Shown here in pieces: positions 1 through 64,000 of a stretch of DNA of 64,000 nucleotides (positions are counted from its first letter, which is position 1; every line of letters begins with the position of its first letter). The DNA lies in the NCBI GenBank assembly GCA_021783095.1, contig JAJXUG010000014.1:1895-65894 (forward strand), written 5' to 3'. A program made the translations under genes and the position numbers. Source of the DNA: Chloroflexota bacterium. Its GTDB lineage: Bacteria; Chloroflexota; Limnocylindria; Limnocylindrales; CSP1-4. The notes under the pieces were generated by a model, which worked only from the letters and a program-made list of their open reading frames with translations, searched no databases and was not told the origin of the DNA.

Positions 1-724
1 CGACGTCAACCGGCTGATCCCGCTGTACGCGATCGGCGTGTTCACCTCGTTCACGCTGAGCCAATCGGGCATGGTCCGCCACTGGTGGACGGAGCGCGGT
101 CCCGGCTGGCGCAGGAGCGCAGTGATCAACGGCGTCGGCGCAATGGTGACGGCCGTGGTCGTCGTGATCTTTGCGATCGCCAAGTTCGCCCTCGGGGCCT
201 GGATCGTGCTGATCATCGTGCCCGTCATGGTCGTCGGCATGCTCCTCATCGGCCGCGAGTACCGCAGCGCGCAGGTCGAGCTGCACGTCCGGCCGGAGTC
301 TGTGATCGGGCCGCCCAGCCGCGGCCAGCGCGTCATCGTGCCGATGCAGGACATGCGCCGCGACGCGATCCAGGCGATCAAGCTTGGCCTGACGATGTCC
401 AAGAGCGTAGTCGCCGTTCACGTGACCGACGACCTCCACGCCGCCGAGCAGTTCCGGGCGCGCTTCGAGGAGCAGGTCCGCGGCGTGGACCTCGTGATCG
501 TCGAATCGCCGTACCGCGAGTTCGTGCGGCCGCTGATCCGGTACCTCGAGTTCACCGCCGAGAAGGACCCGTCAGTGGTGACGATCGTGCTGATCCCGGA
601 ACGGATCATCAAGCACTGGTGGGAGCGCTTCCTCTACAACCAGAGCGCCTACCGGCTGCGCGATGCGCTCACCGGGCACCCCGGGATCATCGTCGCCGAC
701 GTGCCGTTCCGGCGGCCACGATAG
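1..724 (+). CDS. APC-family permease, C-terminal part (5' end outside window), ending in a cytoplasmic tail of about 130 aa
   Basis: The in-frame reading from nt 2 gives DVNRLIPLYAIGVFTSFTLSQSGMVRHWW followed by two hydrophobic helices. This is typical of the last TM helices of amino-acid/polyamine permeases. The stop is at 722-724. Confidence 0.55.
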   Translation, partial: DVNRLIPLYAIGVFTSFTLSQSGMVRHWWTERGPGWRRSAVINGVGAMVTAVVVVIFAIAKFALGAWIVLIIVPVMVVGMLLIGREYRSAQVELHVRPESVIGPPSRGQRVIVPMQDMRRDAIQAIKLGLTMSKSVVAVHVTDDLHAAEQFRARFEEQVRGVDLVIVESPYREFVRPLIRYLEFTAEKDPSVVTIVLIPERIIKHWWERFLYNQSAYRLRDALTGHPGIIVADVPFRRPR

Positions 725-733
725 GGGCGCAGT

Positions 734-988
734 GTGATGGACAGCCTGACCGAGACCGCCGTCCGCGACGAGATCGACCGCGAGCTGCGCCTGATCGATG
801 ACGCGATCGCGCTGATCCGGGCGGGCGCCGCCGTTCGCGTGACCGTGGCCAACCTTCGGCTCGGGTCGAGCGTCCTCGAGGCGGCGAGGGCGCGGGCGGG
901 CCTCCACCGCCTTCGCGTGACGGCCGACTGGACGCCCGGGGACGAGGTCTGCGCGCTGGTCGTCGAGGCGGGGCCGCGCGATGGCTGA
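734..988 (+). CDS. hypothetical protein (84 aa), first gene of a 3-gene translationally coupled operon
   Basis: ORF with a GTG/ATG start at 734/737. Its stop overlaps the start of the next gene (ATGGCTGA). No recognisable motif. Confidence 0.45.
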   Translation: MMDSLTETAVRDEIDRELRLIDDAIALIRAGAAVRVTVANLRLGSSVLEAARARAGLHRLRVTADWTPGDEVCALVVEAGPRDG

Positions 989-1376
989 CGTGCCAGGCGC
1001 GGAGGGCCCGGGACCCGTGCTGCTGATCGAGGACGAGGACGTCCTGCGCGGGGCGCTGGCCGACGCGCTCCGCCGCCGCGGCGTCGCGACGGTGGACGTG
1101 GGCTCGGCCGAGGACGCGGCCGAGCGGCTGGCCGGCGGCCTCCGACCGGGGCTGGTGTTCCTGGACCTCAACCTGCCCGGCCGGAGCGGTTGGGACCTCC
1201 TCCGCGACGAGCTGGCCCCGACGCCGGGGCGCCCGCCGATCGTCCTGCTCACAGCGCTCACGGTGGACCCGGTGCGGCTCCGGCAGTACGACGTGGTCGG
1301 CTACCTGCCCAAGCCGTTCGCCCTGACGACCTTCCTCGCCACCGCGCATCGGTTCCTCGAGGGCGCCGCCCGATGA
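981..1376 (+). CDS. stand-alone response-regulator receiver (CheY-like REC) protein
   Basis: LLIEDEDVLRGAL...VFLDLNLPGRSGWDLL...LPKPF has the acidic pocket, the phospho-acceptor Asp and the conserved Lys of REC domains. There is no output domain. Its stop overlaps the next start (ATGA). Confidence 0.75.
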   Translation: MADVPGAEGPGPVLLIEDEDVLRGALADALRRRGVATVDVGSAEDAAERLAGGLRPGLVFLDLNLPGRSGWDLLRDELAPTPGRPPIVLLTALTVDPVRLRQYDVVGYLPKPFALTTFLATAHRFLEGAAR

Positions 1377-2482
1377 ACGCCGCGCAAGCCGAGTCCACCC
1401 CGCGGCCGCGCGGGCGCCTGCACGTGTATGCCGGCATGTGCGAGGGCGCCGGCGCGACCAGCCGGATGCTCGAGGAGGGGGCGCGTCTGCAGGCGTCCGG
1501 CACGGACGTCGTCCTGGGCGTGCTGGCCGGCGCCCCGAGCCCGAGGATCGCGTCCCTGGCCGAGGGGTTCGAGTGCGTGGCGGGCGCGTCGGTGGCATAC
1601 CGCGGGGTGACCGTGGAGGGCCTCGATGTCGCGGCGATCCTGGCCCGGCTGCCGGACGTGGCGCTGGTGGACGAGCTCTGGCGTCAGCACGCGCCCGGCC
1701 TGCGCCCCGCCACTCGGTGGGCGGCGGTCGAGGCGATCCGCGACGCGGGGATCGACGTGGTGGCGACGCTGGACCTGGGGCACCTCGCCTCGCTCGCGGA
1801 CGCTGCCGCGACGATCACGGGCGTCGCCGTCCACGAGCGGCTGCCGGACGCCGTGCTCGACGGCGCCGAGGACGTGGAACTGGTTGACGTCAGCCCGTCA
1901 ACGCTCCGGCGGCGCATCGCCGACGGCCAGGTGGTGGATCCCGAGCGTGCCGCAACGCTGCTTGACCGCGTCTACACCGTCGCGAACCTCGAGGCGCTGC
2001 GCGAGCTCGCGCTCCGCAGCCTCACGCGGCGCGTGGAGCGGGAGATCAGCGCCGACGGCGCTCCCGACGCGAGGATGCCAGCTGGGGCGATGGTCGTGCC
2101 GGTTGACGGTGGCCCAGGTGGGCGCGACGCCATCCGGCGAGCGGCGGCCCTGGCCGCTGCGCTGGGCCTCCCGCTGATGGCGGTGGTGGCCGAGGCGGGG
2201 ACGGTGTGGGCAGCCGATGGCGGCAATCCGTTCTCGGCGGTTGACGACCTCGAGCTGGCCCGGGACCTGGGAGCGGAGGTCCTGCCGGTCGCGGCGGCCG
2301 ACGCGGGCGCCGCACTCGTCGCGGCGTCCCGGCGCCTGCGGGCGGGTCACGCCGTCCTGCCGGCACGAACCTCGTCGCTCGGAGACCGGCTGCGGGGACG
2401 ATCGCTGGTGGAGCGACTGGCCGCGGCCGAGCCGAGCCTGGAGCTGCACCTCGTCCCGATCCGGGGCGAGGGGGGCGGCTGA
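1373..2482 (+). CDS. KdpD N-terminal sensor domain plus Usp-like domain protein (KdpD-N, no kinase core)
   Basis: GRLHVYAGMCEGAGATSRMLEEG...DVVATLDLGHLASLADAAATITGVAVHERLPDAVLDGAEDVELVDVSPSTLRRRIADGQVV aligns with the KdpD N-terminal (Walker-like) domain of E. coli KdpD. The C-terminal half is Usp-like. There is no TM, HisKA or HATPase region. Confidence 0.8.
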   Translation: MNAAQAESTPRPRGRLHVYAGMCEGAGATSRMLEEGARLQASGTDVVLGVLAGAPSPRIASLAEGFECVAGASVAYRGVTVEGLDVAAILARLPDVALVDELWRQHAPGLRPATRWAAVEAIRDAGIDVVATLDLGHLASLADAAATITGVAVHERLPDAVLDGAEDVELVDVSPSTLRRRIADGQVVDPERAATLLDRVYTVANLEALRELALRSLTRRVEREISADGAPDARMPAGAMVVPVDGGPGGRDAIRRAAALAAALGLPLMAVVAEAGTVWAADGGNPFSAVDDLELARDLGAEVLPVAAADAGAALVAASRRLRAGHAVLPARTSSLGDRLRGRSLVERLAAAEPSLELHLVPIRGEGGG

Positions 2483-2542
2483 CCGCGGGAAGGAGCACCG
2501 GCGGGCTCGTGGCCGGCCGCGTGCCCGGGCGCCGGTCCGGCG

Positions 2543-3250
2543 CTACTCGCCCCGCGGCTCGCGGACCCGGTAGCCGACGCCCGGCTCGGCCGCCACGAGG
2601 TCCTTCGCGTCGCCGTCCGGGTCGGCCGCCGCGAGCTTGCGGCGGAGCCGCGACACGTACACGTGGAGGTAGTGGCCCTCGTCGCTGTACGCGGTCCCCC
2701 AGACCGCCCGCAGCAGGCGCCCGCGGGTCAGCACGCGCCCGGGCGCGGCGAGCATCTGCTTGAGCAGCTCGTACTCGCGCGGGGTGAGGTCGAGCTCGCG
2801 CTCCCGCACGGTCACGACGCGCCTGGCAGGATCGAGCGCGATGGAGCCGTTGCGCAGCACGCCCGACGACTCGCCCGCCGGGCCGCCCGCCCGGCGCAGG
2901 AGCGCCACGATCCGGGCCCGCACCTCGCCGATCCCGTACGGCTTGGTCACGTAGTCGTCGGCGCCGGCCTCGAGCGCCTCGATCTTGTCGGTCTCGCGGC
3001 CGCGCGCGGAGAGCACGAGGATCGGCGTGGCGGCCTCGCGCCGCACGCGGCGGATGACGGTGATCCCGTCGAGGTCCGGCAGTCCCAGGTCGAGCACGAT
3101 GAGGTCGGGCCGGGCTGCGTCCCAGGAGCGCAGGGCGGCGGCGGCGTCCTCGGCCTCGACCACCACGTACCCGTGGCCTGTCAGGTTCTGCGCCACTGCC
3201 TCGCGCGCGACGGGATCGTCCTCCACCAGCAGCACGTGCGCCCCGCTCAA
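2543..3250 (-). CDS. kdpE: OmpR-family response regulator, KdpE-like
   Basis: REC (VLLVEDDP...LIVLDLGLPDLDG...TKPY) plus a winged-helix trans_reg_C domain (LTPREYELL...YLHVYVSRLRRKL). Its start overlaps the stop of the upstream kinase gene by 4 nt (ATGA), as in kdpDE. Confidence 0.8.
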   Translation of the reverse strand: MSGAHVLLVEDDPVAREAVAQNLTGHGYVVVEAEDAAAALRSWDAARPDLIVLDLGLPDLDGITVIRRVRREAATPILVLSARGRETDKIEALEAGADDYVTKPYGIGEVRARIVALLRRAGGPAGESSGVLRNGSIALDPARRVVTVRERELDLTPREYELLKQMLAAPGRVLTRGRLLRAVWGTAYSDEGHYLHVYVSRLRRKLAAADPDGDAKDLVAAEPGVGYRVREPRGE

Positions 3251-4818
3251 CGGGCGTCCTCCTCGGGTGCCGCGGGCAGGCGGATCCGGACCCCGAGGCC
3301 GCCGAGGTCGCTCGCTTCGGCCGAGATCGTGCCACCCATCGCCTCGACGAACCCCTTCGCGATCGCGAGGCCGAGGCCCATGCCGTGGCGGCCCGCCTCC
3401 TGGCCGACCTGGACGCGGTAGAAGCGGTCGAACAGGTGCGGCAGCGCGTCCTCGGGGACGCCGGGTCCACCGTCGTCGACCGCGAGCACCACCCAGCCTG
3501 ACGCGGGCGTGTCCCCCGACACCCGGATCCGCGCCTCGGCGGGAGTGTGGGCCTCCGCGTTCTCGATCACGTTCCCCAGCGCCACGTCCGCGAGCACCGC
3601 GTCGGCAAGCACCGGCGGCAGGTCGTCGGGGACGGCCACCTCGATCGGGCGCCTCGACCCGGCCGACGGATGGTGCCGGAGCGTCGTCTCGACCAGCTCG
3701 GCGAGATCGTACGGCCGGAGGTCCGCGCGGATGCCCCCGGCCTGGATGCGCCCCATGTCGAGCAGCCCATTGACCAGGTCGCCGAGGCGCGCGCCCTCGG
3801 CGTCGATCTTCTCGGCGGTGGACCGGACGTCCGGCGCCTCGAGGCCCGGCGCGGCGTCGGCCAGGCCGCCGGCCAGGGCGCGGATGCTCGCGATCGGCGT
3901 CCGCAGGTCGTGGGAGACCGAATCGAGGATCGCGCCGCGCAGGGCGTCGCTCTGGCGCGCGACTTCAGCGGCGGTGAGCTCAGCGCGGAGCCTGTCGCGG
4001 CGGTGGGCAAGGGCGAGCTGGTCCGCGGCCAGGGCGAGGAGCCGGCGGGCGCCTCGACCCGGGCGCGGCTCGCCGGCGAGCCGGGTGGCGTGGATCCAGC
4101 CCGCCCGCTTGTCGCCGGCATCAATCGACACCAGATAATGGGCGGGCTCGCCCTCCTTGTCGCTCACCACGGTCGCGCCCGCGTGGAGGCGGAGCCACTC
4201 GGTGGTGTCGTCGGGGTCCGAGCGGACGAGCGTCCAGGGGCTGCCCGGGTCGGCTGGCGGGGTCAGGCCAGTCCACGCGACGGCGCGGCCCGGCCCATCG
4301 GCCACCTCCACCCAGACTTCGTCCATCTCGCCGTCGGCCTGGAGCCGGAGCGCGATGTCAGCCGCGGCCTCCTCGAACGTCGCGGCCATCGCCACGTCGC
4401 GGCTCATCGCCACCAGCGCCACGCCCTCGCGGACGCGGCGGTCCGCCTCCTCCGCACGGTCGCGCTGGAGCGACGCGAGGCGGCCGATCACCACGGCGAC
4501 GATGAGGAACAGCAGCAGGCTCAGCCACTCGGCGAAGTCCGAGACCGAGAGCGTGAACCGGGGCGACGTGAACAGGAAGTCGTAGACCACGAACGAGACC
4601 GCCGACGTCGCGACGGCGGCCCACGTGCCGAGCACGCTCGCCGCCAGCACGACCGCGACGAGGTAGACCGGCGACGCGTCCTGCACGCCGAGACCCTGCT
4701 CGAGGCCCACTGCCGCGAGCGTGGCCAGTGCGATGCCCAGCGCCACCAGACCGATGCGCAGGGCGAGTTCGCCTGCGGTGGCCTCGTCCCGTGTCGGGCC
4801 GCGGGGCGAGGCCGTCAT
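3247..4818 (-). CDS. sensor histidine kinase corresponding to the KdpD C-terminal half (4-TM, GAF-like, HisKA, HATPase)
   Basis: The TM block VYLVAVVLAASVLG...FVVYDFLFTSPRFTLSVSDFAEWLS matches the KdpD membrane domain. The H-box is SHDLRTPIASI, and G-boxes are present at the C-terminus. The alternative upstream start at 4905 is less likely. Confidence 0.8.
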   Translation of the reverse strand: MTASPRGPTRDEATAGELALRIGLVALGIALATLAAVGLEQGLGVQDASPVYLVAVVLAASVLGTWAAVATSAVSFVVYDFLFTSPRFTLSVSDFAEWLSLLLFLIVAVVIGRLASLQRDRAEEADRRVREGVALVAMSRDVAMAATFEEAAADIALRLQADGEMDEVWVEVADGPGRAVAWTGLTPPADPGSPWTLVRSDPDDTTEWLRLHAGATVVSDKEGEPAHYLVSIDAGDKRAGWIHATRLAGEPRPGRGARRLLALAADQLALAHRRDRLRAELTAAEVARQSDALRGAILDSVSHDLRTPIASIRALAGGLADAAPGLEAPDVRSTAEKIDAEGARLGDLVNGLLDMGRIQAGGIRADLRPYDLAELVETTLRHHPSAGSRRPIEVAVPDDLPPVLADAVLADVALGNVIENAEAHTPAEARIRVSGDTPASGWVVLAVDDGGPGVPEDALPHLFDRFYRVQVGQEAGRHGMGLGLAIAKGFVEAMGGTISAEASDLGGLGVRIRLPAAPEEDAR

Positions 4819-4977
4819 CTCCGGGATGCTCGCTGTGTTCCCACGGCTTCGCAGCCTAGCGCGACGTCGGCCGCCGCGCCGGGTCGCTGCGTCCTGCCGG
4901 CGCACTCATCAGGTGGGTGGTCAACGACCAACGCCCGCCGAGGAGCCTCGAAACGCGCGGATTCCTGCCGTGACACC

Positions 4978-4998
4978 CGCTGTACGAGTGTTACAGCG
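4978..4998. promoter_or_regulatory. 7-bp inverted repeat CGCTGTA-N7-TACAGCG (HAD terminator and/or operator upstream of kdpE-HK)
   Basis: A perfect palindrome read directly from the sequence, lying between the HAD 3' end and the kinase start. Confidence 0.35.
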
Positions 4999-5050
4999 AG
5001 TTTCCCGTCGCGAACCCGGATTGCACCCACCGCAGGGGTGCCCGGCGGGC

Positions 5051-5752
5051 TCAGCCCAGGGCGATCTCCGCGAACGACCGCATGTCCGGGCAGACCAGAT
5101 CGGGCGTCGCCTCGGCCGGGGGCGTGGCGCCGAAGCCCGGCTTGTCGTGGCGCCGGTCGATCCAGACCGTCGTCATGCCCAGCGCCTTGGCCGGGACGTG
5201 GTCGTGGAACAGGCTCTGGGCCACGTGGAGGATCCGCTCGCGGGGCACGTCCACGCGAGCGAACAGCGCCTCGAAGTTGGCCGGGCGCGGCTTGTACCCG
5301 CGGGCCTGCTGGGCGGTGACGACCCAGTCGAAGTCCACGCCGAGCCGTCGGTTCGAGCCCGCGAACAGGTCGTCGTCGCAGTTGGTCAGCACGCCGAGCC
5401 TGAAGCGCGCCTTGAGCTTGCGCAGCGCGGCGGCCGAGTCGGCGAACGCCGGCCAGTCGCCCACCGAGGCCGAGAAGGCGGCGATGGCCGCGTCGCCCGG
5501 GTCAACGCCCAGGCCCGCGCAGACGCCCTGCGCCGCGCTCGCCAGCACCTCGCGGTACGTGCGATACACGCCGCGCTCGATCGCCTCCTCGTGCTTCGCG
5601 TAGAGCGCGAGGAGCTCGTCGTCGGTGGCGGTCACGTCATCGCGCGAGAGCACCAGCTGGAACGCGTTGAGGATCCCGCGCTCCCAGTCGATGAGCGTGC
5701 CGTAGCAGTCGAAGGTGAGGGCGTCGAACTGGCTGAAGTCGATGGGGCTCAT
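5051..5752 (-). CDS. haloacid dehalogenase type II (HAD superfamily hydrolase)
   Basis: The N-terminal FDCYGTLIDWE nucleophile motif and overall L-2-haloacid dehalogenase-like sequence. Confidence 0.8.
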   Translation of the reverse strand: MSPIDFSQFDALTFDCYGTLIDWERGILNAFQLVLSRDDVTATDDELLALYAKHEEAIERGVYRTYREVLASAAQGVCAGLGVDPGDAAIAAFSASVGDWPAFADSAAALRKLKARFRLGVLTNCDDDLFAGSNRRLGVDFDWVVTAQQARGYKPRPANFEALFARVDVPRERILHVAQSLFHDHVPAKALGMTTVWIDRRHDKPGFGATPPAEATPDLVCPDMRSFAEIALG

Positions 5753-5759
5753 GGCGCGA

Positions 5760-6090
5760 TGCTACAGGCGTCGGGGATGCGCCGGTCACCCGGATGCGCC
5801 GGTCGCCGAGCCGCACCGATTTCCCCAAAGGCTCGCGGTGCGGTCCTTATCCGCGTCGAAATCGCCGGATGCTCGTGGGGGCGGTCATCTGCGCACAATC
5901 TGCACCAAGAAACCGCCGCATGACCACCGTGCGGTCCCAATCCAGGAAGTCCTTGGCGAAGGACCGCACACACGGTCATCTGCGGGAAACGCGTCGCGGA
6001 CGCATGCGTGCGCAGCGGTCGACCACGACGTATTGGGGCAGACGGCCACCCGGAGTGACCGCAGCACGGTCATCTGCGCAGAAGTTGCTC
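5760..6090. repeat. 330-nt non-coding region with three copies of CACGGTCATCTGCG(C/G), a tandem GGATGCGCCGGTC repeat and several palindromes
   Basis: Direct repeats at about 5868, 5952 and 6066. The tandem repeat is at 5766/5783. A hairpin TGCGGTCC-N23-GGACCGCA is at about 5911-5958. A GCGTCGCGGACGC palindrome is at about 5990. Confidence 0.5.
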
Positions 6091-6608
6091 TACGCGTTGG
6101 GCGGTTGCGCCCGCAGCCGAGGCTCCGGACCCTGAGCCGCCTCGATCGCCACCCGGAGCTCCTCCAGCTCGTGCGCGTACTCGTCATCCGGCATCGGCGG
6201 CCATTCCTGGTCGGCCATCATGAACCGCGGCGGGCGGCCGGGATCGGGGTCGTCGGTGTAGCGGGGCACGATGTGCGTGTGGAGGTGCGGGAGGCCGTTC
6301 CCGAGCGTGAGGTAGTTGAGCTTGACCGGGTGGTACGCCCGCTCGATGCCGAGCGAGACCAGGCGCACCTCGCTCGCGAAGGCGGACGCCTCCTCGTCTG
6401 TCAGGTCGGTTGGGTCGGCGGCATGGCGGCCCCGCCAGAAGACCAGGGTGTAGCCCCGGGCAGCCAGGTCGCGGTTGAGGTACGCGTCCGACACGCGACC
6501 GGCGAAGACGCGCCGGCCGTTCGGGATCTGGTCGGGGCGGCCCTCCCGGCAAGCGAGGCAGCCGACACCCCGTCTGCGGTCCTCCCAGTCGTCGGGCCAA
6601 GTTCTCAT
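6090..6608 (-). CDS. HIT-family (histidine triad) hydrolase
   Basis: HLHTHIVPRY histidine-triad motif. A GGAGGG RBS lies 5 nt before the ATG at 6608. A longer ORF to 6683 is possible. Confidence 0.7.
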   Translation of the reverse strand: MRTWPDDWEDRRRGVGCLACREGRPDQIPNGRRVFAGRVSDAYLNRDLAARGYTLVFWRGRHAADPTDLTDEEASAFASEVRLVSLGIERAYHPVKLNYLTLGNGLPHLHTHIVPRYTDDPDPGRPPRFMMADQEWPPMPDDEYAHELEELRVAIEAAQGPEPRLRAQPPNA

Positions 6609-6737
6609 TGAGCCCTCCAGCGCGGTGCTATCGCCGACAGATCGTCTGCAGCATGAGGACCCGTGATCGGAACAGAGGCACACGCCGAATCGGTGGCGAA
6701 CCCGGCCGCCAACGGCCCACGCCCCGCACCGCCGTCA

Positions 6738-7622
6738 TCAGCCCGCCAGCGCCCCCGCGATCGCGGCCACATGCGCCGCAGTCGTCCCGCAGCAGCCGCC
6801 GACGATCGTGGCGCCCAGATCGGCCACGCGCCGGGCGTAGGCCGCCGCCTCCTCGGGCGTGCCCGGGTATGTGGTCACGCCCTCGGCCGTCCCCGACGGG
6901 ATGCCCGCGTTCGCCTTGGCCACGATGTGGAGGCCCGGCGCGTGCGCGGCCAGGATCGGGATCACGGCCTCGACCGGCGCCCAGCCGTCGCCGCAGTTGG
7001 CGCCGATCCCCGCCACGCCCAGCGCCACGAGCTTGTCGGCTGCCTCCTCCGCGGGGTTGCCGAACATGGTCCGGTTGCGCGCGGCGAACACGAGGGTGCA
7101 GACCACCGGCAGCCCCGGCGCGCCCTCCCTGGCGCCCTCGACGGCGGCGATCGCCTCGTTGAGGTCCATCATCGTCTCGACCCAGATCACGTCCACGCCC
7201 GCCTCGGCGAGCGCGACGGCCTCCTGCGCGTAGGCGGCGCGGACCTCGCCCGGGTCGAGCAGCCCGTACGGGATCATCAGGCCGCCGGTCGGGCCCATCG
7301 AGCCCGCCACGAGGCGATCCGGACCAGCGGCCGAGCGCGCCACGGCCACCGCAGCACGGCAGACGTCCGCCGTCCGGCCCGCGATCTCCGAGTCGCCGAT
7401 GCGAATGGCGTTGGCGCCGAACGTCGAGGTCAGGACAAGGCCCGAGCCCGCCTCGACATGGCTGCGGTGCACGCCCTCGATCATCGCGGCGCCGTCCGGG
7501 GTCAGCAGCCACGCCTCGGGGGACTCCCCCACCGGCATGCCGGCGCTGAACAGGGCGGTGCCCATCGCGCCATCGGCGATGAGCGGGCGGGCGAGTGACG
7601 AGGGCGCGGGCAGGGTGGGCAT
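6738..7622 (-). CDS. homocysteine S-methyltransferase family protein (MmuM/BHMT-like)
   Basis: Pfam S-methyl_trans features: the N-terminal ADGAMGT motif and the C-terminal zinc-site GGCCGTTAAH. Confidence 0.8.
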   Translation of the reverse strand: MPTLPAPSSLARPLIADGAMGTALFSAGMPVGESPEAWLLTPDGAAMIEGVHRSHVEAGSGLVLTSTFGANAIRIGDSEIAGRTADVCRAAVAVARSAAGPDRLVAGSMGPTGGLMIPYGLLDPGEVRAAYAQEAVALAEAGVDVIWVETMMDLNEAIAAVEGAREGAPGLPVVCTLVFAARNRTMFGNPAEEAADKLVALGVAGIGANCGDGWAPVEAVIPILAAHAPGLHIVAKANAGIPSGTAEGVTTYPGTPEEAAAYARRVADLGATIVGGCCGTTAAHVAAIAGALAG

Positions 7623-7681
7623 GGCGCGAGCATCCGGTGTCGAAGGGCGCGAGTCAAGGACCGGATGAGACGCCCTCGGGA

Positions 7682-7712
7682 ATCACGACGGCCGGCCCCC
7701 GGGGGAGCCGGC
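7682..7712 (-). terminator. stem-loop GACGGCCGGC/GCCGGCCGTC just 3' of the aminotransferase gene
   Basis: A perfect 10-bp GC-rich inverted repeat with a palindromic loop. There is no U-tract, which is typical for high-GC genomes. Confidence 0.45.
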
Positions 7713-7749
7713 CGTCGCCGTCAGTCGCGAGCGCCGCTGGCGCCGCGGA

Positions 7750-9084
7750 TCAGCCCTTGACGGCCTGGTCCGCGATGTCGAGCGCCCGATCGATGATGTC
7801 GAATCCCTCGGCCAGCTGCTGCTCGTTGATGCACAGCGGCGGGTTGGTGTGGATCGAGTTGTTCGAGATCATGGTGTACAGCCCATTCTCGCGGAAGAAC
7901 TTGCCGATCGCCTTCATCTCGTCGCTGGTGCCGTTGAACGGCGTGATCGGCGTCCACGGGTCCTGCGAGCGGACGAGGTCCAAGATCCCGAACAGGCCGA
8001 TGCTGCGGTGCGCGCCCACCGATGGGTGCTTCGCGGCCAGCGCCTCGTGGTGCCGGCGCATGACCTCGCCCATCCGGGCCGAGTTGCCGATGAGGTCGTC
8101 CTCCTCGTAGACCTTGATCGTCGCCAGCGATGCCGCGAGCGAGACCGGGTGCGACGAGTACGTCAGGCCGCCGTAGAACATCCTGGTGTCCATGGCCTCG
8201 GCGATCTTGCCGTTCATGGCCACCGCGCCCAGCGGCAGGTAGGACGACGTCAGGCCCTTGGCCATCGTCATGAGGTCGGGCACGACGTCCCAGTGGTCCA
8301 CGGCGAACCAGCGACCGGTCCGGCCGAAGCCCGCCATCACCTCGTCGGCGACCATCATGATCCCGTACTTGTCGCACAGGTCCCGGACGCCCCGCAGGTA
8401 CCCGTCGGGCGGGATGAGGATGCCGTTGGTGCCGACGACAGTCTCGAGGAAGATCGCGGCGATCGTGTGCGCGCCCTCGTACTTGATGACGTCCTCGAGG
8501 CCGTTGAGCGCCTCCTCGGCCGGCCGCGGCTCCTTCTCGCCCCAGCGGTGCGTGTCGGGGTAGCGCACGACGCCGACGATGCCGGGCTCGTTGGCCCAGC
8601 GGCGGTAGTCGCCCGTGAGCGTCATCGCGCCGGCGGTCGCGCCGTGGTAGGCGCGGTACCGGGCGAGCAGCTTGTACTTGCCGGTCACGTGGCGCGCGAG
8701 CTTGATCGCGTTCTCGACGGCCTCCGCGCCGCCGAGCGTGAAGAACACCTTGTTCATGTCGCCCGGCAGGATCTCGGCCAGCTTGGCGCCGAGCCGGGCG
8801 CGGATCTCGGTGGCGAACGCGGGCTGGACGAACTGGAGCTTGGACGCCTGCTCGTTGATGGCGTCGATGACGCGCCGGTCGCCGTGGCCGATGTTGACCG
8901 ACATCAACTGCGCGTTGAAGTCGAGGATCCGCCGGCCCTCGGGCGTGTAGAGGTAGACGCCCTCGGCACGGTCGATCGCGAGCGGATCGAGCTGGCCCTG
9001 GATGGACCAGCTGAACATGGTGTGCGCGCGGGACAGCGAGACGATCTCCTCGCTGGTCATGCGCGGCGCGGCGCTGATGCCCAT
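7750..9084 (-). CDS. class III pyridoxal-phosphate aminotransferase (omega-amino acid/beta-alanine:pyruvate or diaminobutyrate transaminase type)
   Basis: Aminotran_3 hallmarks: GGAEAVENAIKLAR, ADEVMAGFGRTGRWFA, TMAKGLTSSYLPLGA (the PLP lysine) and YSSHP. A GGAGG RBS precedes the ATG at 9084. Confidence 0.85.
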   Translation of the reverse strand: MGISAAPRMTSEEIVSLSRAHTMFSWSIQGQLDPLAIDRAEGVYLYTPEGRRILDFNAQLMSVNIGHGDRRVIDAINEQASKLQFVQPAFATEIRARLGAKLAEILPGDMNKVFFTLGGAEAVENAIKLARHVTGKYKLLARYRAYHGATAGAMTLTGDYRRWANEPGIVGVVRYPDTHRWGEKEPRPAEEALNGLEDVIKYEGAHTIAAIFLETVVGTNGILIPPDGYLRGVRDLCDKYGIMMVADEVMAGFGRTGRWFAVDHWDVVPDLMTMAKGLTSSYLPLGAVAMNGKIAEAMDTRMFYGGLTYSSHPVSLAASLATIKVYEEDDLIGNSARMGEVMRRHHEALAAKHPSVGAHRSIGLFGILDLVRSQDPWTPITPFNGTSDEMKAIGKFFRENGLYTMISNNSIHTNPPLCINEQQLAEGFDIIDRALDIADQAVKG

Positions 9085-9360
9085 GAGACCTCCAGTCGGG
9101 CCGCGATGCGGGCGACCCGTGCGGTTGCGTCCGAGGTGCGATGCGGTCATTACAGCACAGCGCTCCCTGGCAGGTCTGGGCCGAAGCGCCGGGTGGCACA
9201 GGTGCCGGAGGTCCCCTCCCCTTCTCGCCAACGCCCGGCCCACCGTGGAGTCGAATCCGAGCTCGCCGAGCGTGGCGCGCGCGATTGCCGGGCATCGGGC
9301 CCCCGCCGAGCGTGGAGCACCCCGAGATGACCCCCAGCCGACGTGCCGAGCGGAAGCACC

Positions 9361-10821
9361 CTAGCCGGTAGCGGCCGCGGGGAACGGCGCGCTCGGGATC
9401 GCCTCGGCGAGGCGCAGGATCGTCGCGAGCGAGCGGTCCACGTCCTCGGTCGTGGTCCGCCAGCCCGAGACGGAGATCCGCATCACGCGCTGTCCGTGCC
9501 AGACCGAGCCGCCCAGCCACAGCGTCCCATCGCCCTGGACCGCGGCAACCACCGCGCCCGTCCGCGCGTCGGCGGCCGAACCGTCACCCGAGGGATCGTC
9601 GAAGCGGACGAGCACCTGGTTGAGCACGACGTCGTTGACCACGCGGATGCCCAGCGATGAAGGGGCCGCCGCGAGGCCGGCCGCGAACCGGAGTGCATGG
9701 TCGCAGGTGCGCCCGACCATCGCCGCCACGCCCTCGCGCCCCAGCGAGCGGATCGCCGCCCACACGGCGAACCCGCGCGCCCTCCGCGACGACTCGGCGA
9801 CCCAGTTGTACGGGTCCCGCTCGCCGCCCGCCGTCTCCACGTAGTACGCCGCGCCGAGCGTCATCGCCGCGTGGTGCGCGGCCGGACGTGCGCAGAACAC
9901 CAGGCCCGAGTCGTACGGGACGTTGAGCCACTTGTGCGCGTCGGTCGTCCAGGAGTCGGCCCGCTCGACGCCGGCAAGCAGGTGGCGCCTCGCCGGGTCG
10001 GCCGAGGCCCACAGCCCGAACGCTCCGTCGACGTGGAGCCAGCCGCCGCTGGCGCGGACGAGGTCCGTGATCTCCGGCAGGGGGTCGAACGCACCGGTGT
10101 TCACGTTGCCGGCCTGGGCGCAGACCAACGCGGGCCGGTCCATCCCGGCCAGCATCTCGGCGAGCGCATCTGCGCGCATCCGGCCCTGCCGGTCCGTCGG
10201 GACGCGGCGCACCCGGTCGCGGCCCATGCCCAGCATCTGGAGCGCGGCGTGGATGGTGACGTGCGCCTCCTCGCCCACCACCACCGGCACGTCGGGTGCG
10301 CTGAACAGCCCGTTGCGCTCGACATCCCAGCCGGCCTGCTCCAGCAGTGCGTGGCGAGCCGCGGCGAGCGCCGTGAACGACGCCATCGTGGCGCCGGTCG
10401 TGAACCCCGCCGAGGCCTCGGCGGGCAGGCCGAGCAGCTCTGCCGCCCACCGCGCCGCCACCTCCTCGGCGACGGCCGCCGCCGGCCCCATGACGTACAT
10501 CGCGGCGTTCTGGTCCCAGACGCTCGCGAGCCAGTCTGCGCCCACCGCGGCCGGCAGCCCGCCGCCGACGACGAAGCCGAAGTACCGCGGGCCCGCGCTC
10601 CGGACCATCCCCCCGGACGCGCCCGCCGCCAGCGCGTCGATCGTGGCCACCGGGTCCTTGCCCGCCTCCGGCAGCGGCCCCCCAAGGCGCTCGCGCAGTT
10701 CGGCCACGGAGGCAGTTGGCCCCACCCGGCCAGCGTCGAGGCCGGCCGCCCACGACCGGGCCAGGTCCGCCGCGCGGGCGAGGGCGGCGTCGGTGGCGCT
10801 GCGCGCGGTCTCGTGGTCCAT
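9361..10821 (-). CDS. group II PLP-dependent amino-acid decarboxylase (aspartate/diaminobutyrate/aromatic-amino-acid decarboxylase family)
   Basis: The DAHKWLNVPYDSG PLP-lysine motif and the length and architecture of group II decarboxylases. A GGGAG RBS lies 6 nt before the ATG at 10821. Confidence 0.85.
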   Translation of the reverse strand: MDHETARSATDAALARAADLARSWAAGLDAGRVGPTASVAELRERLGGPLPEAGKDPVATIDALAAGASGGMVRSAGPRYFGFVVGGGLPAAVGADWLASVWDQNAAMYVMGPAAAVAEEVAARWAAELLGLPAEASAGFTTGATMASFTALAAARHALLEQAGWDVERNGLFSAPDVPVVVGEEAHVTIHAALQMLGMGRDRVRRVPTDRQGRMRADALAEMLAGMDRPALVCAQAGNVNTGAFDPLPEITDLVRASGGWLHVDGAFGLWASADPARRHLLAGVERADSWTTDAHKWLNVPYDSGLVFCARPAAHHAAMTLGAAYYVETAGGERDPYNWVAESSRRARGFAVWAAIRSLGREGVAAMVGRTCDHALRFAAGLAAAPSSLGIRVVNDVVLNQVLVRFDDPSGDGSAADARTGAVVAAVQGDGTLWLGGSVWHGQRVMRISVSGWRTTTEDVDRSLATILRLAEAIPSAPFPAAATG

Positions 10822-11128
10822 CTTCAGCTCCCGCTCTGGCCATCGCCGGGTCACCATCGCCGGGTCAGCCTCGTGATCATCGCGCGGACGCCCCGAACGC
10901 GCCTGCTCGGGCTGGGCCCGGGCGCGCCGCGCCCGGGACGACTGATCGGCGTGCGCTCGAGGCTGCCAATCGTCCCCGCGCGTCCGCGCCAACGGCGCTG
11001 TCCGCGCTCCGCGAGCGGGGTATGCTCAGCCCATTGACCGCTGCGGGCGGATGCCCGCGGGCTCGCCGGCCCAAGACGCGGGACGGTAGGGTCCACCAGC
11101 GCGAGGCACTTCGAGGAGGCAGTTCGCG

Positions 11129-11980
11129 ATGCCCCGTATCGTCCGAGGCGCACTCCTGCAGGCTACCTGGACCGGCGACAAGGAGTCGATGATCCAGAAG
11201 CACGAGCAGTACGTGCACCAGGCGAAGCAGCAGGGTGCCCAGTTCATGCTCTTCCAGGAGCTGTTCTACGGGCCCTACTTCTGTCAGGTCCAGGACAAGA
11301 AGTACTACTCCTACACCGAGTACATCCCCGACGGACCCACCACCAAGCGCTTCCAGGCGCTGGCGAAGGAGACCGGGATGGTCCTCGTCGTGCCGATGTA
11401 CGAGGAGGACAGCCAGACCACCGGGATCTACTACAACACGGCCGCGGTGATCGACGCCGACGGGACGTACCTGGGCAAGTACCGCAAGACCCACATCCCG
11501 CACGTCGAGGGGTTCTGGGAGAAGTTCTACTTCCGCCCCGGAAACCTGGGCTACCCGGTGTTCCAGACGGCCGTGGGCAAGATCGGCGTCTACATCTGCT
11601 ACGACCGCCACTTCCCGGAGGGCGCCCGCGCGCTCGGGCTCAACGGCGCCGAGATCGTCCTGATCCCGTCGGCCACCTCGCGCGGCCTGTCCGAGTACCT
11701 GTGGCGCGTCGAGCAGGTCAGCCACTCGCTGGCCAACGGCTACTTCATCGGGACCATCAATCGGGTGGGCATCGAGAAGGAGATCGGGCCGGACGACTTC
11801 TACGGCCAGAGCTACTTCGTGGACCCGCTGGGCCAGTTCGTCGGCGCGGTCGGCAGCCCCTACGACGAGGAGCTGATCATCCGCGACCTCGACCTCGACG
11901 TGATCTCCAAGGTCCGCCAGACGTGGCAGTTCTACCGCGATCGACGGCCGGAGATGTACGGGGACCTGGTCAAGCCGTAG
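11129..11980 (+). CDS. beta-ureidopropionase / N-carbamoyl-amino-acid amidohydrolase (nitrilase/CN-hydrolase superfamily)
   Basis: CN-hydrolase triad context (E in FQELF, K in GKYRKTH, C in VYICYDRHFPE) and overall beta-alanine synthase-like sequence. Confidence 0.8.
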   Translation: MPRIVRGALLQATWTGDKESMIQKHEQYVHQAKQQGAQFMLFQELFYGPYFCQVQDKKYYSYTEYIPDGPTTKRFQALAKETGMVLVVPMYEEDSQTTGIYYNTAAVIDADGTYLGKYRKTHIPHVEGFWEKFYFRPGNLGYPVFQTAVGKIGVYICYDRHFPEGARALGLNGAEIVLIPSATSRGLSEYLWRVEQVSHSLANGYFIGTINRVGIEKEIGPDDFYGQSYFVDPLGQFVGAVGSPYDEELIIRDLDLDVISKVRQTWQFYRDRRPEMYGDLVKP

Positions 11981-12046
11981 TAGGCTGACGCCGGCTGCTC
12001 GGGCGAAGGGGTTCGCGAGCGGTCGGGCATCGGGTATGATCCCGCG

Positions 12047-12080
12047 CGGCTCGGCTGCCAGGAGGAGGGCAGCCGAGCCG
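12047..12080 (+). promoter_or_regulatory. 13-bp perfect stem-loop CGGCTCGGCTGCC-(AGGAGGAG)-GGCAGCCGAGCCG between the ureidopropionase and LLM genes
   Basis: Read directly from the sequence. The loop is a Shine-Dalgarno-like purine run. It may be an intercistronic terminator, attenuator or processing site. Confidence 0.45.
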
Positions 12081-12115
12081 TTCGATTCTCCGGGTCGTCC
12101 CGGACGGAGGGTCAG

Positions 12116-13111
12116 ATGCAGTTCGGGTTCACGCTCAAACCGGACCACACGATCGAGCGGACGCTCGCGTTGACCCGCCAGGCCGAGGCGGCCGGCTTCG
12201 GCTACGGCTGGCTGTTCGATTCCCACGTGCTGTGGCGGGACCCGTACCCGCTGCTCACGCTCATGGCGCAGGCCACCACGGACATGCACCTGGGCACCTG
12301 CGTCACCAACCCTGCCACACGCGAGCCGACGGTCACGGCGTCGGCGCTCGCGGTGCTCCAGGAGCTCTCCGGCGGGCGGATGGAGCTGGGCATCGGGCGC
12401 GGCGACTCGTCGCGCCGGGTGCTGGGCAAGCAGCCGACGTCGATGCGGGACCTCGAGCAGGCCGTGCACGTGATCCGCGCCCTGACCGAGGGCCACTCGA
12501 TCGAGTTCGAGGGTGCCATGCTCGAGCTGCCCTGGGTTGGCGCCGGGCACCAGCTGCCGGTGTGGATCGCGGGCTACGGCCCGGTCGCGCTCAAGCTCAC
12601 CGGGCGGATCGCGGACGGCGCCATGCTCCAGATCGGCGACCCGGACCTCATCCGGTGGTTCGTCTCCCAGGTTCGCGCGTCGGCCGAGGCGTCGGGCCGG
12701 GACCCGAACGCTGTGAAGGTGATGGCCGCGGCGCCCGCGCACGTGGGCGACCTGGCCGACGGCCGCGACCGCACCCGCTGGTTCCCGGCACTCGTGTCGA
12801 ACCACGTGGTCGACCTCGTGAACAAGTACCCCCGCGAGGACCTGCCGCAGGAGCTGACGGCCTACATCCGGAACCGCGAGGGCTACGACTACCTCCACCA
12901 CGCCGAGGTGGGCTCCTCGAACGCGTCGTTCGTCTCGGACGAGATCGTCGACCGCTTCTGCCTGGTCGGGCCGCCTGAAGCGCACCTCCAGCGGCTCCGG
13001 GAGCTGGCCGACGCCGGCGTGGACCAGTTCAACCTCTACCTGATGAACGGGAACGAGGAGGAGCAGCTCGAGCTCTACGGGCGCGAGATCATCCCTGCGC
13101 TGCGCAGCTGA
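12116..13111 (+). CDS. LLM-class (luciferase-like) flavin/F420-dependent oxidoreductase
   Basis: TIM-barrel luciferase-like monooxygenase family sequence throughout (GWLFDSH, ELGIGRGDS, VWIAGYGP). A GGAGGG RBS is present. Confidence 0.85.
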   Translation: MQFGFTLKPDHTIERTLALTRQAEAAGFGYGWLFDSHVLWRDPYPLLTLMAQATTDMHLGTCVTNPATREPTVTASALAVLQELSGGRMELGIGRGDSSRRVLGKQPTSMRDLEQAVHVIRALTEGHSIEFEGAMLELPWVGAGHQLPVWIAGYGPVALKLTGRIADGAMLQIGDPDLIRWFVSQVRASAEASGRDPNAVKVMAAAPAHVGDLADGRDRTRWFPALVSNHVVDLVNKYPREDLPQELTAYIRNREGYDYLHHAEVGSSNASFVSDEIVDRFCLVGPPEAHLQRLRELADAGVDQFNLYLMNGNEEEQLELYGREIIPALRS

Positions 13112-13267
13112 CAGGGAAAGGCGCGCCGAGCGGCGCGGTCATCGCCCGGCGTGCGCCCGCCTTACCGCCTGCCTGACGGCCCACCGCACCGGAGCCACCT
13201 CGTACTGGGCGAGAGGTACTCTCGACCCCAGAACCCCCGCAGCCGACAATCGCGGCGGAGGTACGCC

Positions 13268-13456
13268 ATGTCAGCGCTGTCCAGACTCCGCCGCCCCGAT
13301 CCTCGCTGGGAGGAGGAGGGGCCGGCCGCGCGCCGCGAGTACCGGCGCCGCCGCACGCGCGAGATGGCGTCGTTCGCGACCTCGCTCGTGGCGGCCGTGA
13401 TGGCGGTGGCCGCCCTCGCGCTCCGGCTCGGGAGTGCCCTGCTCAGCCGCGGATAG
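13268..13456 (+). CDS. small tail-anchored membrane protein (62 aa), hypothetical
   Basis: A GGAGG RBS lies 7 nt upstream of the ATG. The N-terminus is Arg-rich and there is a single C-terminal TM helix (FATSLVAAVMAVAALALRLG). Confidence 0.4.
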   Translation: MSALSRLRRPDPRWEEEGPAARREYRRRRTREMASFATSLVAAVMAVAALALRLGSALLSRG

Positions 13457-13562
13457 CGCAAACCTCCTCCGAGGCGTCGTGCCCGGGTCTACGATGGGCT
13501 GACACGCGCCACCCCGTCCGACGGGTGCAGCCGGCGGGGCATCCCAACGCCAAGGAGGAAGG

Positions 13563-14954
13563 ATGCGCACCCTGTTCGCCAACGGCACGATCGTCACTGC
13601 CGATGGCTCCTACCGAGCGGACGTGCTCGTCGAGGGCGAGACGATCGTGCAGATCGGTGCCGGCCTCGCAGCCTCGGTCACGGCCGACGAGGTGATCGAC
13701 GCTGGCGGCAAGTACGTGATCCCCGGCGGCATCGACGCCCACACGCACATGAAGCTGCCGTTCGGCGGCACCTACGCGAAGGACGACTTCGAGACCGGCA
13801 CCCGCGCCGCTGCGTTCGGCGGGACGACGACCATCGTGGACTTCGCGGTGCAGTCGAAGGGCGAGACGCTGCACCAGGGCCTCGACAAGTGGTTCGCGCT
13901 GGCCGAGGGCATGGCCGTCGCCGACTACGGCTTCCACATGATCATGTCCGACGTCACGGACGCCTCGCTGCCCGAGATGGACCAGCTGGTCGACGAGGGC
14001 GTCCCGGACTTCAAGCTGTTCACCGCGTACCCGGGCGTCTTCTACTCGCCCGACGACCACATCTTCCGCGCCCTCAAGCAGACCGCCAAGAACGGCGGCC
14101 TGATCCTGATGCACGCCGAGAACGGGCCGGTCATCGACGTCCTGGCGGCCGACCAGGTCGCGAAGGGGGTCACCGACCCGATCGGGCACGGCCTGGCGCG
14201 CGACTCCCGGATGGAGGGCGAGGCGACGAACCGCGTCATCCGGATGGCGGAGGTCGCCGGCGCGCCCGTCTACTTCGTCCACATGTCGGCCAAGGAGGCG
14301 CTCAAGGCGCTCGTCGAGGCCCGCGGCCGCGGCGCGATGGCCTGGGCGGAGACGTGCCCGCAGTACCTGTACCTCACGCTCGACGACCTCGGTCACGGGT
14401 TCGAGGGCGCCAAGTTCGTCTGCTCGCCGCCCCTCCGGACGCCCGACCACGCCGTCGAGCTCTGGAACGCGCTCAAGCGCGACGACATCGCGCTGGTCGG
14501 CACCGACCACTGCCCGTTCGACTTCCACGGGCAGAAGGAGATGGGCCGCGGCGACTTCCGCAAGATCCCCAACGGCCTGCCGGGCGTCGAGGAGCGGGTC
14601 GACCTGATGCACCAGGCCGTCGCCGACGGCAAGCTCTCCAAGGAGCGCTGGGTCGAGGTCGTGTCGACCGCGCCCGCCAAGATGTTCGGGATGTACCCGC
14701 GGAAGGGCGCCATCGCGGTCGGGTCCGACGCGGACATCGTCGTCTACGATCCGGCCCGCACGCACGTGCTCTCGGCCAAGACGCACCACATGGACGTCGA
14801 CTACTCGTGCTACGAGGGCATGACGGTCCGGGGCGGCTCGGACATCGTGATGTCCCGCGGCTCGGTCATCGTCCGCAACGGCGAGTTCACCGGCCGCAAG
14901 GGCGCCGGCAAGTTCATCAAGCGGTCGCGCGCCACGTTCCCGCGCATCAGCTAG
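13563..14954 (+). CDS. dihydropyrimidinase / D-hydantoinase (cyclic amidohydrolase)
   Basis: The GGIDAHTHM metal-binding motif, the carboxylated-Lys region and the full-length hydantoinase architecture. An AAGGAGGAAGG RBS is present. Confidence 0.85.
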   Translation: MRTLFANGTIVTADGSYRADVLVEGETIVQIGAGLAASVTADEVIDAGGKYVIPGGIDAHTHMKLPFGGTYAKDDFETGTRAAAFGGTTTIVDFAVQSKGETLHQGLDKWFALAEGMAVADYGFHMIMSDVTDASLPEMDQLVDEGVPDFKLFTAYPGVFYSPDDHIFRALKQTAKNGGLILMHAENGPVIDVLAADQVAKGVTDPIGHGLARDSRMEGEATNRVIRMAEVAGAPVYFVHMSAKEALKALVEARGRGAMAWAETCPQYLYLTLDDLGHGFEGAKFVCSPPLRTPDHAVELWNALKRDDIALVGTDHCPFDFHGQKEMGRGDFRKIPNGLPGVEERVDLMHQAVADGKLSKERWVEVVSTAPAKMFGMYPRKGAIAVGSDADIVVYDPARTHVLSAKTHHMDVDYSCYEGMTVRGGSDIVMSRGSVIVRNGEFTGRKGAGKFIKRSRATFPRIS

Positions 14955-14968
14955 GGACGCTGCCTCTC

Positions 14969-15001
14969 ACGACCCCCGTGGGCCCGCCCCGCGGGGGTCG
15001 T
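14969..15001. terminator. bidirectional stem-loop ACGACCCCCG-N12-CGGGGGTCGT between convergent genes
   Basis: A perfect 10-bp inverted repeat read from the sequence. Confidence 0.5.
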
Positions 15002-15047
15002 TCCGTGTCGCGCGCCGGATCGCCGCGTCGCAGCCAGCGCCGGTCCC

Positions 15048-15458
15048 TCAGCTCACGCCGACGAGGTCCTCCGCGCGCTGGCCCAAGGCCTGGCGCGCGG
15101 TGGCCACGTCGTCCACGCAGAAGGCCCATTCCGCGAAGCCCGGGCGCTCCCCCGCCTTCACCACGCCCGTCACGCTCACGCCGGCCCGCGCGAGGCGGTC
15201 GGCCACGTCCCCGAAGGCGCCGGGCCGGTCGCGAACCTCGACCATGAGCGGCTCGCCCTCGATGAACGGGTGGCCGAGGCCCTTGATGACGCGCCGCGCA
15301 GCGTCATCGTCGGTGGTGGTGACGAACAGGCACTCGAGGGGCCCGCTGCCGACGCACGCGACGTGGGCGATCTCGATGCTGAAGGCCTCGAAGGCCTTGA
15401 TGAGGCGAGTCAGCTCGCCCGGGTGGTTGTCGAGCTGGACGACGAATTGGCGGGCCAT
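15048..15458 (-). CDS. ACT-domain protein (136 aa)
   Basis: A tandem ACT-like beta-alpha-beta-beta-alpha-beta pattern. GGAGAGG RBS. It is the C-terminal part of a much longer artefactual ORF (15048..16454). Confidence 0.65.
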   Translation of the reverse strand: MARQFVVQLDNHPGELTRLIKAFEAFSIEIAHVACVGSGPLECLFVTTTDDDAARRVIKGLGHPFIEGEPLMVEVRDRPGAFGDVADRLARAGVSVTGVVKAGERPGFAEWAFCVDDVATARQALGQRAEDLVGVS

Positions 15459-15617
15459 CTGCGCACCTCTCCGGCGGGCCTGGCGGCCCGGCATGACGGT
15501 GCCATCCTCTCGGCACGCCGTCGGCCGGGCCAGTGCCCTTCGGGGAAGTCCAGACCCGCCACCCGGCGCCGCGGCGGGTAGATTGGACGGCGACGAAGCC
15601 GCACTCGGAGCCGCGCA

Positions 15618-15932
15618 ATGTTCGTGACCCTCGTCCACTGCCACGTCAAGGCGGATGCCGTTGACGCCTTCATCGATGCCTGCCGCTCGAACCACGAGGG
15701 GTCGGTGCGCGAGCCGGGCAACGTCAGGTTCGACGTCCTCCAGCTCGCCGAGGACCCAACGCGCTTCGTCCTGTACGAGTGGTATGTCGACGAGGCGGCC
15801 GCCAAGGCCCACAAGGACACGCCGCACTACGCTGCCTGGCGCGAGTCGACAGCGGACATGTTCGAGGAGCCGCGCTACGGCGTCCGCTACGTCGGCCTGG
15901 CACCGCTGGTCCCGCCGACCCTGGAGGCCTGA
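15618..15932 (+). CDS. antibiotic-biosynthesis-monooxygenase (ABM) family protein
   Basis: A 104-aa ferredoxin-like fold with the ABM signature (VTLVHCHVK...FVLYEWYVDEAAAKAH). Confidence 0.75.
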   Translation: MFVTLVHCHVKADAVDAFIDACRSNHEGSVREPGNVRFDVLQLAEDPTRFVLYEWYVDEAAAKAHKDTPHYAAWRESTADMFEEPRYGVRYVGLAPLVPPTLEA

Positions 15933-15975
15933 TGCAGCCCGCGGACAGTCCCAGGACCGCGCTTGAGCGGTCGAG

Positions 15976-17193
15976 GTGAGCGCCGGCGAGGGCGGCATCG
16001 GCCAGGTGGCCGTCGGCCGGCTGCCGCGGATCACCTTCGGCGCCGGGGTCGCCGCGAGGCTGCCGTCGATCGTGGCGGGGCACGGCCGTCGGGCGCTGCT
16101 CGTCCGGGGCACGCACTCGCTCGCCGCCGGCGGGCGACTGGAGCCGCTCCGGGACGCCCTCGCCGATGCGGGCGTCGAGCTCGCGGGCGAAGCTGCCGTC
16201 AGCGGCGAGCCCTCCCCTGCCCTGGTCGACGGGATCGCGGCCGCGCACCGCGGCGACGGGATCGACGTCGTCCTCGGGATCGGCGGCGGCTCGGCGCTCG
16301 ACACCGCCAAGGCCGTCTCGGGCCTGCTCCGCGTGGACGCTCCTGTCACGGACTTCCTCGAGGGCCTGCCAGGCGCCCGCCCCTGGCCGGGCCCGTCCGT
16401 GCCGCTGGTCGCCGTGCCCACCACGGCCGGCACCGGCAGCGAGGCCACGCGCAACGCCGTGATCAGCGAACGCGGCCCCGCCGGCTACAAGCGCTCGTTC
16501 CGCGACGAGCGGCTCGTCCCGGCCGACGCCGTCGTGGACCCGGACCTGCTCGCCGGGCTCCCCGCGGACCGCATCGCCGAGAACGGGATGGACGCGCTCG
16601 CGCAGCTGCTCGAGTCGTACGTGTCGCTGCGGGCGGGCGCGTTCACCGACGCGCTGGCGATCGCCGGGCTTGCCGCCGCGCGGGACGGCCTCCTCGCCTG
16701 GCACGCGGATCCCGAGGGTCCCGGAGCCCCGGCCGCCCGCGAGCGGATGGCGTGGGCCGCGCTCCTGTCGGGGATCTGCCTGGCGAACGCCGGGCTGGGC
16801 GCGGTGCACGGGCTCGCGTCGCCGCTGGGCGCCCAGTTCCCCGTCCCGCACGGTGCCGCCTGCGGCGCGACGATGGCACCGGTCACTGCGGCCAACGTCG
16901 CGGCGCTCGAGGCGCGGCAGCCCGACAGCCCGGCCCTCCGACGCTACGCGGTCCTGGGCCGGCTGCTCGCGCGCCTGCCCGACACCACGCCCGACTCGGC
17001 GGCGCGGTCGGCGCTGGTCGACACCGTCGGGACCTGGACCCGTGTCCTCGGCGTGCCGGGCCTCGCCTCGTGGGGCGTCGTCGAGGCGGACATCCCGGCG
17101 GTCGTCGCGGACGCCCGGGGCAGCTCGATGCGCACGAACCCGATCGTGCTGACCGATGACGAGCTGGCCGCGGTCCTCGCGGCCTCGATGTAG
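15976..17193 (+). CDS. iron-containing (group III) alcohol dehydrogenase
   Basis: The Fe-ADH motifs GGGSALDTAK and the histidine cluster. GTG start. Confidence 0.85.
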   Translation: MSAGEGGIGQVAVGRLPRITFGAGVAARLPSIVAGHGRRALLVRGTHSLAAGGRLEPLRDALADAGVELAGEAAVSGEPSPALVDGIAAAHRGDGIDVVLGIGGGSALDTAKAVSGLLRVDAPVTDFLEGLPGARPWPGPSVPLVAVPTTAGTGSEATRNAVISERGPAGYKRSFRDERLVPADAVVDPDLLAGLPADRIAENGMDALAQLLESYVSLRAGAFTDALAIAGLAAARDGLLAWHADPEGPGAPAARERMAWAALLSGICLANAGLGAVHGLASPLGAQFPVPHGAACGATMAPVTAANVAALEARQPDSPALRRYAVLGRLLARLPDTTPDSAARSALVDTVGTWTRVLGVPGLASWGVVEADIPAVVADARGSSMRTNPIVLTDDELAAVLAASM

Positions 17194-17200
17194 CTGGCAG

Positions 17201-18121
17201 CTAAAGGCCCTCGGCGGCGACCCCGTCGTCGTCGTCGGAAGCGATCGCCGTGCGGACCTCCGCGGCGGCGAACCCGAGCACGGCGATCGCGCACAGGATG
17301 GCGATCCCGATGGCGAGCAGCTGCCCAACCGACAGGGAGCCGATCACCGCCGGGTCGCGCCACGTCGCGGCGACCACCGCCCGCGCCGTCGCCCAGAGCC
17401 CGACAACCAGGAAGAACGACGCCCCGTTCCGCTTGGCGAAGACGCCCAGCGCCATGAGCCACCAGGCCACGCCGCCGACGAGCAGCGTCGCCACCGCCTC
17501 CATCGCCTGCGACGGCCAGGACGGGATCTCGGGCGCGAGCGAACCCCACGGCCCGCCGCCCAGGTAGCGCGTAGCGAGCGAGATGTCGCTGGGCACGCCC
17601 TGCCCGGAGCCGCCGAGCAGCATCGCGAGCTTGAGCAGCCCGAGGAGCAGCAGCAGCGGCAGGGCCAGCGCGTGGAGCCAGCGGCCCAGCGGCGCGCCCA
17701 GCAGCAGCGCCACGATCGACCCCGTGATCGCCCCGCCCACCACGCCCATCGAGAGCTCCAGGCCGCCCTTGGAGATGTCGACCAGCGCGCCCGGGTCGGC
17801 CTGGTAGTAGGCGAGGTGGAGGAGCGCGTACCCCAGCCGCCCGCCCACCACGGCGCCCGGCATCGCGGCCACGGCGATGCACAGCAGGTCGTCGGCGCGC
17901 AGGTGGTTGGGCCCGTCATCCTCGGGGTCGGGCGACGGCCAGTCGGCCGGGACGGACATGTCAACCGGTGTCCAGCGGCCCGCCAGCGCCGCGAACAGCA
18001 GCGCGAGGAGCACGGCGGCCGCCCCCGCCATCGTCTCCCACCGCACCGTGAGCCCGGCGAGCGTGACGGTGGCCGGGAACGTGAAGGTGATCAGCGCGGG
18101 GATCGACGCAAGGGGCACCAC
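17201..18121 (-). CDS. Lgt-like membrane protein (divergent paralog of prolipoprotein diacylglyceryl transferase with degenerate signature)
   Basis: Colinear similarity to Lgt (GGRLGYALL, DISKGGLELSMGVVGGAI, WPSQAMEA), but the G-R-x-G-N-F-x-N-x-E signature is replaced by LLGGSGQG. Start uncertain. Confidence 0.55.
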   Translation of the reverse strand: MVPLASIPALITFTFPATVTLAGLTVRWETMAGAAAVLLALLFAALAGRWTPVDMSVPADWPSPDPEDDGPNHLRADDLLCIAVAAMPGAVVGGRLGYALLHLAYYQADPGALVDISKGGLELSMGVVGGAITGSIVALLLGAPLGRWLHALALPLLLLLGLLKLAMLLGGSGQGVPSDISLATRYLGGGPWGSLAPEIPSWPSQAMEAVATLLVGGVAWWLMALGVFAKRNGASFFLVVGLWATARAVVAATWRDPAVIGSLSVGQLLAIGIAILCAIAVLGFAAAEVRTAIASDDDDGVAAEGL

Positions 18122-18295
18122 GAGGCCGGAGTCTACCCTGCCGGGGCGGCGGCGAATGGGCCGAGCCCGGTGAGCCAGCGGAATGCAGCGGTGCCCGGAG
18201 ATCGTCGAGGGTCACGACCCCCAGGCGCGCACGATCGCCTGCGGTGGTTCCAGGGGGCAACGGATTCGCGGCGGCTGCTGCCCGTGGATCTGGGG

Positions 18296-18340
18296 GAATC
18301 GAGAAGCCCCCGGCCCGTGCGGGCCGGGGGCTTCGTGTCG
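18296..18340 (-). terminator. hairpin GAAGCCCCCGGCCCG/CGGGCCGGGGGCTTC 3' of the subtilase gene (copy 1 of a repeated element)
   Basis: A 15-bp perfect inverted repeat, preceded by the conserved flank ATCGA. Confidence 0.55.
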
Positions 18341-18358
18341 ACCGTCGCGAGGCGGCGG

Positions 18359-20584
18359 CTACTTCACCAGGGCGTAGACGGCGGCGTGGGCCACGACGCC
18401 ACCGTTCGAGATCGTGAGCCACGCCTGGTTGCTGCCGGCCAGCGCGGTCTTCGCGAAGGTCGCGACCACGTGGAACGTGGCACTCGTGCCGCTCGCGAGG
18501 GTGACCGAGGAGCGGTCGACCAAGAAGGTCACGCCGTGCGTCGCGCCCCAGGCGGCGATGGCGAGGCCGAACGTCGCCTCCGAGCCCGAGACGTTCTTCA
18601 TCGTCACCGCGTAGGAGCGCGTCTGGCCCGAGCCCGACGGCGTGGCGCCGAAGCTCACGCTGACCGGGTCGAGGACCACCTGGGCGGTGGTCGCGCTCGC
18701 CAGGTTGACCCGGCCCGAACCGGTGATGTTGACGTTGGTCACGAACGTGGTGCCGTCCGCTGACGAGGTGAGGATCCCGGCGTCAGCGGTGTTCACGACG
18801 GCGGAGCGGATGGCCCATGCCGGCCAGGTCGGGTGCTGCTGGACCAGGATGGCGGCGACGCCGGCGAGGTGCGGCGTGGCCATCGAGGTGCCCTGGAAGA
18901 AGGCGAAGCACGGCTGCCCGCCGCAGAACGAGTTCGGGATCGAGGACAGGACGTTGACGCCGGGGGCCACCACATCGGGCTTGACGCGGAAGTCCACGTT
19001 CGTCGGGCCCTGGCTCGAGAAGCCCGCCATGATGTCGGTGTTCGCGGTCTGGAAGTACGACTCAACCGCGCTGATCGTCGCGGACTGGCCATTGGCCGCC
19101 AGGAGCGCCGGCCGGTCGGCAAGCGAGGCCATGTAGGCCGGGATCGTTGGTGCGGGGAGGGTCCCGTCGGTGGCCATCGCCACCGGGTCCCCGGCCGCGT
19201 TGTTCACGATGACGGCGGCCACGGCACCCGCCTCCTGGGCGAACCGGACCTTGGTGGTGAAGGTGCAGGTGCCGCGCGAGACCACGGCGATCTTGCCGGC
19301 CATGCTGCCCGCGGCGAGGGCGGCGCAGGCGGTCCCCAGACCGCCGGTGCCGGTCGCGACGCCGAGCGGCGCCATGAGGTCGGCCGACACCTTCGCAAAG
19401 TCGCCGGCCGCCAAGCCGTACGACGCGGCGTCGACGGTGAGCGGCGTCCCGACGAAGTGCCCGACGGTCGAGGCGCCGGCGGTGAGGGCGCGGCTGGCGG
19501 ATCCGGGCGACTCCACCGTGGAGAAGCCCGGGCCGCTGTTGCCGGCCGCGACCGCGCTGATCATGTTGGCCTGGTCGAGGTTGTCGACCGCGACCGCGAC
19601 CAGATCCTGGATGCCCTTCTGTCCGCCGCCAAGGCTCATGTTGACGATGTCCATGCCATCGGCGTACGCAGCGTCGAGCGCGTTGAGGATGTCCTCGCTG
19701 CGGGCGTTGAGGACGTCGCCCGGGAAGATGTTGTAGTTGCCGAGCAGGGCGCGCGGTGCGACGCCCGAGATCCCGTACGGGATCGCCACGCCGTCGACCG
19801 TTGCCGGGGTGTTGTAGTCGCAGGCGATGGTGCCCGCGACGTGCGTGCCGTGCTCCTGGACCGGCGCGGCATCGAAGCCGTTCTGGTTGAGCTTGTTGTT
19901 GAAGACCCGGGCCACGAACACCTTGTTGTTGGTGTAGGCCTTCTGCCCCAGCTGGGTGATGGTTGGGTAGCCGTCGTCGCTGAAGCACGGGCTCTTGATG
20001 TCGATGCCCGTGTCGATGACGCCCACCTTCACGCCGTCACCGGCGGTCGCCGGGGCCTGGCCGGCGTTCTTCCAGCCCGCGGCCGCGCTGATCGCACCCA
20101 GGTCGGGATCGTCCGCCGTCGGGTAGTAGAGGCCCTCGTACTCGGCGCGGACCACGAGCGATGACGTCCGGATCGTCGCGAGCGAGGTGCCGTTGAGCTT
20201 GACCGCGACCGCGTTGAGCGAGAGGTCGTAGCCCCCCACGACCTGCGCCTTGGGGGCCGCGGTGTGGAGCCAATGCTTGAACTGGTTGCGCAGGGACGCA
20301 AGGTGGGCCTTGTACGACTTCACCGTGGCGCTGTTGAAGTCGATCTTCTTGCCCTGGGCCGGCTTGGTCTTCGCGTACGTGGACAGCGGTGCGCCGGCAA
20401 GCTGGACCAGCGCGGATCCCTTGTCGACGGTGACCCTGGCCGGCGTCGCGCCGTCCGTGACGACGCCGCTTGGCACCGCCGCCAGGGTGCCGCCCGGCAC
20501 CGAGGCGATGAGGGCAGCGGCCAACGCCGCCGCGAGGCTGAGCCTCACGCGAACCACGATCGGGTCCCTCCCTTCGTGAACCAC
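18359..20584 (-). CDS. secreted subtilisin-like serine protease (peptidase S8) with I9 propeptide and PA-domain insert
   Basis: Signal peptide and catalytic D (VGVIDTGID), H (HGTHVAG) and S (GTSMATPH) motifs. Confidence 0.85.
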   Translation of the reverse strand: MVHEGRDPIVVRVRLSLAAALAAALIASVPGGTLAAVPSGVVTDGATPARVTVDKGSALVQLAGAPLSTYAKTKPAQGKKIDFNSATVKSYKAHLASLRNQFKHWLHTAAPKAQVVGGYDLSLNAVAVKLNGTSLATIRTSSLVVRAEYEGLYYPTADDPDLGAISAAAGWKNAGQAPATAGDGVKVGVIDTGIDIKSPCFSDDGYPTITQLGQKAYTNNKVFVARVFNNKLNQNGFDAAPVQEHGTHVAGTIACDYNTPATVDGVAIPYGISGVAPRALLGNYNIFPGDVLNARSEDILNALDAAYADGMDIVNMSLGGGQKGIQDLVAVAVDNLDQANMISAVAAGNSGPGFSTVESPGSASRALTAGASTVGHFVGTPLTVDAASYGLAAGDFAKVSADLMAPLGVATGTGGLGTACAALAAGSMAGKIAVVSRGTCTFTTKVRFAQEAGAVAAVIVNNAAGDPVAMATDGTLPAPTIPAYMASLADRPALLAANGQSATISAVESYFQTANTDIMAGFSSQGPTNVDFRVKPDVVAPGVNVLSSIPNSFCGGQPCFAFFQGTSMATPHLAGVAAILVQQHPTWPAWAIRSAVVNTADAGILTSSADGTTFVTNVNITGSGRVNLASATTAQVVLDPVSVSFGATPSGSGQTRSYAVTMKNVSGSEATFGLAIAAWGATHGVTFLVDRSSVTLASGTSATFHVVATFAKTALAGSNQAWLTISNGGVVAHAAVYALVK

Positions 20585-20740
20585 CCGGGCACACCTGGCG
20601 CGCCCGTTCCCCGGCGGCGATGTGGGCCAGCCTACCCCGTCCGGGCCATGCCAAGACCCCCCGAATGGACACGCCTGTTGCTCGGAGGCAACGGTTCCAG
20701 CGTGCGGAGGCTCACGCCGTCCCGGCGCCGGTCGCGGGTA

Positions 20741-20786
20741 TCGAGAAGCCCCCGACCCGCGTGGGACGGGGGCTTCGGGCCGCTGA
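20741..20786 (-). terminator. hairpin GAAGCCCCCG/CGGGGGCTTC 3' of mdh (copy 2 of the repeated element)
   Basis: Same stem and same ATCGAGAAGCCCCC flank as the element at 18296. Confidence 0.5.
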
Positions 20787-20806
20787 GCGGACTCGCCGGG
20801 CGAGCC

Positions 20807-23503
<2,697 letters not shown>

Positions 23504-23851
23504 TGGCAGGCACCTCGACTGGGACGCGGACTGAGCGCCCGCGAAAGCTCTGACCGGCCGCGCGTGGCGGGCCCTGCGGCCCGGGAGTCGGCTTCCTCAG
23601 TCAAGGTCGCGATTCGATTGCCAGCGATTGTAGCGGTGGCGTCTATCGCCGTCGTGCCCAGTGGTCGCGGCGGTGCGTCGTGCGCGACGCGAAATGACGT
23701 GGACGCCTTCGCCCGTGCCTTGAGTCGGCTGCGACTCGAATCGCTGCTGTCCGTGCGTACGCGGCGCCGCCAGGGGCTGGTTCGGCGAGCGTGCCACGCT
23801 CGCCAGCGCCGAGATTCAGTCTGACCCGACTCGCGCCACGGCTCGCCGGCC

Positions 23852-25066
23852 TCAGCGCGACGTGCACCACCAGTCCAGGAGCGTGCCCTTCCAGGGTGGG
23901 GTCCGGTCCAGCCCACCGGGATCGAGGACCACACGGGTGCCGTCCCGGGCGACGAGGACGACGACGGCCTCGACCTGGACAGGGCTCCGGGGCGAGGGCA
24001 CGTCGAGGCCGACCACCATCTCGGACGCGACCGGCGTGGCGGCAACGGCCAGCGGCGCCGGTCCCAGGTTGACTTGGTGGTCCACGACCGTCACGGGCCA
24101 CACCTCCAGGCGGAACGTCGAGAACCGCTGCTCGAATGCCGCGACGCGCGAGGGGTCGCCCACCACGTACGACGCGAACAGACCCGGGCCGCCCTGGACG
24201 TCGCCCCAGTTGACCGGGGATCCCGAGCCCGCGAGCAGGGGCTCCGTGTCGCTCGCGACGCCGATGCTCGACACGTCACCGCTCCACCAGCTCGAGGAGT
24301 CGTTTGCCTGCACAGTGGCGAACCCCGCGCCCGTGGTCGCGGCGACAACAGCCAGCAGGAGGGCGAGCCGGCCGCGGGCCGTCGTCCGCGGGAACGTCGT
24401 CACGCTGGTGGCGGGTCGGAGGGCGGCGAGGAGGAACGCAACGGGACCCAGCGGCAGCCCGATCGCGAGGATCCAGTCCATGTCGGTCGAGTACAGGGTC
24501 CACAGGACCACGGACCAGGCGACAAGGCCGCCGATGCCGACCGCGAGCCTGACGCCGCGGACCGACCGCCCCACCCGCCGCGCCACGCGCGCAGGCAGGG
24601 CCCACCCCATCCACGCGAACCAGAGCACCGCGAGGACGACGGTTCCGACGCTCGCCGACGGCCCGGTGAGCCACCCGGACCCACTCATCCCGGTGACCTG
24701 CGTGATGGCAATCAGGGCCGATAGCGCGCAGAGCACCACGGCAGCCGCGAGCAGCCACACCATCGCAAGCGAGGCCGCGCCGAACCCCAGCGCCGAGAAC
24801 GCGGCACCGCCGACGGCTGCCAGGAGATGCCTCCGCCGATGCCGCGCCCGCCCAAGCTCATGGCCGAGCGTCGCCGGATCGCCCAGCGACCGGATCGCGC
24901 GCTGCTCGGCGTCGTCCACGTCCAGTCCGGCCGCGCGCCAGCCGGCGGCAGCGTCGGACAGGTGGCTGGTGAGCTCCTCGAGGACTTCGCCCACCTCGGC
25001 CGGCTGGAGGTCCACCGCGTCGGCGACCCGGAGCAGGAACGTCGCGCGATCGAGCGGGTCAGGCAC
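23852..25066 (-). CDS. membrane protein with N-terminal HAAS/DUF1700-like domain, a PadR partner
   Basis: N-terminal helix (FLLRVADAVDLQPAEVGEVLEELTSHL), then 4-6 TM helices and a C-terminal extracytoplasmic domain. It overlaps the PadR stop by 8 nt. Confidence 0.6.
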   Translation of the reverse strand: MPDPLDRATFLLRVADAVDLQPAEVGEVLEELTSHLSDAAAGWRAAGLDVDDAEQRAIRSLGDPATLGHELGRARHRRRHLLAAVGGAAFSALGFGAASLAMVWLLAAAVVLCALSALIAITQVTGMSGSGWLTGPSASVGTVVLAVLWFAWMGWALPARVARRVGRSVRGVRLAVGIGGLVAWSVVLWTLYSTDMDWILAIGLPLGPVAFLLAALRPATSVTTFPRTTARGRLALLLAVVAATTGAGFATVQANDSSSWWSGDVSSIGVASDTEPLLAGSGSPVNWGDVQGGPGLFASYVVGDPSRVAAFEQRFSTFRLEVWPVTVVDHQVNLGPAPLAVAATPVASEMVVGLDVPSPRSPVQVEAVVVLVARDGTRVVLDPGGLDRTPPWKGTLLDWWCTSR

Positions 25067-25412
25067 CGGAGGGCTCCCGGCGGGCGGCCACGCGGTGGAC
25101 GGCGCTGCTGAAGGCTGCCCACTCCTCCTCGAGCGCTGCCAGCTTCGCGTGCCCCGTCGGCGTGATGCGGTACCAGCGGCGCCGCGGGCCCCTGTCGCCG
25201 GCGCGCCACACCGCCTCGAGTCCCCCCTCGGTCTCGAGGCGGTGCAGCGTCGGGTAGAGCGAGCCCTCGGACGGGAGGAATGCGCCGTCGCTCCGCTCGC
25301 GGATCTTCACCGCGATCTGGTAGCCGTAGAGCTCGCCCTCGCGCAGCACGGAGAGCACCAGGTACGCCATCGCGCCCTTCATCAGCTCCGTGCGCAGCGG
25401 GTCGCGGGCCAT
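25059..25412 (-). CDS. PadR-family transcriptional regulator
   Basis: Winged-helix LYGYQIAVKIRERSDGAFLPSEGSLYPTLHRLE. A CCTCGA-AGA-TCGAGG inverted repeat and a TATAGG box lie upstream. Confidence 0.75.
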   Translation of the reverse strand: MARDPLRTELMKGAMAYLVLSVLREGELYGYQIAVKIRERSDGAFLPSEGSLYPTLHRLETEGGLEAVWRAGDRGPRRRWYRITPTGHAKLAALEEEWAAFSSAVHRVAARREPSGA

Positions 25413-25873
25413 CCCGTCCTCGTCGGTGTCCCTCGATCTTCGAGGCAGGCCTATATCGTTCTCCGAGGTAGCCTCCGTGTCAAGGGCTTCGTGGCGTGGC
25501 CAGCGTGGTCGAGCGGGCGCACATTGCAGCTCGCCAGGCAGTCCGTCCCCTGTGGGGGCGACAGTCCGACGCGAGGCGGAAGGCCAGGCCACGCCTCGTC
25601 CCCGAGCCGTCGCTCCTGGCTCCTCCGGGAGGCGACTATCCGACGAAGTCCGCTCGCATCTCCCCCAGGGGGAGACAGGGGCGGACTCGACCCCGCACGC
25701 CGTGCACGGGCCCAGCTCCGGACGTTGGATAGCCGCCGCCAGGGGCGCTACGAGCGAAGCAGGGTGCCGGCGGCGCCCGGCGATGGGGCGGCGACCGCGG
25801 CGCTCGCCGTCCCCCGCGGATCCGCCGGCGCGCCGGGAGCCGCGAGGCTGGGCCCGTGACCCGCCAGGCAACC

Positions 25874-26806
25874 CTACGGATCACCGCGGTCGAGCCGGCC
25901 GGGGCGCAGGAACAACCAGGTCAGGCGTCGGCGGAGGCGACGGGGCTGTGACGGCAGGTCTACGGTCCCGGGCTGCAACTCCTCAACCGCGGGCCCGAGC
26001 AGCGCCTCGAACGCCGCCGTGAGATCGCGGGCCAGCTCCAGCTCCTCGCGCGAGCCCTCCGCCGGCAGGACGCCGTCCCACGCGTCGCCCAGCAGCGAGC
26101 GCGCGCTCGTGGGCGACAGCACGCGCGAGGCCATCCGCCGCCCGATGTACAGCTCCTCCGTGCCCGCCATCGCGAGCGGGACGATCGGCGCGCCCGTCCG
26201 CAGGGCGATGAGCGCCGCTCCGTTGCGGAACGGCCCGATGCGTCCCGGCGGGCCGGAGACCGTCCCCTCGGGCATCTGGGCGAACACCGCGCCGTTGGCG
26301 ATGACGGCGCGAGCCGAGGCGACGTGGGCGTCGATCCCCACCCCGCCGCGCCAGACTGGCAGCAGCCCGCCGAGTCGGTGGACGAACCGCTCGCGGAGGC
26401 GGCTGGTGAACGTGGACGGCGCGCTGCCCAGGAACCACGCGCGGGGCTCGACCGGCAGCGCGTGCAGCACCAGGAACGGGTCCATCCAGCCGCGGTGCGC
26501 GGCCGCGATCAGCAGGTAGCCGCCCGAGCGCGGCAGGTGCTCCTGCCCTGACGTCTCGATCCGCATCCGGCAGAGCCCGAACAACACGAACCGGGCGAAC
26601 AGGCGGACGGTGCGGTATAGGAGCGAGGCGCGCGCCTCGGGCGGCCGGCCAAGCCAGTCGAGGCCTTCGCGCTCGCCCCCAGCCGAGGCGAGCGCGCCGC
26701 GCTCGAGGCGCGAGGGAGGACGCCGTCGACGAGCAGACGGGTGCGGGGCCTCAGCGGATCGGTGCGGCTCCGTCGGCTCCGGGCTCGCCGCCGGGTCCAT
26801 CGTCAT
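25874..26806 (-). CDS. lysophospholipid/1-acyl-glycerol-3-phosphate acyltransferase (PlsC family)
   Basis: The HRGWMD (HX4D) and PEGT motifs. Start uncertain and may lie downstream of 26806. It overlaps the lgt 3' end. Confidence 0.6.
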   Translation of the reverse strand: MTMDPAASPEPTEPHRSAEAPHPSARRRRPPSRLERGALASAGGEREGLDWLGRPPEARASLLYRTVRLFARFVLFGLCRMRIETSGQEHLPRSGGYLLIAAAHRGWMDPFLVLHALPVEPRAWFLGSAPSTFTSRLRERFVHRLGGLLPVWRGGVGIDAHVASARAVIANGAVFAQMPEGTVSGPPGRIGPFRNGAALIALRTGAPIVPLAMAGTEELYIGRRMASRVLSPTSARSLLGDAWDGVLPAEGSREELELARDLTAAFEALLGPAVEELQPGTVDLPSQPRRLRRRLTWLFLRPGRLDRGDP

Positions 26807-27743
26807 CGACCGGCTCCTCGTCGTCCTCGAAGACCTCGTCCTCGTCGTCCTCGTAGAGCTCTTCGCTGGGCTTGGGCGGCGCGCCCCACGGCTCGTAGGC
26901 GGCCCCGGGCCGGTGCCGGTACAGCAGCACGCCGCCGGCCACCACGAACGTCACCGACGACACCACCATCGCGGTCGGCACGCCGAAGAACGTCCAGTTC
27001 CCCTCGCGGAACGTCTCGAGCCAGAACCGGACCACCGCGTACCACATGAACCAGATCAGCAGCAGGTCCCCCGGGCGCATCCGCGGGCCGAAGCGCCGCG
27101 CCAGCCACAGCAGGGTGATGAGCCCCAGCACGCCCGACACGCTCTCGTAGAGGAACAGCGGCGTGAACGCGGTGGTCTCGAAGGGGTACTGCGAGCACGG
27201 CCACTGCGTGATCCCGTGGTCGCCGATCCGGTGGGCGCAGTCGATCTGGATGCCCCAGGGCAGGGTGGTCGGCGGGCCGTAGAGCTCCTGGTTGAAGAAG
27301 TTCCCCCACCGCCCGATGGCCTGCATCGTGAACAGCGCCGGCGCGATGACGTCGGCCCACTTCCAGAACGGCTGCTTCCAGCGGCGGATGATGTAGATCG
27401 CCGCCAGGGTGCCCGTGACGATGCCGCCGTAGACCCCCAGCCCGGTGTACGGAGGAAGGAAGATCTTGATCGGATCGTCCTTGTACAGCACCCACTGGTC
27501 GATCACGTGGTAGGCGCGCCCGCCGACGAGGGCAGCGGCCGCGACGATGATGATCCCGTTGTCCACCAGCCTGGCGTCGAGCCCGCGCCGGTGCGCCTCG
27601 CGGGTGACCACGGCATAGGACGCCGCGAGGCCGATGGCGTAACAGACCCCGTACCAGTACACCGGGATGGGGCCCAAGTGGATCGCGATGGGGTCGGGCG
27701 TGATCGCGATCATCGCGAGAATCGGGATGAGCAGAGTCGGCAT
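26751..27743 (-). CDS. lgt: prolipoprotein diacylglyceryl transferase
   Basis: Canonical signature GRWGNFFNQELYG. 7 TM helices. Acidic C-terminal tail. Confidence 0.85.
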   Translation of the reverse strand: MPTLLIPILAMIAITPDPIAIHLGPIPVYWYGVCYAIGLAASYAVVTREAHRRGLDARLVDNGIIIVAAAALVGGRAYHVIDQWVLYKDDPIKIFLPPYTGLGVYGGIVTGTLAAIYIIRRWKQPFWKWADVIAPALFTMQAIGRWGNFFNQELYGPPTTLPWGIQIDCAHRIGDHGITQWPCSQYPFETTAFTPLFLYESVSGVLGLITLLWLARRFGPRMRPGDLLLIWFMWYAVVRFWLETFREGNWTFFGVPTAMVVSSVTFVVAGGVLLYRHRPGAAYEPWGAPPKPSEELYEDDEDEVFEDDEEPVDDDGPGGEPGADGAAPIR

Positions 27744-27829
27744 GTCGGCGAAGTGTAGCCGGTGCGCCGCCGAGATCCGTGGGCTACGCTACAGCGCGAT
27801 GACGCCGCCTGCCTTCTGGGGGTCCTGAC

Positions 27830-28135
27830 GTGGGGTCCGAGTTCAGCATCTGGCTCCTCGTGGTCGGCTTGGTTGCCGGCGGCGCGCTGACCTGGCTGGT
27901 CATGGCCGAGCTCGGCCGACGCGACGAGGAGATCTCCGAGCGCGAGTTGCACGCCGAGGCCGGCTGGATGATGGGCGCCGTGGGCGACCCGCGCCTCGAC
28001 GCCCAGCTGGCCGAGGATGTGCTCCGCGCCCACCGACGCTACCTGAGCTTCCCTCCCCCGGACGCACTGATCTCGCCCGAGGAGCTCGCCGCGCTCGAGC
28101 AGCAGGCCGCCGAGGCCGTGCGCCCCGAGGGCTGA
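27830..28135 (+). CDS. small membrane protein (101 aa), hypothetical
   Basis: N-terminal TM (FSIWLLVVGLVAGGALTWLV) and a helical acidic C-terminus. Divergent from lgt. Confidence 0.4.
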   Translation: MGSEFSIWLLVVGLVAGGALTWLVMAELGRRDEEISERELHAEAGWMMGAVGDPRLDAQLAEDVLRAHRRYLSFPPPDALISPEELAALEQQAAEAVRPEG

Positions 28136-28193
28136 CCCCGAGCCGCCGACCCCGAGCCGCCGACCGGCGGCCGAGCCGAGCGTCCCGCCGCTC

Positions 28194-29072
28194 TCAGGTC
28201 CCGCCGAGCAGGACCGGGCTCCCGGTGGTCGACCCGGCTGGGACCAGCGAGACGCCGAAGGAACTGCCCGGCTTGAGGTCCGCGAGGCCGCCCACCTTGC
28301 CCGCCCAGGTGCCGTCGGCGCCCTCCATGTAGAGCACGCCGATCCGTCGTCGCTGGCCGCCCTGCTCCACCCAGCAGGCGTAGGTGGCGCCATCGGGGAT
28401 CGGGGCCAGGCCGGTCACCGTCATCGCCAGCTCCCCAGAGGCGACGGAGTAGAGGAGTGCGCCCGAACCCTGCGCGCCGTCGGCGGGCGCCAGCGTGACG
28501 CGGACGACGTCAGCCTGCTGGGCGAGGCGCATCGTGGTCTGCGCAATGGCGAGCGATGCGCCCGCGCCGTCGGCCGAGGTTGCGGGCCGCGCCGCGCCAC
28601 CGGCGACGAACCCGGCGACCGCGGCCACCAGGACCGCCGCGGCGGACGCTGCAGCCCACCACGCGCGCCGCGATCGCGGGCGGTCGAGCGACGGAACGAT
28701 GGCGGCCGGCGACCCCGCCCCCACGGTTGGCGCCGCGGCTGCCGACGATGCCGCAGCCGAAGACGCCGCCGGGCGAAGCACAGCCACGGGCGCTGCCGAT
28801 GCGTCCGCCTCGGCAGCGCGATCGCGCCCCACATCGCGCACGTAGCTGAGCGTGCGGTCCCGCAGGGCCGGATCGGGCAACTCGCGGATCGCCTGACGGG
28901 CGAGCGTCGAGACCCGTGCGGTCCGCGCCAGCTCCGAGGTGCACGCGTCGCAGCCGGCGAGGTGCCCGGCGACCGCGGCTGCCTCGGCCGTGTCGCCCGC
29001 CACGAGGCGCGCCAAGCCCTCCGGCTCGACCGCGGCGAGCTCGATGAGTTCGACGACCTCAGCGTGGTCCAT
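28194..29072 (-). CDS. anti-sigma factor (zinc-finger HLAGCDAC, RskA/anti-sigma-K-like C-terminal domain)
   Basis: N-terminal zf-HC2-like motif, a central TM segment and a C-terminal RskA-like domain. Its start overlaps the sigma gene stop. Confidence 0.75.
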   Translation of the reverse strand: MDHAEVVELIELAAVEPEGLARLVAGDTAEAAAVAGHLAGCDACTSELARTARVSTLARQAIRELPDPALRDRTLSYVRDVGRDRAAEADASAAPVAVLRPAASSAAASSAAAAPTVGAGSPAAIVPSLDRPRSRRAWWAAASAAAVLVAAVAGFVAGGAARPATSADGAGASLAIAQTTMRLAQQADVVRVTLAPADGAQGSGALLYSVASGELAMTVTGLAPIPDGATYACWVEQGGQRRRIGVLYMEGADGTWAGKVGGLADLKPGSSFGVSLVPAGSTTGSPVLLGGT

Positions 29073-29730
29073 CGAACCCTCCCGGGTCGCGCGCGCCCGT
29101 CCCGTCGACGTCTCCGCGGTCCAGCACGCCCCGCAGGCGCGCCAGCGCCCGCCGCGTGCGCGTCTTCACGGTTCCCAGCGGCCAGCCCAGTTGCGCAGCG
29201 ATTTCGGACTGGCTGAGCTCCTGCTGGTACGCGAGCAGGATCACGGTCCGCTCATCCTCGGGCATGCCGGCCAGTGCCTCGGCAATCGCAGCGCGGGTGT
29301 CGAGCGCCTCGGCGGCCACGACAGGGTCCGGGTCGGGCGCGGCCCCGCCGAACGAGGCGAGATCCGGGTCCAGCCGCTCGATCGAAGCGGACGCGCCGTC
29401 CTCCCCTCCCCCGCCCGGGAGCGCGACGAGCCGCGGACGCCGCCCCGCGGCGCGCAGCCGGTCCACCGCCCGGTTGCGCGCGATCGAGCGCAGCCACGTG
29501 CCCAGCGACGCGACGCCAGGATCGAATGCCTCGGCGCGGTTCCAGAGCGCGAGGAACGTCTCCTGCACGACTTCCTCCGCTGTCCCTCGATCACCAGTCA
29601 TGCGAAGCGCGACGGCATGGACCCCGACGGCGTGCCGGTCGTAGAGGGCGCCCAAGGCGTCCTCCGAGCCGGCTGCGACAGCGAGGACGAGGTCGGCGTC
29701 ATCCGCCTCGCCCACCGGGCGCTCCGACAT
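29059..29730 (-). CDS. ECF RNA polymerase sigma factor (SigK-like)
   Basis: Sigma70 region 2 (VQETFLALWNRAEAFDP...WLRSIARNRAVDRLR) and region 4 (LSQSEIAAQLGWPLGTVKTRTRRAL). Confidence 0.8.
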   Translation of the reverse strand: MSERPVGEADDADLVLAVAAGSEDALGALYDRHAVGVHAVALRMTGDRGTAEEVVQETFLALWNRAEAFDPGVASLGTWLRSIARNRAVDRLRAAGRRPRLVALPGGGGEDGASASIERLDPDLASFGGAAPDPDPVVAAEALDTRAAIAEALAGMPEDERTVILLAYQQELSQSEIAAQLGWPLGTVKTRTRRALARLRGVLDRGDVDGTGARDPGGFDGPR

Positions 29731-29734
29731 GTCC

Positions 29735-30259
29735 CTACGTCTCGCCCCCCGGAGCGGTTTCGGCCGTCTCCTCGCCGCCGCGACCGAGCGGCAGCGGCCG
29801 CCGCTCGAAGCCGGTCGAGAAGACGACGTCGGTCTCGGTCGAGAACACGTTGGGGATGACCTGGACCTGGCGGATGACCTCGCCCAGGTGCTCCATGTCG
29901 CGGGCGCGAAGCTTGAGGAGGTAGTCGGCCTCGCCGGCGACGTGGTGGCACTCCTCGATCTCGGCGATCTCGGCGAAGCTCGGCATCAGGTCAATGGTGA
30001 TCGTCCCCGGCGCCTGCGTGACCCACGTGAACGCGAGCGCGCCCAGGCCCACCGCGCGCGGGTCGAGGTTCGCGGAGTAGCCGCGGATCACGCCTCTCGC
30101 CTCGAGCTTCTTCACCCGCTCGTGGGCGGAGGGCCCGGCCATGCCGAGGTCTGTCCCGAGGTCGGCGTACGAGCGCCGGCCATCCACCTGAAGGATCCGC
30201 AGAAGTCGGGCGTCAGTCTGGCTTACGGGTTCATTCTTGCCCACTTGGCACCTATTCAT
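29735..30259 (-). CDS. Lrp/AsnC-family transcriptional regulator
   Basis: HTH (LDARLLRILQVDGRRSYADLGTDLGMAGPSAHERVKKLE) plus an RAM/AsnC_trans_reg domain. Confidence 0.75.
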   Translation of the reverse strand: MNRCQVGKNEPVSQTDARLLRILQVDGRRSYADLGTDLGMAGPSAHERVKKLEARGVIRGYSANLDPRAVGLGALAFTWVTQAPGTITIDLMPSFAEIAEIEECHHVAGEADYLLKLRARDMEHLGEVIRQVQVIPNVFSTETDVVFSTGFERRPLPLGRGGEETAETAPGGET

Positions 30260-30279
30260 TAGGCCGATGTTGTGGACTG

Positions 30280-30294
30280 CCTAAGGTTCTTAGG
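30280..30294. promoter_or_regulatory. palindrome CCTAAG-GTT-CTTAGG in the Lrp upstream region
   Basis: A 6-bp perfect inverted repeat in a relatively AT-rich stretch directly upstream of the divergent Lrp gene. Confidence 0.35.
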
Positions 30295-30388
30295 CTATGA
30301 TGACGGCAACGTCAATACAAGGCATCCGCTGCCGGGCAGGCAGCCCGCCCCGCGGGCTCGGACGCCGCCATGCACTGGAAGGTTCGCG

Positions 30389-30523
30389 ATGGTCATCTTC
30401 ACCGCGTTCGCGTTCCTCGTGCTGTTCTCCCTCATCGCCATTGTGGTGAGCGGAGAGGAGACACGAGAGTACCGCGATCCCCACGACAACCCGCTGCTCT
30501 GGGCCACGCTCGGTCGCCGCTAG
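30389..30523 (+). CDS. possible small membrane peptide (44 aa)
   Basis: ATG with a GGAAGG RBS-like sequence. Hydrophobic helix FTAFAFLVLFSLIAIVV. Confidence 0.3.
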   Translation: MVIFTAFAFLVLFSLIAIVVSGEETREYRDPHDNPLLWATLGRR

Positions 30524-30731
30524 GCGCGCCACGGGCTCCTGCAGCCGATCCTCGTCCGATCCGCGTTCGACGCCCCGGTCCCGCCGGGGCGTTTCTCGTG
30601 TCCGCCGCCTCGCCCGAAGCCGCCGCGGATCGGGCCGCGCCGCTCCAGCCGCTATGCTTGGCCACCGGTCGATCCGCCTAGGGAGTGCTCGTTCCACCTT
30701 GGACCTGACGCGTCCGTTGCGCCCCGCCCCG

Positions 30732-31640
30732 ATGACCAGTCTGCGTCCCTGGGCGGGCTCCCGTCTGGGCGAGGGCGTTGGCGAGCTGTGGGCGGCGGGG
30801 CCGGACTCGGCGGTGACACTGCCCGACGGCGGCAGCTGCACGCTCGACGAGCTGGCGGCCTCCGCTTCGGCCGCACTGGTGGGGAGCGCCGGCCTCGCCG
30901 CGCTGGGACCGCGGTTTCCGCTCCTCGCCAAGCTGATCGACCCCTCGGAGTGGCTCTCGCTGCAGGTCCATCCTGACGATGCGCTTGCGCGCCGCCTCTA
31001 CGGCCCCGGCACGTTGGGCAAGGACGAGTGCTGGGTCGTGCTCGAGGCGACGCCCGGCGCGCGGCTCGTCGTGGGCCCGAGGGCGGGACTGGGCAGCGAT
31101 GGCGTCCGCGCGGCGATCGCCGCCGGCGCGATGAGCTTCGGGGACCTGGCGGTGCACGATGCCGCCGCCGGCGATGTGCTCAACGTCCGGGCGGGCACCA
31201 TCCACGCCATCGGCCCGGGGACGTTCATCTACGAGCTCGAGCAGCCCTCCGACCTGACGTTCCGGATCAGCGACTGGGGCCGCCCGGCAACACCCGGCCG
31301 GCACCTCCACCTCGACGAGGCGCGCCAGGCCGTCGACCCGGCGCTGCGGGCCGAGGTCATCGGGAGGCGGTGGCGGCTCGACGGCGGCGTGCTGGAGGAG
31401 CGGCACCTGCGGCTCGAGGTGGTCGGCGGCGACGGCTCCGCGGCACGCGCGCCCCGCCACCCCGCGGGTCGGTCGCCCGATGTCGTCACGGCGGTTGGCG
31501 CACCGGTGGCGCTGTCGGGCGACGGCTGGGCCCAGACCCTCTCGCCGCTCGAGACGGCCGTGGTCCCGGCGGCCGTGGCCGCGTATGAGATCTCCACGGC
31601 CCCCGGCGGCCGCGCACTCGTGGGCAGCCTGCCGGGCTGA
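30732..31640 (+). CDS. manA: mannose-6-phosphate isomerase, class I (cupin)
   Basis: WLSLQVHPDD and GTIHAIGPGTFIYELEQPSDLTFRISDWGR motifs. Start chosen at MTSLRPW. Confidence 0.75.
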   Translation: MTSLRPWAGSRLGEGVGELWAAGPDSAVTLPDGGSCTLDELAASASAALVGSAGLAALGPRFPLLAKLIDPSEWLSLQVHPDDALARRLYGPGTLGKDECWVVLEATPGARLVVGPRAGLGSDGVRAAIAAGAMSFGDLAVHDAAAGDVLNVRAGTIHAIGPGTFIYELEQPSDLTFRISDWGRPATPGRHLHLDEARQAVDPALRAEVIGRRWRLDGGVLEERHLRLEVVGGDGSAARAPRHPAGRSPDVVTAVGAPVALSGDGWAQTLSPLETAVVPAAVAAYEISTAPGGRALVGSLPG

Positions 31641-31900
31641 TCCCGGCCCGGCAAGGTTGAGCCCCTGCGCTCCCTACCAGGTCCCCGCGGCGCGGCGGCG
31701 CACGAACGGCAGGCTGCCCGTTGGCAGGTGCGCCTCGAGACAGGTCACCCCCTCGCGCCCACGATCGCGTCGTGGCGGGTGCCGGACGGCGGGTCGAGGC
31801 GGTCGTCTACGAGGTGGTCCACGGCGCTGCCCAACCGCCCGCAGTCGCTGTCTGCCCGGCGCCGCCCCGCCAGGCCGTCCCGACAACCTACACTCGAGCG

Positions 31901-32905
31901 ATGGACCAGCCGCTGCCGCCGCTCCGCTACCTCTCGGCCTCAGACGTCGCCGCCGCGATGCCTGGCCTGCGGGAGCGACTGGCTCTCGCCGACGCCACCC
32001 TTCGCGGACTGGCGGGCCCCGCGGACCTGCCCGCCAAGATCGGCGTCCACCCGCGACCCGACGGCTCCTTCGGCCACGCGATGCCGGCCTTCCTGCCGGG
32101 CGCCGCCGGGGACGGGCTGGGGGATCGGCTGGGCATGAAATGGGTGCTGGGCTTCCCCGCCAACGCTGCACGGGGCCTGCCCGCGATCAGCGCGCTGCTG
32201 CTGCTCAACGACCCGCTGACCGGCCTCGCCACGGCGATCCTCGACGCGGGGCCCATCACGGCGCAGCGCACCGCCGCGGTGTCCGGGGTCGCCATCCGCG
32301 CCTGGGCCACCCCCGCCGAACCGGCGCGTCCGCGGGCCGCGCTCATCGGCGCCGGCGTGCAGGGGCACAGCCACCTGCCGGTCATCGCGCACCTCCTGCC
32401 CGGCGTGTCCGTCGGCATCTTCGACCGCGACCGGTCCCGCGCCGAGGCCCTGGCCGAGACGGCACGCCGGCTGCCGAGGGTGGGCCCCATCACGGTCGCC
32501 CCGTCTGCGCGTGCCGCCGTCGGAGGCGCGGACGTCGTCGTCACCGCCGCGTCGTTCGCACCGCCGGCCGAGCGCCAGGCCATGACCAATGACTGGCTGG
32601 CGCCCAACGCCCTCGTGGTCGCCGTCGACTACGCGACCATGTGCGCCGCCGAGGTGGCGCGCGACGCTGCCCTGTTCGTCACCGACCACACCGGGCAGTT
32701 CCTCGCCAGCCGTGATGACGGCCAGTTCGACGGGTACCCGGACCCGCACGCGATGATCGGCGAGGCGCTGGGCTCGGGCGATCCCCGGCCCGTCGGCCGA
32801 GTCGTGGCCACCCACCTGGGCACGGGCCTCGCGGACGTGGTGTTCGGGGCCGCGATCCTGGCCGAGGCAGAGCGTCGAGGGCTTGGCACGCCCCTGACCC
32901 GGTGA
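31901..32905 (+). CDS. ornithine cyclodeaminase / mu-crystallin family protein
   Basis: Rossmann LIGAGVQGHSHL and overall OCD_Mu_crystall similarity. Confidence 0.75.
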   Translation: MDQPLPPLRYLSASDVAAAMPGLRERLALADATLRGLAGPADLPAKIGVHPRPDGSFGHAMPAFLPGAAGDGLGDRLGMKWVLGFPANAARGLPAISALLLLNDPLTGLATAILDAGPITAQRTAAVSGVAIRAWATPAEPARPRAALIGAGVQGHSHLPVIAHLLPGVSVGIFDRDRSRAEALAETARRLPRVGPITVAPSARAAVGGADVVVTAASFAPPAERQAMTNDWLAPNALVVAVDYATMCAAEVARDAALFVTDHTGQFLASRDDGQFDGYPDPHAMIGEALGSGDPRPVGRVVATHLGTGLADVVFGAAILAEAERRGLGTPLTR

Positions 32906-33909
32906 GCCGCACGGCCGGGGCACCGGCTGGGGGCGCCAGCGTGGCGGCCCGGGGCAGCAGCGTCCTGTCTGGGTCGCTCGCCGCCGTGGTGGCCGCGAGC
33001 ATGTTCGGGATGCTGGGCCCGCTTGCGCGGTTCGCGAGCAATGCCGGCCTGCCGGGGATCGGCATGACGGCGTGGCGCGCCTTGCTGGGCGTCGCGTTCC
33101 TCGCGGTGCTGATCGGGGTGCGGGGCGCCAGGGGGGAGTCGCTGGCCGCGCTGCGCGCGCTGAGCCCCAGGGGACGTGCCGCGCTCGCGGTCGCCGCGCT
33201 CTCGGGCTTCGTCCTCAACGTGTCGATCTTCACGGCGTTCGGGCTGGTCCCGGTGGCGCTGGCCCTGATGCTCTTCTACACGTACCCCGCCGGCGTGGCC
33301 GTGGTGGACGTGCTGGCCGGCCACGAGCAGCTCACGCGCTGGCGCGCTGCCGCGCTCGCGCTGTCGATGGGCGGCGTCGTGCTCGTGCTCGCCGGCGGGA
33401 TGGGCGGCGCGGATGCCGGGGCGATCGCGCCCGAGGGGATCCTGCTCGGCCTCCTGGCGTCGGCGTCGCAGGTCGTCTTCGTGACGGTCAGCCGCCACGG
33501 GTACCGAGCGGTCCCGGCCGACACGGCGTCCCTCGTGATCATGGCGACGGCCGTGGTCGGCGCGATCGCGGTCGCGCTCGTGTCCGGCGAGGGCTCAGGG
33601 CTGCTGGTGCCGTTCACCACGCCCCGCGTCTGGCCCCTGATCCTCCTCGCCGGGGTCGCGGCGGCGGGGATCTCGTCACTCCTGTTCCTGCTCGCGATCC
33701 GCCAGATCGGCGGCACGCGCACGGGCATCCTGATGCTGTTCGAGCCGGTGGTCGGCGTCCTGCTCGCGGCGGTGCTCCTCGGCGAATCGTTGACGCCCGC
33801 GCAGGCGGTGGGGGCGGCGCTCGTCCTGCTCGGCGCGCTCGTCCTGCAGCGCCGCTCGGAGCCGGAGCTCGATCCGCTGGTCGAGACCGCAGCGGGGCCG
33901 ATCGTCTGA
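32902..33909 (+). CDS. DMT-superfamily (EamA) transporter
   Basis: 10 TM helices with duplicated EamA domains. Its GTG start overlaps the previous stop. Confidence 0.7.
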   Translation: MSRTAGAPAGGASVAARGSSVLSGSLAAVVAASMFGMLGPLARFASNAGLPGIGMTAWRALLGVAFLAVLIGVRGARGESLAALRALSPRGRAALAVAALSGFVLNVSIFTAFGLVPVALALMLFYTYPAGVAVVDVLAGHEQLTRWRAAALALSMGGVVLVLAGGMGGADAGAIAPEGILLGLLASASQVVFVTVSRHGYRAVPADTASLVIMATAVVGAIAVALVSGEGSGLLVPFTTPRVWPLILLAGVAAAGISSLLFLLAIRQIGGTRTGILMLFEPVVGVLLAAVLLGESLTPAQAVGAALVLLGALVLQRRSEPELDPLVETAAGPIV

Positions 33910-34043
33910 CCGGCCGCGAGGGCCACCCGCCAGGCTCGCGGGAGGCCGCGCGTCCCGCGGCCCCGCGCGGCCCGAACTCGTCGGCTAAGGTACGACTGTG
34001 GTCCGGACGCCGCCCGGACACGACGGAGCGGAGGCCATCGACG

Positions 34044-34751
34044 ATGGTCAGGGTCGAGGGGCTGGTTGATCGAGTCGCCGTCGTGACGGGCGGTGGGCGC
34101 GGCATCGGCCTCGCCATCTGCCACGTCCTGCGTGAGAACGGGGCTCGGGTCGCCACCCTGGACCTCACGCCGCCCGAGGAGCCGGGGCTGCTGGGCATCG
34201 AGGCCGACGTGTCCGACGAGGCGGCCGTCCACGCCGCCTTCGACGAGATCGAGGCGAAGCTCGGACCTCCGTCCATCCTCGTGCTCAACGCCGGCATCCT
34301 GCCGCTCGTCCCCCTCGAGCAGACTTCCGTCGAGCTGTGGGAGCAGACCCTCGCGATCAACCTGACCGGGGCGTTCCTGTGCGCGCGCCGAGCGCTGCCC
34401 GGGATGCGGGCGATGGGCTACGGCCGTGTGGTCGGGCTGGGCGCGGCCGTCGGCAAGTCGGGCGGCGCGCGGTCCGCCGCCTACGCCGCCTCGAAGGCGG
34501 GGCTCATGATCCTGGTCAAGTCGATCGCCGCCGAGTACGCCCACCAGGGCGTGACCGCGAACGTCGTGGCACCCGCGCTGATCGACACGCAGCTCCTCGC
34601 CGCTACCCACGAGATGGCCGGGCGCGTCCCGGTGGGCCGCCTCGGCACACCCGAGGAGGTTGCGGGGGCGGTCGCGTTCCTCGTCTCGTCCGAGGCCGGC
34701 TACATCACCGGCGAGGTGCTCGACATCAACGGCGGCACGCTGATCGACTGA
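34044..34751 (+). CDS. SDR-family oxidoreductase (3-oxoacyl-ACP reductase-like)
   Basis: TGGGRGIG cofactor motif, the NAG motif, the catalytic YAASK and the C-terminal GxxLxxxGG. GGAGG RBS. Confidence 0.85.
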   Translation: MVRVEGLVDRVAVVTGGGRGIGLAICHVLRENGARVATLDLTPPEEPGLLGIEADVSDEAAVHAAFDEIEAKLGPPSILVLNAGILPLVPLEQTSVELWEQTLAINLTGAFLCARRALPGMRAMGYGRVVGLGAAVGKSGGARSAAYAASKAGLMILVKSIAAEYAHQGVTANVVAPALIDTQLLAATHEMAGRVPVGRLGTPEEVAGAVAFLVSSEAGYITGEVLDINGGTLID

Positions 34752-35259
34752 CCGACGCCCAGGCGCCGCATCGCGCCGGCTGGGCTTTCTCGTTCCGCGG
34801 CCGACGGCCCCGCCCCGTGCACCCAACGGACCTGCCGGCGGTCCGCCCGCCGTGAGGGCCGTGCCATGCCGCAAACCGCAGGCTCGGACCGCCATCTGGA
34901 GCACCTGCAGGCCCGTCTGGGGCGTGCACCTCCCGCAGGGCCGCCCCGTGGACGGCCGCCCGCGGGGTGTCTCCAGGAGGTTGCGCGGCGGGGCCTCGGG
35001 CAGGTGGGGGCAGTCGCGGGCACGTGCCGCAGCTCCAGTGTCCCGGCTCGCCAATCCCCCGCCGGCTGAGTCGCGTCAGGTTCAGGAGCGCCTCCCGCGC
35101 GCACGGGCCACGACCCGGGCCCCCGGCCCGGGCCGGCGCCCGCGCACGCCGCCGCCCGCGGCGAGTCCAGCGCGACTCAGAAGGGGGCGCGCGGCTGCGG
35201 CGCCGGGCGGCAGCCGGCGAGCGGGCTTCAGGAGCGGGGCACCAGCCGCCGTCTGCAGC

Positions 35260-35871
35260 TCAGTCGAAGGGTGGCACCTCGGCATCGTGACGGGCGAGCG
35301 ACCAGTTGAGGTAGCGCTCGTCCCCGGTGACCTCGCGCCACTCGCCCACCCAGCCGGGCAGTTGCACCGGCTCGTCCTCGGAGGCCAGCTCCACCTCCAC
35401 CACGGTCAGCCCGGCCGGTTCCTCGAACACGTCGATCTCGAGCGTCTGCCCGCCGTGCGCCACGACGTGGCGCGTCTTGCGGATCGGCCGCCGTCGCGGG
35501 TCGGCGCGAGCGAGGGCCGCGATCCACTCGGCCTCGCTGATCTCGTCCTCGGCCTCGTCGAAGCTGAACGCGCCGATCCGCCGCTTGCGGTTGCGGCGGA
35601 AGGTCGACGTGCCGTCGGGCAGTTCCGTTCGCCGGATGCGGCTCCCTCCGGGCGCGTCGGGCCCGGCGTACGGGTCGGGCAGCAGGTACACCTGCTCGAT
35701 CCGCTTCGCCATTGCTCGGTGGGCTGACAGCGTGGCCGCGTCCGGCGCGGCCCGAAGCCGGAACTTGCGCTCGATCTCGATCCCGCGGGGACTCACCGGC
35801 TCATCCTGGACGGCGCGGCCTCGCAGGTCTCGCAGGATGGGCGGCCGAGGCCGCCCAAACCCGCGCTGCAT
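35260..35871 (-). CDS. CYTH-domain protein (CyaB/ThTPase-like triphosphate tunnel metalloenzyme)
   Basis: EIERKF N-terminal motif and acidic beta-strands. Start may be an internal GTG. Confidence 0.6.
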   Translation of the reverse strand: MQRGFGRPRPPILRDLRGRAVQDEPVSPRGIEIERKFRLRAAPDAATLSAHRAMAKRIEQVYLLPDPYAGPDAPGGSRIRRTELPDGTSTFRRNRKRRIGAFSFDEAEDEISEAEWIAALARADPRRRPIRKTRHVVAHGGQTLEIDVFEEPAGLTVVEVELASEDEPVQLPGWVGEWREVTGDERYLNWSLARHDAEVPPFD

Positions 35872-35889
35872 CCTCTGCGACGCCCCTGC

Positions 35890-36570
35890 TCAGGGGATCC
35901 GCCCGAGGCTCGTGGTCGCCTGGGCCTCCAGCGCGGCTGCCGAGGCGACGGGCTTGCCGATCCCGAGGTCGCTGATCGCGAAGAAGTCCAAACCCTTGAG
36001 GACGTAGATGGATGAACCGTTGATTGTCATGCCGCTGACCGTCTCGCCCACGGTGGCCACCGCGGCCGCGTCGCCGATGCCCGACACGACCGACACCTTG
36101 AGGTCGGTTCCAGCCTGCTTCTGGAGGCCGGCGAGGAACTGGGCCTTGCCCTGGTTGACGGCCGCCTGGTTCGGGGCCAGGAGGATCGAGACGACGAAGA
36201 TCACGCCGGCGGCCTGGTAGTTGCAGTGCAGGACGTTCTGGACATCGGCTTCCTTGCCGGCGGAGAGCGTCGTGCCCGCGAGCTTGTCGGCTTCGTCCTT
36301 GGTGACCAGCTGACAGGGGTCGATCGCGGTCGGCGCGGCGGTCGGCCCGGTCGTGGCCGCGGCCGCGCTGGGCGCAGTCGATGCCGCCGCGGACGGGGCC
36401 GCCGAGGCGGACGGCGCTACCGAGGGTGCTACAGGCCCAGCCGACGCGGGGGCGCTTGCCGCTGGCAGGGATGCGGCGGAGGCCGCTGATGAGGGGCCGG
36501 ACGAACCGCCGCAGGCGCCGACCAGGGCAGCGACAAGCGGAACCACCAACAGCCGCGGGGACGCGCGCAT
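35890..36570 (-). CDS. DUF3558-family lipoprotein
   Basis: Lipobox LVGACGG, an Ala/Ser/Pro-rich linker, then DPCQLVT, which is typical of actinobacterial DUF3558. Confidence 0.6.
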   Translation of the reverse strand: MRASPRLLVVPLVAALVGACGGSSGPSSAASAASLPAASAPASAGPVAPSVAPSASAAPSAAASTAPSAAAATTGPTAAPTAIDPCQLVTKDEADKLAGTTLSAGKEADVQNVLHCNYQAAGVIFVVSILLAPNQAAVNQGKAQFLAGLQKQAGTDLKVSVVSGIGDAAAVATVGETVSGMTINGSSIYVLKGLDFFAISDLGIGKPVASAAALEAQATTSLGRIP

Positions 36571-36822
36571 GGAAGGCACCTCGACCTGACTCACCGGGTT
36601 GACCGGGCCCCCCGGTCATGACCGAAGGCGAGGGCCCGCAGTATGGCACCGCACTCCCAACCGCGCAGGCGGGCCATTCGACGACGGCGGCGTCCAGAAT
36701 CCCAGGCCGCAGGAACCCTCGTTTGACGCCCCGGCGGAACGCGCGGACACTTTCGCCGAGACAGCTGTCAGGAATCGGCGCCCTGCCATCGCCGCACGAG
36801 CGCCCCCAGTCGGAGGCCGCAC

Positions 36823-37251
36823 ATGTCCCCGCTTCGTCTTCTCGCCCCCCGGACCGTCGTCCGCGCCCACTGCGACCTGCCCTGCGGCATCTATGACCCG
36901 GAGCAGGCGCGCATCGAGGCCGAGTCCTGCTACCGGATCGTGGAGAAGTACCTCGCCAATGAGGACCCCACCTTCCGGACGCGCGCGATCCACATCAAGG
37001 AAGAGCGCGCCGACCTCGTCAAGCACCACCTCGACGTCCTCTGGCACGACTACTTCAAGCCCGAGCACCTCGAGGCCGTGCCGAACCTGCACCAGCTGTT
37101 CTGGGACGCGAACAAGCAGGTCTCGAAGGTCAAGGCCTCGACCAGCCTCGACGACGCCAGGAAGCTGCTCGACCTGATCGACCAGGTCGACGCCGCGTGG
37201 AAGACCACCGGCGGCGAGGGCAAGACGCGCGTCGCCGGTCGCCCCGGCTGA
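36823..37251 (+). CDS. sodN: nickel-containing superoxide dismutase precursor
   Basis: A 14-aa propeptide followed by the Ni-hook HCDLPCGIYDP. Full-length NiSOD similarity. GGAGG RBS. Confidence 0.9.
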   Translation: MSPLRLLAPRTVVRAHCDLPCGIYDPEQARIEAESCYRIVEKYLANEDPTFRTRAIHIKEERADLVKHHLDVLWHDYFKPEHLEAVPNLHQLFWDANKQVSKVKASTSLDDARKLLDLIDQVDAAWKTTGGEGKTRVAGRPG

Positions 37252-37293
37252 TCCCGTCCCTTCTCGATACTCGCTCCTGAGGCCTCGTCCGAG

Positions 37294-37818
37294 ATGACCG
37301 TGACGGGGCCTCGGCGCGTTCGGGGGGCGTTGCGGCCGGGCGCCGGCGGCCCGCTCGGGCTGCGGGGGTTGCGCGGCCGACTCAAGGGGCCGTGGCGGGT
37401 GGCGGTGGCCGAGGCGTCGATGACGCCGTCGATCCTCGCGGGCGACTGGCTGCTGGTGGACCCGTCCGTGGGGCGCTGGCCGCGTCGCGGCTCGGTGGTG
37501 GTGTTCCGCGAGCCTGGATCCGGCGTGCTCGTCATCAAGCGCGTGGCAGGCCGACCGGGCGACTGGGTCCCCTTCTCCGACGCCTGGCTCCGGCTGGCCG
37601 ACGACGAGGCGTGGCTGATGTCCGACGCCGACGACGAGGCGCTGGAGGCCGACGGGCACGGGCGCGCCGTGGACTCTCGCGCCTACGGCCCGGTGCCGGT
37701 CGAGGCGTTGGTGGGCCGGGCCTGGTTCCGCTACTGGCCGGTTCGCAGGGTGGGTCGCCTGCCGAAGCCGCCGGTGCCGGCGTTCCGACGCGGCCCGGGA
37801 CCGGCGCCGAGGGACTGA
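37294..37818 (+). CDS. sodX: signal peptidase S26-family NiSOD maturation protease
   Basis: Located immediately downstream of sodN. S26 catalytic Ser context SMTPSILAGDWLLV and K in VIKRV. Confidence 0.8.
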   Translation: MTVTGPRRVRGALRPGAGGPLGLRGLRGRLKGPWRVAVAEASMTPSILAGDWLLVDPSVGRWPRRGSVVVFREPGSGVLVIKRVAGRPGDWVPFSDAWLRLADDEAWLMSDADDEALEADGHGRAVDSRAYGPVPVEALVGRAWFRYWPVRRVGRLPKPPVPAFRRGPGPAPRD

Positions 37819-37890
37819 CCAGCGCCGGGTCGCGGTCGCGCGCCGGAGGAGGGGCTCGACCCGACGGCCTCGCTCCCCTACGATCTGCTG

Positions 37891-39102
37891 ATGAGCGAAC
37901 TGCGGTCCCACCCAGGCGGCTTCGACCCCGAGGCGCCCCTCCCCGCGGCCCCCGACCCCTGGCAGCCCCTGCCCATGCCCCACCTCCGCGACGCCCCGCC
38001 CTGGGCCATGGCGGAGATGATCTCGGCCGAGCCCGCGCTCGTCGCCCGCGTGGGCCAGCGGCTCCTCGACGACGGCTCCGCGGCCGCCCTCGCCGCATTG
38101 ACCCGAGACACGATCGGCCGCGGCGAGACGGTGGTCGTCACGGGCTGCGGCACGTCTGACTACGCGGGCCGGGGCGCGGCCGCGATCCTCCGAGAAGCCT
38201 GCGCTGCCGCGGGGCTCCCCGCGCCCGGACCGCAGTCGGCCGGCGCGTTCGAGCTCTCGTGCGACCCGCCGAGCGGCCTCGTCATCGGCGTCAGCCACGA
38301 GGGCGGCACCGCCGCGACGATCGCCGCGCTGGACGCAGCCCGGCAACGCGGCGCCCGCACCGCGCTCATCACCGGCAGCGCCAACTCGCCGGCAGCCAAG
38401 GGCTGCGACGTGGTGCTGGCAACCGTGGAGATGGACCGCTCATGGTGCCACACCGTGGGCTACGTCTCGCCACTCGCCGCAGCGTGCGTCACTGCGGGGC
38501 TCATCGCCGGCCACACGCCGGACCCGCAGCGCCTCCGCCGGCGCCTCGCCATGGGGCTCGACGCCGCCCGCGGCCACCACGGCGCCATGGGCAACGCCGC
38601 CGCACGGGCCAAGCAGCTGCTCGTGATCGCGACGGGCGCCGACCGGATCACGGCCCGCGAACTGTCGCTCAAGGTGGAGGAGGCGGCCTGGCTGCCCACC
38701 ACGGCCCGCGCCCTCGAGACGTTCCTCCACGGCCACCTGCCGGCGACCGGGCCTGACACGGCCCTGGTCCTGTTGCTGCTCGAGCGCGGCGCCATCGAGC
38801 GTCGTGCCGCGCGGGCGCGCCAGGCCCTGGCGGCGGCCGCCGTGGTGGGCATCAGGCCGGGGGCGATCCTCGGCGAACAGGCCGCCGCGCTGATCGGGGA
38901 CACCCTGACGCCGGCCGGGCGCATCGTCGTGCCCGACATGCCCGAGCTGCCCAACGAGGCGGCGGCGCTGCTGGGCGCTGCAGCGCCGTTGCAGCTCCTG
39001 ACGCTGGCCATTGCCGCGGCCCGCGGGACCAACCCGGATCCGATCCGCCGCGACGACCCGCGCTACCTGCGCGCTGCAGACGTGGCGGACACGCCGTTCT
39101 GA
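37891..39102 (+). CDS. SIS-domain sugar-phosphate isomerase/aminotransferase-like protein (two SIS domains, GlmS-C/AgaS-like)
   Basis: Two SIS repeats (VVVTGCGTSDYA...; LLVIATGADRITARELSLKVEE). Start may be an internal Met. Confidence 0.7.
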   Translation: MSELRSHPGGFDPEAPLPAAPDPWQPLPMPHLRDAPPWAMAEMISAEPALVARVGQRLLDDGSAAALAALTRDTIGRGETVVVTGCGTSDYAGRGAAAILREACAAAGLPAPGPQSAGAFELSCDPPSGLVIGVSHEGGTAATIAALDAARQRGARTALITGSANSPAAKGCDVVLATVEMDRSWCHTVGYVSPLAAACVTAGLIAGHTPDPQRLRRRLAMGLDAARGHHGAMGNAAARAKQLLVIATGADRITARELSLKVEEAAWLPTTARALETFLHGHLPATGPDTALVLLLLERGAIERRAARARQALAAAAVVGIRPGAILGEQAAALIGDTLTPAGRIVVPDMPELPNEAAALLGAAAPLQLLTLAIAAARGTNPDPIRRDDPRYLRAADVADTPF

Positions 39103-39225
39103 CGGCTGCCGACACGGGGGCGGCCGAAGCCGGGCTGATCCGGGCCCGGCCACTCGGGTCGAAGCCGGGCCAGTCGGGACCGACGGAAGGCCGGAGGGGC
39201 GGGAGCAGGCCCGAGTCTGCGACGA

Positions 39226-39711
39226 CTACGCCCGCTCGCCCGCCAGGTAGGCCCCGAGCGCCTCGACGATCAGTGCGTGGTCGCGCTCCTGGGGCAGCCC
39301 CGACACGAGCGCCACACCCACGACGCCCGTCCCGCGGACGGCCAGCGGGTAGCCGCCGCCGTGCGGCGCGTACGCGGGCCGGCCGAGCCCGGTCGAGGCC
39401 TCGAACGTCGTGCCCTCGGCGAGGTACCGCTGGCGGACGTACCAGGAGGAGTGCCCGAAGCGCTCGACCACGGCCGCCTTGCCCGCGATCCACACGTCGT
39501 TGTCGGGCGATGTCCCCGGCAGCGCCGCCCGGAACACCACCCGGCCCACCCGCCGCACCTCGATGGTGACGGCGAGCGACCGCGCCTGGGCGCGGGCAAG
39601 GAGCAGCGTCCCGATCGCGATGGCATCGGCCTCATCCAGCGAGGGCAGCGCCAGGCGCCCCTCCTCCTCGAGCAGCGCCGCCGGGTCAGTCGCAGATTCG
39701 ACCGTGCTCAT
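39226..39711 (-). CDS. DUF336 / GlcG/HbpS-like heme-binding protein
   Basis: HGGGYPLAVRGTGVVGVALVSGLPQERDHAL motif region. Its start overlaps the LLM stop (TGATG). Confidence 0.7.
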   Translation of the reverse strand: MSTVESATDPAALLEEEGRLALPSLDEADAIAIGTLLLARAQARSLAVTIEVRRVGRVVFRAALPGTSPDNDVWIAGKAAVVERFGHSSWYVRQRYLAEGTTFEASTGLGRPAYAPHGGGYPLAVRGTGVVGVALVSGLPQERDHALIVEALGAYLAGERA

Positions 39712-40670
39712 CAGAACAGCATCTCCGCCATCAGGTCGATCATCGGGAGGTCCCACGGCAGGAAGTCCTGGAGCATGAGCCGCTCCGCGCCCGCCGCCTC
39801 GAACCGCGCCACAGCCTCGCGGGCCTGGTCACGCCCGCCGTAGACCCAGCGCGGCTTGCGCTCGGCGAACCAGGCGTCGAAATCCTCGCCCGCCCCGCCG
39901 AACAGGTCCGCGACGGCCGTCTCGCGGCGCCGGAGCTCGTCCTCGTCTCGCCCGAGGAGCACGCCCGCCATCGCGGAGTGGGCCAGGCTCGAGGGCTCGC
40001 GGCCAATCGCCTCGCAGGCCGCATCGAGGGCCGCGTACTTCTCGGCCGCCACCTCCGGGCTGGACGACGAGAGGTTGAACTCGTCCGCGTGGCGAGCCGC
40101 GATCCGCAAGGCGCGCGGCGAGCCGGTGCCGCCGGTGATGAGGTTCGGCCGCCCGCCGTCCCGGCCGGGCAGCGAGGCCGGCTTCGGCCGGAACAACGCG
40201 TCCTCCACGGTGTAGTGGCGGCCCGCGAACGACCAGCCGTCGGGGCCCTCCCAGAGCCCGTGGAGGATCTCGAGCGTCTCCTCCAGGCGTTCCGCCCGCT
40301 CTCCGATGGGCGGGAACGGGAACCCGTGGGCCACATGCTCGTGATCGTGCCAGCCCGCGCCCAGACCCAGCTCGATGCGCCCGCCCGACATCTCGTCCAC
40401 GGTCACGGCGACCTTGGCCAGGTTGCCCGGCGTCCGGAACGTCACCGGCGACACGAGCGCCCCGAGCTTGATCGTGGTCGTCTCGCGCGCAAGGCCGGCG
40501 AGCACCGCCCAGGCGTCCGTCGTGGGTCTGCCGGCCTCACCCGGGAAGCTCTCGTAGTGGTCCGACCGGAACAGCGTCTCGAAGCCGAGCGCCTCGGCCC
40601 GTTGGGCGATGGCCAGCTGCTCCGCGTACGAAAGACCCTGCTGCGGCTCGATCATCAGCGAGAAGCGCAT
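39711..40670 (-). CDS. LLM-class F420-dependent oxidoreductase
   Basis: Luciferase-like monooxygenase sequence (MRFSLMIEPQQG...LGLGAGWHDHEH...). Confidence 0.85.
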   Translation of the reverse strand: MRFSLMIEPQQGLSYAEQLAIAQRAEALGFETLFRSDHYESFPGEAGRPTTDAWAVLAGLARETTTIKLGALVSPVTFRTPGNLAKVAVTVDEMSGGRIELGLGAGWHDHEHVAHGFPFPPIGERAERLEETLEILHGLWEGPDGWSFAGRHYTVEDALFRPKPASLPGRDGGRPNLITGGTGSPRALRIAARHADEFNLSSSSPEVAAEKYAALDAACEAIGREPSSLAHSAMAGVLLGRDEDELRRRETAVADLFGGAGEDFDAWFAERKPRWVYGGRDQAREAVARFEAAGAERLMLQDFLPWDLPMIDLMAEMLF

Positions 40671-40704
40671 CGGTGCTCCCTTCCTGGGCGCGGGGGCCCT
40701 TCTG

Positions 40705-40733
40705 GTTGACAGAACTATTCGTGTCGAGTAAAT
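40705..40733 (+). promoter_or_regulatory. sigma-70-like promoter TTGACA-N17-TAAATA giving a leaderless or near-leaderless marR transcript
   Basis: Motifs read directly from the sequence. The ATG of marR lies about 10 nt after the -10 box. Confidence 0.4.
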
Positions 40734-40743
40734 ACTTCATGCG

Positions 40744-41298
40744 ATGGAAACAACTGTCGAATCCGATCCCACCGCCGAACGCCGGCAGGCCGCGGAGACC
40801 GTGCTCGCCGGCCTCGCCGTCGCTGTCGGGTCGCTTCGGTGCGCCGGCTCGCAGCGGCTGGTCCGGCTGGGCATCAGCATGACGCACTTCAACGTCCTCA
40901 CGCTGCTCCGCCACCACGAGGCGATGCCGATGGGTCGGCTCGCGGACATCCTGGATGCGTCGATGTCGAACGCCACCGGGATCATCGACCGGATGGAGGA
41001 GCGCGGGCTCGTGGAGCGGGTCCGGGTCCCGGACGACCGGCGCGTGGTGCTGGTGAGGCCCACGAAGGCAGGCCTCGACCTCGTGGACGACGTGGAACTC
41101 GTCAAGAACGAGGTCATGATCCGGGCGCTCGCCCGCCTCGACGATGCCCAGCTCGAGCGCCTCTCCGCGGCGGCAGCCGACATCGGTGAGGCCGTCGAGG
41201 CGGAGATGGCCAGCCATCCCGAGCGCTTCGGCGACCTCGAGCCCCACCTGCGCACGCACCTGCACCCGCACGCCCGCGCCGCCCAGCCAGCCCCCTGA
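40744..41298 (+). CDS. MarR-family transcriptional regulator
   Basis: Winged-HTH (MTHFNVLTLLRHHEAMPMGRLADILDASMSNATGIIDRMEERGLVER). Confidence 0.8.
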   Translation: METTVESDPTAERRQAAETVLAGLAVAVGSLRCAGSQRLVRLGISMTHFNVLTLLRHHEAMPMGRLADILDASMSNATGIIDRMEERGLVERVRVPDDRRVVLVRPTKAGLDLVDDVELVKNEVMIRALARLDDAQLERLSAAAADIGEAVEAEMASHPERFGDLEPHLRTHLHPHARAAQPAP

Positions 41299-41349
41299 GG
41301 GCCAGCGTCCCACCCCGCCCGCGTGGCGGCGATCCAGAAAGGAACCATC

Positions 41350-43050
41350 GTGGAAGCCCTTCCGTTCGACGAAGGCCCGGAGACCCCGGACTTCGCCCAT
41401 GACCCGGCTCTCGGGCTGGCGCGGCGGACGAAGTTCGAGATCCTCGCCGCCATCCTGCTTGCGATGTTCCTCGGCGCCCTCGACCAGACGATCGTCGGTC
41501 CCGTCCTGCCGCGGATCGTCGGCGACCTCAACGGCGCCGACTACTACACCTGGGTCGTGACGGCCTACCTGCTCACGAGCACGGTCACCGTCCCGGTCTA
41601 CGGCAAGCTGTCCGACCTGTACGGCCGCCGGCCGATGCTGCTGCTGGGCATCGTGCTGTTCCTGGTGGGCTCCGCGCTGTCGGGACTGAGCCAGTCGATG
41701 TGGCAGCTGATCCTGTTCCGGGGCATCCAGGGCCTGGGCGCGGGCTCGTTGTTCCCGATCGCCCTCGCGGTCATCGGCGACCTGTTCACGCCGGCCGAGC
41801 GCGGCAAGTACCAGGGCCTGTTCGGCGCCGTCTTCGGCATCGCGTTCCTGCTCGGCCCGGGCCTGGGCGGGTTCCTGACCGACACCTTCAGCTGGCACGC
41901 CATCTTCTACGTCAACGTGCCGATCGGCATCCTCGCCCTGGTCGTGATCACAGCCCTGCTGCCCAACGTGCGCAAGGAGGGCGCCCGGCCGAAGATCGAC
42001 GTGCTCGGCAGCGCCACGCTGGTGGGCGGCCTGGTGCCGATCCTGATCGCGCTCACGATCGCCGAGGACGGCAACTGGGGCAACCCCTGGATCTGGGGGC
42101 TGATCGGCCTGGGCGTCGTGCTGATCGTGACGTTCGTGGTCATCGAGGCGCGAACAGAAGAGCCGATCATCCCGCTCCACCTGTTCCGCAGCCGCACCTT
42201 CAGCGCCTCGATGGTCGCCATCTTCCTCGCGACGTTCGGGTTCGGCGCCGCGATCATCTTCCTGCCGCTGTACTACCAGGTCGTGCAGGGCGCCAGCGCC
42301 ACCGAATCGGGCTACAAGCTGCTGCCGTTCCTCGGCGGCCTGATCCTGAGCTCCATCGCCTCGGGCCAGGTCGTGGCGCGCACCGGGCGCTACAAGCCGG
42401 TGCTCCTGGTCGGCATGGTGTTCCTCGCCGTCGGCCTGGCGCTGATGACGCAGCTCCGCGCCGAAACCTCCGACGCGATGCTCTGGTCCTGGATGTTCGT
42501 CACCGGGCTGGGCGTCGGCCCGACGTTCGCCGTGTTCACCATCGTGGTCCAGAACTCGGTGCCGTTCCACGAGCTGGGCGCGGCCACGAGCGACCTGACG
42601 CTGTTCCGCCAGATCGGGACCACCGTCGGGCTCACGATGGCGTTCACGCTGTTCCGCAACAACCTCACGTGGGACCTGCTGCGCAGCGAGATCGTCAACC
42701 GCGGCGTGCCCGCGACGTTCGTCCCGGCGGCAGCACCGCCGGGCTTCGACCTCGGCGCGCTGACCAACCCAGTGGGCGCCAGCACCGCGATGGACTTCCT
42801 GACCAAGGTCCCGGCGCAGGTCCAGCCGCTGTTCGTCGAGGGCTTCCACAGCGCGCTGACCATCGCGATCGCGAACAGCATGTGGCTGGGCGTGGGCGCG
42901 ACGATCGCCGCGCTGGGGGCCACCGTGTTCCTCCACGAGATCCCGCTTCGGCAGACGCACGCCCCCCGGGCCACGTCCGCAGCGTCCTCGACGACGGGCG
43001 AGGGGCGCGCCAACATCGCCGAGGCCACCAGCCGGACCGCCCTCGATTGA
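41350..43050 (+). CDS. MFS transporter, DHA2 (EmrB/QacA) 14-TMS family
   Basis: 14 predicted TM helices. Motif A GKLSDLYGRRPML. A GTG start after AAAGGAA is chosen. An alternative start is at 41323. Confidence 0.8.
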   Translation: MEALPFDEGPETPDFAHDPALGLARRTKFEILAAILLAMFLGALDQTIVGPVLPRIVGDLNGADYYTWVVTAYLLTSTVTVPVYGKLSDLYGRRPMLLLGIVLFLVGSALSGLSQSMWQLILFRGIQGLGAGSLFPIALAVIGDLFTPAERGKYQGLFGAVFGIAFLLGPGLGGFLTDTFSWHAIFYVNVPIGILALVVITALLPNVRKEGARPKIDVLGSATLVGGLVPILIALTIAEDGNWGNPWIWGLIGLGVVLIVTFVVIEARTEEPIIPLHLFRSRTFSASMVAIFLATFGFGAAIIFLPLYYQVVQGASATESGYKLLPFLGGLILSSIASGQVVARTGRYKPVLLVGMVFLAVGLALMTQLRAETSDAMLWSWMFVTGLGVGPTFAVFTIVVQNSVPFHELGAATSDLTLFRQIGTTVGLTMAFTLFRNNLTWDLLRSEIVNRGVPATFVPAAAPPGFDLGALTNPVGASTAMDFLTKVPAQVQPLFVEGFHSALTIAIANSMWLGVGATIAALGATVFLHEIPLRQTHAPRATSAASSTTGEGRANIAEATSRTALD

Positions 43051-43060
43051 GGCCGCCACC

Positions 43061-43540
43061 ATGGCCAGCGTGCTCGCGTTCCCGCCGCTGCGGCTCGCAC
43101 CCGGGTCGGACGCCGCGCCGTTCGCCCCGGCGCTCCCGCTGGCCGAACTGCCGGCGGGGGCGATGCGGCGGGTCACGTTCGGCGACGTCGACGTGCTGCT
43201 GGCGCACACGTCGTCGGGGATCGCCGCCGTGGACGACCGCTGCCCGCACATGGCGGCGCCGCTCTCGATCGGCGAGCTCGACGGGTGCGTCGTGGCCTGC
43301 CCGCTGCACAACGGGCGGTTCGACCTGTCAACCGGCGAGCCGATCCAGATGCCCACCACGGGCGGCCTGCTCCCCGATGGCGACTACGTCCCCACGTGGT
43401 CGCCGCCCGGTCGGGAGCCCAAGGAGGACCCGCCCGGCAAGAAGGCGGACGCTCGTCGGCTCACCCGCGTCCGGCGGTTCCGCTACTACCCGGTGCGAAT
43501 CTCCGACGATGGCGTGGTGGAGGTGGCGGTTCCGCGCTGA
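43061..43540 (+). CDS. Rieske [2Fe-2S] domain protein (NirD/small oxygenase ferredoxin-like)
   Basis: CPH-X15-CPLH cluster ligands (CPHMAAPLSIGELDGCVVACPLHNGRF). Confidence 0.7.
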   Translation: MASVLAFPPLRLAPGSDAAPFAPALPLAELPAGAMRRVTFGDVDVLLAHTSSGIAAVDDRCPHMAAPLSIGELDGCVVACPLHNGRFDLSTGEPIQMPTTGGLLPDGDYVPTWSPPGREPKEDPPGKKADARRLTRVRRFRYYPVRISDDGVVEVAVPR

Positions 43541-43574
43541 GCCAGGACGGAGCCAGCCGATGAGCAACCTCTCA

Positions 43575-43599
43575 TCTCAGCCACAGCGGCCGCTGAGAT
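43575..43599 (+). terminator. stem-loop TCTCAGC-N10-GCTGAGA (with an internal GCGGCCGC palindrome) after the Rieske gene
   Basis: A 7-bp inverted repeat followed by a pyrimidine-rich tract. Confidence 0.4.
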
Positions 43600-43861
43600 C
43601 TCCCGTCCGATGCTGCGTGGCATCCGAGGCCGGTACTCTCCTCCCCGCCGGTAGCGGATGAAGCGGCAACATGTCGGAGCCCCCGCAGAGCTCTGGCGAC
43701 CGACGGAAGCGACGCAGCCCCCGCCCCCCAGGGATTGCGTCGTTTTCGTTTGTGGCGCGGGGTTCGCCTCGGACTCGCGTCGGCCCCGGGATCCTCCGGA
43801 TCGCGTCGTCTTGGTTGGTGGCGGAGCGGGTCTCGCTGGTCGCCGCCCCCGGCACCGGGGG

Positions 43862-44821
43862 CTAGCGATTGCGCTCGACGAACAGGATCCCGCCCAGGAC
43901 GATCGCGGCCCCGACGAGCTGCACCGGCGTCAGCACCTCGCCCAGCACGAGCCACGCGATGGCGGTGGCGATGATCGGCTCGGTCATGCCCACCACCGAG
44001 GCCTGCGACGCCCGCAGGTGCTGCATCGACACGACCACCAGCGAGAACGGGACCACCGTCCCGAGCAGGACCACGTACCCCACGAGCAGCGGCACGGGCC
44101 AGGCGACGGCGCCCGTCGCGGGCACGGTGGTGCTCCCCGCCATCGACGCCCAAGGGAACGACCACCATGGCTGGGCCACCACCCAGAACAGCGCCGCGGC
44201 GCCCATGCCCCACATCGTGAGCGACACCGGGTCGCGCCGGTACGGCCCGCGGACCTGCGCGTCGGCGCTGAGGTAGTAGACGACGAGCGCCAGCATCGCC
44301 CCGACCGCCGCGATGACCCCGATCGCATCGAGCTGGAATCCCTGCCAGACCTGAGCGACCACGGCGAGGCCGACGAGCGCCGCCAGCAGGCCCACCCACA
44401 CGGCCGGGGGCGTCGAGTGGCCGAGTCGGAAGCGGAACCAGAGCGCGATCACGAGCGGCGAGGTGAACTCGATCAGCAGGGAGATGCTGATCGGGATGCG
44501 CGAGATCGACACGAAGTAGAGCGACTGCGTCGCGGCGACGCCGAGGATCCCGTACACGAGCAGCAGCGGGAGCTCGCCGCGCCGGAGCCGCAGCGCCGAT
44601 CGGCGCGTGAACGCGACGAACACGAGGAGCACCAGGAACGCGCCCGTGGTCCGCAGCTGCGAGAGGCGCAGCGCGTCGACGCCCGTCTCCATCGCCGCCT
44701 TGGCGACGGTCCCGTTGAGCGAGAACAGGAACGCGGCGACCAGGTACAGCGCGTACCCGCGGAGGGGGCTCCTCCGGAGCGCCGGAACGACGCCCGGCAG
44801 CGGCTCGGCGAGGTCGGTCAC
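43862..44821 (-). CDS. DMT-superfamily (EamA) transporter
   Basis: 10 TM helices with two EamA repeats. Confidence 0.75.
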   Translation of the reverse strand: MTDLAEPLPGVVPALRRSPLRGYALYLVAAFLFSLNGTVAKAAMETGVDALRLSQLRTTGAFLVLLVFVAFTRRSALRLRRGELPLLLVYGILGVAATQSLYFVSISRIPISISLLIEFTSPLVIALWFRFRLGHSTPPAVWVGLLAALVGLAVVAQVWQGFQLDAIGVIAAVGAMLALVVYYLSADAQVRGPYRRDPVSLTMWGMGAAALFWVVAQPWWSFPWASMAGSTTVPATGAVAWPVPLLVGYVVLLGTVVPFSLVVVSMQHLRASQASVVGMTEPIIATAIAWLVLGEVLTPVQLVGAAIVLGGILFVERNR

Positions 44822-45546
44822 CCCTCGATGCCGTTGGCCTTCGCGTACGCGGCGATGATCGACACCGCCTCGGCCGGGTCGTCGGTGACCTTGAGCAGGG
44901 CGATGTCGCCTTCCGCAACCGCACCGGCGGGCAGCTGGACGGCGCGCATCCAGTCGATCAGGCCGTCCCAGTAGGCGTGGCCGATCAGCACGACCGGGAA
45001 GTTGCGGATCTTGCCGGTCTGGATGAGGGTCAGGCTCTCGAACAACTCGTCGAGCGTGCCGAAGCCGCCGGGCATGATCACGAACGCGTCCGCGTACTTC
45101 ACGAACATCGTCTTGCGGGCGAAGAAGTAGTGGAACGAGATCGACAGGTCGACGTAGGGATTGAGGTGCTGCTCGTGCGGCAGCTCGATGTTGCAGCCGA
45201 TCGAGAGGCCGCCCGCCTCGTGGGCGCCGCGGTTGGCCGCCTCCATCGACCCCGGGCCGCCGCCCGTGATCACGGCGAAGCCGGCCCGAGCCAGGTCACC
45301 GCCGATCCGGCGGGCAAGCTCGTACTGCGGGGTCTCGGTCCTCGTCCGCGCCGACCCGAACACCGCCACGGCCGGCCCGACGCCGGCGAGCGCCTCGAAC
45401 CCCTCGACGAACTCCGAGAGGATCCGCAGGACGCGCCACGTGTCCTCCTCGAGGAACGGCGGGCGGCCCGCCGGGCGCGTCGCGAGGAGCTTCTCGTCCT
45501 CGGTCGTGCGCCGGCCGCCCATGCGCTCGGCCGCCTCGGGGCGCAT
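44818..45546 (-). CDS. LOG-family protein (cytokinin riboside 5'-monophosphate phosphoribohydrolase / TIGR00730)
   Basis: GGGPGSMEA and PGGFGTLDEL motifs. The ORF may extend to 45639. Confidence 0.75.
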   Translation of the reverse strand: MRPEAAERMGGRRTTEDEKLLATRPAGRPPFLEEDTWRVLRILSEFVEGFEALAGVGPAVAVFGSARTRTETPQYELARRIGGDLARAGFAVITGGGPGSMEAANRGAHEAGGLSIGCNIELPHEQHLNPYVDLSISFHYFFARKTMFVKYADAFVIMPGGFGTLDELFESLTLIQTGKIRNFPVVLIGHAYWDGLIDWMRAVQLPAGAVAEGDIALLKVTDDPAEAVSIIAAYAKANGIEG

Positions 45547-45803
45547 CGCCACGCGCCCGCTGCGGACGGTCCAGGGGCCCGGGGTCAGGGCGGGTGGCTT
45601 GGGATCCTGCGGGGTGCTCACGCTGAGGGAGGATGCCACGCCGCGACGAGGAGCGTGGGCGCCCGGCGCAAGGCGACAGCGGCGCGGACTCGCGCGAAGG
45701 CCGTAACCCGAGGTGCAGGACGACCGTCTTCATGTCGGCCCGCCGACACTCGCGCCCGCAGACGGCGAGAAGCCCACGGCGAGGAGTACAGAGGCTCGAT
45801 CCC

Positions 45804-47615
45804 ATGGACGGCGCTAGTCGTTCTCGGCGTCCTGCGCGTCGTTTCGACGCCCTCCTCCTCGGTGTGCTATTGGCCGCCACTGCCTGCGGATCTCCCGCAC
45901 CCTCCCCTTCCGGCCCGCAGGCAGCACAATCGAGCGCAACCGTGGCGCCGCCGTCCCCCACTGCCTTCCCCAGTCCATCAGGAAACGCTGGGCCCACGTC
46001 GGCCCCCTCCGCCTCGCCGAATGCAGCCCCCGTCGCCGAGCTAGCCGCCGGGCTGCTGGCCATCACCGTGTCGGACGGCGTTCGCGTGCGATCGCTGCCG
46101 CATGTCGCGGACGACTCGATCAAGTACAGCCCCGTGCTGCCGACCGGCGCGAGCCTGCTCGTCACCGGCGGTCCCGTCGTCGCGAGCGGGTACACCTGGA
46201 TGGAAGTCGCCCCGCTGTCCGTCAAGCTCGCCGGCGGCGTCGATCGCGGATGGGTGGCCGTCGCGGACCATGACGGCACGCCATGGGTGGCTGTCGATCC
46301 CGATCCGACTCCAGGCTACGAGCTCGCGAGCAGCTCGGCCGCCCGGGTTGCGGGAACGCTCGCCGCGGCGAAGCGCGAGGCGTCCCAGGCGAACGCATTC
46401 GGCGTCGCGCTCTACCGCAAGCTCCTGGCCAGCGGGACCGTCAAGGCGTCGAGCGGCATGGTCTTCTCGCCGACGAGCATCGTGGACGCCCTCGCCATGG
46501 CCCGCGCGGGGGCAAAGGGCGAGACGGCGACGCAGATGGACGCAGTGCTGCGGGCAGCCGGCTGGGACGAGCTTGGCCTGGGGATCGCGTCTCTGGACGA
46601 GCAGCTCGCCTCACGCGACGCGACCTTCGCCGACTTCGAGGGGAAGCTGCACACGCTGGCGCTCCGACTCGCCAACATCGCCTTCGTCCAGCGCGGCTTC
46701 CCCGTTGACTCCACGTATCTCGCGCGCGTGGGCCGGACGTTCGGGGCCGGGATCGCCCTCGTGGACTTCAAGGCCGACACCGCAGGAGCGATCCGGGCGG
46801 TCAACGGCTGGGTCAGTCGCCAGACGATGGGGCGGATCCCGGTGATCGTGGACAAGAACTCGATCACGGACGCAACGCGCCTCGCGCTGGTGAACGCGAT
46901 CTACCTCAGGGCCAACTGGGCTCGGGAGTTCTGGCCGTCCCAGACGCGGCAGGAGGCGTTCGCTGTGCCCGGTGGCCGCGCCGTGAGCGTGGCGATGATG
47001 CACCAGGACGGCGCGCAGTCCATCGGCCTCGCGACGGGTCTCGGCTGGAAGGCGACCGAGCTCTACTACCTGGGCAAGGACGGCCGGCCGCTGGCGATGA
47101 CGCTGATCCTCCCCGACAACCTGACGGCCTTCGAGCGGACGCTCTCGACGAGCGTGCTCGACGCCGTGCAGGCGAAGATAACCGCCGAGGAGCGCCGTAT
47201 CGAGAAGTCGACGGAAGCCACCTCGGCCGGCGACTGCGGCACCTACGCGTACCAAGTCGCCCTCGGCCTGCCACGCTTCGGCGTGGAGACGGCGGTCGAG
47301 CTCGCGAGGATCCTCGGGGCGATGGGGATGCCGCTCGCGGTGACGCGCGGCGCGGCCGACTTCACGGCCATCAACCCTGACGCGCAGCTGTACATCAACG
47401 CCGTCGTCCACAAGGCGAACGTCGACGTGGACGAGAAGGGCACGACGGCCTCGGCCGCGACTGTCGTGAGCGTGGACACCGGCGGCTGCACGGGCCCGGA
47501 GCCGGCGAAGACGGTCGCGCTCACGTTCAACCGTCCCTTCCTATTCCTGATCAGGGACGTCAAGACCGGCGCGATCGCATTCATCGGCCGGGTAACGGAC
47601 CCGACCAAGCGCTGA
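45804..47615 (+). CDS. lipoprotein serpin (serine protease inhibitor) with N-terminal Pro/Ser-rich linker and SH3b-like domain
   Basis: Lipobox LAATACG. A serpin core (FSPTSIVDALAMARAGAKGET...), the RCL hinge EKGTTASAAT and the C-terminal FNRPFLFLIRD. Confidence 0.8.
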   Translation: MDGASRSRRPARRFDALLLGVLLAATACGSPAPSPSGPQAAQSSATVAPPSPTAFPSPSGNAGPTSAPSASPNAAPVAELAAGLLAITVSDGVRVRSLPHVADDSIKYSPVLPTGASLLVTGGPVVASGYTWMEVAPLSVKLAGGVDRGWVAVADHDGTPWVAVDPDPTPGYELASSSAARVAGTLAAAKREASQANAFGVALYRKLLASGTVKASSGMVFSPTSIVDALAMARAGAKGETATQMDAVLRAAGWDELGLGIASLDEQLASRDATFADFEGKLHTLALRLANIAFVQRGFPVDSTYLARVGRTFGAGIALVDFKADTAGAIRAVNGWVSRQTMGRIPVIVDKNSITDATRLALVNAIYLRANWAREFWPSQTRQEAFAVPGGRAVSVAMMHQDGAQSIGLATGLGWKATELYYLGKDGRPLAMTLILPDNLTAFERTLSTSVLDAVQAKITAEERRIEKSTEATSAGDCGTYAYQVALGLPRFGVETAVELARILGAMGMPLAVTRGAADFTAINPDAQLYINAVVHKANVDVDEKGTTASAATVVSVDTGGCTGPEPAKTVALTFNRPFLFLIRDVKTGAIAFIGRVTDPTKR

Positions 47616-47902
47616 CCGCGGCCACGTCCGGGACGCGATGTCTGCCCGACTGCCGCATGCCTAGCCGCGATGCGCCGCGGCGCCTACGAGCGCCGGACAA
47701 GAAGCGCCCGGTCGCGGCGCTCGACGAGCGCCAAGCTGCCGCTTCGCCGTGTCGTCGGGCCGATCCTGGCGCTCGCGACACGCCATTCCCCGCGCCGTGG
47801 CGCTCGCACAGCGCCATCCTGAACACCGCGGGGCTCGACACCAATGACTTGGCGCGCCGACAGCGCCACTGAGGCGAACGATGCCGTCCGAGGCGTGGGC
47901 CC

Positions 47903-48295
47903 CTACTTCGGCCGGGCGAGCCAGGCCCTCCAGGCGTCCTCGGCCTTGCCCGCGGTCACATCGTCGCCGTAGCGCACCAGCGGCAGGCGGAGGAGCCGCA
48001 CGTCCGAGAGGAGGCGGGCCGCGATGCCGGCCGTGTCGGTGGTCAGGTACGCGAGGCCCTGCTCCTTGTACTGGCGGCTCTCGGTGTCGAGACACGCCGC
48101 CGCGCCCAGCTTGTCCGTGAACCGGCGCAGCTCCCCGGCCGCGATGGGCTTCTTGCGCAGGTCCACGAAGTGCACGACGATCCGCCGCTCCCGGAAGAAC
48201 CGCAGCGCGCCGCGCGTGGCCTGCGAGTCCTCGAGGCCGAAGACCTGGATGTTCGGCATCTTCTTGGTGGGCGTCTTGCCGAGCGGGGCGGGCAT
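47903..48295 (-). CDS. ArsC/Spx/YffB-family thioredoxin-fold protein lacking the catalytic cysteine
   Basis: IQVFGLEDSQATRGALRFF aligns to the ArsC/Spx N-terminus with the Cys replaced by Asp/Ser. It is the C-terminal part of a long artefactual ORF. Start may instead be the internal ATG at about 48259. Confidence 0.5.
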   Translation of the reverse strand: MPAPLGKTPTKKMPNIQVFGLEDSQATRGALRFFRERRIVVHFVDLRKKPIAAGELRRFTDKLGAAACLDTESRQYKEQGLAYLTTDTAGIAARLLSDVRLLRLPLVRYGDDVTAGKAEDAWRAWLARPK

Positions 48296-48346
48296 GGGCG
48301 CAGGGTAGCGCGCTGGCCGCGTACCATGGCGGCAGGAGGATCCCCG

Positions 48347-48616
48347 ATGACCGTCTGGTTCACCGTGCAGCTCGACGACCGGCCCGGCGCCCTCGCCCGC
48401 GTGGCGCAGGCGCTCGCCGACCGCGGCGTCAACATCACCGGCATCGTCGGCGTGGCAGAGGACACCGGCGGTGCCCTGATGCTGACGACGAGCGACCCCG
48501 CCGCCACGCGCGAGGCGTTCACCAGCCTCGGCATCGCCTTCGAGGACCACGACCCCACCGGCTCCGATCCCGGCAGCATGTCGATCTCGGACATCGTCGC
48601 GAGCCGCGCCGGCTGA
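48347..48616 (+). CDS. ACT-domain protein (89 aa)
   Basis: VWFTVQLDDRPGALARVAQALADRGVNITGI ACT fold. AGGAGG RBS 7 nt upstream. Confidence 0.6.
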   Translation: MTVWFTVQLDDRPGALARVAQALADRGVNITGIVGVAEDTGGALMLTTSDPAATREAFTSLGIAFEDHDPTGSDPGSMSISDIVASRAG

Positions 48617-48622
48617 CGCCCC

Positions 48623-49324
48623 ATGCCCCGCCGCCACCCCAATCCCCTGCCGCCGACGACCGCGGTCCGCCTCGATGTCGAGGACGAGCCCGGCGCGGTC
48701 GCCGCGATCGCGGCAGCCGTGGCACGCGCCGGCGGACGGCCGCGGTCGCTCACGACGATGCGCCGGGCGGCGGCGCGGGATGCCGATGGCGGGCTGGGCC
48801 AGGCGGAGCTGGAGCTCGAGGTGGAGGGCGCTGACGAGGCCGCGCTGATCGCCGCGCTCCAGCCCCTGCGCGAGGTCGTCGAGATCCGCAAGACCCGTCC
48901 GATGGACAAGGTCTTCGGCAAGCGCGTGATCATCGTGGGCGGCGGCGCGCAGGTGGCGCAGGTCGCCCTGGGCGCGGTGACCGAGGCCGACCGCCACAAC
49001 ATCCGCGGCGAGCGGATCTCGGTGGACACGATCCCGCTCGTGGGCGAGGACGCCATCGCCACGGCCGTCCGCGCGGTGATCGACCTGCCCCGCGCCCGGC
49101 TGCTCGTGCTCGCGGGCTCCATCATGGGCGGCGACATCAGCCGTGCCGCGGACGAGCTGCGCGCGGTGGGCATCCCGATCATCGCGCTCAACATGGTGGG
49201 CTCGATCACCGACCACGTGGACCTGGTGGTCAGCGACCCGGTCCAGGCCGGGACGATGGCCGTCATGGCCGTCGCCGACACCGCCACCTTCGAGCTGGCG
49301 CGGCAGCGCGGCAGGCGGCTCTAA
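48623..49324 (+). CDS. ACT-domain protein with C-terminal Rossmann-like domain (233 aa)
   Basis: N-terminal ACT (VRLDVEDEPGAVAAIAAAVARAGG), then KRVIIVGGGAQVAQVALGA. It starts 7 nt after the previous ACT gene. Confidence 0.55.
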   Translation: MPRRHPNPLPPTTAVRLDVEDEPGAVAAIAAAVARAGGRPRSLTTMRRAAARDADGGLGQAELELEVEGADEAALIAALQPLREVVEIRKTRPMDKVFGKRVIIVGGGAQVAQVALGAVTEADRHNIRGERISVDTIPLVGEDAIATAVRAVIDLPRARLLVLAGSIMGGDISRAADELRAVGIPIIALNMVGSITDHVDLVVSDPVQAGTMAVMAVADTATFELARQRGRRL

Positions 49325-49355
49325 CCGACCGGACTGGCGCGAGGAGGCCGTCCCG

Positions 49356-50258
49356 ATGCGCATCGCCACCTGGAACGTCAACTCGCTCAAGGCCCGTCAG
49401 GAGGCCGTCGAGAAGTGGCTGGCCAAGGCCGAGCCCGACGTGCTCCTGATCCAGGAGACCAAGCTCTCCGACGCCGACGCGCCGGTGATGCCGTTCTCGA
49501 TGCTCGGCTACGAGCTGGTCCACCACGGCGAGGGGCGCTGGAACGGGGTCGGGATCCTCACCCGCGTCGGCGCCAGCGATGTCGTCTCGAACTTCGGGGA
49601 TGGGCCGGTCCGCGACTCGTCCGCGGGCTCCGGGCTGACGGTCAGCGAGGAGGACGACTTCAACCCGTTCGACGAGGCGCGGATGGTGTCGGCCGTGTGC
49701 GGGGGCGTGCGGGTCGTGAGCCTCTACGCGCCGAACGGGCGGATCGTCGGATCGCCGTTCTTCGCGGGCAAGCTGCGCTGGTTCGAGCGGCTGCGCCGCT
49801 GGCTCGACGAGACGCAGGCGCCCGACGCGCCGCTGGTCCTGGGCGGCGACTTCAACGTGACCCCCGCCGACGAGGACGTCTGGAGCCCTGCGCGGGCGCA
49901 CGGGGGCACGCACGTGTCGGAGCCCGAGCGCGACGCGCTGGCTGCACTGCGCTCCTGGGGGCTGGCGGACGCGTATCGCGCGGTGCGCCCCGAGCGCGGG
50001 CGGTTCTCCTGGTGGGACTATCGCGCGGGCATGTTCCACCGCAACGAGGGGATGCGGATCGACCTCCTGTACACGTCGGCACCCGTGGCCGCGCGCGTCG
50101 TGTGGGCGGAGATCGACCGCGAGGCCCGCAAGGGCCCGCCCACGCCGTCGGACCACGCGCCGGTCGTGATTGACCTCGACGAGCCGGGCAAGGCGTTCGA
50201 CGCGGGCTGGGAGGGCGCGCTGGCGCGCATCGCCGCCCGGACGAAGCCGCGCCCGTGA
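49356..50258 (+). CDS. xthA: exodeoxyribonuclease III (AP endonuclease, EEP family)
   Basis: MRIATWNVNSL, QETK and the C-terminal SDHAPV motifs. GAGGAGG RBS. Confidence 0.85.
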   Translation: MRIATWNVNSLKARQEAVEKWLAKAEPDVLLIQETKLSDADAPVMPFSMLGYELVHHGEGRWNGVGILTRVGASDVVSNFGDGPVRDSSAGSGLTVSEEDDFNPFDEARMVSAVCGGVRVVSLYAPNGRIVGSPFFAGKLRWFERLRRWLDETQAPDAPLVLGGDFNVTPADEDVWSPARAHGGTHVSEPERDALAALRSWGLADAYRAVRPERGRFSWWDYRAGMFHRNEGMRIDLLYTSAPVAARVVWAEIDREARKGPPTPSDHAPVVIDLDEPGKAFDAGWEGALARIAARTKPRP

Positions 50259-50265
50259 CCGAGGG

Positions 50266-51801
50266 TCAGCGAGCCGCGGCGAGACCGAGCCAGCCCATCA
50301 CGTTGCGGGCGAAGCGGTCGAAGGACGCGTAGGAGACGCCCACCGCATAGCGGTTGCCGAGCACGCCGCCGAAGATGAAGGTCCCCGCGTCGAACACACG
50401 GCCGCCGGCGGCTGAGACCCGGATGGTCATGGTTCCGGTCAGGGTCGTCCCGTTCACCCGATAGGGCGCCGTGCCCCTGCTGATGGCCACGCCGCCGGAT
50501 ACGGGTTGGGCCCTGTCGGCCTCGCCGAGCAGCAGGCCGGTAAGCTGCGTCCCCGTCCGCCAGCCCGTGCCCGCGCGCGCCCACGCCGGCATGGCGGCCG
50601 TCACGACCTCGTTGTGGCGGATGTGGCCGCCATCCACGACACCCGAGTACTCGCCTCCGAACAGCGCGGCTTCGGGGCGGTTGACCGGGGGGCTGGCCCA
50701 TCGGACGGTCATGAGCGAGGGGTCGACGGCGCCGATCGGGTCGCGCGTGCTCTTGTAGCACACGATGTCGTAGGGGCGGGCCGATCCCGCCGGACCCGGG
50801 ACCAGGCGGACCTGCCAGTAGAACGAGTTGGCACCGAAGTAGGCGACGTTCATGTCACCCGCCCCGTTCACGTGGGCGTCGACCCAGTCGAACAGCGACT
50901 TGGTGACGTACTCCGTGTGCTGGGGGATCACGAGGACCTTGGGCGCGGTCGCCGGCGGGTGCATCGCAAGGTCGTAGTCGGTGGTGAAGGCGAGCGGGTA
51001 GCCGTGCCGGAGGAGCCAGCGCAGCGTGTAGCGGTCGTAGTTGGGATAGAGGGACAGACCGCCGTTGCTGTTGTACGGCCGGTCGAACGACACGGCGTAG
51101 GAGCGAATCTTGGTGCTGTAGAAGTTGCCCACGCCCCAGCCGTTGTAGGCCTGGTAGTCCATGACGGGCAGGACGAACAGGGCACCGGCGGGATTGATCG
51201 AGGGGCTTCGGACGGCGAACACCGTGCCGGAGCTCCGGCCGGACGAGTCACGCGCATAGACCGTGTAGACCCCGGGACGCCAGCCTCTCGTCGGGATCGA
51301 GACGGACACCGGCCAGTTGGCTCGAACGGTGTGCATCACCGTGTCGACGGTGCGCGCGGCGCGATAGTCCCGGCCGCGGTAACCCGAGTGGCTGAAGACC
51401 TGGACCGCACTCGTGCCCTCGCGGTACACCCTGATCGAGTACGAGGACGACGTCGTGCTCGTGTGCAGGCGGAGGGCCTGTCCGGGCAGGACCGACGGCC
51501 GGTCCGGGTAGACCTGGATCCGCCCGTCATTCGGCTGGAGGTAGACCGTTGACGGGTCCATCCCCTCGTCACCGTCTGCCTCGTCAGCGGCCGGGTCGGC
51601 CGCCACGGCGGCGGCCGACGGTGTCTGCCCGTCGGGCCCCGATGCGATGGCGTCTCCCGGGGGCCGAGCCGGGCCGAGGGCGGGCGCAGACGGATCGGGA
51701 TACTGCCAGGCAGGGGCAACCGGAGCCGGAGAGAGGAAGCCCGCGAGCGGGAGCGTGAGCCCCGCCACGAGCGCGATTGCGGCGATCCCTCGTTTCGTCA
51801 T
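50266..51801 (-). CDS. secreted protein of unknown function (N,N-dimethylformamidase beta-subunit-like/DUF6605-type C-terminal domain suspected)
   Basis: A signal peptide, then 480 aa rich in aromatic and Gly residues with no recognisable catalytic motif. The family assignment is tentative. Confidence 0.55.
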   Translation of the reverse strand: MTKRGIAAIALVAGLTLPLAGFLSPAPVAPAWQYPDPSAPALGPARPPGDAIASGPDGQTPSAAAVAADPAADEADGDEGMDPSTVYLQPNDGRIQVYPDRPSVLPGQALRLHTSTTSSSYSIRVYREGTSAVQVFSHSGYRGRDYRAARTVDTVMHTVRANWPVSVSIPTRGWRPGVYTVYARDSSGRSSGTVFAVRSPSINPAGALFVLPVMDYQAYNGWGVGNFYSTKIRSYAVSFDRPYNSNGGLSLYPNYDRYTLRWLLRHGYPLAFTTDYDLAMHPPATAPKVLVIPQHTEYVTKSLFDWVDAHVNGAGDMNVAYFGANSFYWQVRLVPGPAGSARPYDIVCYKSTRDPIGAVDPSLMTVRWASPPVNRPEAALFGGEYSGVVDGGHIRHNEVVTAAMPAWARAGTGWRTGTQLTGLLLGEADRAQPVSGGVAISRGTAPYRVNGTTLTGTMTIRVSAAGGRVFDAGTFIFGGVLGNRYAVGVSYASFDRFARNVMGWLGLAAAR

Positions 51802-52216
51802 GCGGCTTCCATCGTGCGTCCAACTGCGTACGTCAGCGACCTACGGTCGCATCGAACGCCCCGCCGGACGATGGGTCGTTGGTCCTGTGCGGCCACGACG
51901 TCACGTTGACGAGCGCCAGCATGATGCCATGGTTGGCAGGATCCGCGGTCGCCGCGCCGCGGTCGACTCGCGGCGCCCCGAACGCAAGGGCTTCAGGACC
52001 TCGCGGCGGCCAGTTCCGGCGGCACCGGCACAGACGCCGGCTCGCGCGCCGCCGTCACGAGCGTCCCCGCCTCGCCGCGGAGCATCGCCCCCGCGTCGGC
52101 GAGTGCCCCGATCACGGCGAAGCCATCCCCTCGCTCTCGGCGTCGAGGATGTCGAGCGGGTACGTCTCGTCGGGCCGATAGGAGCGCGTTGCCGCCCAGG
52201 GCGGCCACCACGCGCA

Positions 52217-53242
52217 TCAGCCGACCTCTGGGCGAGCCAGGGTCGCGACCAGCACGGCCTTGATCGTGTGCATCCGGTTCTCGGCCTGGTCGAACACGAT
52301 CGAGGCCGTCGACTCGAACACCTCGTCGGTCACCTCCATCGCCTCGAGGCCGTACCGCTCGTGCATCTTGCGTCCCGTCTCCGTCTCCAGGTCGTGGAAG
52401 GCAGGCAGGCAGTGCATGAACTTGACGCTCGGGTTGCCCGTGGCGCGGAGCATCGCGGCGTCCACCTGGTACGGCCGGAGCATCGCGATCCGCTCGTCCC
52501 ACACCGACTCGGGCTCGCCCATCGAGACCCAGACGTCGGTGTAGATGACGTCGGCCCCGCGGACGCCCTCGTCGACGTCCTCGGTGACCGTGATCCGGGC
52601 GCCGCTGCGGCGCGCGATGGCGAGCGCTGGCTCGAGGAAGTCGTCGCGCGGCCAGACCGGCAGGGGCGCCACGATCCGCAGGTCCATGCCCATGATCGCC
52701 GCGCCGAGCAGCCACTCGTCGCCCATGTTGCTGTGCGCGTCGCCCACGTACGCCAGCGCCACGCCCGCCAGGGGCTTCGCGACCCGCTCCTGGATCGTGA
52801 GCAGGTCGGCGAGGATCTGGGTGGGGTGGTCCTCGTCGGTCAGTCCGTTGTAGACCGGCACGCCGGCATACCGCGCGAGAATCTCGACGTCGGTCTGGTG
52901 GAAGCCCCGGAACTCGATCGCGTCGTACAGGCGGCCCAGGACGCGGGCGGTGTCCTTGACCGACTCCTTCTTGCCGACATGGCTTCCCGACGGGCCGAAG
53001 TAGGTGACGTTCATGCCCTGGTCGTAGGCGGCGACCTCGAACCCGATCCGCGTCCGCGTCGAGTCCTTCTCGAAGATCAGCGCGATCGAGCGGCCGTCGA
53101 GGCGGCGGCGCTCGCGGCGCTCGCGCTTCTCCGCCTTGAGGGTGGCCGCGAGCGTCAGAAGGCCCTCGATCTCGTCCGCGGAGAAGTCGCGCAGGGTCAG
53201 GAATGACCGCCCGGCCAGCGGGGCGTCGTGGTGGTGGGCCAT
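52217..53242 (-). CDS. argF: ornithine carbamoyltransferase
   Basis: STRTR carbamoyl-phosphate motif, HPTQ, and the HCLP ornithine-binding motif. GGAG RBS. The longer 695-aa ORF is artefactual. Confidence 0.85.
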
Positions 53243-53401
53243 CGCCGGACTCCAGGATGCGCCACAGCCAACGCGGACATCGCGGGTGCGCCGTGGCGGC
53301 AACCCGCGGTGATGTGGCCTCGAATGTGCGACGGCCCTGGCCGCCTTGTCATGGTCCCTCCGGCCCGTTGCGGGCGGGCCGCCTGTGCCCCGGACTCCTT
53401 C

Positions 53402-53429
53402 GGGGCGCCGGGCGGCTGCGGGGCGCCCC
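53402..53429 (-). terminator. GC hairpin GGGGCGCC-N12-GGCGCCCC 3' of the ComB-like gene
   Basis: An 8-bp perfect inverted repeat. Confidence 0.35.
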
Positions 53430-53454
53430 TGGAGCGTTTCGGGTCCCGGGTCCC

Positions 53455-54207
53455 TCACGCGGCGGTGAACGCGCCGTCGCGCAGCACCGGCACGAGGCCC
53501 GTCGCGTCGAGTTCGGCGGCCAGGTCGACGTCGCTCGCGAAGCCGACGTCGAGGAGCTCTCGGCCCGAGGCGCAGTCGGCGAGCACGCGCGCGATGTCCG
53601 GAAGGAGGCGCTCGAAGGCAGCGGCCGCGAGCCGCGCCTCCGGCGACGGGGTTGTCGCGCCCAGGGCCGCCAGGACCGCGCCCGCGCCGAGCATGTCCTC
53701 GATGCCCGGGCGCAGCGTGCCATCGGGCCACTGCTCGCCGGCGGGGACGACGGCGATCGCCCCGCCGTGCTCCCGGGCGAACCGCGCCACCGCCGACGCG
53801 TTGCGCAGACAGCCGGCCACGACCGTCGCGCCGGTCTCGGCCGCCAGGACCGCGCACGTGGCTCCATTGGGCGACGGGAGAACCAGGCGATCCCCGGGTG
53901 CGAGCGTCGCCAGCGAGGCGGGCGAGAGCGAGGGCCCGGGCCCGGCGCGGCGCGACTGGGCGAGGACGGCCCCGAGGCTCCTCGCACGCTCGGCCGCGGT
54001 GTCGTCGCGGAACCGGTGCGGGAAGACCGTCGCGCCCCGCTCGACCGCGACCGACACGGCAGTCGTGAACGAGAGCACGTCGACGATGACGACGAGGTCC
54101 GCGACCGGCGCCAGGAGTCGAACCCCCGCCTGGCCCCACTCGAGGCGGGCGTCGAAGCCGTGCTGGTCGAGGCTCCGGGCAAGCTGATCGTCGGCGGTCA
54201 GGTTCAC
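53455..54207 (-). CDS. 2-phosphosulfolactate phosphatase (ComB) family protein
   Basis: Overall similarity to the ComB fold ([21 protein letters not shown]...). Confidence 0.65.
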
Positions 54208-54273
54208 CCCCAGAGCCTAGCGCGGTCGTGCGCAAACGAGTCATCGCCCGAGGAGCGGGGCGGCGCGGCGCCG

Positions 54274-54666
54274 ATGATGACGGGCTCAGGATGGGCGCGC
54301 TCACACATCAACGACCGCCTCGGGCACGAGGCCGGGGATCGCGCCCTGTGCGAGGTCGCCGGCCTGCTGCGGGGAGGCTCGTTCCGCGACGCCGACCTGG
54401 TCGCCCGGCTGGGCGGCGACGAGTTCGCGATTCTGGCGACGGAGGTCTCGCCGGCGGACGGAGACCTGTTCGTGACGCGCGTGGCCGACGCCGTGGGGCG
54501 CGCGAACGGGCAGCCGGATCGCGAGTTCACGCTGTCGCTGAGCGTGGGCACCGCCATGTTGGACCCGAAGCAGCCGCAGAGCCTCGACGAGCTGATCCGC
54601 AATGCAGACCGCCGGATGTACCGGGCGAAGAACGCCCGGAGGACGGCCGCGCTGCCCGGCCCGTAG
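54274..54666 (+). pseudogene. GGDEF-domain fragment (C-terminal two-thirds of a diguanylate cyclase domain, no N-terminal part)
   Basis: [15 protein letters not shown]...RLGGDEFAIL matches the GGDEF middle and active site. The I-site and N-terminal third are absent, and the upstream space is occupied by the opposite-strand gene. Confidence 0.5.
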
Positions 54667-54722
54667 CCGGCACCGAGCCAGTGCGAGACCGCGGCGCGGT
54701 CGGCCGCCGGCCCGATGGCTCC

Positions 54723-55526
54723 CTAGACCATCTCGACGTCGAGCACCTCGGGGGTCGACCCGATCCCGCGCGCCCGCGGCAGCGCCATAGCGCCGATGAC
54801 GGCGGTGATCGCCAGCGACAGCGCGAACGCCGGCGCAATGCCGGCCCTGACGATCAGGTAGTGGATCGGCAGATAGAACGCGACGGTCCCGGGCAGCCCG
54901 ATCAGCGCGCCTCGCAGGGTGCCGATCGCCGCTGGCCGGCCGCCGTGGAGGAACGCGAACACGGACAGCACCGACACGTAGACCGGGAATGTGGTGACGA
55001 TGCCTGACACCGTGGGCCCGAGCAGCGGGGCGACGGTCGTCAGGCCCACCACGAGCACGGTGCCGACGACCACCCGGGCCGGCATGTCCCAGGCGGGGTG
55101 GCGCGCCGTCGACGGGCCATTCGTGGACGCGGGCAGGACGCGCAGGGTGGCCAGGATCGCCAGCGTCACCAGCGCAGCGAGCAGCACCAGCGGCCAGCCG
55201 GCGGCGAACTGGAGGGCGAGCCCGGCCGCGACGTAGCACCCGGTCGCCACGACGAGGGCCACCGCCGGCCCGCGCGACGACGCGGCCGCGAACCCGAGGC
55301 CGTACGCCACGATCGCGCCCAGGCCGAGCATCGTGCCCACCGCCGCGCCGGACGCGAACTGCGGCCCGTGGTCGAGGGCCACGAAGAACAGCACGGGCCC
55401 CGAAGTGAGCGGCAGGGCGACGATCCAGCCGGCGACCGCCGGGCCCCATCGTCGCGCCGCAAGGCTCGCGCCGCCGATGAGGAGCGGAGTCAGCGTGAGC
55501 TTGAGCAGCAACAGCACGAGCGCCAA
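54723..55526 (-). CDS. polytopic membrane protein of unknown function (about 8 TM)
   Basis: Hydrophobic helices throughout. No known motif recognised. Confidence 0.5.
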   Translation of the reverse strand: MALVLLLLKLTLTPLLIGGASLAARRWGPAVAGWIVALPLTSGPVLFFVALDHGPQFASGAAVGTMLGLGAIVAYGLGFAAASSRGPAVALVVATGCYVAAGLALQFAAGWPLVLLAALVTLAILATLRVLPASTNGPSTARHPAWDMPARVVVGTVLVVGLTTVAPLLGPTVSGIVTTFPVYVSVLSVFAFLHGGRPAAIGTLRGALIGLPGTVAFYLPIHYLIVRAGIAPAFALSLAITAVIGAMALPRARGIGSTPEVLDVEMV

Positions 55527-55619
55527 CGATACCGGGGGCGCGAGCGCCGGGCGGGGGCGATGCGCGTGCCGCCCGGGCGCGCCGGGCCCGAGCGCGCGGT
55601 GTCCGCGCCCCGGCCCCTC

Positions 55620-57176
55620 CTAGTCCAGCGAGACAGTCTGCTCCCAGGCCGGCACGTCCACGGTCAACCCCAGCGCGGCCACCTTGGGCGCCAGCGCCTG
55701 CTGCGCGGGCGGGTCGCCGTGGACGAGGTAGACGTGCGCGGGCACGCCCGGGTCGCCCGGTTTGCGGCCGCGGATGAAGCCGCCCAGCCAGGCGAGCAGC
55801 TCTGGCTCGTCGGCGTGGGCCGAGAACCCGCCGAGCGAGCGGATCGTCGCCCGGACCGGCATCTCGCGCCCATCGATGCGCGCGGTCGTCGCGCCCCGGA
55901 CGAGGTGGCCGCCCAGCGTGCCCTCGCCCTGGTACCCGACGAACAGGATCGTCGCGGACGGGTCGTCGAGCAGCCGCGACGCATGCCCGACCGACCGACC
56001 GCCCGTGAGCATCCCGTTCGACGCGACAACCACGTACGGCGGCGGCGTGCGCGCGATCCGCTCCGACTCCTCGTAGTCGCGCACCACGTGCTGGCCCGGG
56101 TAGTCGAGCGGCGCCTCGTTCGCGCGGAGGAGCGCGGCCGTCTCCTCGTCGTACGCCTCTGGGTGGTGGCGGTACACGTCCGAGGCCGACTTCGCCATCG
56201 GCGAGTCGAGGTACAGCGGCAGCTGCGGGATCCGCCCGGCGTCGACGAGCCGGTGCAGCTCCCAGACGATCTCCTGCGTGCGGCCGATGGCGAACGACGG
56301 GATCAGCAGCACGCCCCTGCGCTGGGCCGTCTCGCGGACGGTGGTCGCGAGCATGTCGATCGAGCGATCCGCGGCCTCGTGCTCGCGCCCGCCGTAGGTG
56401 CTCTCGCACAGGACGACATCGGCCGAATCGACCGGCGTGGGGTCGCGCAGGATTGGCGTGCCGGGTCGGCCGAGGTCGCCCGAGAAGACGACGATGGTGT
56501 CGCGGCCGCCCGTGCTCCGGGCGAGGCGCATCCGCACGATGGACGAGCCCAGGATGTGGCCTGCGTCGAGCAGCATGACGTGCACGCCCTGCGCCACCTC
56601 GGTCTCGACCCCGTAGGCCACCGGCGCGAAGTGCGGCAGCGTGGCCTCGGCGTCGTCCTCGGTGTACAGCGGCTCGTCGAGGTCCAGCTCGACCTCCGGG
56701 CCGGCGGACCGCAGGATCTCCTCGGGGTCCGGGCCGCCGGGGCTGGCTGCGCCGTCGGCGGCCAGCTGGACCGCCTCGTCGAACAGCACCTCCTCGCGCG
56801 CGTCGTCCGCGGTGGCCCGCTCCGGGTGGTGCCGCCCGCGGCGCGCCGCGCGCTTGGCGAACTCCACCTGAAGCTTCGCCGAGTCGAGCAGGACGAGGCG
56901 CGCGAGCTCCGCGGTCGCGGCGGTGCACACGATGCGCCCCCGGAAGCCCTCGCGCACCAGCAGCGGCAGCAGGCCGCAGTGGTCGAGGTGGGCATGGGTG
57001 AGGACCACTGCGTCGAGCGACGCCGGGTCGACGCCCAGCGGGACCCGATTGCGCACGGCCTCGGCCGGCCCACCCTGGAACATCCCGCAGTCCACGAGCA
57101 CCTGCGCGTGGCCGGTGTCGACGAGATGGCGCGAGCCGGTGACCGTGCGCGCGCCGCCGAGGAAGGTCAGCTCCAT
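55620..57176 (-). CDS. MBL-fold beta-CASP ribonuclease (RNase J/CPSF-like RNA-metabolising metallo-beta-lactamase)
   Basis: LTHAHLDHCG MBL motif, a beta-CASP domain and a C-terminal RMMBL region. Confidence 0.8.
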   Translation of the reverse strand: MELTFLGGARTVTGSRHLVDTGHAQVLVDCGMFQGGPAEAVRNRVPLGVDPASLDAVVLTHAHLDHCGLLPLLVREGFRGRIVCTAATAELARLVLLDSAKLQVEFAKRAARRGRHHPERATADDAREEVLFDEAVQLAADGAASPGGPDPEEILRSAGPEVELDLDEPLYTEDDAEATLPHFAPVAYGVETEVAQGVHVMLLDAGHILGSSIVRMRLARSTGGRDTIVVFSGDLGRPGTPILRDPTPVDSADVVLCESTYGGREHEAADRSIDMLATTVRETAQRRGVLLIPSFAIGRTQEIVWELHRLVDAGRIPQLPLYLDSPMAKSASDVYRHHPEAYDEETAALLRANEAPLDYPGQHVVRDYEESERIARTPPPYVVVASNGMLTGGRSVGHASRLLDDPSATILFVGYQGEGTLGGHLVRGATTARIDGREMPVRATIRSLGGFSAHADEPELLAWLGGFIRGRKPGDPGVPAHVYLVHGDPPAQQALAPKVAALGLTVDVPAWEQTVSLD

Positions 57177-57305
57177 GCCGAGATCGTGACACAGCCGCGG
57201 GCGCCAAGTGCAGCGATGCCGCCATGAGCGAGCCCCGCGTGCACGCCTGTTCCGCATCCATGGCGGCGCGGCTTCGCGTCGGAGGCGAGATCTTCGGGCG
57301 GCTCC

Positions 57306-59195
<1,890 letters not shown>

Positions 59196-59298
59196 GGCAG
59201 GGACGGCGAGCCTCGGGCGGACGGGTCCGGGGTGGATGCGGCAATTCTACGCAGGCGGCCCGCGAGCGTATTCAGAACGTCAGCGCTAGGCTCAGCGG

Positions 59299-60273
59299 AT
59301 GCGCCGTCCTGCCTTCGCCATCCTCCTGCTCGTCGTCGCACTCATCGCCGCAGCGTGCAAGCCCACGGATCCCGGCGGCTTCGTGGTGGTCACCCAGGCG
59401 CCCGCGCCGTCTGGCGGAGCGACCATCACCGGGGCGGCGATCCCGGGCTCCAGCGCCGCGGTCGGCTCGGCCTTCCCGGTGATCATCAGCTCGCAGCTGG
59501 CCGTTGGCGACAACCGGTTCGTGTTCTCGTTCCTGGACCCCAAGACCCAGCAGCCCGTGGGCTCACCCGACCTCGCGGCGTCGGTGTCGTTCATCGCCCC
59601 CGGCACCACCGACCCCACGTCGCCCACGCCTGGCACCTTCGTCTGGGCCATCCAGAACCTCCGCGGCGAGTACATCGCCCACGTCACGTTCCCCACGGCG
59701 GGCGACTGGAAGGCCATCTTCACGATCCAGCCCAAGGGCGGCGGGCAGCAGGCGCTCGGCGTCCCGTTCCAGGTGGCGCTCAAGCCCACGGTTGTGTCTA
59801 TCGGCGACCACGCCCCGTCCGTCAAGACGCCGACGCTGGCCGACGTGGGCGGCGACATCCGCCAGATCTCGTCCGACCAGAACCCCAACCCGGCGTTCTA
59901 CCAGGTGTCCGAGGACCAGCTGCTGGCCAGCCACACGCCGTTCATCCTCGTGTTCGCGACGCCGGCGTTCTGCAGGAGCGCGCAGTGCGGGCCGACGCTC
60001 GACATGGTCAAGCAGGCGCAGACGACCGCCCCCAAGTCAGTGGCGTTCATCAACGTGGAGCCGTACGTGCTCAAGTTCGCCGACGGGCGGCTCCAGCCGG
60101 TGCTCGACGCGCAGGGCAACCTGACGCCCACCAACGTGTCGAACGCGTGGGGCATCCCCACCGAGCCGTGGATCTTCGCGGTCGACCGGAACGGGATCGT
60201 CCAGGGCTCGTTCGAGGGCGTGATCAGCCAGCAGGAGCTCACGGACATCATCGCCAGGATCGCCGCCTCTTAG
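59299..60273 (+). CDS. lipoprotein with N-terminal beta-sandwich region and C-terminal thioredoxin-like (TlpA/Sco-like) domain
   Basis: Lipobox LIAAACK. C-terminal FATPAFCRSAQCGP with two Cys in a Trx-like context. Divergent from ctaA-ctaB. Confidence 0.55.
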   Translation: MRRPAFAILLLVVALIAAACKPTDPGGFVVVTQAPAPSGGATITGAAIPGSSAAVGSAFPVIISSQLAVGDNRFVFSFLDPKTQQPVGSPDLAASVSFIAPGTTDPTSPTPGTFVWAIQNLRGEYIAHVTFPTAGDWKAIFTIQPKGGGQQALGVPFQVALKPTVVSIGDHAPSVKTPTLADVGGDIRQISSDQNPNPAFYQVSEDQLLASHTPFILVFATPAFCRSAQCGPTLDMVKQAQTTAPKSVAFINVEPYVLKFADGRLQPVLDAQGNLTPTNVSNAWGIPTEPWIFAVDRNGIVQGSFEGVISQQELTDIIARIAAS

Positions 60274-60345
60274 TCGCGGTGGTCCAGCGACTGGCGCGGC
60301 GTCCGGCGACCGGTGCGCGGCGGCCCTGGCGGGGGCGGCAGGCCG

Positions 60346-60906
60346 CTACGAGGCGGCCGGCGCGTCCGAGGCGTCGGCGGGGCTCGGCGAGCCGACGGGC
60401 GTCGAAGGCGACGTGCCCGGGCCCGCCGACGGGGCGCCCGCCGGTGAGCCCGAGGCCGCGGGCGCGTCTTCGAGCCGGTAGACGACGAGGTGGGGCCCGG
60501 ACTGGCGGAAGTAGACCAGGACCGGCTGCCCGCCCGCCACGTGCTCGGAGAGGTGGGCCGCGGGGAACTCGGCGGCGTTCTCCTGGGCCCCCATCTTGAA
60601 GTCGACCTGCGCCCCGTCGGGCGTCAGGAGCCGGAAGCCGGTGACCTTGCCCAGCCCGGCGAGGTCGACGTGGAGCACCAGGCCCTGCACCGGCGAGGTG
60701 AGCGCCTGGGAGGGTTCGGCCGAGCCGCCCGCGTCAGATGTCTCGGGGCTCCCCTCCTCCGCCGGGACCAGCGATGAGGTCGCGTCGGGACCAGGCGTGG
60801 TCCCGGGATTGCCCGACGAAGAGGTGCATGCCGCGACGGCGAGGCCCAGGGCGAGGGATGCGGCGACCAGGAGCCGGCAACCCCCGCCACGGAGGTCGCG
60901 GCTCAT
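60346..60906 (-). CDS. lipoprotein of unknown function (186 aa)
   Basis: Lipobox LAVAACT. Its start overlaps the pyrE stop (ATGA). Confidence 0.55.
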   Translation of the reverse strand: MSRDLRGGGCRLLVAASLALGLAVAACTSSSGNPGTTPGPDATSSLVPAEEGSPETSDAGGSAEPSQALTSPVQGLVLHVDLAGLGKVTGFRLLTPDGAQVDFKMGAQENAAEFPAAHLSEHVAGGQPVLVYFRQSGPHLVVYRLEDAPAASGSPAGAPSAGPGTSPSTPVGSPSPADASDAPAAS

Positions 60907-61589
60907 TTCGGCCCCATGCCCGTCCCGCTCGACCCGGGCTTGAATGCGGGCTCGCCGGCCGCGCAGCGCGGGCAGGTGGCGGCGCCGGGCTCGTAGGTCG
61001 GCAGCTCGAGCGTCCAGAGCGAGCGCAGCGGGTAGACCCTCCCCGTGGTGGGCGACGTCAGCGTGGCCGTGCCGCCCGAGCGGTCGACGATCACCGCGCA
61101 CTCGATGATCTCGCCGCCCAGGGCCTCGACCGCGGGGATCATCGCGAGCAGCGAGCCGCCGGTGGTGAGGATGTCGTCCACGAGCAGCACCTTCTCGCCG
61201 GGACTGATCGTGAAGCCGCGGCGGAACTCGCGGCGCGGCGGCTGGCCCGGCTCGGCGGCCACCTCCTCGGCGAAGATCGCCCGGGTGCCCAGCTGGCGGC
61301 CGGTCTCGAAGGCGAGCATGACGCCACCGGTCGTCGGGCCGGCGACGAGGTCCACCATCGGCGCGCCGTCGCGGTCGCGGACGCCCTGCGCCCAGAAGCC
61401 GCACAGCTCGCTGGTGGCGGCCGGGTCCTGGAGCACCTGGAACTTCTCGAGGTAGGCGTCCGAGTGGCGGCCGCTCTTGAGCGTGAAGTGGCCCTCGCGG
61501 AGGGCGCCGCTGGCCCGGAACAGGGTCTCCGTGCGGCCGGCGATCGCGCGCCGGGTCGCCTCGTCGAGGGTGCGTCGCAGGGTGGTCAT
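60903..61589 (-). CDS. pyrE: orotate phosphoribosyltransferase
   Basis: PRPP-binding VLLVDDILTTGGS and overall OPRTase similarity. Confidence 0.85.
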   Translation of the reverse strand: MTTLRRTLDEATRRAIAGRTETLFRASGALREGHFTLKSGRHSDAYLEKFQVLQDPAATSELCGFWAQGVRDRDGAPMVDLVAGPTTGGVMLAFETGRQLGTRAIFAEEVAAEPGQPPRREFRRGFTISPGEKVLLVDDILTTGGSLLAMIPAVEALGGEIIECAVIVDRSGGTATLTSPTTGRVYPLRSLWTLELPTYEPGAATCPRCAAGEPAFKPGSSGTGMGPK

Positions 61590-61601
61590 CGTCGGGCGAT
61601 T

Positions 61602-61912
61602 CTAGCCGGGTCCGCTGAAGGCCCCGCCGGCAGTGTCCCCGGGTTCGTCGCGAGGGTCGCCCCCGCGCAGCCCGCGCCGGCACCGGTTGACGAGGATGTG
61701 GGTGAGCCACGCGTCGAAGGCGCCGGGATCGCGCAAGGAGGCCAGCTCGCGCCAGGCCGTGACGAGCGCGTCCTGCACGCGTCGCGCGCATCGGCCTCGT
61801 TGCCCAGGATCGCCATCGCCGTGCGCACCATCGGTCCGACCCGCGCCTCCAGGAGCGCCTCGAAGGCGGCGGCGTCCCCGGACCTGGCCCGCGCCACGCG
61901 ATCCGGCTCCAT
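61602..61912 (-). pseudogene. frameshifted ECF sigma-factor remnant (region 2 only)
   Basis: Two overlapping frames each encode half of a sigma70_r2 domain (ARSGDAAAFEALLEARVGPMVRTAMAILGNEADARDA | QDALVTAWRELASLRDPGAFDAWLTHILVNRCRR). Inserting 1 nt near 61789 restores the domain. No region 4 follows. Confidence 0.55.
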
Positions 61913-62024
61913 CGACGCTCGCCCACCCCTCGCTCACTTCACAGGAATCAGGCGGACGCGCCCGGGTTCACGCGAAGTGCATCGATTATCGGATCAGCCC
62001 GCACGGGCCACCGCGCCCGGGCTC

Positions 62025-62288
62025 CTACCGGCTCACCGCGAAGCCCAGCACCGCCGCCCACGCCACCGACGCGAGTGACTGCACCACCCAGAACGATCCG
62101 TGGCGGGTCTTGTGCCGCAGGCCGAGGAACACGAGCCACGCCCCCAGCACGCCGCCCGCGAGACAGCACATCCACAGCGTGCGCTCGCGGACACGGCGCC
62201 AGCGCCGCGGGGCCGCGAGCTTGTCGTACGCGTACAGGGCCGCGGTGACGGTGTTCGCAGCGGCGAGCCACGCGAGAAGCAAGCTCAT
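62025..62288 (-). CDS. DUF1294-family small membrane protein
   Basis: YAYDKLAA...RRWR...LGLRHKTRH pattern with two TM helices. Confidence 0.6.
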   Translation of the reverse strand: MSLLLAWLAAANTVTAALYAYDKLAAPRRWRRVRERTLWMCCLAGGVLGAWLVFLGLRHKTRHGSFWVVQSLASVAWAAVLGFAVSR

Positions 62289-63241
62289 CGCGCCCACTCC
62301 GCCCCGCGCGTGGACGGGGGACCCGGGCGCGCGGGCAGGGCGGTCCCGACGAGGTCGCGGACGGCTCTCGCGCCGAGCGCCCGGCAGGCGTCGGCCAGCT
62401 CGTCGGCGAGGCGCACGGGGAGCATCGGGTCGGCCAGCGCCGCCACGCCCACGCCCACGGCGCTCGCCCCGACCGCGAGGAAGTCGAGCACGTCGTCCAC
62501 GCACGCCACGCCCCCCACGCCGATGACCGGCACGTCCACCGCCTGCGCCACCTCCCACACCACGCGCAGCGCGATCGGCCGGATCGCGGGACCGCACAGC
62601 CCCCCGTAGACGGAGCCGAGGGCCGGGCCGGAGCGGTCGGCCGAGGGCACCAGGCCCGGCAGCGTGTTGATGGCCGAGATGGCGTCGGCGCCCGCGTGCT
62701 CGACGGACCTCGCGATCGCGCGGACATCGGGCGCCTGTGCCGTCAGCTTGGCGATGATCGGCAGGTCCGTCCCGCGCCTGGCGGCGGCCACGTACGACGC
62801 CGCCGCGTCCGCGTCGAGCCCCGGGATGACGCCGCCCCGACCGCCACCGCCGCACGAGAGGTTGATCTCGAGGCCCGCGATCCCGGCCTCCCCCTCGAGC
62901 CGCCGAACCGCCTCGCCCAGCTCGCCCGCCGAGTCTGCGCACAGCGACAGGATCACCGGCACGTCCCAGCGCGCCCAGACGCCGGCGCACCGGTCGAGCA
63001 CCGCCTCCAGCCCCGGGTTCTGCGGCCCCATCCCGAGCAGGAGGCCGGCTGCGACCTCGGCCATGCGCGGCGCCGGCTGGCCGCTCCGGGGCTTGAGCGA
63101 CGTGCTCCGCGTCACGAGCCCGCCGAGGCGCGACAGGTCGGCGAGATCCACGACCTCGACGCCATACCCGAACGGCCCCGAGGCCACGGTGACCGGGTTC
63201 GGCAGGACGAGCCCCCGACCGAGGTCCACCGCGAGGTCCAC
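62285..63241 (-). CDS. pyrD: dihydroorotate dehydrogenase (class 1-like catalytic subunit)
   Basis: NPV, the substrate loop (KPRSGQPAPRM), LEINLSC and GGL...GPAIRPIAL motifs. A GTG start at 63241 is proposed. The frame stays open upstream through a Pro/Ser/Ala-rich stretch. Confidence 0.65.
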   Translation of the reverse strand: MDLAVDLGRGLVLPNPVTVASGPFGYGVEVVDLADLSRLGGLVTRSTSLKPRSGQPAPRMAEVAAGLLLGMGPQNPGLEAVLDRCAGVWARWDVPVILSLCADSAGELGEAVRRLEGEAGIAGLEINLSCGGGGRGGVIPGLDADAAASYVAAARRGTDLPIIAKLTAQAPDVRAIARSVEHAGADAISAINTLPGLVPSADRSGPALGSVYGGLCGPAIRPIALRVVWEVAQAVDVPVIGVGGVACVDDVLDFLAVGASAVGVGVAALADPMLPVRLADELADACRALGARAVRDLVGTALPARPGPPSTRGAEWAR

Positions 63242-63489
63242 TGGCCGGCCACCCAGCGCGTCAAGGGCGGGCGCGCCCCCCTGGGCCGCGGTCGACGAGG
63301 CGGCGGCGGCCGATGACGAGGCCGAGGCGGCTGGTGACGACGGCGGGGGCGACGCAGGCCCGGGGCGCCCGCCGGGCGGCGAGAGGAGTCCGGGCCAGCT
63401 CGGCCGCGGGACCGGGGTGATCGCGGGCCGGATCCGCCGCACGGTGGGCGTCCGCTTCGAGTTCGCGGCCACGCCCTTGCGCCTCGCCT

Positions 63490-64000
63490 TCACGCGGTTG
63501 GCCCCGCCGCCACGATGACGGCGCTCGTCTCGCGCCGGAGCTGCCGCCACCACGCGAGCGAGGTCAGGAGCACCCAAACCATGATCCCGACGAGCGTCGC
63601 CCACTCCAGGATCGGCGCGATCCAGACGTCCGGCCGCCCGAGGATCGGCCCGCTCGACGCCATGCGCTGCCGCGAGAACTCGTCGGTCTGGAGCGACACG
63701 AGGAACGCGATGAAGGCCGCGACCGACGCCCCGCCCACGCCCGCCAGCCAGACCGGGAAGCGCGCCTCGCGGTTCCGGACGAACGAGATCGACGCGAGCG
63801 CGACGAAGATCCAGCCCAGGTTGAAGAACGTGAACGCCGCGAGGACGTGCTGCTCGGGGTGGTCCATCGAGTACACGCCGACGAGGAGGCCGCCCACCCC
63901 GGCCAGCGAGCCCACAGGCCCGAACGCCCAGCGCAGGCGCGACGGGCTCGTCAGCCACAGCCCCACCACGAAGGCGATGAACGAGGCGCCGCCGATGACG
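63490..64000 (-). CDS. membrane protein of unknown function (5' end outside window)
   Basis: Four or more hydrophobic helices. The ORF continues past the window edge. Confidence 0.45.
   Translation of the reverse strand, partial: VIGGASFIAFVVGLWLTSPSRLRWAFGPVGSLAGVGGLLVGVYSMDHPEQHVLAAFTFFNLGWIFVALASISFVRNREARFPVWLAGVGGASVAAFIAFLVSLQTDEFSRQRMASSGPILGRPDVWIAPILEWATLVGIMVWVLLTSLAWWRQLRRETSAVIVAAGPTA

Follow-up and report, generated by a model that had tools for sequence, protein, structure and literature searches.

The locus described here raises the question of which K+ transporter is served by a KdpD/KdpE-type system whose KdpD is split onto two polypeptides and which is accompanied by a stand-alone receiver (REC) and a small protein. 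It lies near the start of a 64,000-nt stretch of DNA, the whole of which was analysed (the window). The source is a soil Chloroflexota, Limnocylindria-like and known from metagenomes only. The original prediction had described the genome as actinobacterium-like; the close loci all come from Chloroflexota/Limnocylindria MAGs.

The kimA operon and the convergent HK2-RR2 operon

The plus-strand operon has the order kimA-small-REC-kdpD-N and meets a minus-strand operon encoding a histidine kinase (HK2) and a response regulator (RR2). The features are as follows:

1-724, plus strand: 3' part of kimA, predicted KimA/KUP-type K+ importer; last ~240 codons, from the final transmembrane helices to the cytosolic C-terminal domain
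737-988, plus strand: small protein, 83 aa (84 aa from the GTG at 734); family unassigned by Pfam/NCBIfam
981-1376, plus strand: REC, stand-alone receiver, 131 aa; PF00072, E 4.9e-15
1373-2482, plus strand: KdpD-N/Usp protein, 369 aa; PF02702, E 3.7e-62; kimA-linked paralogue with degenerate Walker A
2483-2542, no strand: convergent intergenic gap of 60 nt, separating both operons
2543-3250, minus strand: RR2, KdpE-like OmpR-family response regulator, 235 aa; REC and Trans_reg_C
3247-4818, minus strand: HK2, histidine kinase, 523 aa; DUF4118-HisKA-HATPase (PF13493, PF00512, PF02518)
4819-5050, minus strand: upstream region of the HK2-RR2 operon

All predicted genes were found where they had been placed. 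The two operons had been called divergently encoded; they are convergent, with stops at 2482 and 2543. The maximal HK2 ORF spans 3247-4905, and gene calls in relatives place the start at the ATG at 4818 (homologues are called at 523-525 aa). The start of the small protein in relatives corresponds to the ATG at 737, 12 nt from the kimA stop. Small and REC genes overlap by 8 nt (ATGGCTGA, 981-988), REC and kdpD-N by ATGA (1373-1376), and the HK2 stop and RR2 start by 4 nt (3247-3250). A simple scan of the 60-nt convergent gap found no canonical intrinsic terminator, and no sigma-70-like consensus was detected upstream of HK2-RR2 in 4819-5050.

Compared with two relatives at dS 0.4-1.0, all five genes are under purifying selection, with dN/dS values of 0.09-0.29 (small protein, 0.15-0.21; REC, 0.15-0.28; KdpD-N, 0.26-0.28; RR2, 0.09-0.16; HK2, 0.21-0.29). 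Given these values, a GC3 of 0.93 for the small ORF and a small-protein profile that matches 474 representatives at 50% identity (209 of these with E≤1e-10), the small protein, REC, KdpD-N, RR2 and HK2 are not chance ORFs.

Only the last 240 KimA residues lie inside the window. The full-length gene (669 aa) is present in L005 (L005:624-2633), a near-identical contig of the same strain; L006 is also near-identical, and the closest contig, L007, shows 6 mismatches to the window in 8959 nt. L005 KimA matched B. subtilis KimA (PDB 6s3k) over residues 62-666 (E 1.3e-133) and keeps 8/8 K+-coordinating residues (D36, Y43, D117, T121, S125, T230, E233 and Y377), the equivalent of Y377 falling within the first codons of the window. 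Homology and K+ site identify the truncated first gene of the window as one for a KimA/KUP-type K+ importer. The original prediction had reported kdpFABC as absent from the window, and tblastn with E. coli KdpA, KdpB, KdpC and KdpF indeed gave no match in the 64 kb. Its suggestion of a possible non-kdp target appears correct: the gene sharing the operon encodes a KimA-type K+ importer.

A direct repeat, TGTTGAG-N4-TGTTGAG, precedes kimA by ~150-225 nt; it lies shortly beyond the window edge and was seen in the near-identical contigs. TTGAG-N6-TTGAG occurred in 18 K+ loci, once each (three times in L032), and in 0/73 other loci compared, including all ~60 unrelated ones; where located, it preceded kimA or the kdp operon. 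Allowing ≤2 mismatches, no copy of TGTTGAG-N4-TGTTGAG was present in 4819-5050 or elsewhere in the window, a hint that the kinase operon may not be autoregulated via this box. A ydaO-yuaA riboswitch was not detected: no Rfam family reached the gathering score in L003, L005, L010, L026 or L008, and at E≤10 nothing relevant was found in L005:380-700, upstream of kimA.

The split KdpD system and its kdp-linked paralogues

With E. coli KdpD as query, tblastn returned two halves only (residues 15-236 and 409-886), each from its own locus and strand. The halves scored 205.5 and 172.8 bits against PRK10490, the full-length equivalog cutoff being 1123; that family unites the KdpD N-domain, Usp, four transmembrane helices (DUF4118), GAF, HisKA and HATPase on a single chain. 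The PF02702 protein (1373-2482), the DUF4118-HisKA-HATPase protein (3247-4818) and the KdpE-like regulator (2543-3250) correspond to the split KdpD class, in which a KdpD/Usp protein and a TM/GAF/DHpCA kinase are separate chains (PMC11018627, in part). The predicted division of KdpD was thus confirmed: KdpD-N/Usp is a soluble protein and the kinase a membrane protein. The two halves, intact and under purifying selection, are not decayed duplicates. Split KdpD had been ascribed to cyanobacteria; the class exists but is catalogued across prokaryotes (PMC11018627, in part), and stand-alone KdpD-N proteins form >600 clusters.

HK2 shares 30% identity with residues 409-886 of E. coli KdpD and carries the H-box SHDLRTP. 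From the membrane/GAF/kinase architecture predicted for this half, DUF4118-HisKA-HATPase was recovered; Pfam detected no GAF domain, and the GAF-equivalent region is defined by homology to its E. coli KdpD counterpart. RR2 combines REC with a winged helix and is 43% identical to E. coli KdpE; its best NCBIfam match is KdpE (PRK10529), with 195.7 bits against a cutoff of 325.

The stand-alone receiver and the small protein proved to be conserved, translationally coupled partners, as had been proposed. The small protein has no Pfam or NCBIfam match; its homologues form 91 clusters at 90% identity. At all K+ loci its HMM gave a match immediately before the REC gene (once in the window), and in unrelated loci it gave zero matches. 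The AF2 model (pLDDT 84.5) has alpha-beta-alpha-beta-beta order, with no significant match in the PDB (best, 2guk, E 0.13). In REC, the phospho-acceptor D62 and the acidic D18 are invariant, and intact copies retain T/S at position 91 (T91 being Ser in paralogues), the lysine of YLPKPF and the aromatic switch residue Y of GYLPKPF. By these residues REC is predicted to be a phosphorylatable receiver, and since all phospho-acceptor residues are retained, a branched phosphorelay to REC is plausible. At the alpha1 'specificity' residues, neither REC nor RR showed a cassette-specific pattern. A natural small+REC fusion exists (P0312/P0354); AF2 modelling of such a fusion gave a pTM of 0.54 and no confident interdomain packing.

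In relatives, two paralogous five-protein sets adjoin, one around kdpFABC and the other, that of the window, around kimA. As a rule KdpD in this group consists of two proteins, which are consistently accompanied by a KdpE-like regulator, a stand-alone receiver and a protein of ~84 aa. The order HK-RR-small-REC-kdp(F)ABC-KdpD-N is class-wide, occurring in about 20 species. Two complete sets adjoin in L002/L090, and also in L003 and a JGI contig as far upstream as these loci reach. Overlaps and gene order of the cassette are conserved in at least 5 lineages. The 8-nt small/REC overlap is common to both cassettes, whose small proteins (28% identity) and REC proteins (46% identity) are paralogues. 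We consider it probable that a Kdp-type regulatory cassette was duplicated in Limnocylindria-like Chloroflexota and that the window contains the copy linked to KimA, with HK2, RR2, REC and KdpD-N working as proposed below.

Alternatively, split KdpD, KdpE and the extra receiver could form one branched phosphorelay that targets kdpFABC outside the window, with KdpD-N modulating the kinase in trans. The flanking search proposed for this purpose was successful in relatives, which carry kdpFABC 3-9 kb upstream at the corresponding place, but there a complete set of its own accompanies it: HK1, RR1, small1, REC1 and KdpD-N1, the last with Walker A intact. In this strain, the flanking contigs show the kdp-side kdpD-N1 as a 30-codon deletion remnant with no kdpC upstream. 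Because this neighbouring kdpD-N is a remnant, the window set probably serves KimA alone in this strain. For loss of the whole kdp cassette here, part of the evidence is a short repeat match (E 3e-5), at which the contigs end. The phospho-acceptor residues of REC are what a branched relay would need, but the window genes share their operon with kimA. Related TT[GT]AG direct repeats at both promoter types would permit cross-talk of the paralogous sets. However, kimA and kdp have different boxes inside the same genomes, the box type following the regulator clade (CTT[TC]AGG with RR1-clade regulators, TTGAG with the rest), and a neighbour-joining tree without support values places RR2 together with kimA-adjacent regulators from L008, L026 and L032. 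One locus, L089, contains both cassettes without the HK2-RR2 pair downstream, and RR1 might therefore serve both promoters. Overall, a relay directed at kdpFABC appears unlikely.

KdpD-N and its degenerate Walker A motif

Residues 8-363 of KdpD-N align to positions 17-374 of 895 in PRK10490, including the Usp region, and the protein matched the KdpD N-domain structure 2r8r with E 7e-39. Against NF038185 ('KdpD-like non-kinase potassium sensor') it scored 179.4 bits over residues 12-278, with a cutoff of 550. The Walker A motif reads GMCEGAGAT in the window, versus GACAGVGKT in E. coli and GMAPGVGKT in the kdp-linked paralogues. The lysine is replaced by Ala/Thr in 12/12 members of the kimA-linked clade examined, whereas the kdp-linked paralogues retain GKT; in its altered form, G-x5-G[AT]T, the motif is conserved throughout the kimA-linked clade. 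Walker B D-E (VDELW) is retained; of the adenine pair W39/R190, the R190 equivalent is retained and W39 is Ser in the window protein, and the ETHGR and AHTN motifs are also altered in kimA-linked KdpD-N.

In E. coli KdpD, G36/K37/T38, D109/E110 and W39/R190 are required to phosphorylate KdpB S162, and a G36A/K37A/T38C mutant loses KdpB phosphorylation (PMC11018627, in part). The window KdpD-N lacks the G-x5-GKT Walker A of an atypical serine kinase, and the KdpB substrate (A-domain S162) is not encoded alongside: the window has no kdpB, and the partner is kimA. With the lysine lost, serine-kinase activity like that of the E. coli N-domain is improbable, and kimA-linked KdpD-N is probably no longer an ATP-dependent serine kinase. 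The original prediction regarded KdpD-N as a sensor module; for the same reason, it is unlikely to act as the E. coli domain does.

Could kimA-linked KdpD-N, by way of a non-canonical P-loop, still work as a kinase or as a sensor that binds nucleotide, phosphorylating or gating KimA or another target such as REC? The clade-wide conservation of G-x5-G[AT]T, which is not random, would fit such a role, as would the retained Walker B and R190 positions and purifying selection at a dN/dS of about 0.27. Yet the E. coli triple mutant no longer phosphorylates KdpB, W39, ETHGR and AHTN have changed as well, and L009 and L092 manage with kimA and small/REC without KdpD-N. Moreover, to our knowledge the KimA family has no KdpB-type A domain and no TGES serine. 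We consider an active KdpD-N quite unlikely. Judging from L009 and L092, KdpD-N is dispensable for the kimA cassette and may be drifting.

The Usp-equivalent region does not contain the Firmicute c-di-AMP-binding motif of KdpD Usp domains, (A/G/C)-x-S-x-S-x2-N-(Y/F) in the beta1-alpha1 loop (PMC8214093). The window has 'VPVDGGPGGRDAI' and the kdp-linked paralogues 'VLVDE..A..RAV' at this site, both without S-x-S or N-Y/F; c-di-AMP might still be bound in a different mode.

Finally, it is very improbable that the cassette is a decaying duplicate without current function, as the lost catalytic residue, the two kimA cassettes without KdpD-N and the neighbouring kdpD-N1 remnant might suggest, since the five ORFs are all intact, dN/dS is 0.09-0.29 against relatives at dS 0.4-1.0, overlaps and gene order persist in at least 5 lineages, and the Walker A substitution is clade-wide, not sporadic.

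Proposed working of the cassette and comparison with known systems

According to the duplicated-cassette explanation that we favour, the ancestral five-regulator set flanked kdpFABC, and a sublineage would have duplicated all five, joining the second set to a KimA-type K+/H+ symporter. HK2 would sense K+ status and phosphorylate RR2, and RR2~P would bind the TGTTGAG-N4-TGTTGAG repeat and drive the kimA-small-REC-kdpD-N operon. The co-induced REC and small protein would provide a second phospho-acceptor of the kinase, with REC either draining phosphate (negative feedback) or signalling the kinase state to one of two partners, the transporter or KdpD-N. The lysine-less KdpD-N would more likely be a non-catalytic regulatory or scaffold subunit. 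The kinase-receiver pairing, the binding of RR2 to the repeat and the roles of REC, small protein and KdpD-N are inferred.

A more speculative model, to which we assign a low probability, is that the small protein, REC and lysine-less KdpD-N constitute a post-translational control unit of KimA, in which the kinase state would pass to REC~P (with its 84-aa partner) and then to the KdpD-N pseudokinase, which would gate KimA directly. If so, a KdpDE-type two-component system would govern transporter activity besides transcription, and throughout Limnocylindria, KdpFABC included, it would be the REC/small module that links the detached KdpD N-domain back to K+ sensing. Earlier work documents split KdpD; what is new is the small+REC module, the association with KimA and a KdpD-N without the lysine.

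Single-domain receivers can serve as phosphate sinks or connectors (e.g. CheY-type sinks), and small feedback proteins act on two-component systems (e.g. MgrB on PhoQ). The window resembles these cases in that a small protein and a receiver whose active site is complete are both co-transcribed with the two-component target genes; no sequence or fold relationship to the window proteins was found, and the roles proposed here are by analogy alone.

The similarity to split and short KdpD classes, including the KdpD/Usp-only KdpD of Deinococcus geothermalis (PMC11018627, in part), is closer, consisting of a ~370-aa KdpD-N/Usp protein, a separate DUF4118 kinase and a KdpE-like regulator. However, those classes keep the serine-kinase motifs 'in almost all versions', whereas the kimA-linked clade lacks the lysine; REC or small-protein partners are not mentioned in the parts of that source used here. 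With B. subtilis KimA (YdaO; PDB 6s3k), the transporter shares full-length homology, including the cytosolic C-terminal domain, and the complete K+ site. In B. subtilis, kimA expression depends on a c-di-AMP riboswitch; here, no Rfam match precedes the gene, which has instead a direct repeat of the OmpR type and a KdpDE-like system next to it.

With E. coli KdpD/KdpE, the window shares the KdpD N-domain, Usp-equivalent region, DUF4118, GAF-equivalent region, HisKA, HATPase and an OmpR-family KdpE-like regulator, at 41% (KdpD-N), 30% (HK2) and 43% (RR2) identity and below the NCBIfam equivalog cutoffs, as well as the 4-nt overlap of kinase and regulator genes. E. coli KdpD, a tandem serine/histidine kinase (PMC11018627), is one chain, whereas in the window its domains reside on two polypeptides encoded on opposite strands, with an N-domain devoid of the Walker A lysine. 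Moreover, the window cassette is associated with kimA instead of kdpFABC and includes two extra conserved partners, REC and the 84-aa protein.

Gene content at the start of the window

The first 5 kb of the window lie in a G+C-rich region (~72-76%) and encode two short operons, one on each strand.

Features at the start of the window
..724, plus strand: 3' end of the permease gene (kimA), at the start of the window
734 (GTG) or 737 (ATG) to 988, plus strand: small ORF, starting 12 nt past the permease stop
981-1376, plus strand: receiver-only protein (REC; PF00072, E 4.9e-15)
1373-2482, plus strand: KdpD N-domain protein (KdpD-N; PF02702, E 3.7e-62)
2543-3250, minus strand: OmpR-family regulator (RR), best family match KdpE, with a 4-nt overlap with the kinase gene
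3247-4905 (maximal ORF), minus strand: DUF4118-HisKA-HATPase kinase (HK); gene calls in relatives favour ATG 4818 (523 aa)

E. coli KdpD matched the window only in two pieces (residues 15-236 and 409-886), and the KdpD-N protein aligned to positions 17-374 of the 895 in the NCBIfam KdpD model, including the Usp region. E. coli KdpA, KdpB, KdpC and KdpF had no match across the 64 kb. The original prediction of a split KdpD without visible kdpFABC, with ATGGCTGA and ATGA overlaps at the small/REC and REC/KdpD-N junctions, is thus correct except for the word "divergently", as the two operons point towards each other (stop codons at 2482 and 2543). Consensus scans for promoters and terminators in window 2300-5200 gave no match.

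The complete permease was recovered from contigs L005-L007, which represent the same strain; L007 differs from the window by 6 mismatches in 8959 nt. It has 669 aa and aligns over its full length with B. subtilis KimA (PDB 6s3k; E 1.3e-133), with 8/8 K+-coordinating residues identical. Because the upstream permease is such a KimA homologue, the predicted plus-strand operon is kimA-small-REC-kdpD-N. The neighbours sampled in window 9361-25066 are ordinary metabolic and housekeeping proteins, with no diadenylate cyclase or further K+ gene among the genes scanned. They include a PLP decarboxylase, a CN hydrolase, a luciferase-like monooxygenase, an amidohydrolase, an Fe-ADH, Lgt, an S8 subtilase with a PA domain, a lactate/malate dehydrogenase, an ATP-dependent PEP carboxykinase and an N-terminal-HAAS protein.

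When compared with orthologues from two relatives (dS 0.4-1.0), dN/dS was 0.15-0.21 for the small protein, 0.15-0.28 for REC, 0.26-0.28 for KdpD-N, 0.09-0.16 for RR and 0.21-0.29 for HK. Values of 0.09-0.29 across all five argue against decay, and these are real genes. The small ORF has a GC3 of 0.93 and a confident AF2 fold (pLDDT 84.5).

To place the host, the REC alignment was scanned against one genome per GTDB species. All of the ~20 close loci (39-93% identity) were MAGs labelled Chloroflexi, Chloroflexia, Chloroflexota or Candidatus Limnocylindria, the other matches being generic receivers from other phyla. The earlier description of the genome as actinobacterium-like is therefore rejected; the impression is due to the high G+C. 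Note that one close homologue of REC, P0445, is labelled Candidatus Dormibacteraeota, and from this label the small+REC module may extend past Chloroflexota. The organisms are known here from metagenome assemblies alone, and all inference is from metagenome sequence.

Paralogous cassettes linked to kdp and kimA

Twelve query proteins were placed on 27 related loci in a synteny map. The class-wide order is HK(DUF4118)-RR-small-REC-kdp(F)ABC-KdpD-N on a single strand, with the HK-RR pair convergent downstream instead in two loci. In one sublineage the kdp set is followed directly by kimA-small2-REC2-KdpD-N2, where 1 and 2 denote the kdp- and kimA-linked regulators, respectively. Both cassettes are present in the 4.15-Mb chromosome OY969796.1, in loci L003 and L089 and in a JGI contig, and most two-cassette members have a convergent RR2-HK2 pair after KdpD-N2. 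The first set is complete in L090, from HK1 (525 aa) through KdpD-N1, so that a genome of this kind has two complete five-regulator sets. The two sets are paralogous, with identities of 28% between the small proteins and 46% between the RECs and an 8-nt small/REC overlap in both. The window carries set 2.

Several arrangements depart from this order. In L012 (7197-11639), HK-RR-small-REC is followed directly by KdpD-N, and kdpABC is absent between or after the regulators within the contig, a regulator-only arrangement. L032 (3063-16000) has HK-RR-(box)-KimA-like permease and then directly HK-RR-small-REC-kdpABC-KdpD-N, that is, two kinase/regulator pairs versus one small/REC/KdpD-N set, and may represent an intermediate stage in cassette duplication. 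A conserved 29-codon ORF lies between REC and kdpF in kdp cassettes (L003:1240-1329, L002:1155-1244, L089:1112-1201 and L091:9639-9728) and would be a second tiny peptide beside KdpF.

In the strain of the window, the kdp side is represented by a remnant. A 30-codon ORF located 334 nt upstream of kimA in L005-L007 corresponds to residues 1-30 of KdpD-N1 (E 7e-7), with a stop codon just ahead of the Walker A region. At the nucleotide level, L005:200-286 matches the 5' end of a relative's kdpD-N1 (82% identity, E 8.5e-19) and L005:397-640 the kimA promoter (E 1e-36); the two segments are 1109 nt apart in the relative versus 110 nt here, ~1 kb of kdpD-N1 having been deleted. No kdpC lies upstream of the remnant on L005-L007. 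The internal kdpD-N1 deletion and the missing adjacent kdpC are firm. Within L005:1-290 (~1.9-2.5 kb ahead of the start of the window), the remnant is preceded by a 39-nt G+C-rich repeat in three tandem copies. This repeat, which is absent from the window, resembles an array ahead of HK1 in L090 (3150-3617; E 3e-5), and all assemblies and contigs of this strain break at it. An exact search of JGI metagenomes for the deletion junction gave no match. It is likely that the whole block from HK1 to kdpC was deleted, and the strain has probably lost the kdp side.

Candidate operator repeats and proposed circuit assignment

All kimA upstream regions contain TGTTGAG-N4-TGTTGAG, 150-225 nt before the start codon (candidate kimA box, TGTTGAGGCCTTGTTGAG). 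The looser form TTGAG-N6-TTGAG is found as a single copy in each of 18 K+ loci and in three copies in L032; wherever its position was mapped, it precedes kimA or the small-REC-kdp operon. None of the 73 other loci examined, including all ~60 unrelated ones, has it. No operator repeat that could indicate autoregulation of HK2-RR2 or other targets was found within the 64-kb window. The kdp promoter of two-cassette genomes has a different repeat, CCTTAGG-N4-TCTT[GT]AGG (candidate kdp box, CCTTAGGGGTTCTTGAGG). In a neighbour-joining tree without support values, RR2 groups with the kimA-adjacent regulators of L008, L026 and L032, and the RR1 clade coincides with CTT[TC]AGG boxes. These correlations fit a picture of two insulated KdpE-type circuits in which RR2 belongs with kimA.

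Two further motifs recur in kdp cassettes and related intergenic regions. A conserved CCTCTTGG motif is found ~35-45 nt downstream of the direct-repeat box in RR-to-small intergenic regions of ~20 loci (for example L003:570-580 and L010:9730-9740), and a (C/G)TTGG(G) motif just ahead of the small-protein start codon in kdp cassettes. Both may be promoter or ribosome-binding elements of the class. The kimA leader, ~170 nt between the TGTTGAG repeat and the start codon (L005:430-620 and equivalents in L002, L003, L009 and L089), contains conserved blocks (GAGCGTGGGCC..TGCGTATGGT, a GCGGGC...GCCCGC stem, GACGTCA and CGGAGCCCA) without a match to an Rfam family, and could combine a promoter with a structured leader.

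The small protein, the receiver and KdpD-N

The small protein matches no Pfam or NCBIfam family. A word-seeded search found homologues in 91 clusters and an exhaustive profile search 474 representatives at 50% identity, almost all between 80 and 95 aa long. In every K+ locus its HMM finds a match immediately before the REC gene; it has one match in the window and zero in unrelated loci. The AF2 model has alpha-beta-alpha-beta-beta order, and Foldseek found no neighbour in the PDB below E 0.13. An Hpt-like phosphotransfer protein was ruled out because no histidine is conserved. Natural small-REC fusions occur in two clusters (91% mutual identity, several short-read contigs), in the gene order HK-RR-fusion-KimA-like permease; a third, on a long-read contig, may be a frameshift artefact, since kdpA is fragmented there. 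In the AF2 model of the fusion (pTM 0.54) both domains are well folded, with a disordered linker and a relative orientation that is not fixed. REC retains the acidic pocket, D62, T/S91, the lysine and the aromatic switch residue, and by these residues looks phosphorylatable. The alpha1 residues gave no clear cassette-specific kinase-receiver pairing.

Silberberg et al. (PMC11018627) recently showed the N-domain of E. coli KdpD to be an atypical serine kinase acting on the Kdp pump at KdpB S162, with activity depending on the Walker A motif G-x5-GKT, Walker B D109/E110 and the W39/R190 pair. Every kdp-linked KdpD-N aligned has GMAPGVGKT[YF] and DELAHTN. The kimA-linked clade (the window, its orthologues in L002 and L003, and P0002-P0012; 53-100% identity) uniformly has GMC[EVAD]GAG[AT]T and DELW[RH][EQ], with W39 replaced. 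The same Walker A change is seen in a PDB alignment to 2r8r. Since the whole clade shares the substitution and purifying selection acts on the gene, we interpret the substitution as a change of function, not decay. By analogy with an E. coli triple mutant, we infer that ATP-dependent kinase activity has been lost in the kimA-linked KdpD-N. The Firmicute c-di-AMP motif is absent from the Usp region of both paralogues. The kimA cassettes of L009 and L092 lack KdpD-N2, which is therefore an accessory part.

In the working we propose, HK2 would detect K+ and phosphorylate RR2, and RR2~P would switch on the kimA operon via the TGTTGAG repeat. REC and the small protein would be co-induced as a second phospho-acceptor; REC could drain phosphate, providing negative feedback, or carry a signal to the transporter or KdpD-N, and the lysine-less KdpD-N would be a non-catalytic regulatory subunit. 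For the kdp set, it is an attractive idea that the REC/small module could link the detached serine kinase back to the membrane K+ sensor, because the c-di-AMP motif, the usual alternative input, is missing. The kinase, the regulator or the transporter is more likely the primary partner of small+REC, which occur without KdpD-N in L009 and L092.

Split KdpD, stand-alone KdpD-N/Usp proteins (>600 clusters) and KimA are already known. The conserved small+REC module, the attachment of a duplicated, complete regulator set to kimA and the lysine-less KdpD-N clade appear to be new in the literature searched, where no paper connected Limnocylindria with kdp or described a single-domain receiver as a partner of KdpD.

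Few two-component systems are as widespread and as well studied as KdpD/KdpE. Across a major class of soil bacteria, split KdpD is accompanied by a receiver and an unannotated ~84-aa protein, which offer a testable answer to the question of how a detached N-domain might still receive input from the membrane K+ sensor. The five-protein regulator set is transferable, having been duplicated and attached to another K+ transporter, KimA. As the Walker A lysine is gone from the kimA-linked copy yet purifying selection persists, this N-domain points to a function beyond KdpB phosphorylation. The paralogous pairs, with two kinases, regulators and operator types per genome, offer a natural example of duplicated circuits becoming insulated, of relevance to K+ homeostasis and two-component signalling.

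Two differences from known systems stand out. In Bacillus, kimA is under a riboswitch, whereas no c-di-AMP riboswitch or any Rfam family was found near kimA or kdp here, and kimA has a predicted OmpR-type operator instead. Split KdpD is a recognised class in which, according to PMC11018627, the kinase motifs are nearly always preserved; in contrast, the kimA-linked KdpD-N described here lacks the Walker A lysine.

Follow-up and report, generated by a model that had tools for sequence, protein, structure and literature searches.

The window analyzed here, a 64,000-nucleotide stretch of a contig from a Chloroflexota bacterium of the class Limnocylindria, carries a gene cluster that appears to encode a reductive pathway of uracil and thymine catabolism. 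Judging from sequence and gene context, the luciferase-like (LLM) protein of this cluster is likely an F420H2-dependent uracil/thymine reductase non-homologous to PydA, and would probably represent a novel type of uracil reductase. The original prediction had put this protein forward as a candidate for the missing dihydropyrimidine dehydrogenase step, a proposal supported by its HMM family, by synteny, by the absence of PydA-type genes within 10 kb, and by a displacement observed in Rhodobacterales. No published report of an LLM-type F420H2-dependent uracil/thymine reductase was found. If the assignment is true, a pyrimidine role of the enzyme may explain the production of F420, a rare cofactor, in some bacteria.

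Gene content of the locus

The four genes at the core of the locus, encoding a CN-hydrolase, the LLM protein, a 62-aa protein and a dihydropyrimidinase, all lie on the plus strand where they had been predicted (Table 1); the accompanying framing within Actinomycetota was wrong. GC3 values of 0.94-0.96 in the CN-hydrolase, LLM and dihydropyrimidinase genes are of the coding type, and independent MAG annotations also call the 62-aa open reading frame as a gene. The aminotransferase and decarboxylase expected upstream on the minus strand are both present, the decarboxylase being nearest and the aminotransferase second.

Table 1. Features of the locus and its surroundings, with the profile matches obtained
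Feature	Position	Strand	Evidence and remarks
Homocysteine S-methyltransferase	6738-7622	-	~4.5 kb upstream of the LLM gene
Class III (omega) aminotransferase, candidate PydD (beta-alanine/beta-aminoisobutyrate aminotransferase)	7750-9084	-	PF00202, 290 bits
Group II PLP-dependent decarboxylase	9361-10821	-	PF00282, 135 bits; accessory; divergent from CN-hydrolase
CN-hydrolase (nitrilase superfamily), candidate PydC (N-carbamoyl-beta-alanine amidohydrolase)	11129-11980	+	PF00795, 216 bits
LLM gene leader: -10-like TATGAT and 13-bp hairpin	12035-12079	+	
F420-class LLM, proposed uracil/thymine reductase	12116-13111	+	Bac_luciferase domain; TIGR03842, 432 bits (cutoff 295)
62-aa Arg-rich small membrane protein	13268-13456	+	GGAGG ribosome-binding site; C-terminal TM helix
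Dihydropyrimidinase / D-hydantoinase (PydB)	13563-14954	+	TIGR02033, 565 bits (cutoff 393)
ACT-domain protein, 136 aa	15048-15458	-	Weak PF01842 match in MAG annotation
ABM-fold (LsrG-like) small protein	15618-15932	+	PF03992; LsrG model, 96 bits (cutoff 135)
Iron-type alcohol dehydrogenase (Fe-ADH)	15976-17193	+	PF00465, PF25137

The nearest solved structure to the dihydropyrimidinase is the dihydropyrimidinase 3sfw (497 bits). The closest solved relatives of the CN-hydrolase are N-carbamoylputrescine amidohydrolase (208 bits) and the Drosophila and human beta-ureidopropionases (173 and 167 bits), with D-carbamoylases far below these at ~90 bits; the protein reaches no NCBIfam equivalog cutoff. 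The aminotransferase, called at 444 aa in MAG annotations, belongs to the NCBIfam subfamily PRK06062 (527 bits, cutoff 472). The best NCBIfam matches of the decarboxylase are DABA decarboxylase and PanP, both far under cutoff.

The LLM protein and its relation to Mer

By profile-HMM search, the LLM protein falls into one particular F420-LLM subfamily; this family, TIGR03842, is described as a 'hypothetical equivalog' without assigned function. Identity is 85% or higher in each of the best 120 cluster representatives, so the LLM orthogroup is tightly constrained. An AF2 model (pLDDT 87.8) searched against the PDB returned Mer for all of the top 8 matches, followed by FGD1, FGD2 and Adf, and the best structural matches are exclusively F420 enzymes. 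By both sequence and fold, the nearest characterized homologue is Mer (PDB 8QPL, 1Z69, 1F07), which aligns over the full length at about 30-33% identity with TM-scores of 0.77-0.83. Even so, the protein falls below the cutoffs of both Mer models (164 vs 276 bits and 153 vs 349 bits).

The stretch surrounding the cis-peptide position that follows beta-3 (VTNP) is shared with Mer. Asp96 of Mer and the carboxamide at 178, whose contacts are with F420 and the pterin's pyrimidine ring, correspond to Asp97 and Gln172, both invariant in the LLM family. In contrast, the catalytic Glu6 of Mer is replaced family-wide by Thr, Val or Cys (Thr in the window); the Mer E6Q mutant retains 0.4% activity (PMC11094777). 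Unlike Mer, the LLM lid carries the family-specific invariant residues Trp222-Phe223, Asn229-His230 and Asp233. The genomic contexts also differ: Mer belongs to C1 metabolism, whereas the LLM family is found with pyrimidine-catabolic genes in aerobic bacteria of soil and sea. Two points count against the proposed function. His37, a candidate acid, is Ser in Streptomyces. Furthermore, C=N, C=O and alcohol groups are the usual targets of characterized F420-LLMs, and an enone-like C5=C6 bond would, to our knowledge, be a new target for reduction by an enzyme of the LLM fold.

Conservation of the gene cluster

Conservation was assessed over 80 loci from different species, 32 of them fully flanked (8 kb or more on each side). 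Among these 32, a CN-hydrolase gene lies no further than 10 kb from the LLM gene in 26, a dihydropyrimidinase gene in 27, both in 24 and either one in 29; an aminotransferase homologue is found in 17/32, and the decarboxylase is weakly conserved (5/32). Of the 68 loci with enough upstream sequence, 42 have the CN-hydrolase gene immediately 5' of the LLM gene on the same strand. The linkage of LLM to dihydropyrimidinase and a ureidopropionase-type hydrolase, for which conserved synteny had been sought, is kept across four bacterial phyla, in Chloroflexota (CN-hydrolase-LLM-dihydropyrimidinase), Acidobacteriota (dihydropyrimidinase divergent, NCS1 and CN-hydrolase downstream), Streptomyces (CN-hydrolase-aminotransferase...dihydropyrimidinase-LLM, LLM identity 48%) and Rhodobacterales. 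A methylmalonate-semialdehyde dehydrogenase (TIGR01722, 578 bits, cutoff 448) also emerged in 20 loci when neighboring open reading frames were clustered without bias, as did NCS1 nucleobase symporters in 11 and an ABC transporter in 14-19. All pathway steps except that of PydA are represented among the conserved neighbors. Exceptions that count against our reading are L007 and L008, in which no dihydropyrimidinase was found within 10 kb of LLM; L053, L059 and L073, in which both hydrolases are missing near LLM; and the LLM operon of Paracoccus alcaliphilus, with no hydA within 10 kb.

In Rhodobacterales the carbamoylase is of the M20 family, non-homologous to the CN-hydrolase, yet the link between LLM and dihydropyrimidinase is still kept. 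Leisingera plasmids carry cofG-cofH-cofD-cofC-cofE-npdG(Fno)-LLM-TetR divergent from pntAB-aminotransferase-M20 carbamoylase-hydA-NCS1, while the relative Roseinatronobacter has PreT-PreA-TetR beside M20 carbamoylase-hydA. The two RutR-like TetR regulators are orthologous (53% identical), and the full operon of F420 biosynthesis, Fno and LLM sits at the PreT-PreA position of the relative, beside the orthologous regulator. None of the 10 Leisingera plasmid records is among the PreA hits. LLM is the last gene of F420-biosynthesis operons, and 5 Limnocylindria loci have a cofE homologue adjoining LLM. The window itself yielded neither F420-biosynthesis genes nor an Fno gene, which counts against the proposed function.

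Search for PydA and PreTA

The window had been predicted to lack PydA, PreT and PreA. This holds for PreT- and PreA-type genes, but one gene of the DHO_dh fold is present and is the biosynthetic PyrD. E. coli PreA matches this gene (62285-63319, minus strand) by tblastn. It was rejected as PreA, scoring 112 bits against a PreA model cutoff of 335 and adjoining pyrE, and its match to the dihydroorotate dehydrogenase model PRK07259 (285 bits, cutoff 269) together with the pyrE adjacency identifies it as PyrD. The window has no other DHODH-fold gene. For PreT, neither tblastn nor Pfam scans of most other plausible genes turned up a candidate in the window. Searches with PreT and PreA of E. coli and Roseinatronobacter and with the PyrD of the window detected no PreT, PreA or DHODH-like gene within 10 kb of LLM in any of the 80 loci. 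Since hydA clusters with neither PreTA nor LLM within 9 kb also exist (Thalassospira), a local lack of PydA cannot serve as a diagnostic sign by itself.

Proposed pathway and comparison with known systems

Under the proposed function, step 1 would be carried out not by the iron-sulfur flavoprotein PydA/PreTA but by a single-subunit TIGR03842 TIM-barrel enzyme using reduced F420. In the reductive direction, F420H2 would pass a hydride to uracil or thymine at C6 and C5 would be protonated by an acid in the active site, giving 5,6-dihydrouracil or dihydrothymine. The dihydropyrimidinase would then open the ring, the CN-hydrolase would release beta-alanine or beta-aminoisobutyrate with NH3 and CO2, and the class III aminotransferase would form malonic or methylmalonic semialdehyde. 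In the window this semialdehyde may be reduced by the Fe-ADH, a candidate malonic-semialdehyde reductase for a PydE-like step as defined previously (PMC7332683); in many relatives it would instead be oxidized by the CoA-acylating methylmalonate-semialdehyde dehydrogenase. Fno would restore F420H2 with NADPH, as the Leisingera and Paracoccus operons make explicit, and in Chloroflexota Fgd could also serve.

The LLM loci share their logic and most enzyme families with the Pyd pathway (PydA/PreTA, PydB, PydC, PydD, PydE/MSDH; PMC7332683): dihydropyrimidinase, an N-carbamoyl-beta-alanine-type hydrolase, omega-aminotransferase, semialdehyde reductase or dehydrogenase, nucleobase transporters and a RutR-like regulator. 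The characterized NADPH-, NADH- and ferredoxin-dependent variants of PydA all have a DHODH-like FMN domain and Fe-S clusters (PMC7332683), whereas the conserved oxidoreductase of the LLM loci is a TIM-barrel F420 enzyme without an Fe-S domain, non-homologous to PydA. Like the LLM protein, RutA is a luciferase-like TIM barrel; it acts on uracil and its operon is under a RutR-type TetR. RutA is, however, an FMN/O2-dependent ring-cleaving monooxygenase (TIGR03612), and the Rut pathway runs without a dihydropyrimidinase or a ureidopropionase. The TIGR03612 model is outside the best 25 families for the LLM protein and hence scores at most 27.8 bits against a cutoff of 498. A precedent is Fht, an F420H2-dependent picrate reductase of the LLM/LLHT family whose substrate is used as carbon and nitrogen source (PMC8498797). 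As in our proposal, an LLM-type F420H2 enzyme opens utilization by placing a hydride on a ring carbon of an electron-poor (hetero)aromatic compound; Fht, compared here by description only, differs in its nitroaromatic substrate and its occurrence in few Actinomycetales. A putative F420 'luciferase-family' yanthine reductase has also been proposed, from gene neighborhood only, in reductive uric-acid clusters of Chloroflexota (PMC12507026). Likened by role, it is a case of an F420-LLM replacing a DHODH-like or flavoprotein reductase (YgfK/UacX), and both proposals involve reductive dearomatization of a uracil-type ring ahead of amidohydrolase cleavage. The yanthine reductase neighbors SsnA, HyuA, YgeW/UacY, YgeY as well as YgeX are not recurrent in the LLM loci.

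Alternative functions

The LLM protein could catalyze another redox step of the pyrimidine pathway as an analogue of PydE, with a conventional PydA encoded elsewhere in the genome, which we regard as unlikely. The most plausible such step, itself rather improbable, would be F420-dependent interconversion of malonic or methylmalonic semialdehyde with 3-hydroxypropionate or 3-hydroxyisobutyrate. The known F420-LLMs Adf, Fgd and fHMAD are indeed alcohol/carbonyl oxidoreductases, the Leisingera cluster lacks an obvious semialdehyde-handling enzyme beside its aminotransferase, and the PydA survey covered LLM neighborhoods of ~10 kb on each side. However, the semialdehyde step is already covered near LLM, by the dehydrogenase in 20 loci and by Fe-ADH in the window and close relatives, while the PydA step is covered in no locus. 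The nearest homologue is Mer rather than Adf or Fgd, with the pyrimidine-contacting residues kept, and the position of the Rhodobacterales F420 module also favors the PydA step. A function as a Mer-like methylene-tetrahydropterin (H4MPT/H4F) reductase feeding the homocysteine S-methyltransferase encoded upstream, its place among Pyd genes being coincidental, would agree with the kinship to Mer in sequence and fold, but we consider it extremely improbable in view of the sub-cutoff Mer scores and the family-wide loss of Glu6. The methyltransferase gene lies near LLM in closest relatives only (1/32 fully flanked loci), and linkage to both hydrolases across four phyla is not coincidental.

The cluster might not be strictly for uracil and thymine, with LLM reducing a different N-heterocycle that enters the hydantoinase/carbamoylase route, such as a pyrimidine that is modified or 5-substituted, a precursor of hydantoin or a ureide derived from a purine. 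TIGR02033-type enzymes also serve as D-hydantoinases, certain hydA clusters plainly function in the use of hydantoins or D-amino acids (Sulfitobacter), the CN-hydrolase is under every equivalog cutoff, and a putative F420-LLM reductase has been suggested for uric-acid reduction in Chloroflexota (PMC12507026). We nevertheless find this doubtful: the omega-aminotransferase, methylmalonate-semialdehyde dehydrogenase, NCS1 and RutR-like TetR that recur as neighbors fit uracil/thymine catabolism, the CN-hydrolase resembles beta-ureidopropionase and N-carbamoylputrescine amidase far more than it does D-carbamoylases, and no SsnA/YgeW/YgeY/YgeX-type uricolytic genes are among the conserved neighbors.

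Accessory genes and the LLM leader

The 62-aa protein, with an RRDP[WF]W..G..ARR motif and a TM helix, is encoded 3' of LLM in ~14 Limnocylindria loci. The Acidobacteriota, Streptomyces and Leisingera clusters lack it, and it has no family match; it is a lineage-specific accessory gene, and the decarboxylase may likewise be accessory. The ACT-domain protein, possibly a small-molecule sensor, is conserved in close relatives only (L004, L007, L008). Fe-ADH, which reaches no NCBIfam model at cutoff, is near LLM in the closest relatives only. With the ABM-fold protein it forms a conserved pair in the nearest-relative loci L004, L006 and L007, and the pair is found in 4 of 80 genome loci (L008, L011, L019, L022); L007 and L008 have both Fe-ADH and methylmalonate-semialdehyde dehydrogenase.

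The LLM gene is preceded by a -10-like TATGAT (12035-12040) and a hairpin (12047-12079) with a 13-bp stem and an invariant GGAGGAGG loop. This motif occurs once in the window and has no Rfam match, and the leader is kept in 13 Limnocylindria-type loci. In the alignment 96% of cells are paired, with 5 pairs changed on both sides and 4 G-U cells. The folding z-score is -3.9, and the observed score was matched by 0 of 500 shuffles.

Gene content of the locus

The window has a G+C content of about 72%, and codon-position GC bears out the four co-directional genes of the original prediction, which encode a CN-hydrolase, a luciferase-like (LLM) protein, a small protein of 62 residues and a dihydropyrimidinase. 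The latter is followed by an ACT-domain gene, an ABM-fold gene and an iron-type alcohol dehydrogenase. Among characterized dihydropyrimidinases, the window enzyme is best matched by PDB entry 3sfw (497 bits). For the CN-hydrolase, the nearest NCBIfam model is N-carbamoylputrescine amidase (264 bits versus a cutoff of 410), and comparison with the PDB gave 208 bits for N-carbamoylputrescine amidohydrolase, 167-173 bits for beta-ureidopropionases and about 90 bits for D-carbamoylases; judged by its context, it is a candidate ureidopropionase (PydC). The same contig is present in public MAG assemblies, such as GCA_027325005.1. The cluster had been framed as one of Actinomycetota, but its host belongs to the Chloroflexota, and near-identical LLM sequences are labelled Candidatus Limnocylindrales.

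Features of the window and of plasmid loci carrying F420 operons
Feature	Coordinates	Strand	Evidence or position
Class III aminotransferase	7750-9084	-	beyond the group II decarboxylase, upstream side
Group II PLP decarboxylase	9361-10821	-	upstream of CN-hydrolase
CN-hydrolase	11129-11980	+	PF00795, 216 bits
LLM leader (-10-like element and hairpin)	12035-12079	+	
LLM protein	12116-13111	+	PF00296, 214 bits; TIGR03842
62-residue protein	13268-13456	+	inside mechanical ORF 13151-13456
Dihydropyrimidinase/D-hydantoinase	13563-14954	+	TIGR02033, 565.5 bits vs cutoff 393
Lgt-like protein	17201-18121	-	Pfam LGT match
S8 peptidase with PA domain	18359-20584	-	
Second Lgt-like protein	26751-27743	-	by eye only
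Second F420-class LLM (with the adjoining HbpS-like gene)	39226-40670	-	TIGR03560, Rv1855c family, 254 bits vs cutoff 231
660-residue serpin	45633-47615	+	
N,N-dimethylformamidase beta-subunit-like protein	50266-51801	-	
pyrE	60903-61589	-	pyrD-pyrE pair, 60903-63319
pyrD (DHO_dh fold)	62285-63319	-	adjoins pyrE
F420 operon, plasmid loci L088 and L091 (Leisingera aquaemixtae plasmid NZ_CP081061.1)	L088 4510-11860; L091 1-6378		
F420 operon, plasmid locus L089 (Paracoccus alcaliphilus)			

Conservation of the gene neighborhood

A family-alignment scan with one genome per species recovered more than 594 LLM relatives. The top 80 loci came from several Chloroflexota lineages, from Acidobacteriota (Terriglobia and Blastocatellia) and from two MAGs labelled Actinomycetota; their flanks, about 10 kb either side of the LLM gene, were searched by tblastn with the window proteins and with PreT and PreA. 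In 32 loci the LLM gene has 8 kb or more on both sides; of these, 26 contain a CN-hydrolase, 27 a dihydropyrimidinase, 24 both and 29 at least one of the two, and 17 have an aminotransferase nearby. Of the 68 loci whose upstream sequence is long enough to tell, 42 have the CN-hydrolase directly upstream of LLM on the same strand. The dihydropyrimidinase of Acidobacteriota is transcribed divergently from LLM, with an NCS1 transporter and the CN-hydrolase encoded downstream on the opposite strand. Because the arrangement differs between phyla, the linkage is not simply inherited gene order. The predicted association of LLM with dihydropyrimidinase and CN-hydrolase holds in Chloroflexota, Acidobacteriota and Streptomyces.

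Unbiased clustering of neighboring ORFs added a CoA-acylating methylmalonate-semialdehyde dehydrogenase (20 loci; TIGR01722, 578 bits versus 448), a NitT/TauT-like ABC transporter (14-19 loci) and NCS1 nucleobase:cation symporters (11 loci; TIGR00800, 386 bits versus a cutoff of 353). The reductive pyrimidine pathway has been defined as PydA, PydB, PydC, PydD, PydE/MSDH and transport (PMC7332683), and the recurrent neighbors represent every one of these steps around LLM except PydA. LLM occurs with no Pyd genes nearby in Paracoccus and in three of the genome loci (L053, L059 and L073).

Search for a PydA-type enzyme

With PreT and PreA of E. coli (NC_000913.3) as queries, tblastn gave one real match in the window, a gene of DHO_dh fold. 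As a hidden PydA this gene was rejected: it passes the PyrD cutoff (PRK07259, 285 bits versus 269), fails that of the PreA model (112 versus 335) and adjoins pyrE, which identifies it as the PyrD of pyrimidine biosynthesis. When most other plausible genes of the window were scanned with Pfam, no PreT/PreA-type protein emerged. The claim that the window lacks PydA, PreT and PreA accordingly stands, with the caveat that a DHO_dh-fold gene is present, but as PyrD. In the 80 genome loci, about 10 kb on each side, neither PreT and PreA of E. coli and Roseinatronobacter nor the PyrD of the window found any match.

The PyrD of the window, a class 1 dihydroorotate dehydrogenase, has the putative catalytic loop NLSCGGGGRGG; the more usual loop is an NLSCPN-type motif. 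On the Thalassospira marina plasmid pCSC3H3 (L094), a hydA cluster comprises TetR, an omega-aminotransferase, methylmalonate-semialdehyde dehydrogenase, a CN-hydrolase and an ABC transporter, with neither PreTA nor LLM within 9 kb, so local absence of PydA is not diagnostic alone.

Clusters in Streptomyces and Rhodobacterales and the link to F420

Annotated plasmids and chromids were searched by tblastn for TIGR03842 homologues, which were found in Streptomyces (48% identity), Leisingera (45%, 10 records) and Paracoccus alcaliphilus (43%). LLM comes immediately after a dihydropyrimidinase on S. rimosus pSRIMDV3 and Streptomyces sp. BHT-5-2 p1, and a CN-hydrolase 64-66% identical to that of the window and a class III aminotransferase are encoded a few kb upstream. 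In Leisingera and Paracoccus, LLM is the last gene of a cofG-cofH-cofD-cofC-cofE-npdG operon, which encodes complete F420 biosynthesis and the NADPH:F420 oxidoreductase Fno.

The Leisingera operon sits in a pyrimidine-catabolism cluster, whose divergent side carries pntAB (an NADPH-forming transhydrogenase), an AptA-like omega-aminotransferase, an M20 amidase of the 'hydantoinase/carbamoylase family', hydA and an NCS1 symporter. On a related Rhodobacterales replicon, that of Roseinatronobacter, PreT-PreA-TetR stands beside the same M20 amidase-hydA pair, and the TetR that directly follows LLM in Leisingera is 53% identical to the Roseinatronobacter TetR. Mycetohabitans has a canonical M20 amidase-PreT-PreA-hydA cluster. 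A homologue of PreA was seen on 85 plasmid records, usually no more than 10 kb from hydA; none of these records is from Leisingera. The comparison of Leisingera with Roseinatronobacter is one of positional, non-orthologous displacement of PreTA by an 'F420 module', and this displacement persists though the M20 carbamoylase of Rhodobacterales is of a different protein family from the Chloroflexota CN-hydrolase.

No cof genes were found in the window. A homologue of cofE (F420:glutamate ligase) lies 1-3 kb upstream of LLM in five Limnocylindria loci. One of these, L075, has the CN-hydrolase and the dihydropyrimidinase 5-8 kb downstream of LLM; L053 and L059, with full flanks, have neither within 10 kb; and in L060 and L061 the flanks are too short to judge. 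The cof operons and cofE neighbors link the LLM family genetically to F420 biosynthesis, and LLM itself is a candidate to bind and use this cofactor. The window also encodes a second F420-class LLM, which lies directly upstream of, and slightly overlaps, a gene of the HbpS-like heme-degrading protein family.

Family, fold and active site of the LLM protein

When compared with profiles of the F420-LLM subfamilies, as the original prediction proposed, the protein is a full-length member of TIGR03842 (F420_CPS_4043), above the curated cutoff (432.4 bits versus 295.45, residues 2-329 of 331). PGAP assigns the same family name to the homologues of Leisingera and Paracoccus. TIGR03842 is large, and its only annotation is that of a 'hypothetical equivalog'. 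It is also unusually constrained: the best 120 cluster representatives all show at least 85% identity, and among full-length representatives in a library clustered at 50% identity, the best reach only about 45-52%. LLM contains only PF00296, and no PF01180, Fe-S or GltD-like domain, so the claim made here is that it works like a PydA, not that it is one.

By sequence, the closest solved structures are those of Mer, the F420-dependent methylene-H4MPT reductase (E = 3e-37, full length), followed by F420-dependent hydroxymycolic acid dehydrogenase, Fgd and Adf. An AlphaFold (AF2) model built from 24 family sequences is confident except for a lid at residues 225-270 (pLDDT 87.8, pTM 0.88). In a Foldseek comparison of this model with the PDB, the best eight matches are all Mer (TM 0.77-0.83) and ranks 1-28 are all F420 enzymes (Mer, FGD1, FGD2, Adf and Fgd), with FMN-type LLMs ranking lower. 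By its (beta/alpha)8 luciferase-like fold, the protein thus belongs with the F420-dependent luciferase-like hydride transferases (LLHT).

Identity with Mer itself was rejected on its profiles (PRK02271, 164 bits versus a cutoff of 276; TIGR03555, 153 versus 349) and on its active site. In jMer, Glu6 at the end of beta-1 protonates the substrate, and the E6Q variant keeps 0.4% of kcat (PMC11094777); the equivalent residue is Thr6 in the window protein and T, V or C in all the family members examined. In Mer, F420 and the pyrimidine ring of the pterin are contacted by Asp96 and by the carboxamide of residue 178; at the corresponding positions the LLM family has the invariant Asp97 and Gln172. 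Invariant residues of the lid that are the family's own are Trp222-Phe223, Asn229-His230 and Asp233. Asn229 and His230 are candidates for the proton donor, and His37 is not universal. By alignment, Cys62-Val63 is paired with Gly61-Val62 of jMer, the non-prolyl cis-peptide bulge after beta-3, inside a conserved xVTNP motif. Cys62 was rejected as a DPD-like catalytic acid, as it aligns with this cis-peptide position beneath F420 and is Met or Leu in Streptomyces and Leisingera. Assignment to the pyrimidine oxygenase RutA was also rejected: TIGR03612 (cutoff 498) is not among the 25 best-scoring families, the lowest of which scored 27.8 bits.

Proposed reaction and alternatives

We consider that TIGR03842 enzymes probably reduce the C5=C6 bond of uracil and thymine with F420H2, a reading in which substrate, direction and cofactor use are drawn from the gene neighborhoods and the family relationships. 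LLM would then supply dihydropyrimidines to the dihydropyrimidinase. Electrons would pass from NADPH, supplied by PntAB in Leisingera, through Fno to F420 and on to the pyrimidine; in Chloroflexota, F420 could alternatively be reduced by Fgd before F420H2 reduces the pyrimidine. The potential of F420, about -340 mV, is roughly that of NADPH, the donor of classical PydA, so F420H2-driven uracil reduction should, by this comparison, be thermodynamically feasible. A precedent is picrate reductase, an F420H2 enzyme of the LLM type that adds hydride to an electron-poor aromatic ring (PMC8498797).

We disfavor the reading in which LLM catalyzes another redox step of the same pathway, such as reduction of malonic semialdehyde: the semialdehyde step is already encoded beside LLM in many loci and the PydA step in none of the 80, and the F420 module occupies the PreTA position of a relative. 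A less likely possibility is action on a different heterocycle, since enzymes of TIGR02033 are also used in hydantoin pathways and no equivalog cutoff is reached by the CN-hydrolase; against it, the neighbors are those typical of uracil and thymine catabolism, and the CN-hydrolase is much nearer to beta-ureidopropionase and N-carbamoylputrescine amidase than to D-carbamoylases. The relationship to Mer would fit a role in C1 metabolism together with a nearby homocysteine S-methyltransferase, but that gene is not conserved with LLM, and the missing catalytic Glu and the Mer cutoffs, which LLM does not reach, also led us to reject this role.

Significance

Taking pyrimidine reduction as the preferred reading, we lean slightly toward a broader one, in which TIGR03842 proteins would be the enzymes that physiologically reduce uracil and thymine in many Chloroflexota, Acidobacteriota and Streptomyces and in some Rhodobacterales, an evolutionarily unrelated fourth type of 'PydA' that uses F420H2 and is free of Fe-S clusters. 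The F420-biosynthesis and Fno operon of Leisingera and Paracoccus would then be horizontally acquired and serve mainly this reaction. According to a 2021 review of F420, studies of F420-dependent enzymes in bacteria had been confined to Actinobacteria, and the reason why Proteobacteria and Chloroflexi make F420 was an open question. If correct, the broader reading would give the first defined physiological role of F420 in Proteobacteria and a core-metabolic one in Chloroflexota, and the cluster makes the question directly testable in the cultivable Leisingera, Paracoccus and Streptomyces rimosus. The most widespread route of pyrimidine degradation would also gain a new, non-homologous enzyme for its committed step, and F420-dependent luciferase-like chemistry would extend to the reductive dearomatization of uracil. 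With relatives also numbering thousands in metagenomes, knowing what TIGR03842 does would allow the recycling of nitrogen and nucleobases to be better annotated in lineages that are abundant in soil and freshwater, such as Limnocylindria and Terriglobia. A small, single-subunit uracil reductase without Fe-S clusters could serve biocatalysis, for example of dihydropyrimidines and beta-amino acids.

Within the incomplete coverage of the full-text literature searched, no paper was found that links F420 or deazaflavin to dihydropyrimidinase, dihydropyrimidine dehydrogenase, dihydrouracil or hydantoinase, or that mentions TIGR03842. The nearest idea comes from a 2025 study of Chloroflexota uric-acid clusters, in which, on the basis of gene neighborhood, a putative F420 'luciferase-family' reductase replaces YgfK/UacX (PMC12507026). 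That article also discusses variants of the Pyd pathway, and the only paper on a PydA variant found among its references concerns the ferredoxin-dependent enzyme. What is likely to be new here is a non-homologous enzyme with a different cofactor for the first step of a known pathway.

Leader hairpin, small protein and other genes of the window

The leader of LLM contains a -10-like TATGAT and, after it, a hairpin of 13 bp (CGGCUCGGCUGCC / GGCAGCCGAGCCG) whose GGAGGAGG loop is invariant; the motif occurs once in the window. Covariation supports the hairpin: across 13 Limnocylindria-type loci, 96% of cells are paired, five pairs change on both sides and some cells are G-U, and none of 500 shuffles reached the observed score. 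The folding z-score is -3.9. The hairpin could be a 5' stabilizing stem-loop, a ribosome standby site or a regulatory element. Rfam gave no match, to the hairpin or elsewhere, over the whole window at gathering thresholds or over 10800-15200 at E of at most 5, so there is no riboswitch or leader of a known type. No significant structure was seen in the leaders of the other three genes (CN-hydrolase, small ORF and dihydropyrimidinase), and a sigma-70/terminator consensus scan of 10700-15700, uninformative at this G+C content, found nothing.

The 62-residue protein is Arg-rich, with an RRDP[WF]W..G..ARR motif and a C-terminal transmembrane helix, and matches no family in Pfam or NCBIfam. About 14 Limnocylindria loci keep it just downstream of LLM, and the corresponding clusters of other phyla lack it. 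It is a genuine small membrane protein restricted to the Limnocylindria lineage, and because of this confinement it was rejected as a core component.

A secreted S8 peptidase, a serpin whose N-terminus carries a long extension, and an N,N-dimethylformamidase beta-subunit-like protein are encoded elsewhere in the window and appear unrelated to the LLM cluster. There are also two paralogues resembling Lgt, the prolipoprotein diacylglyceryl transferase, and the one nearer to LLM travels with the Pyd/LLM cluster in 17 of the 80 loci, in Chloroflexota.
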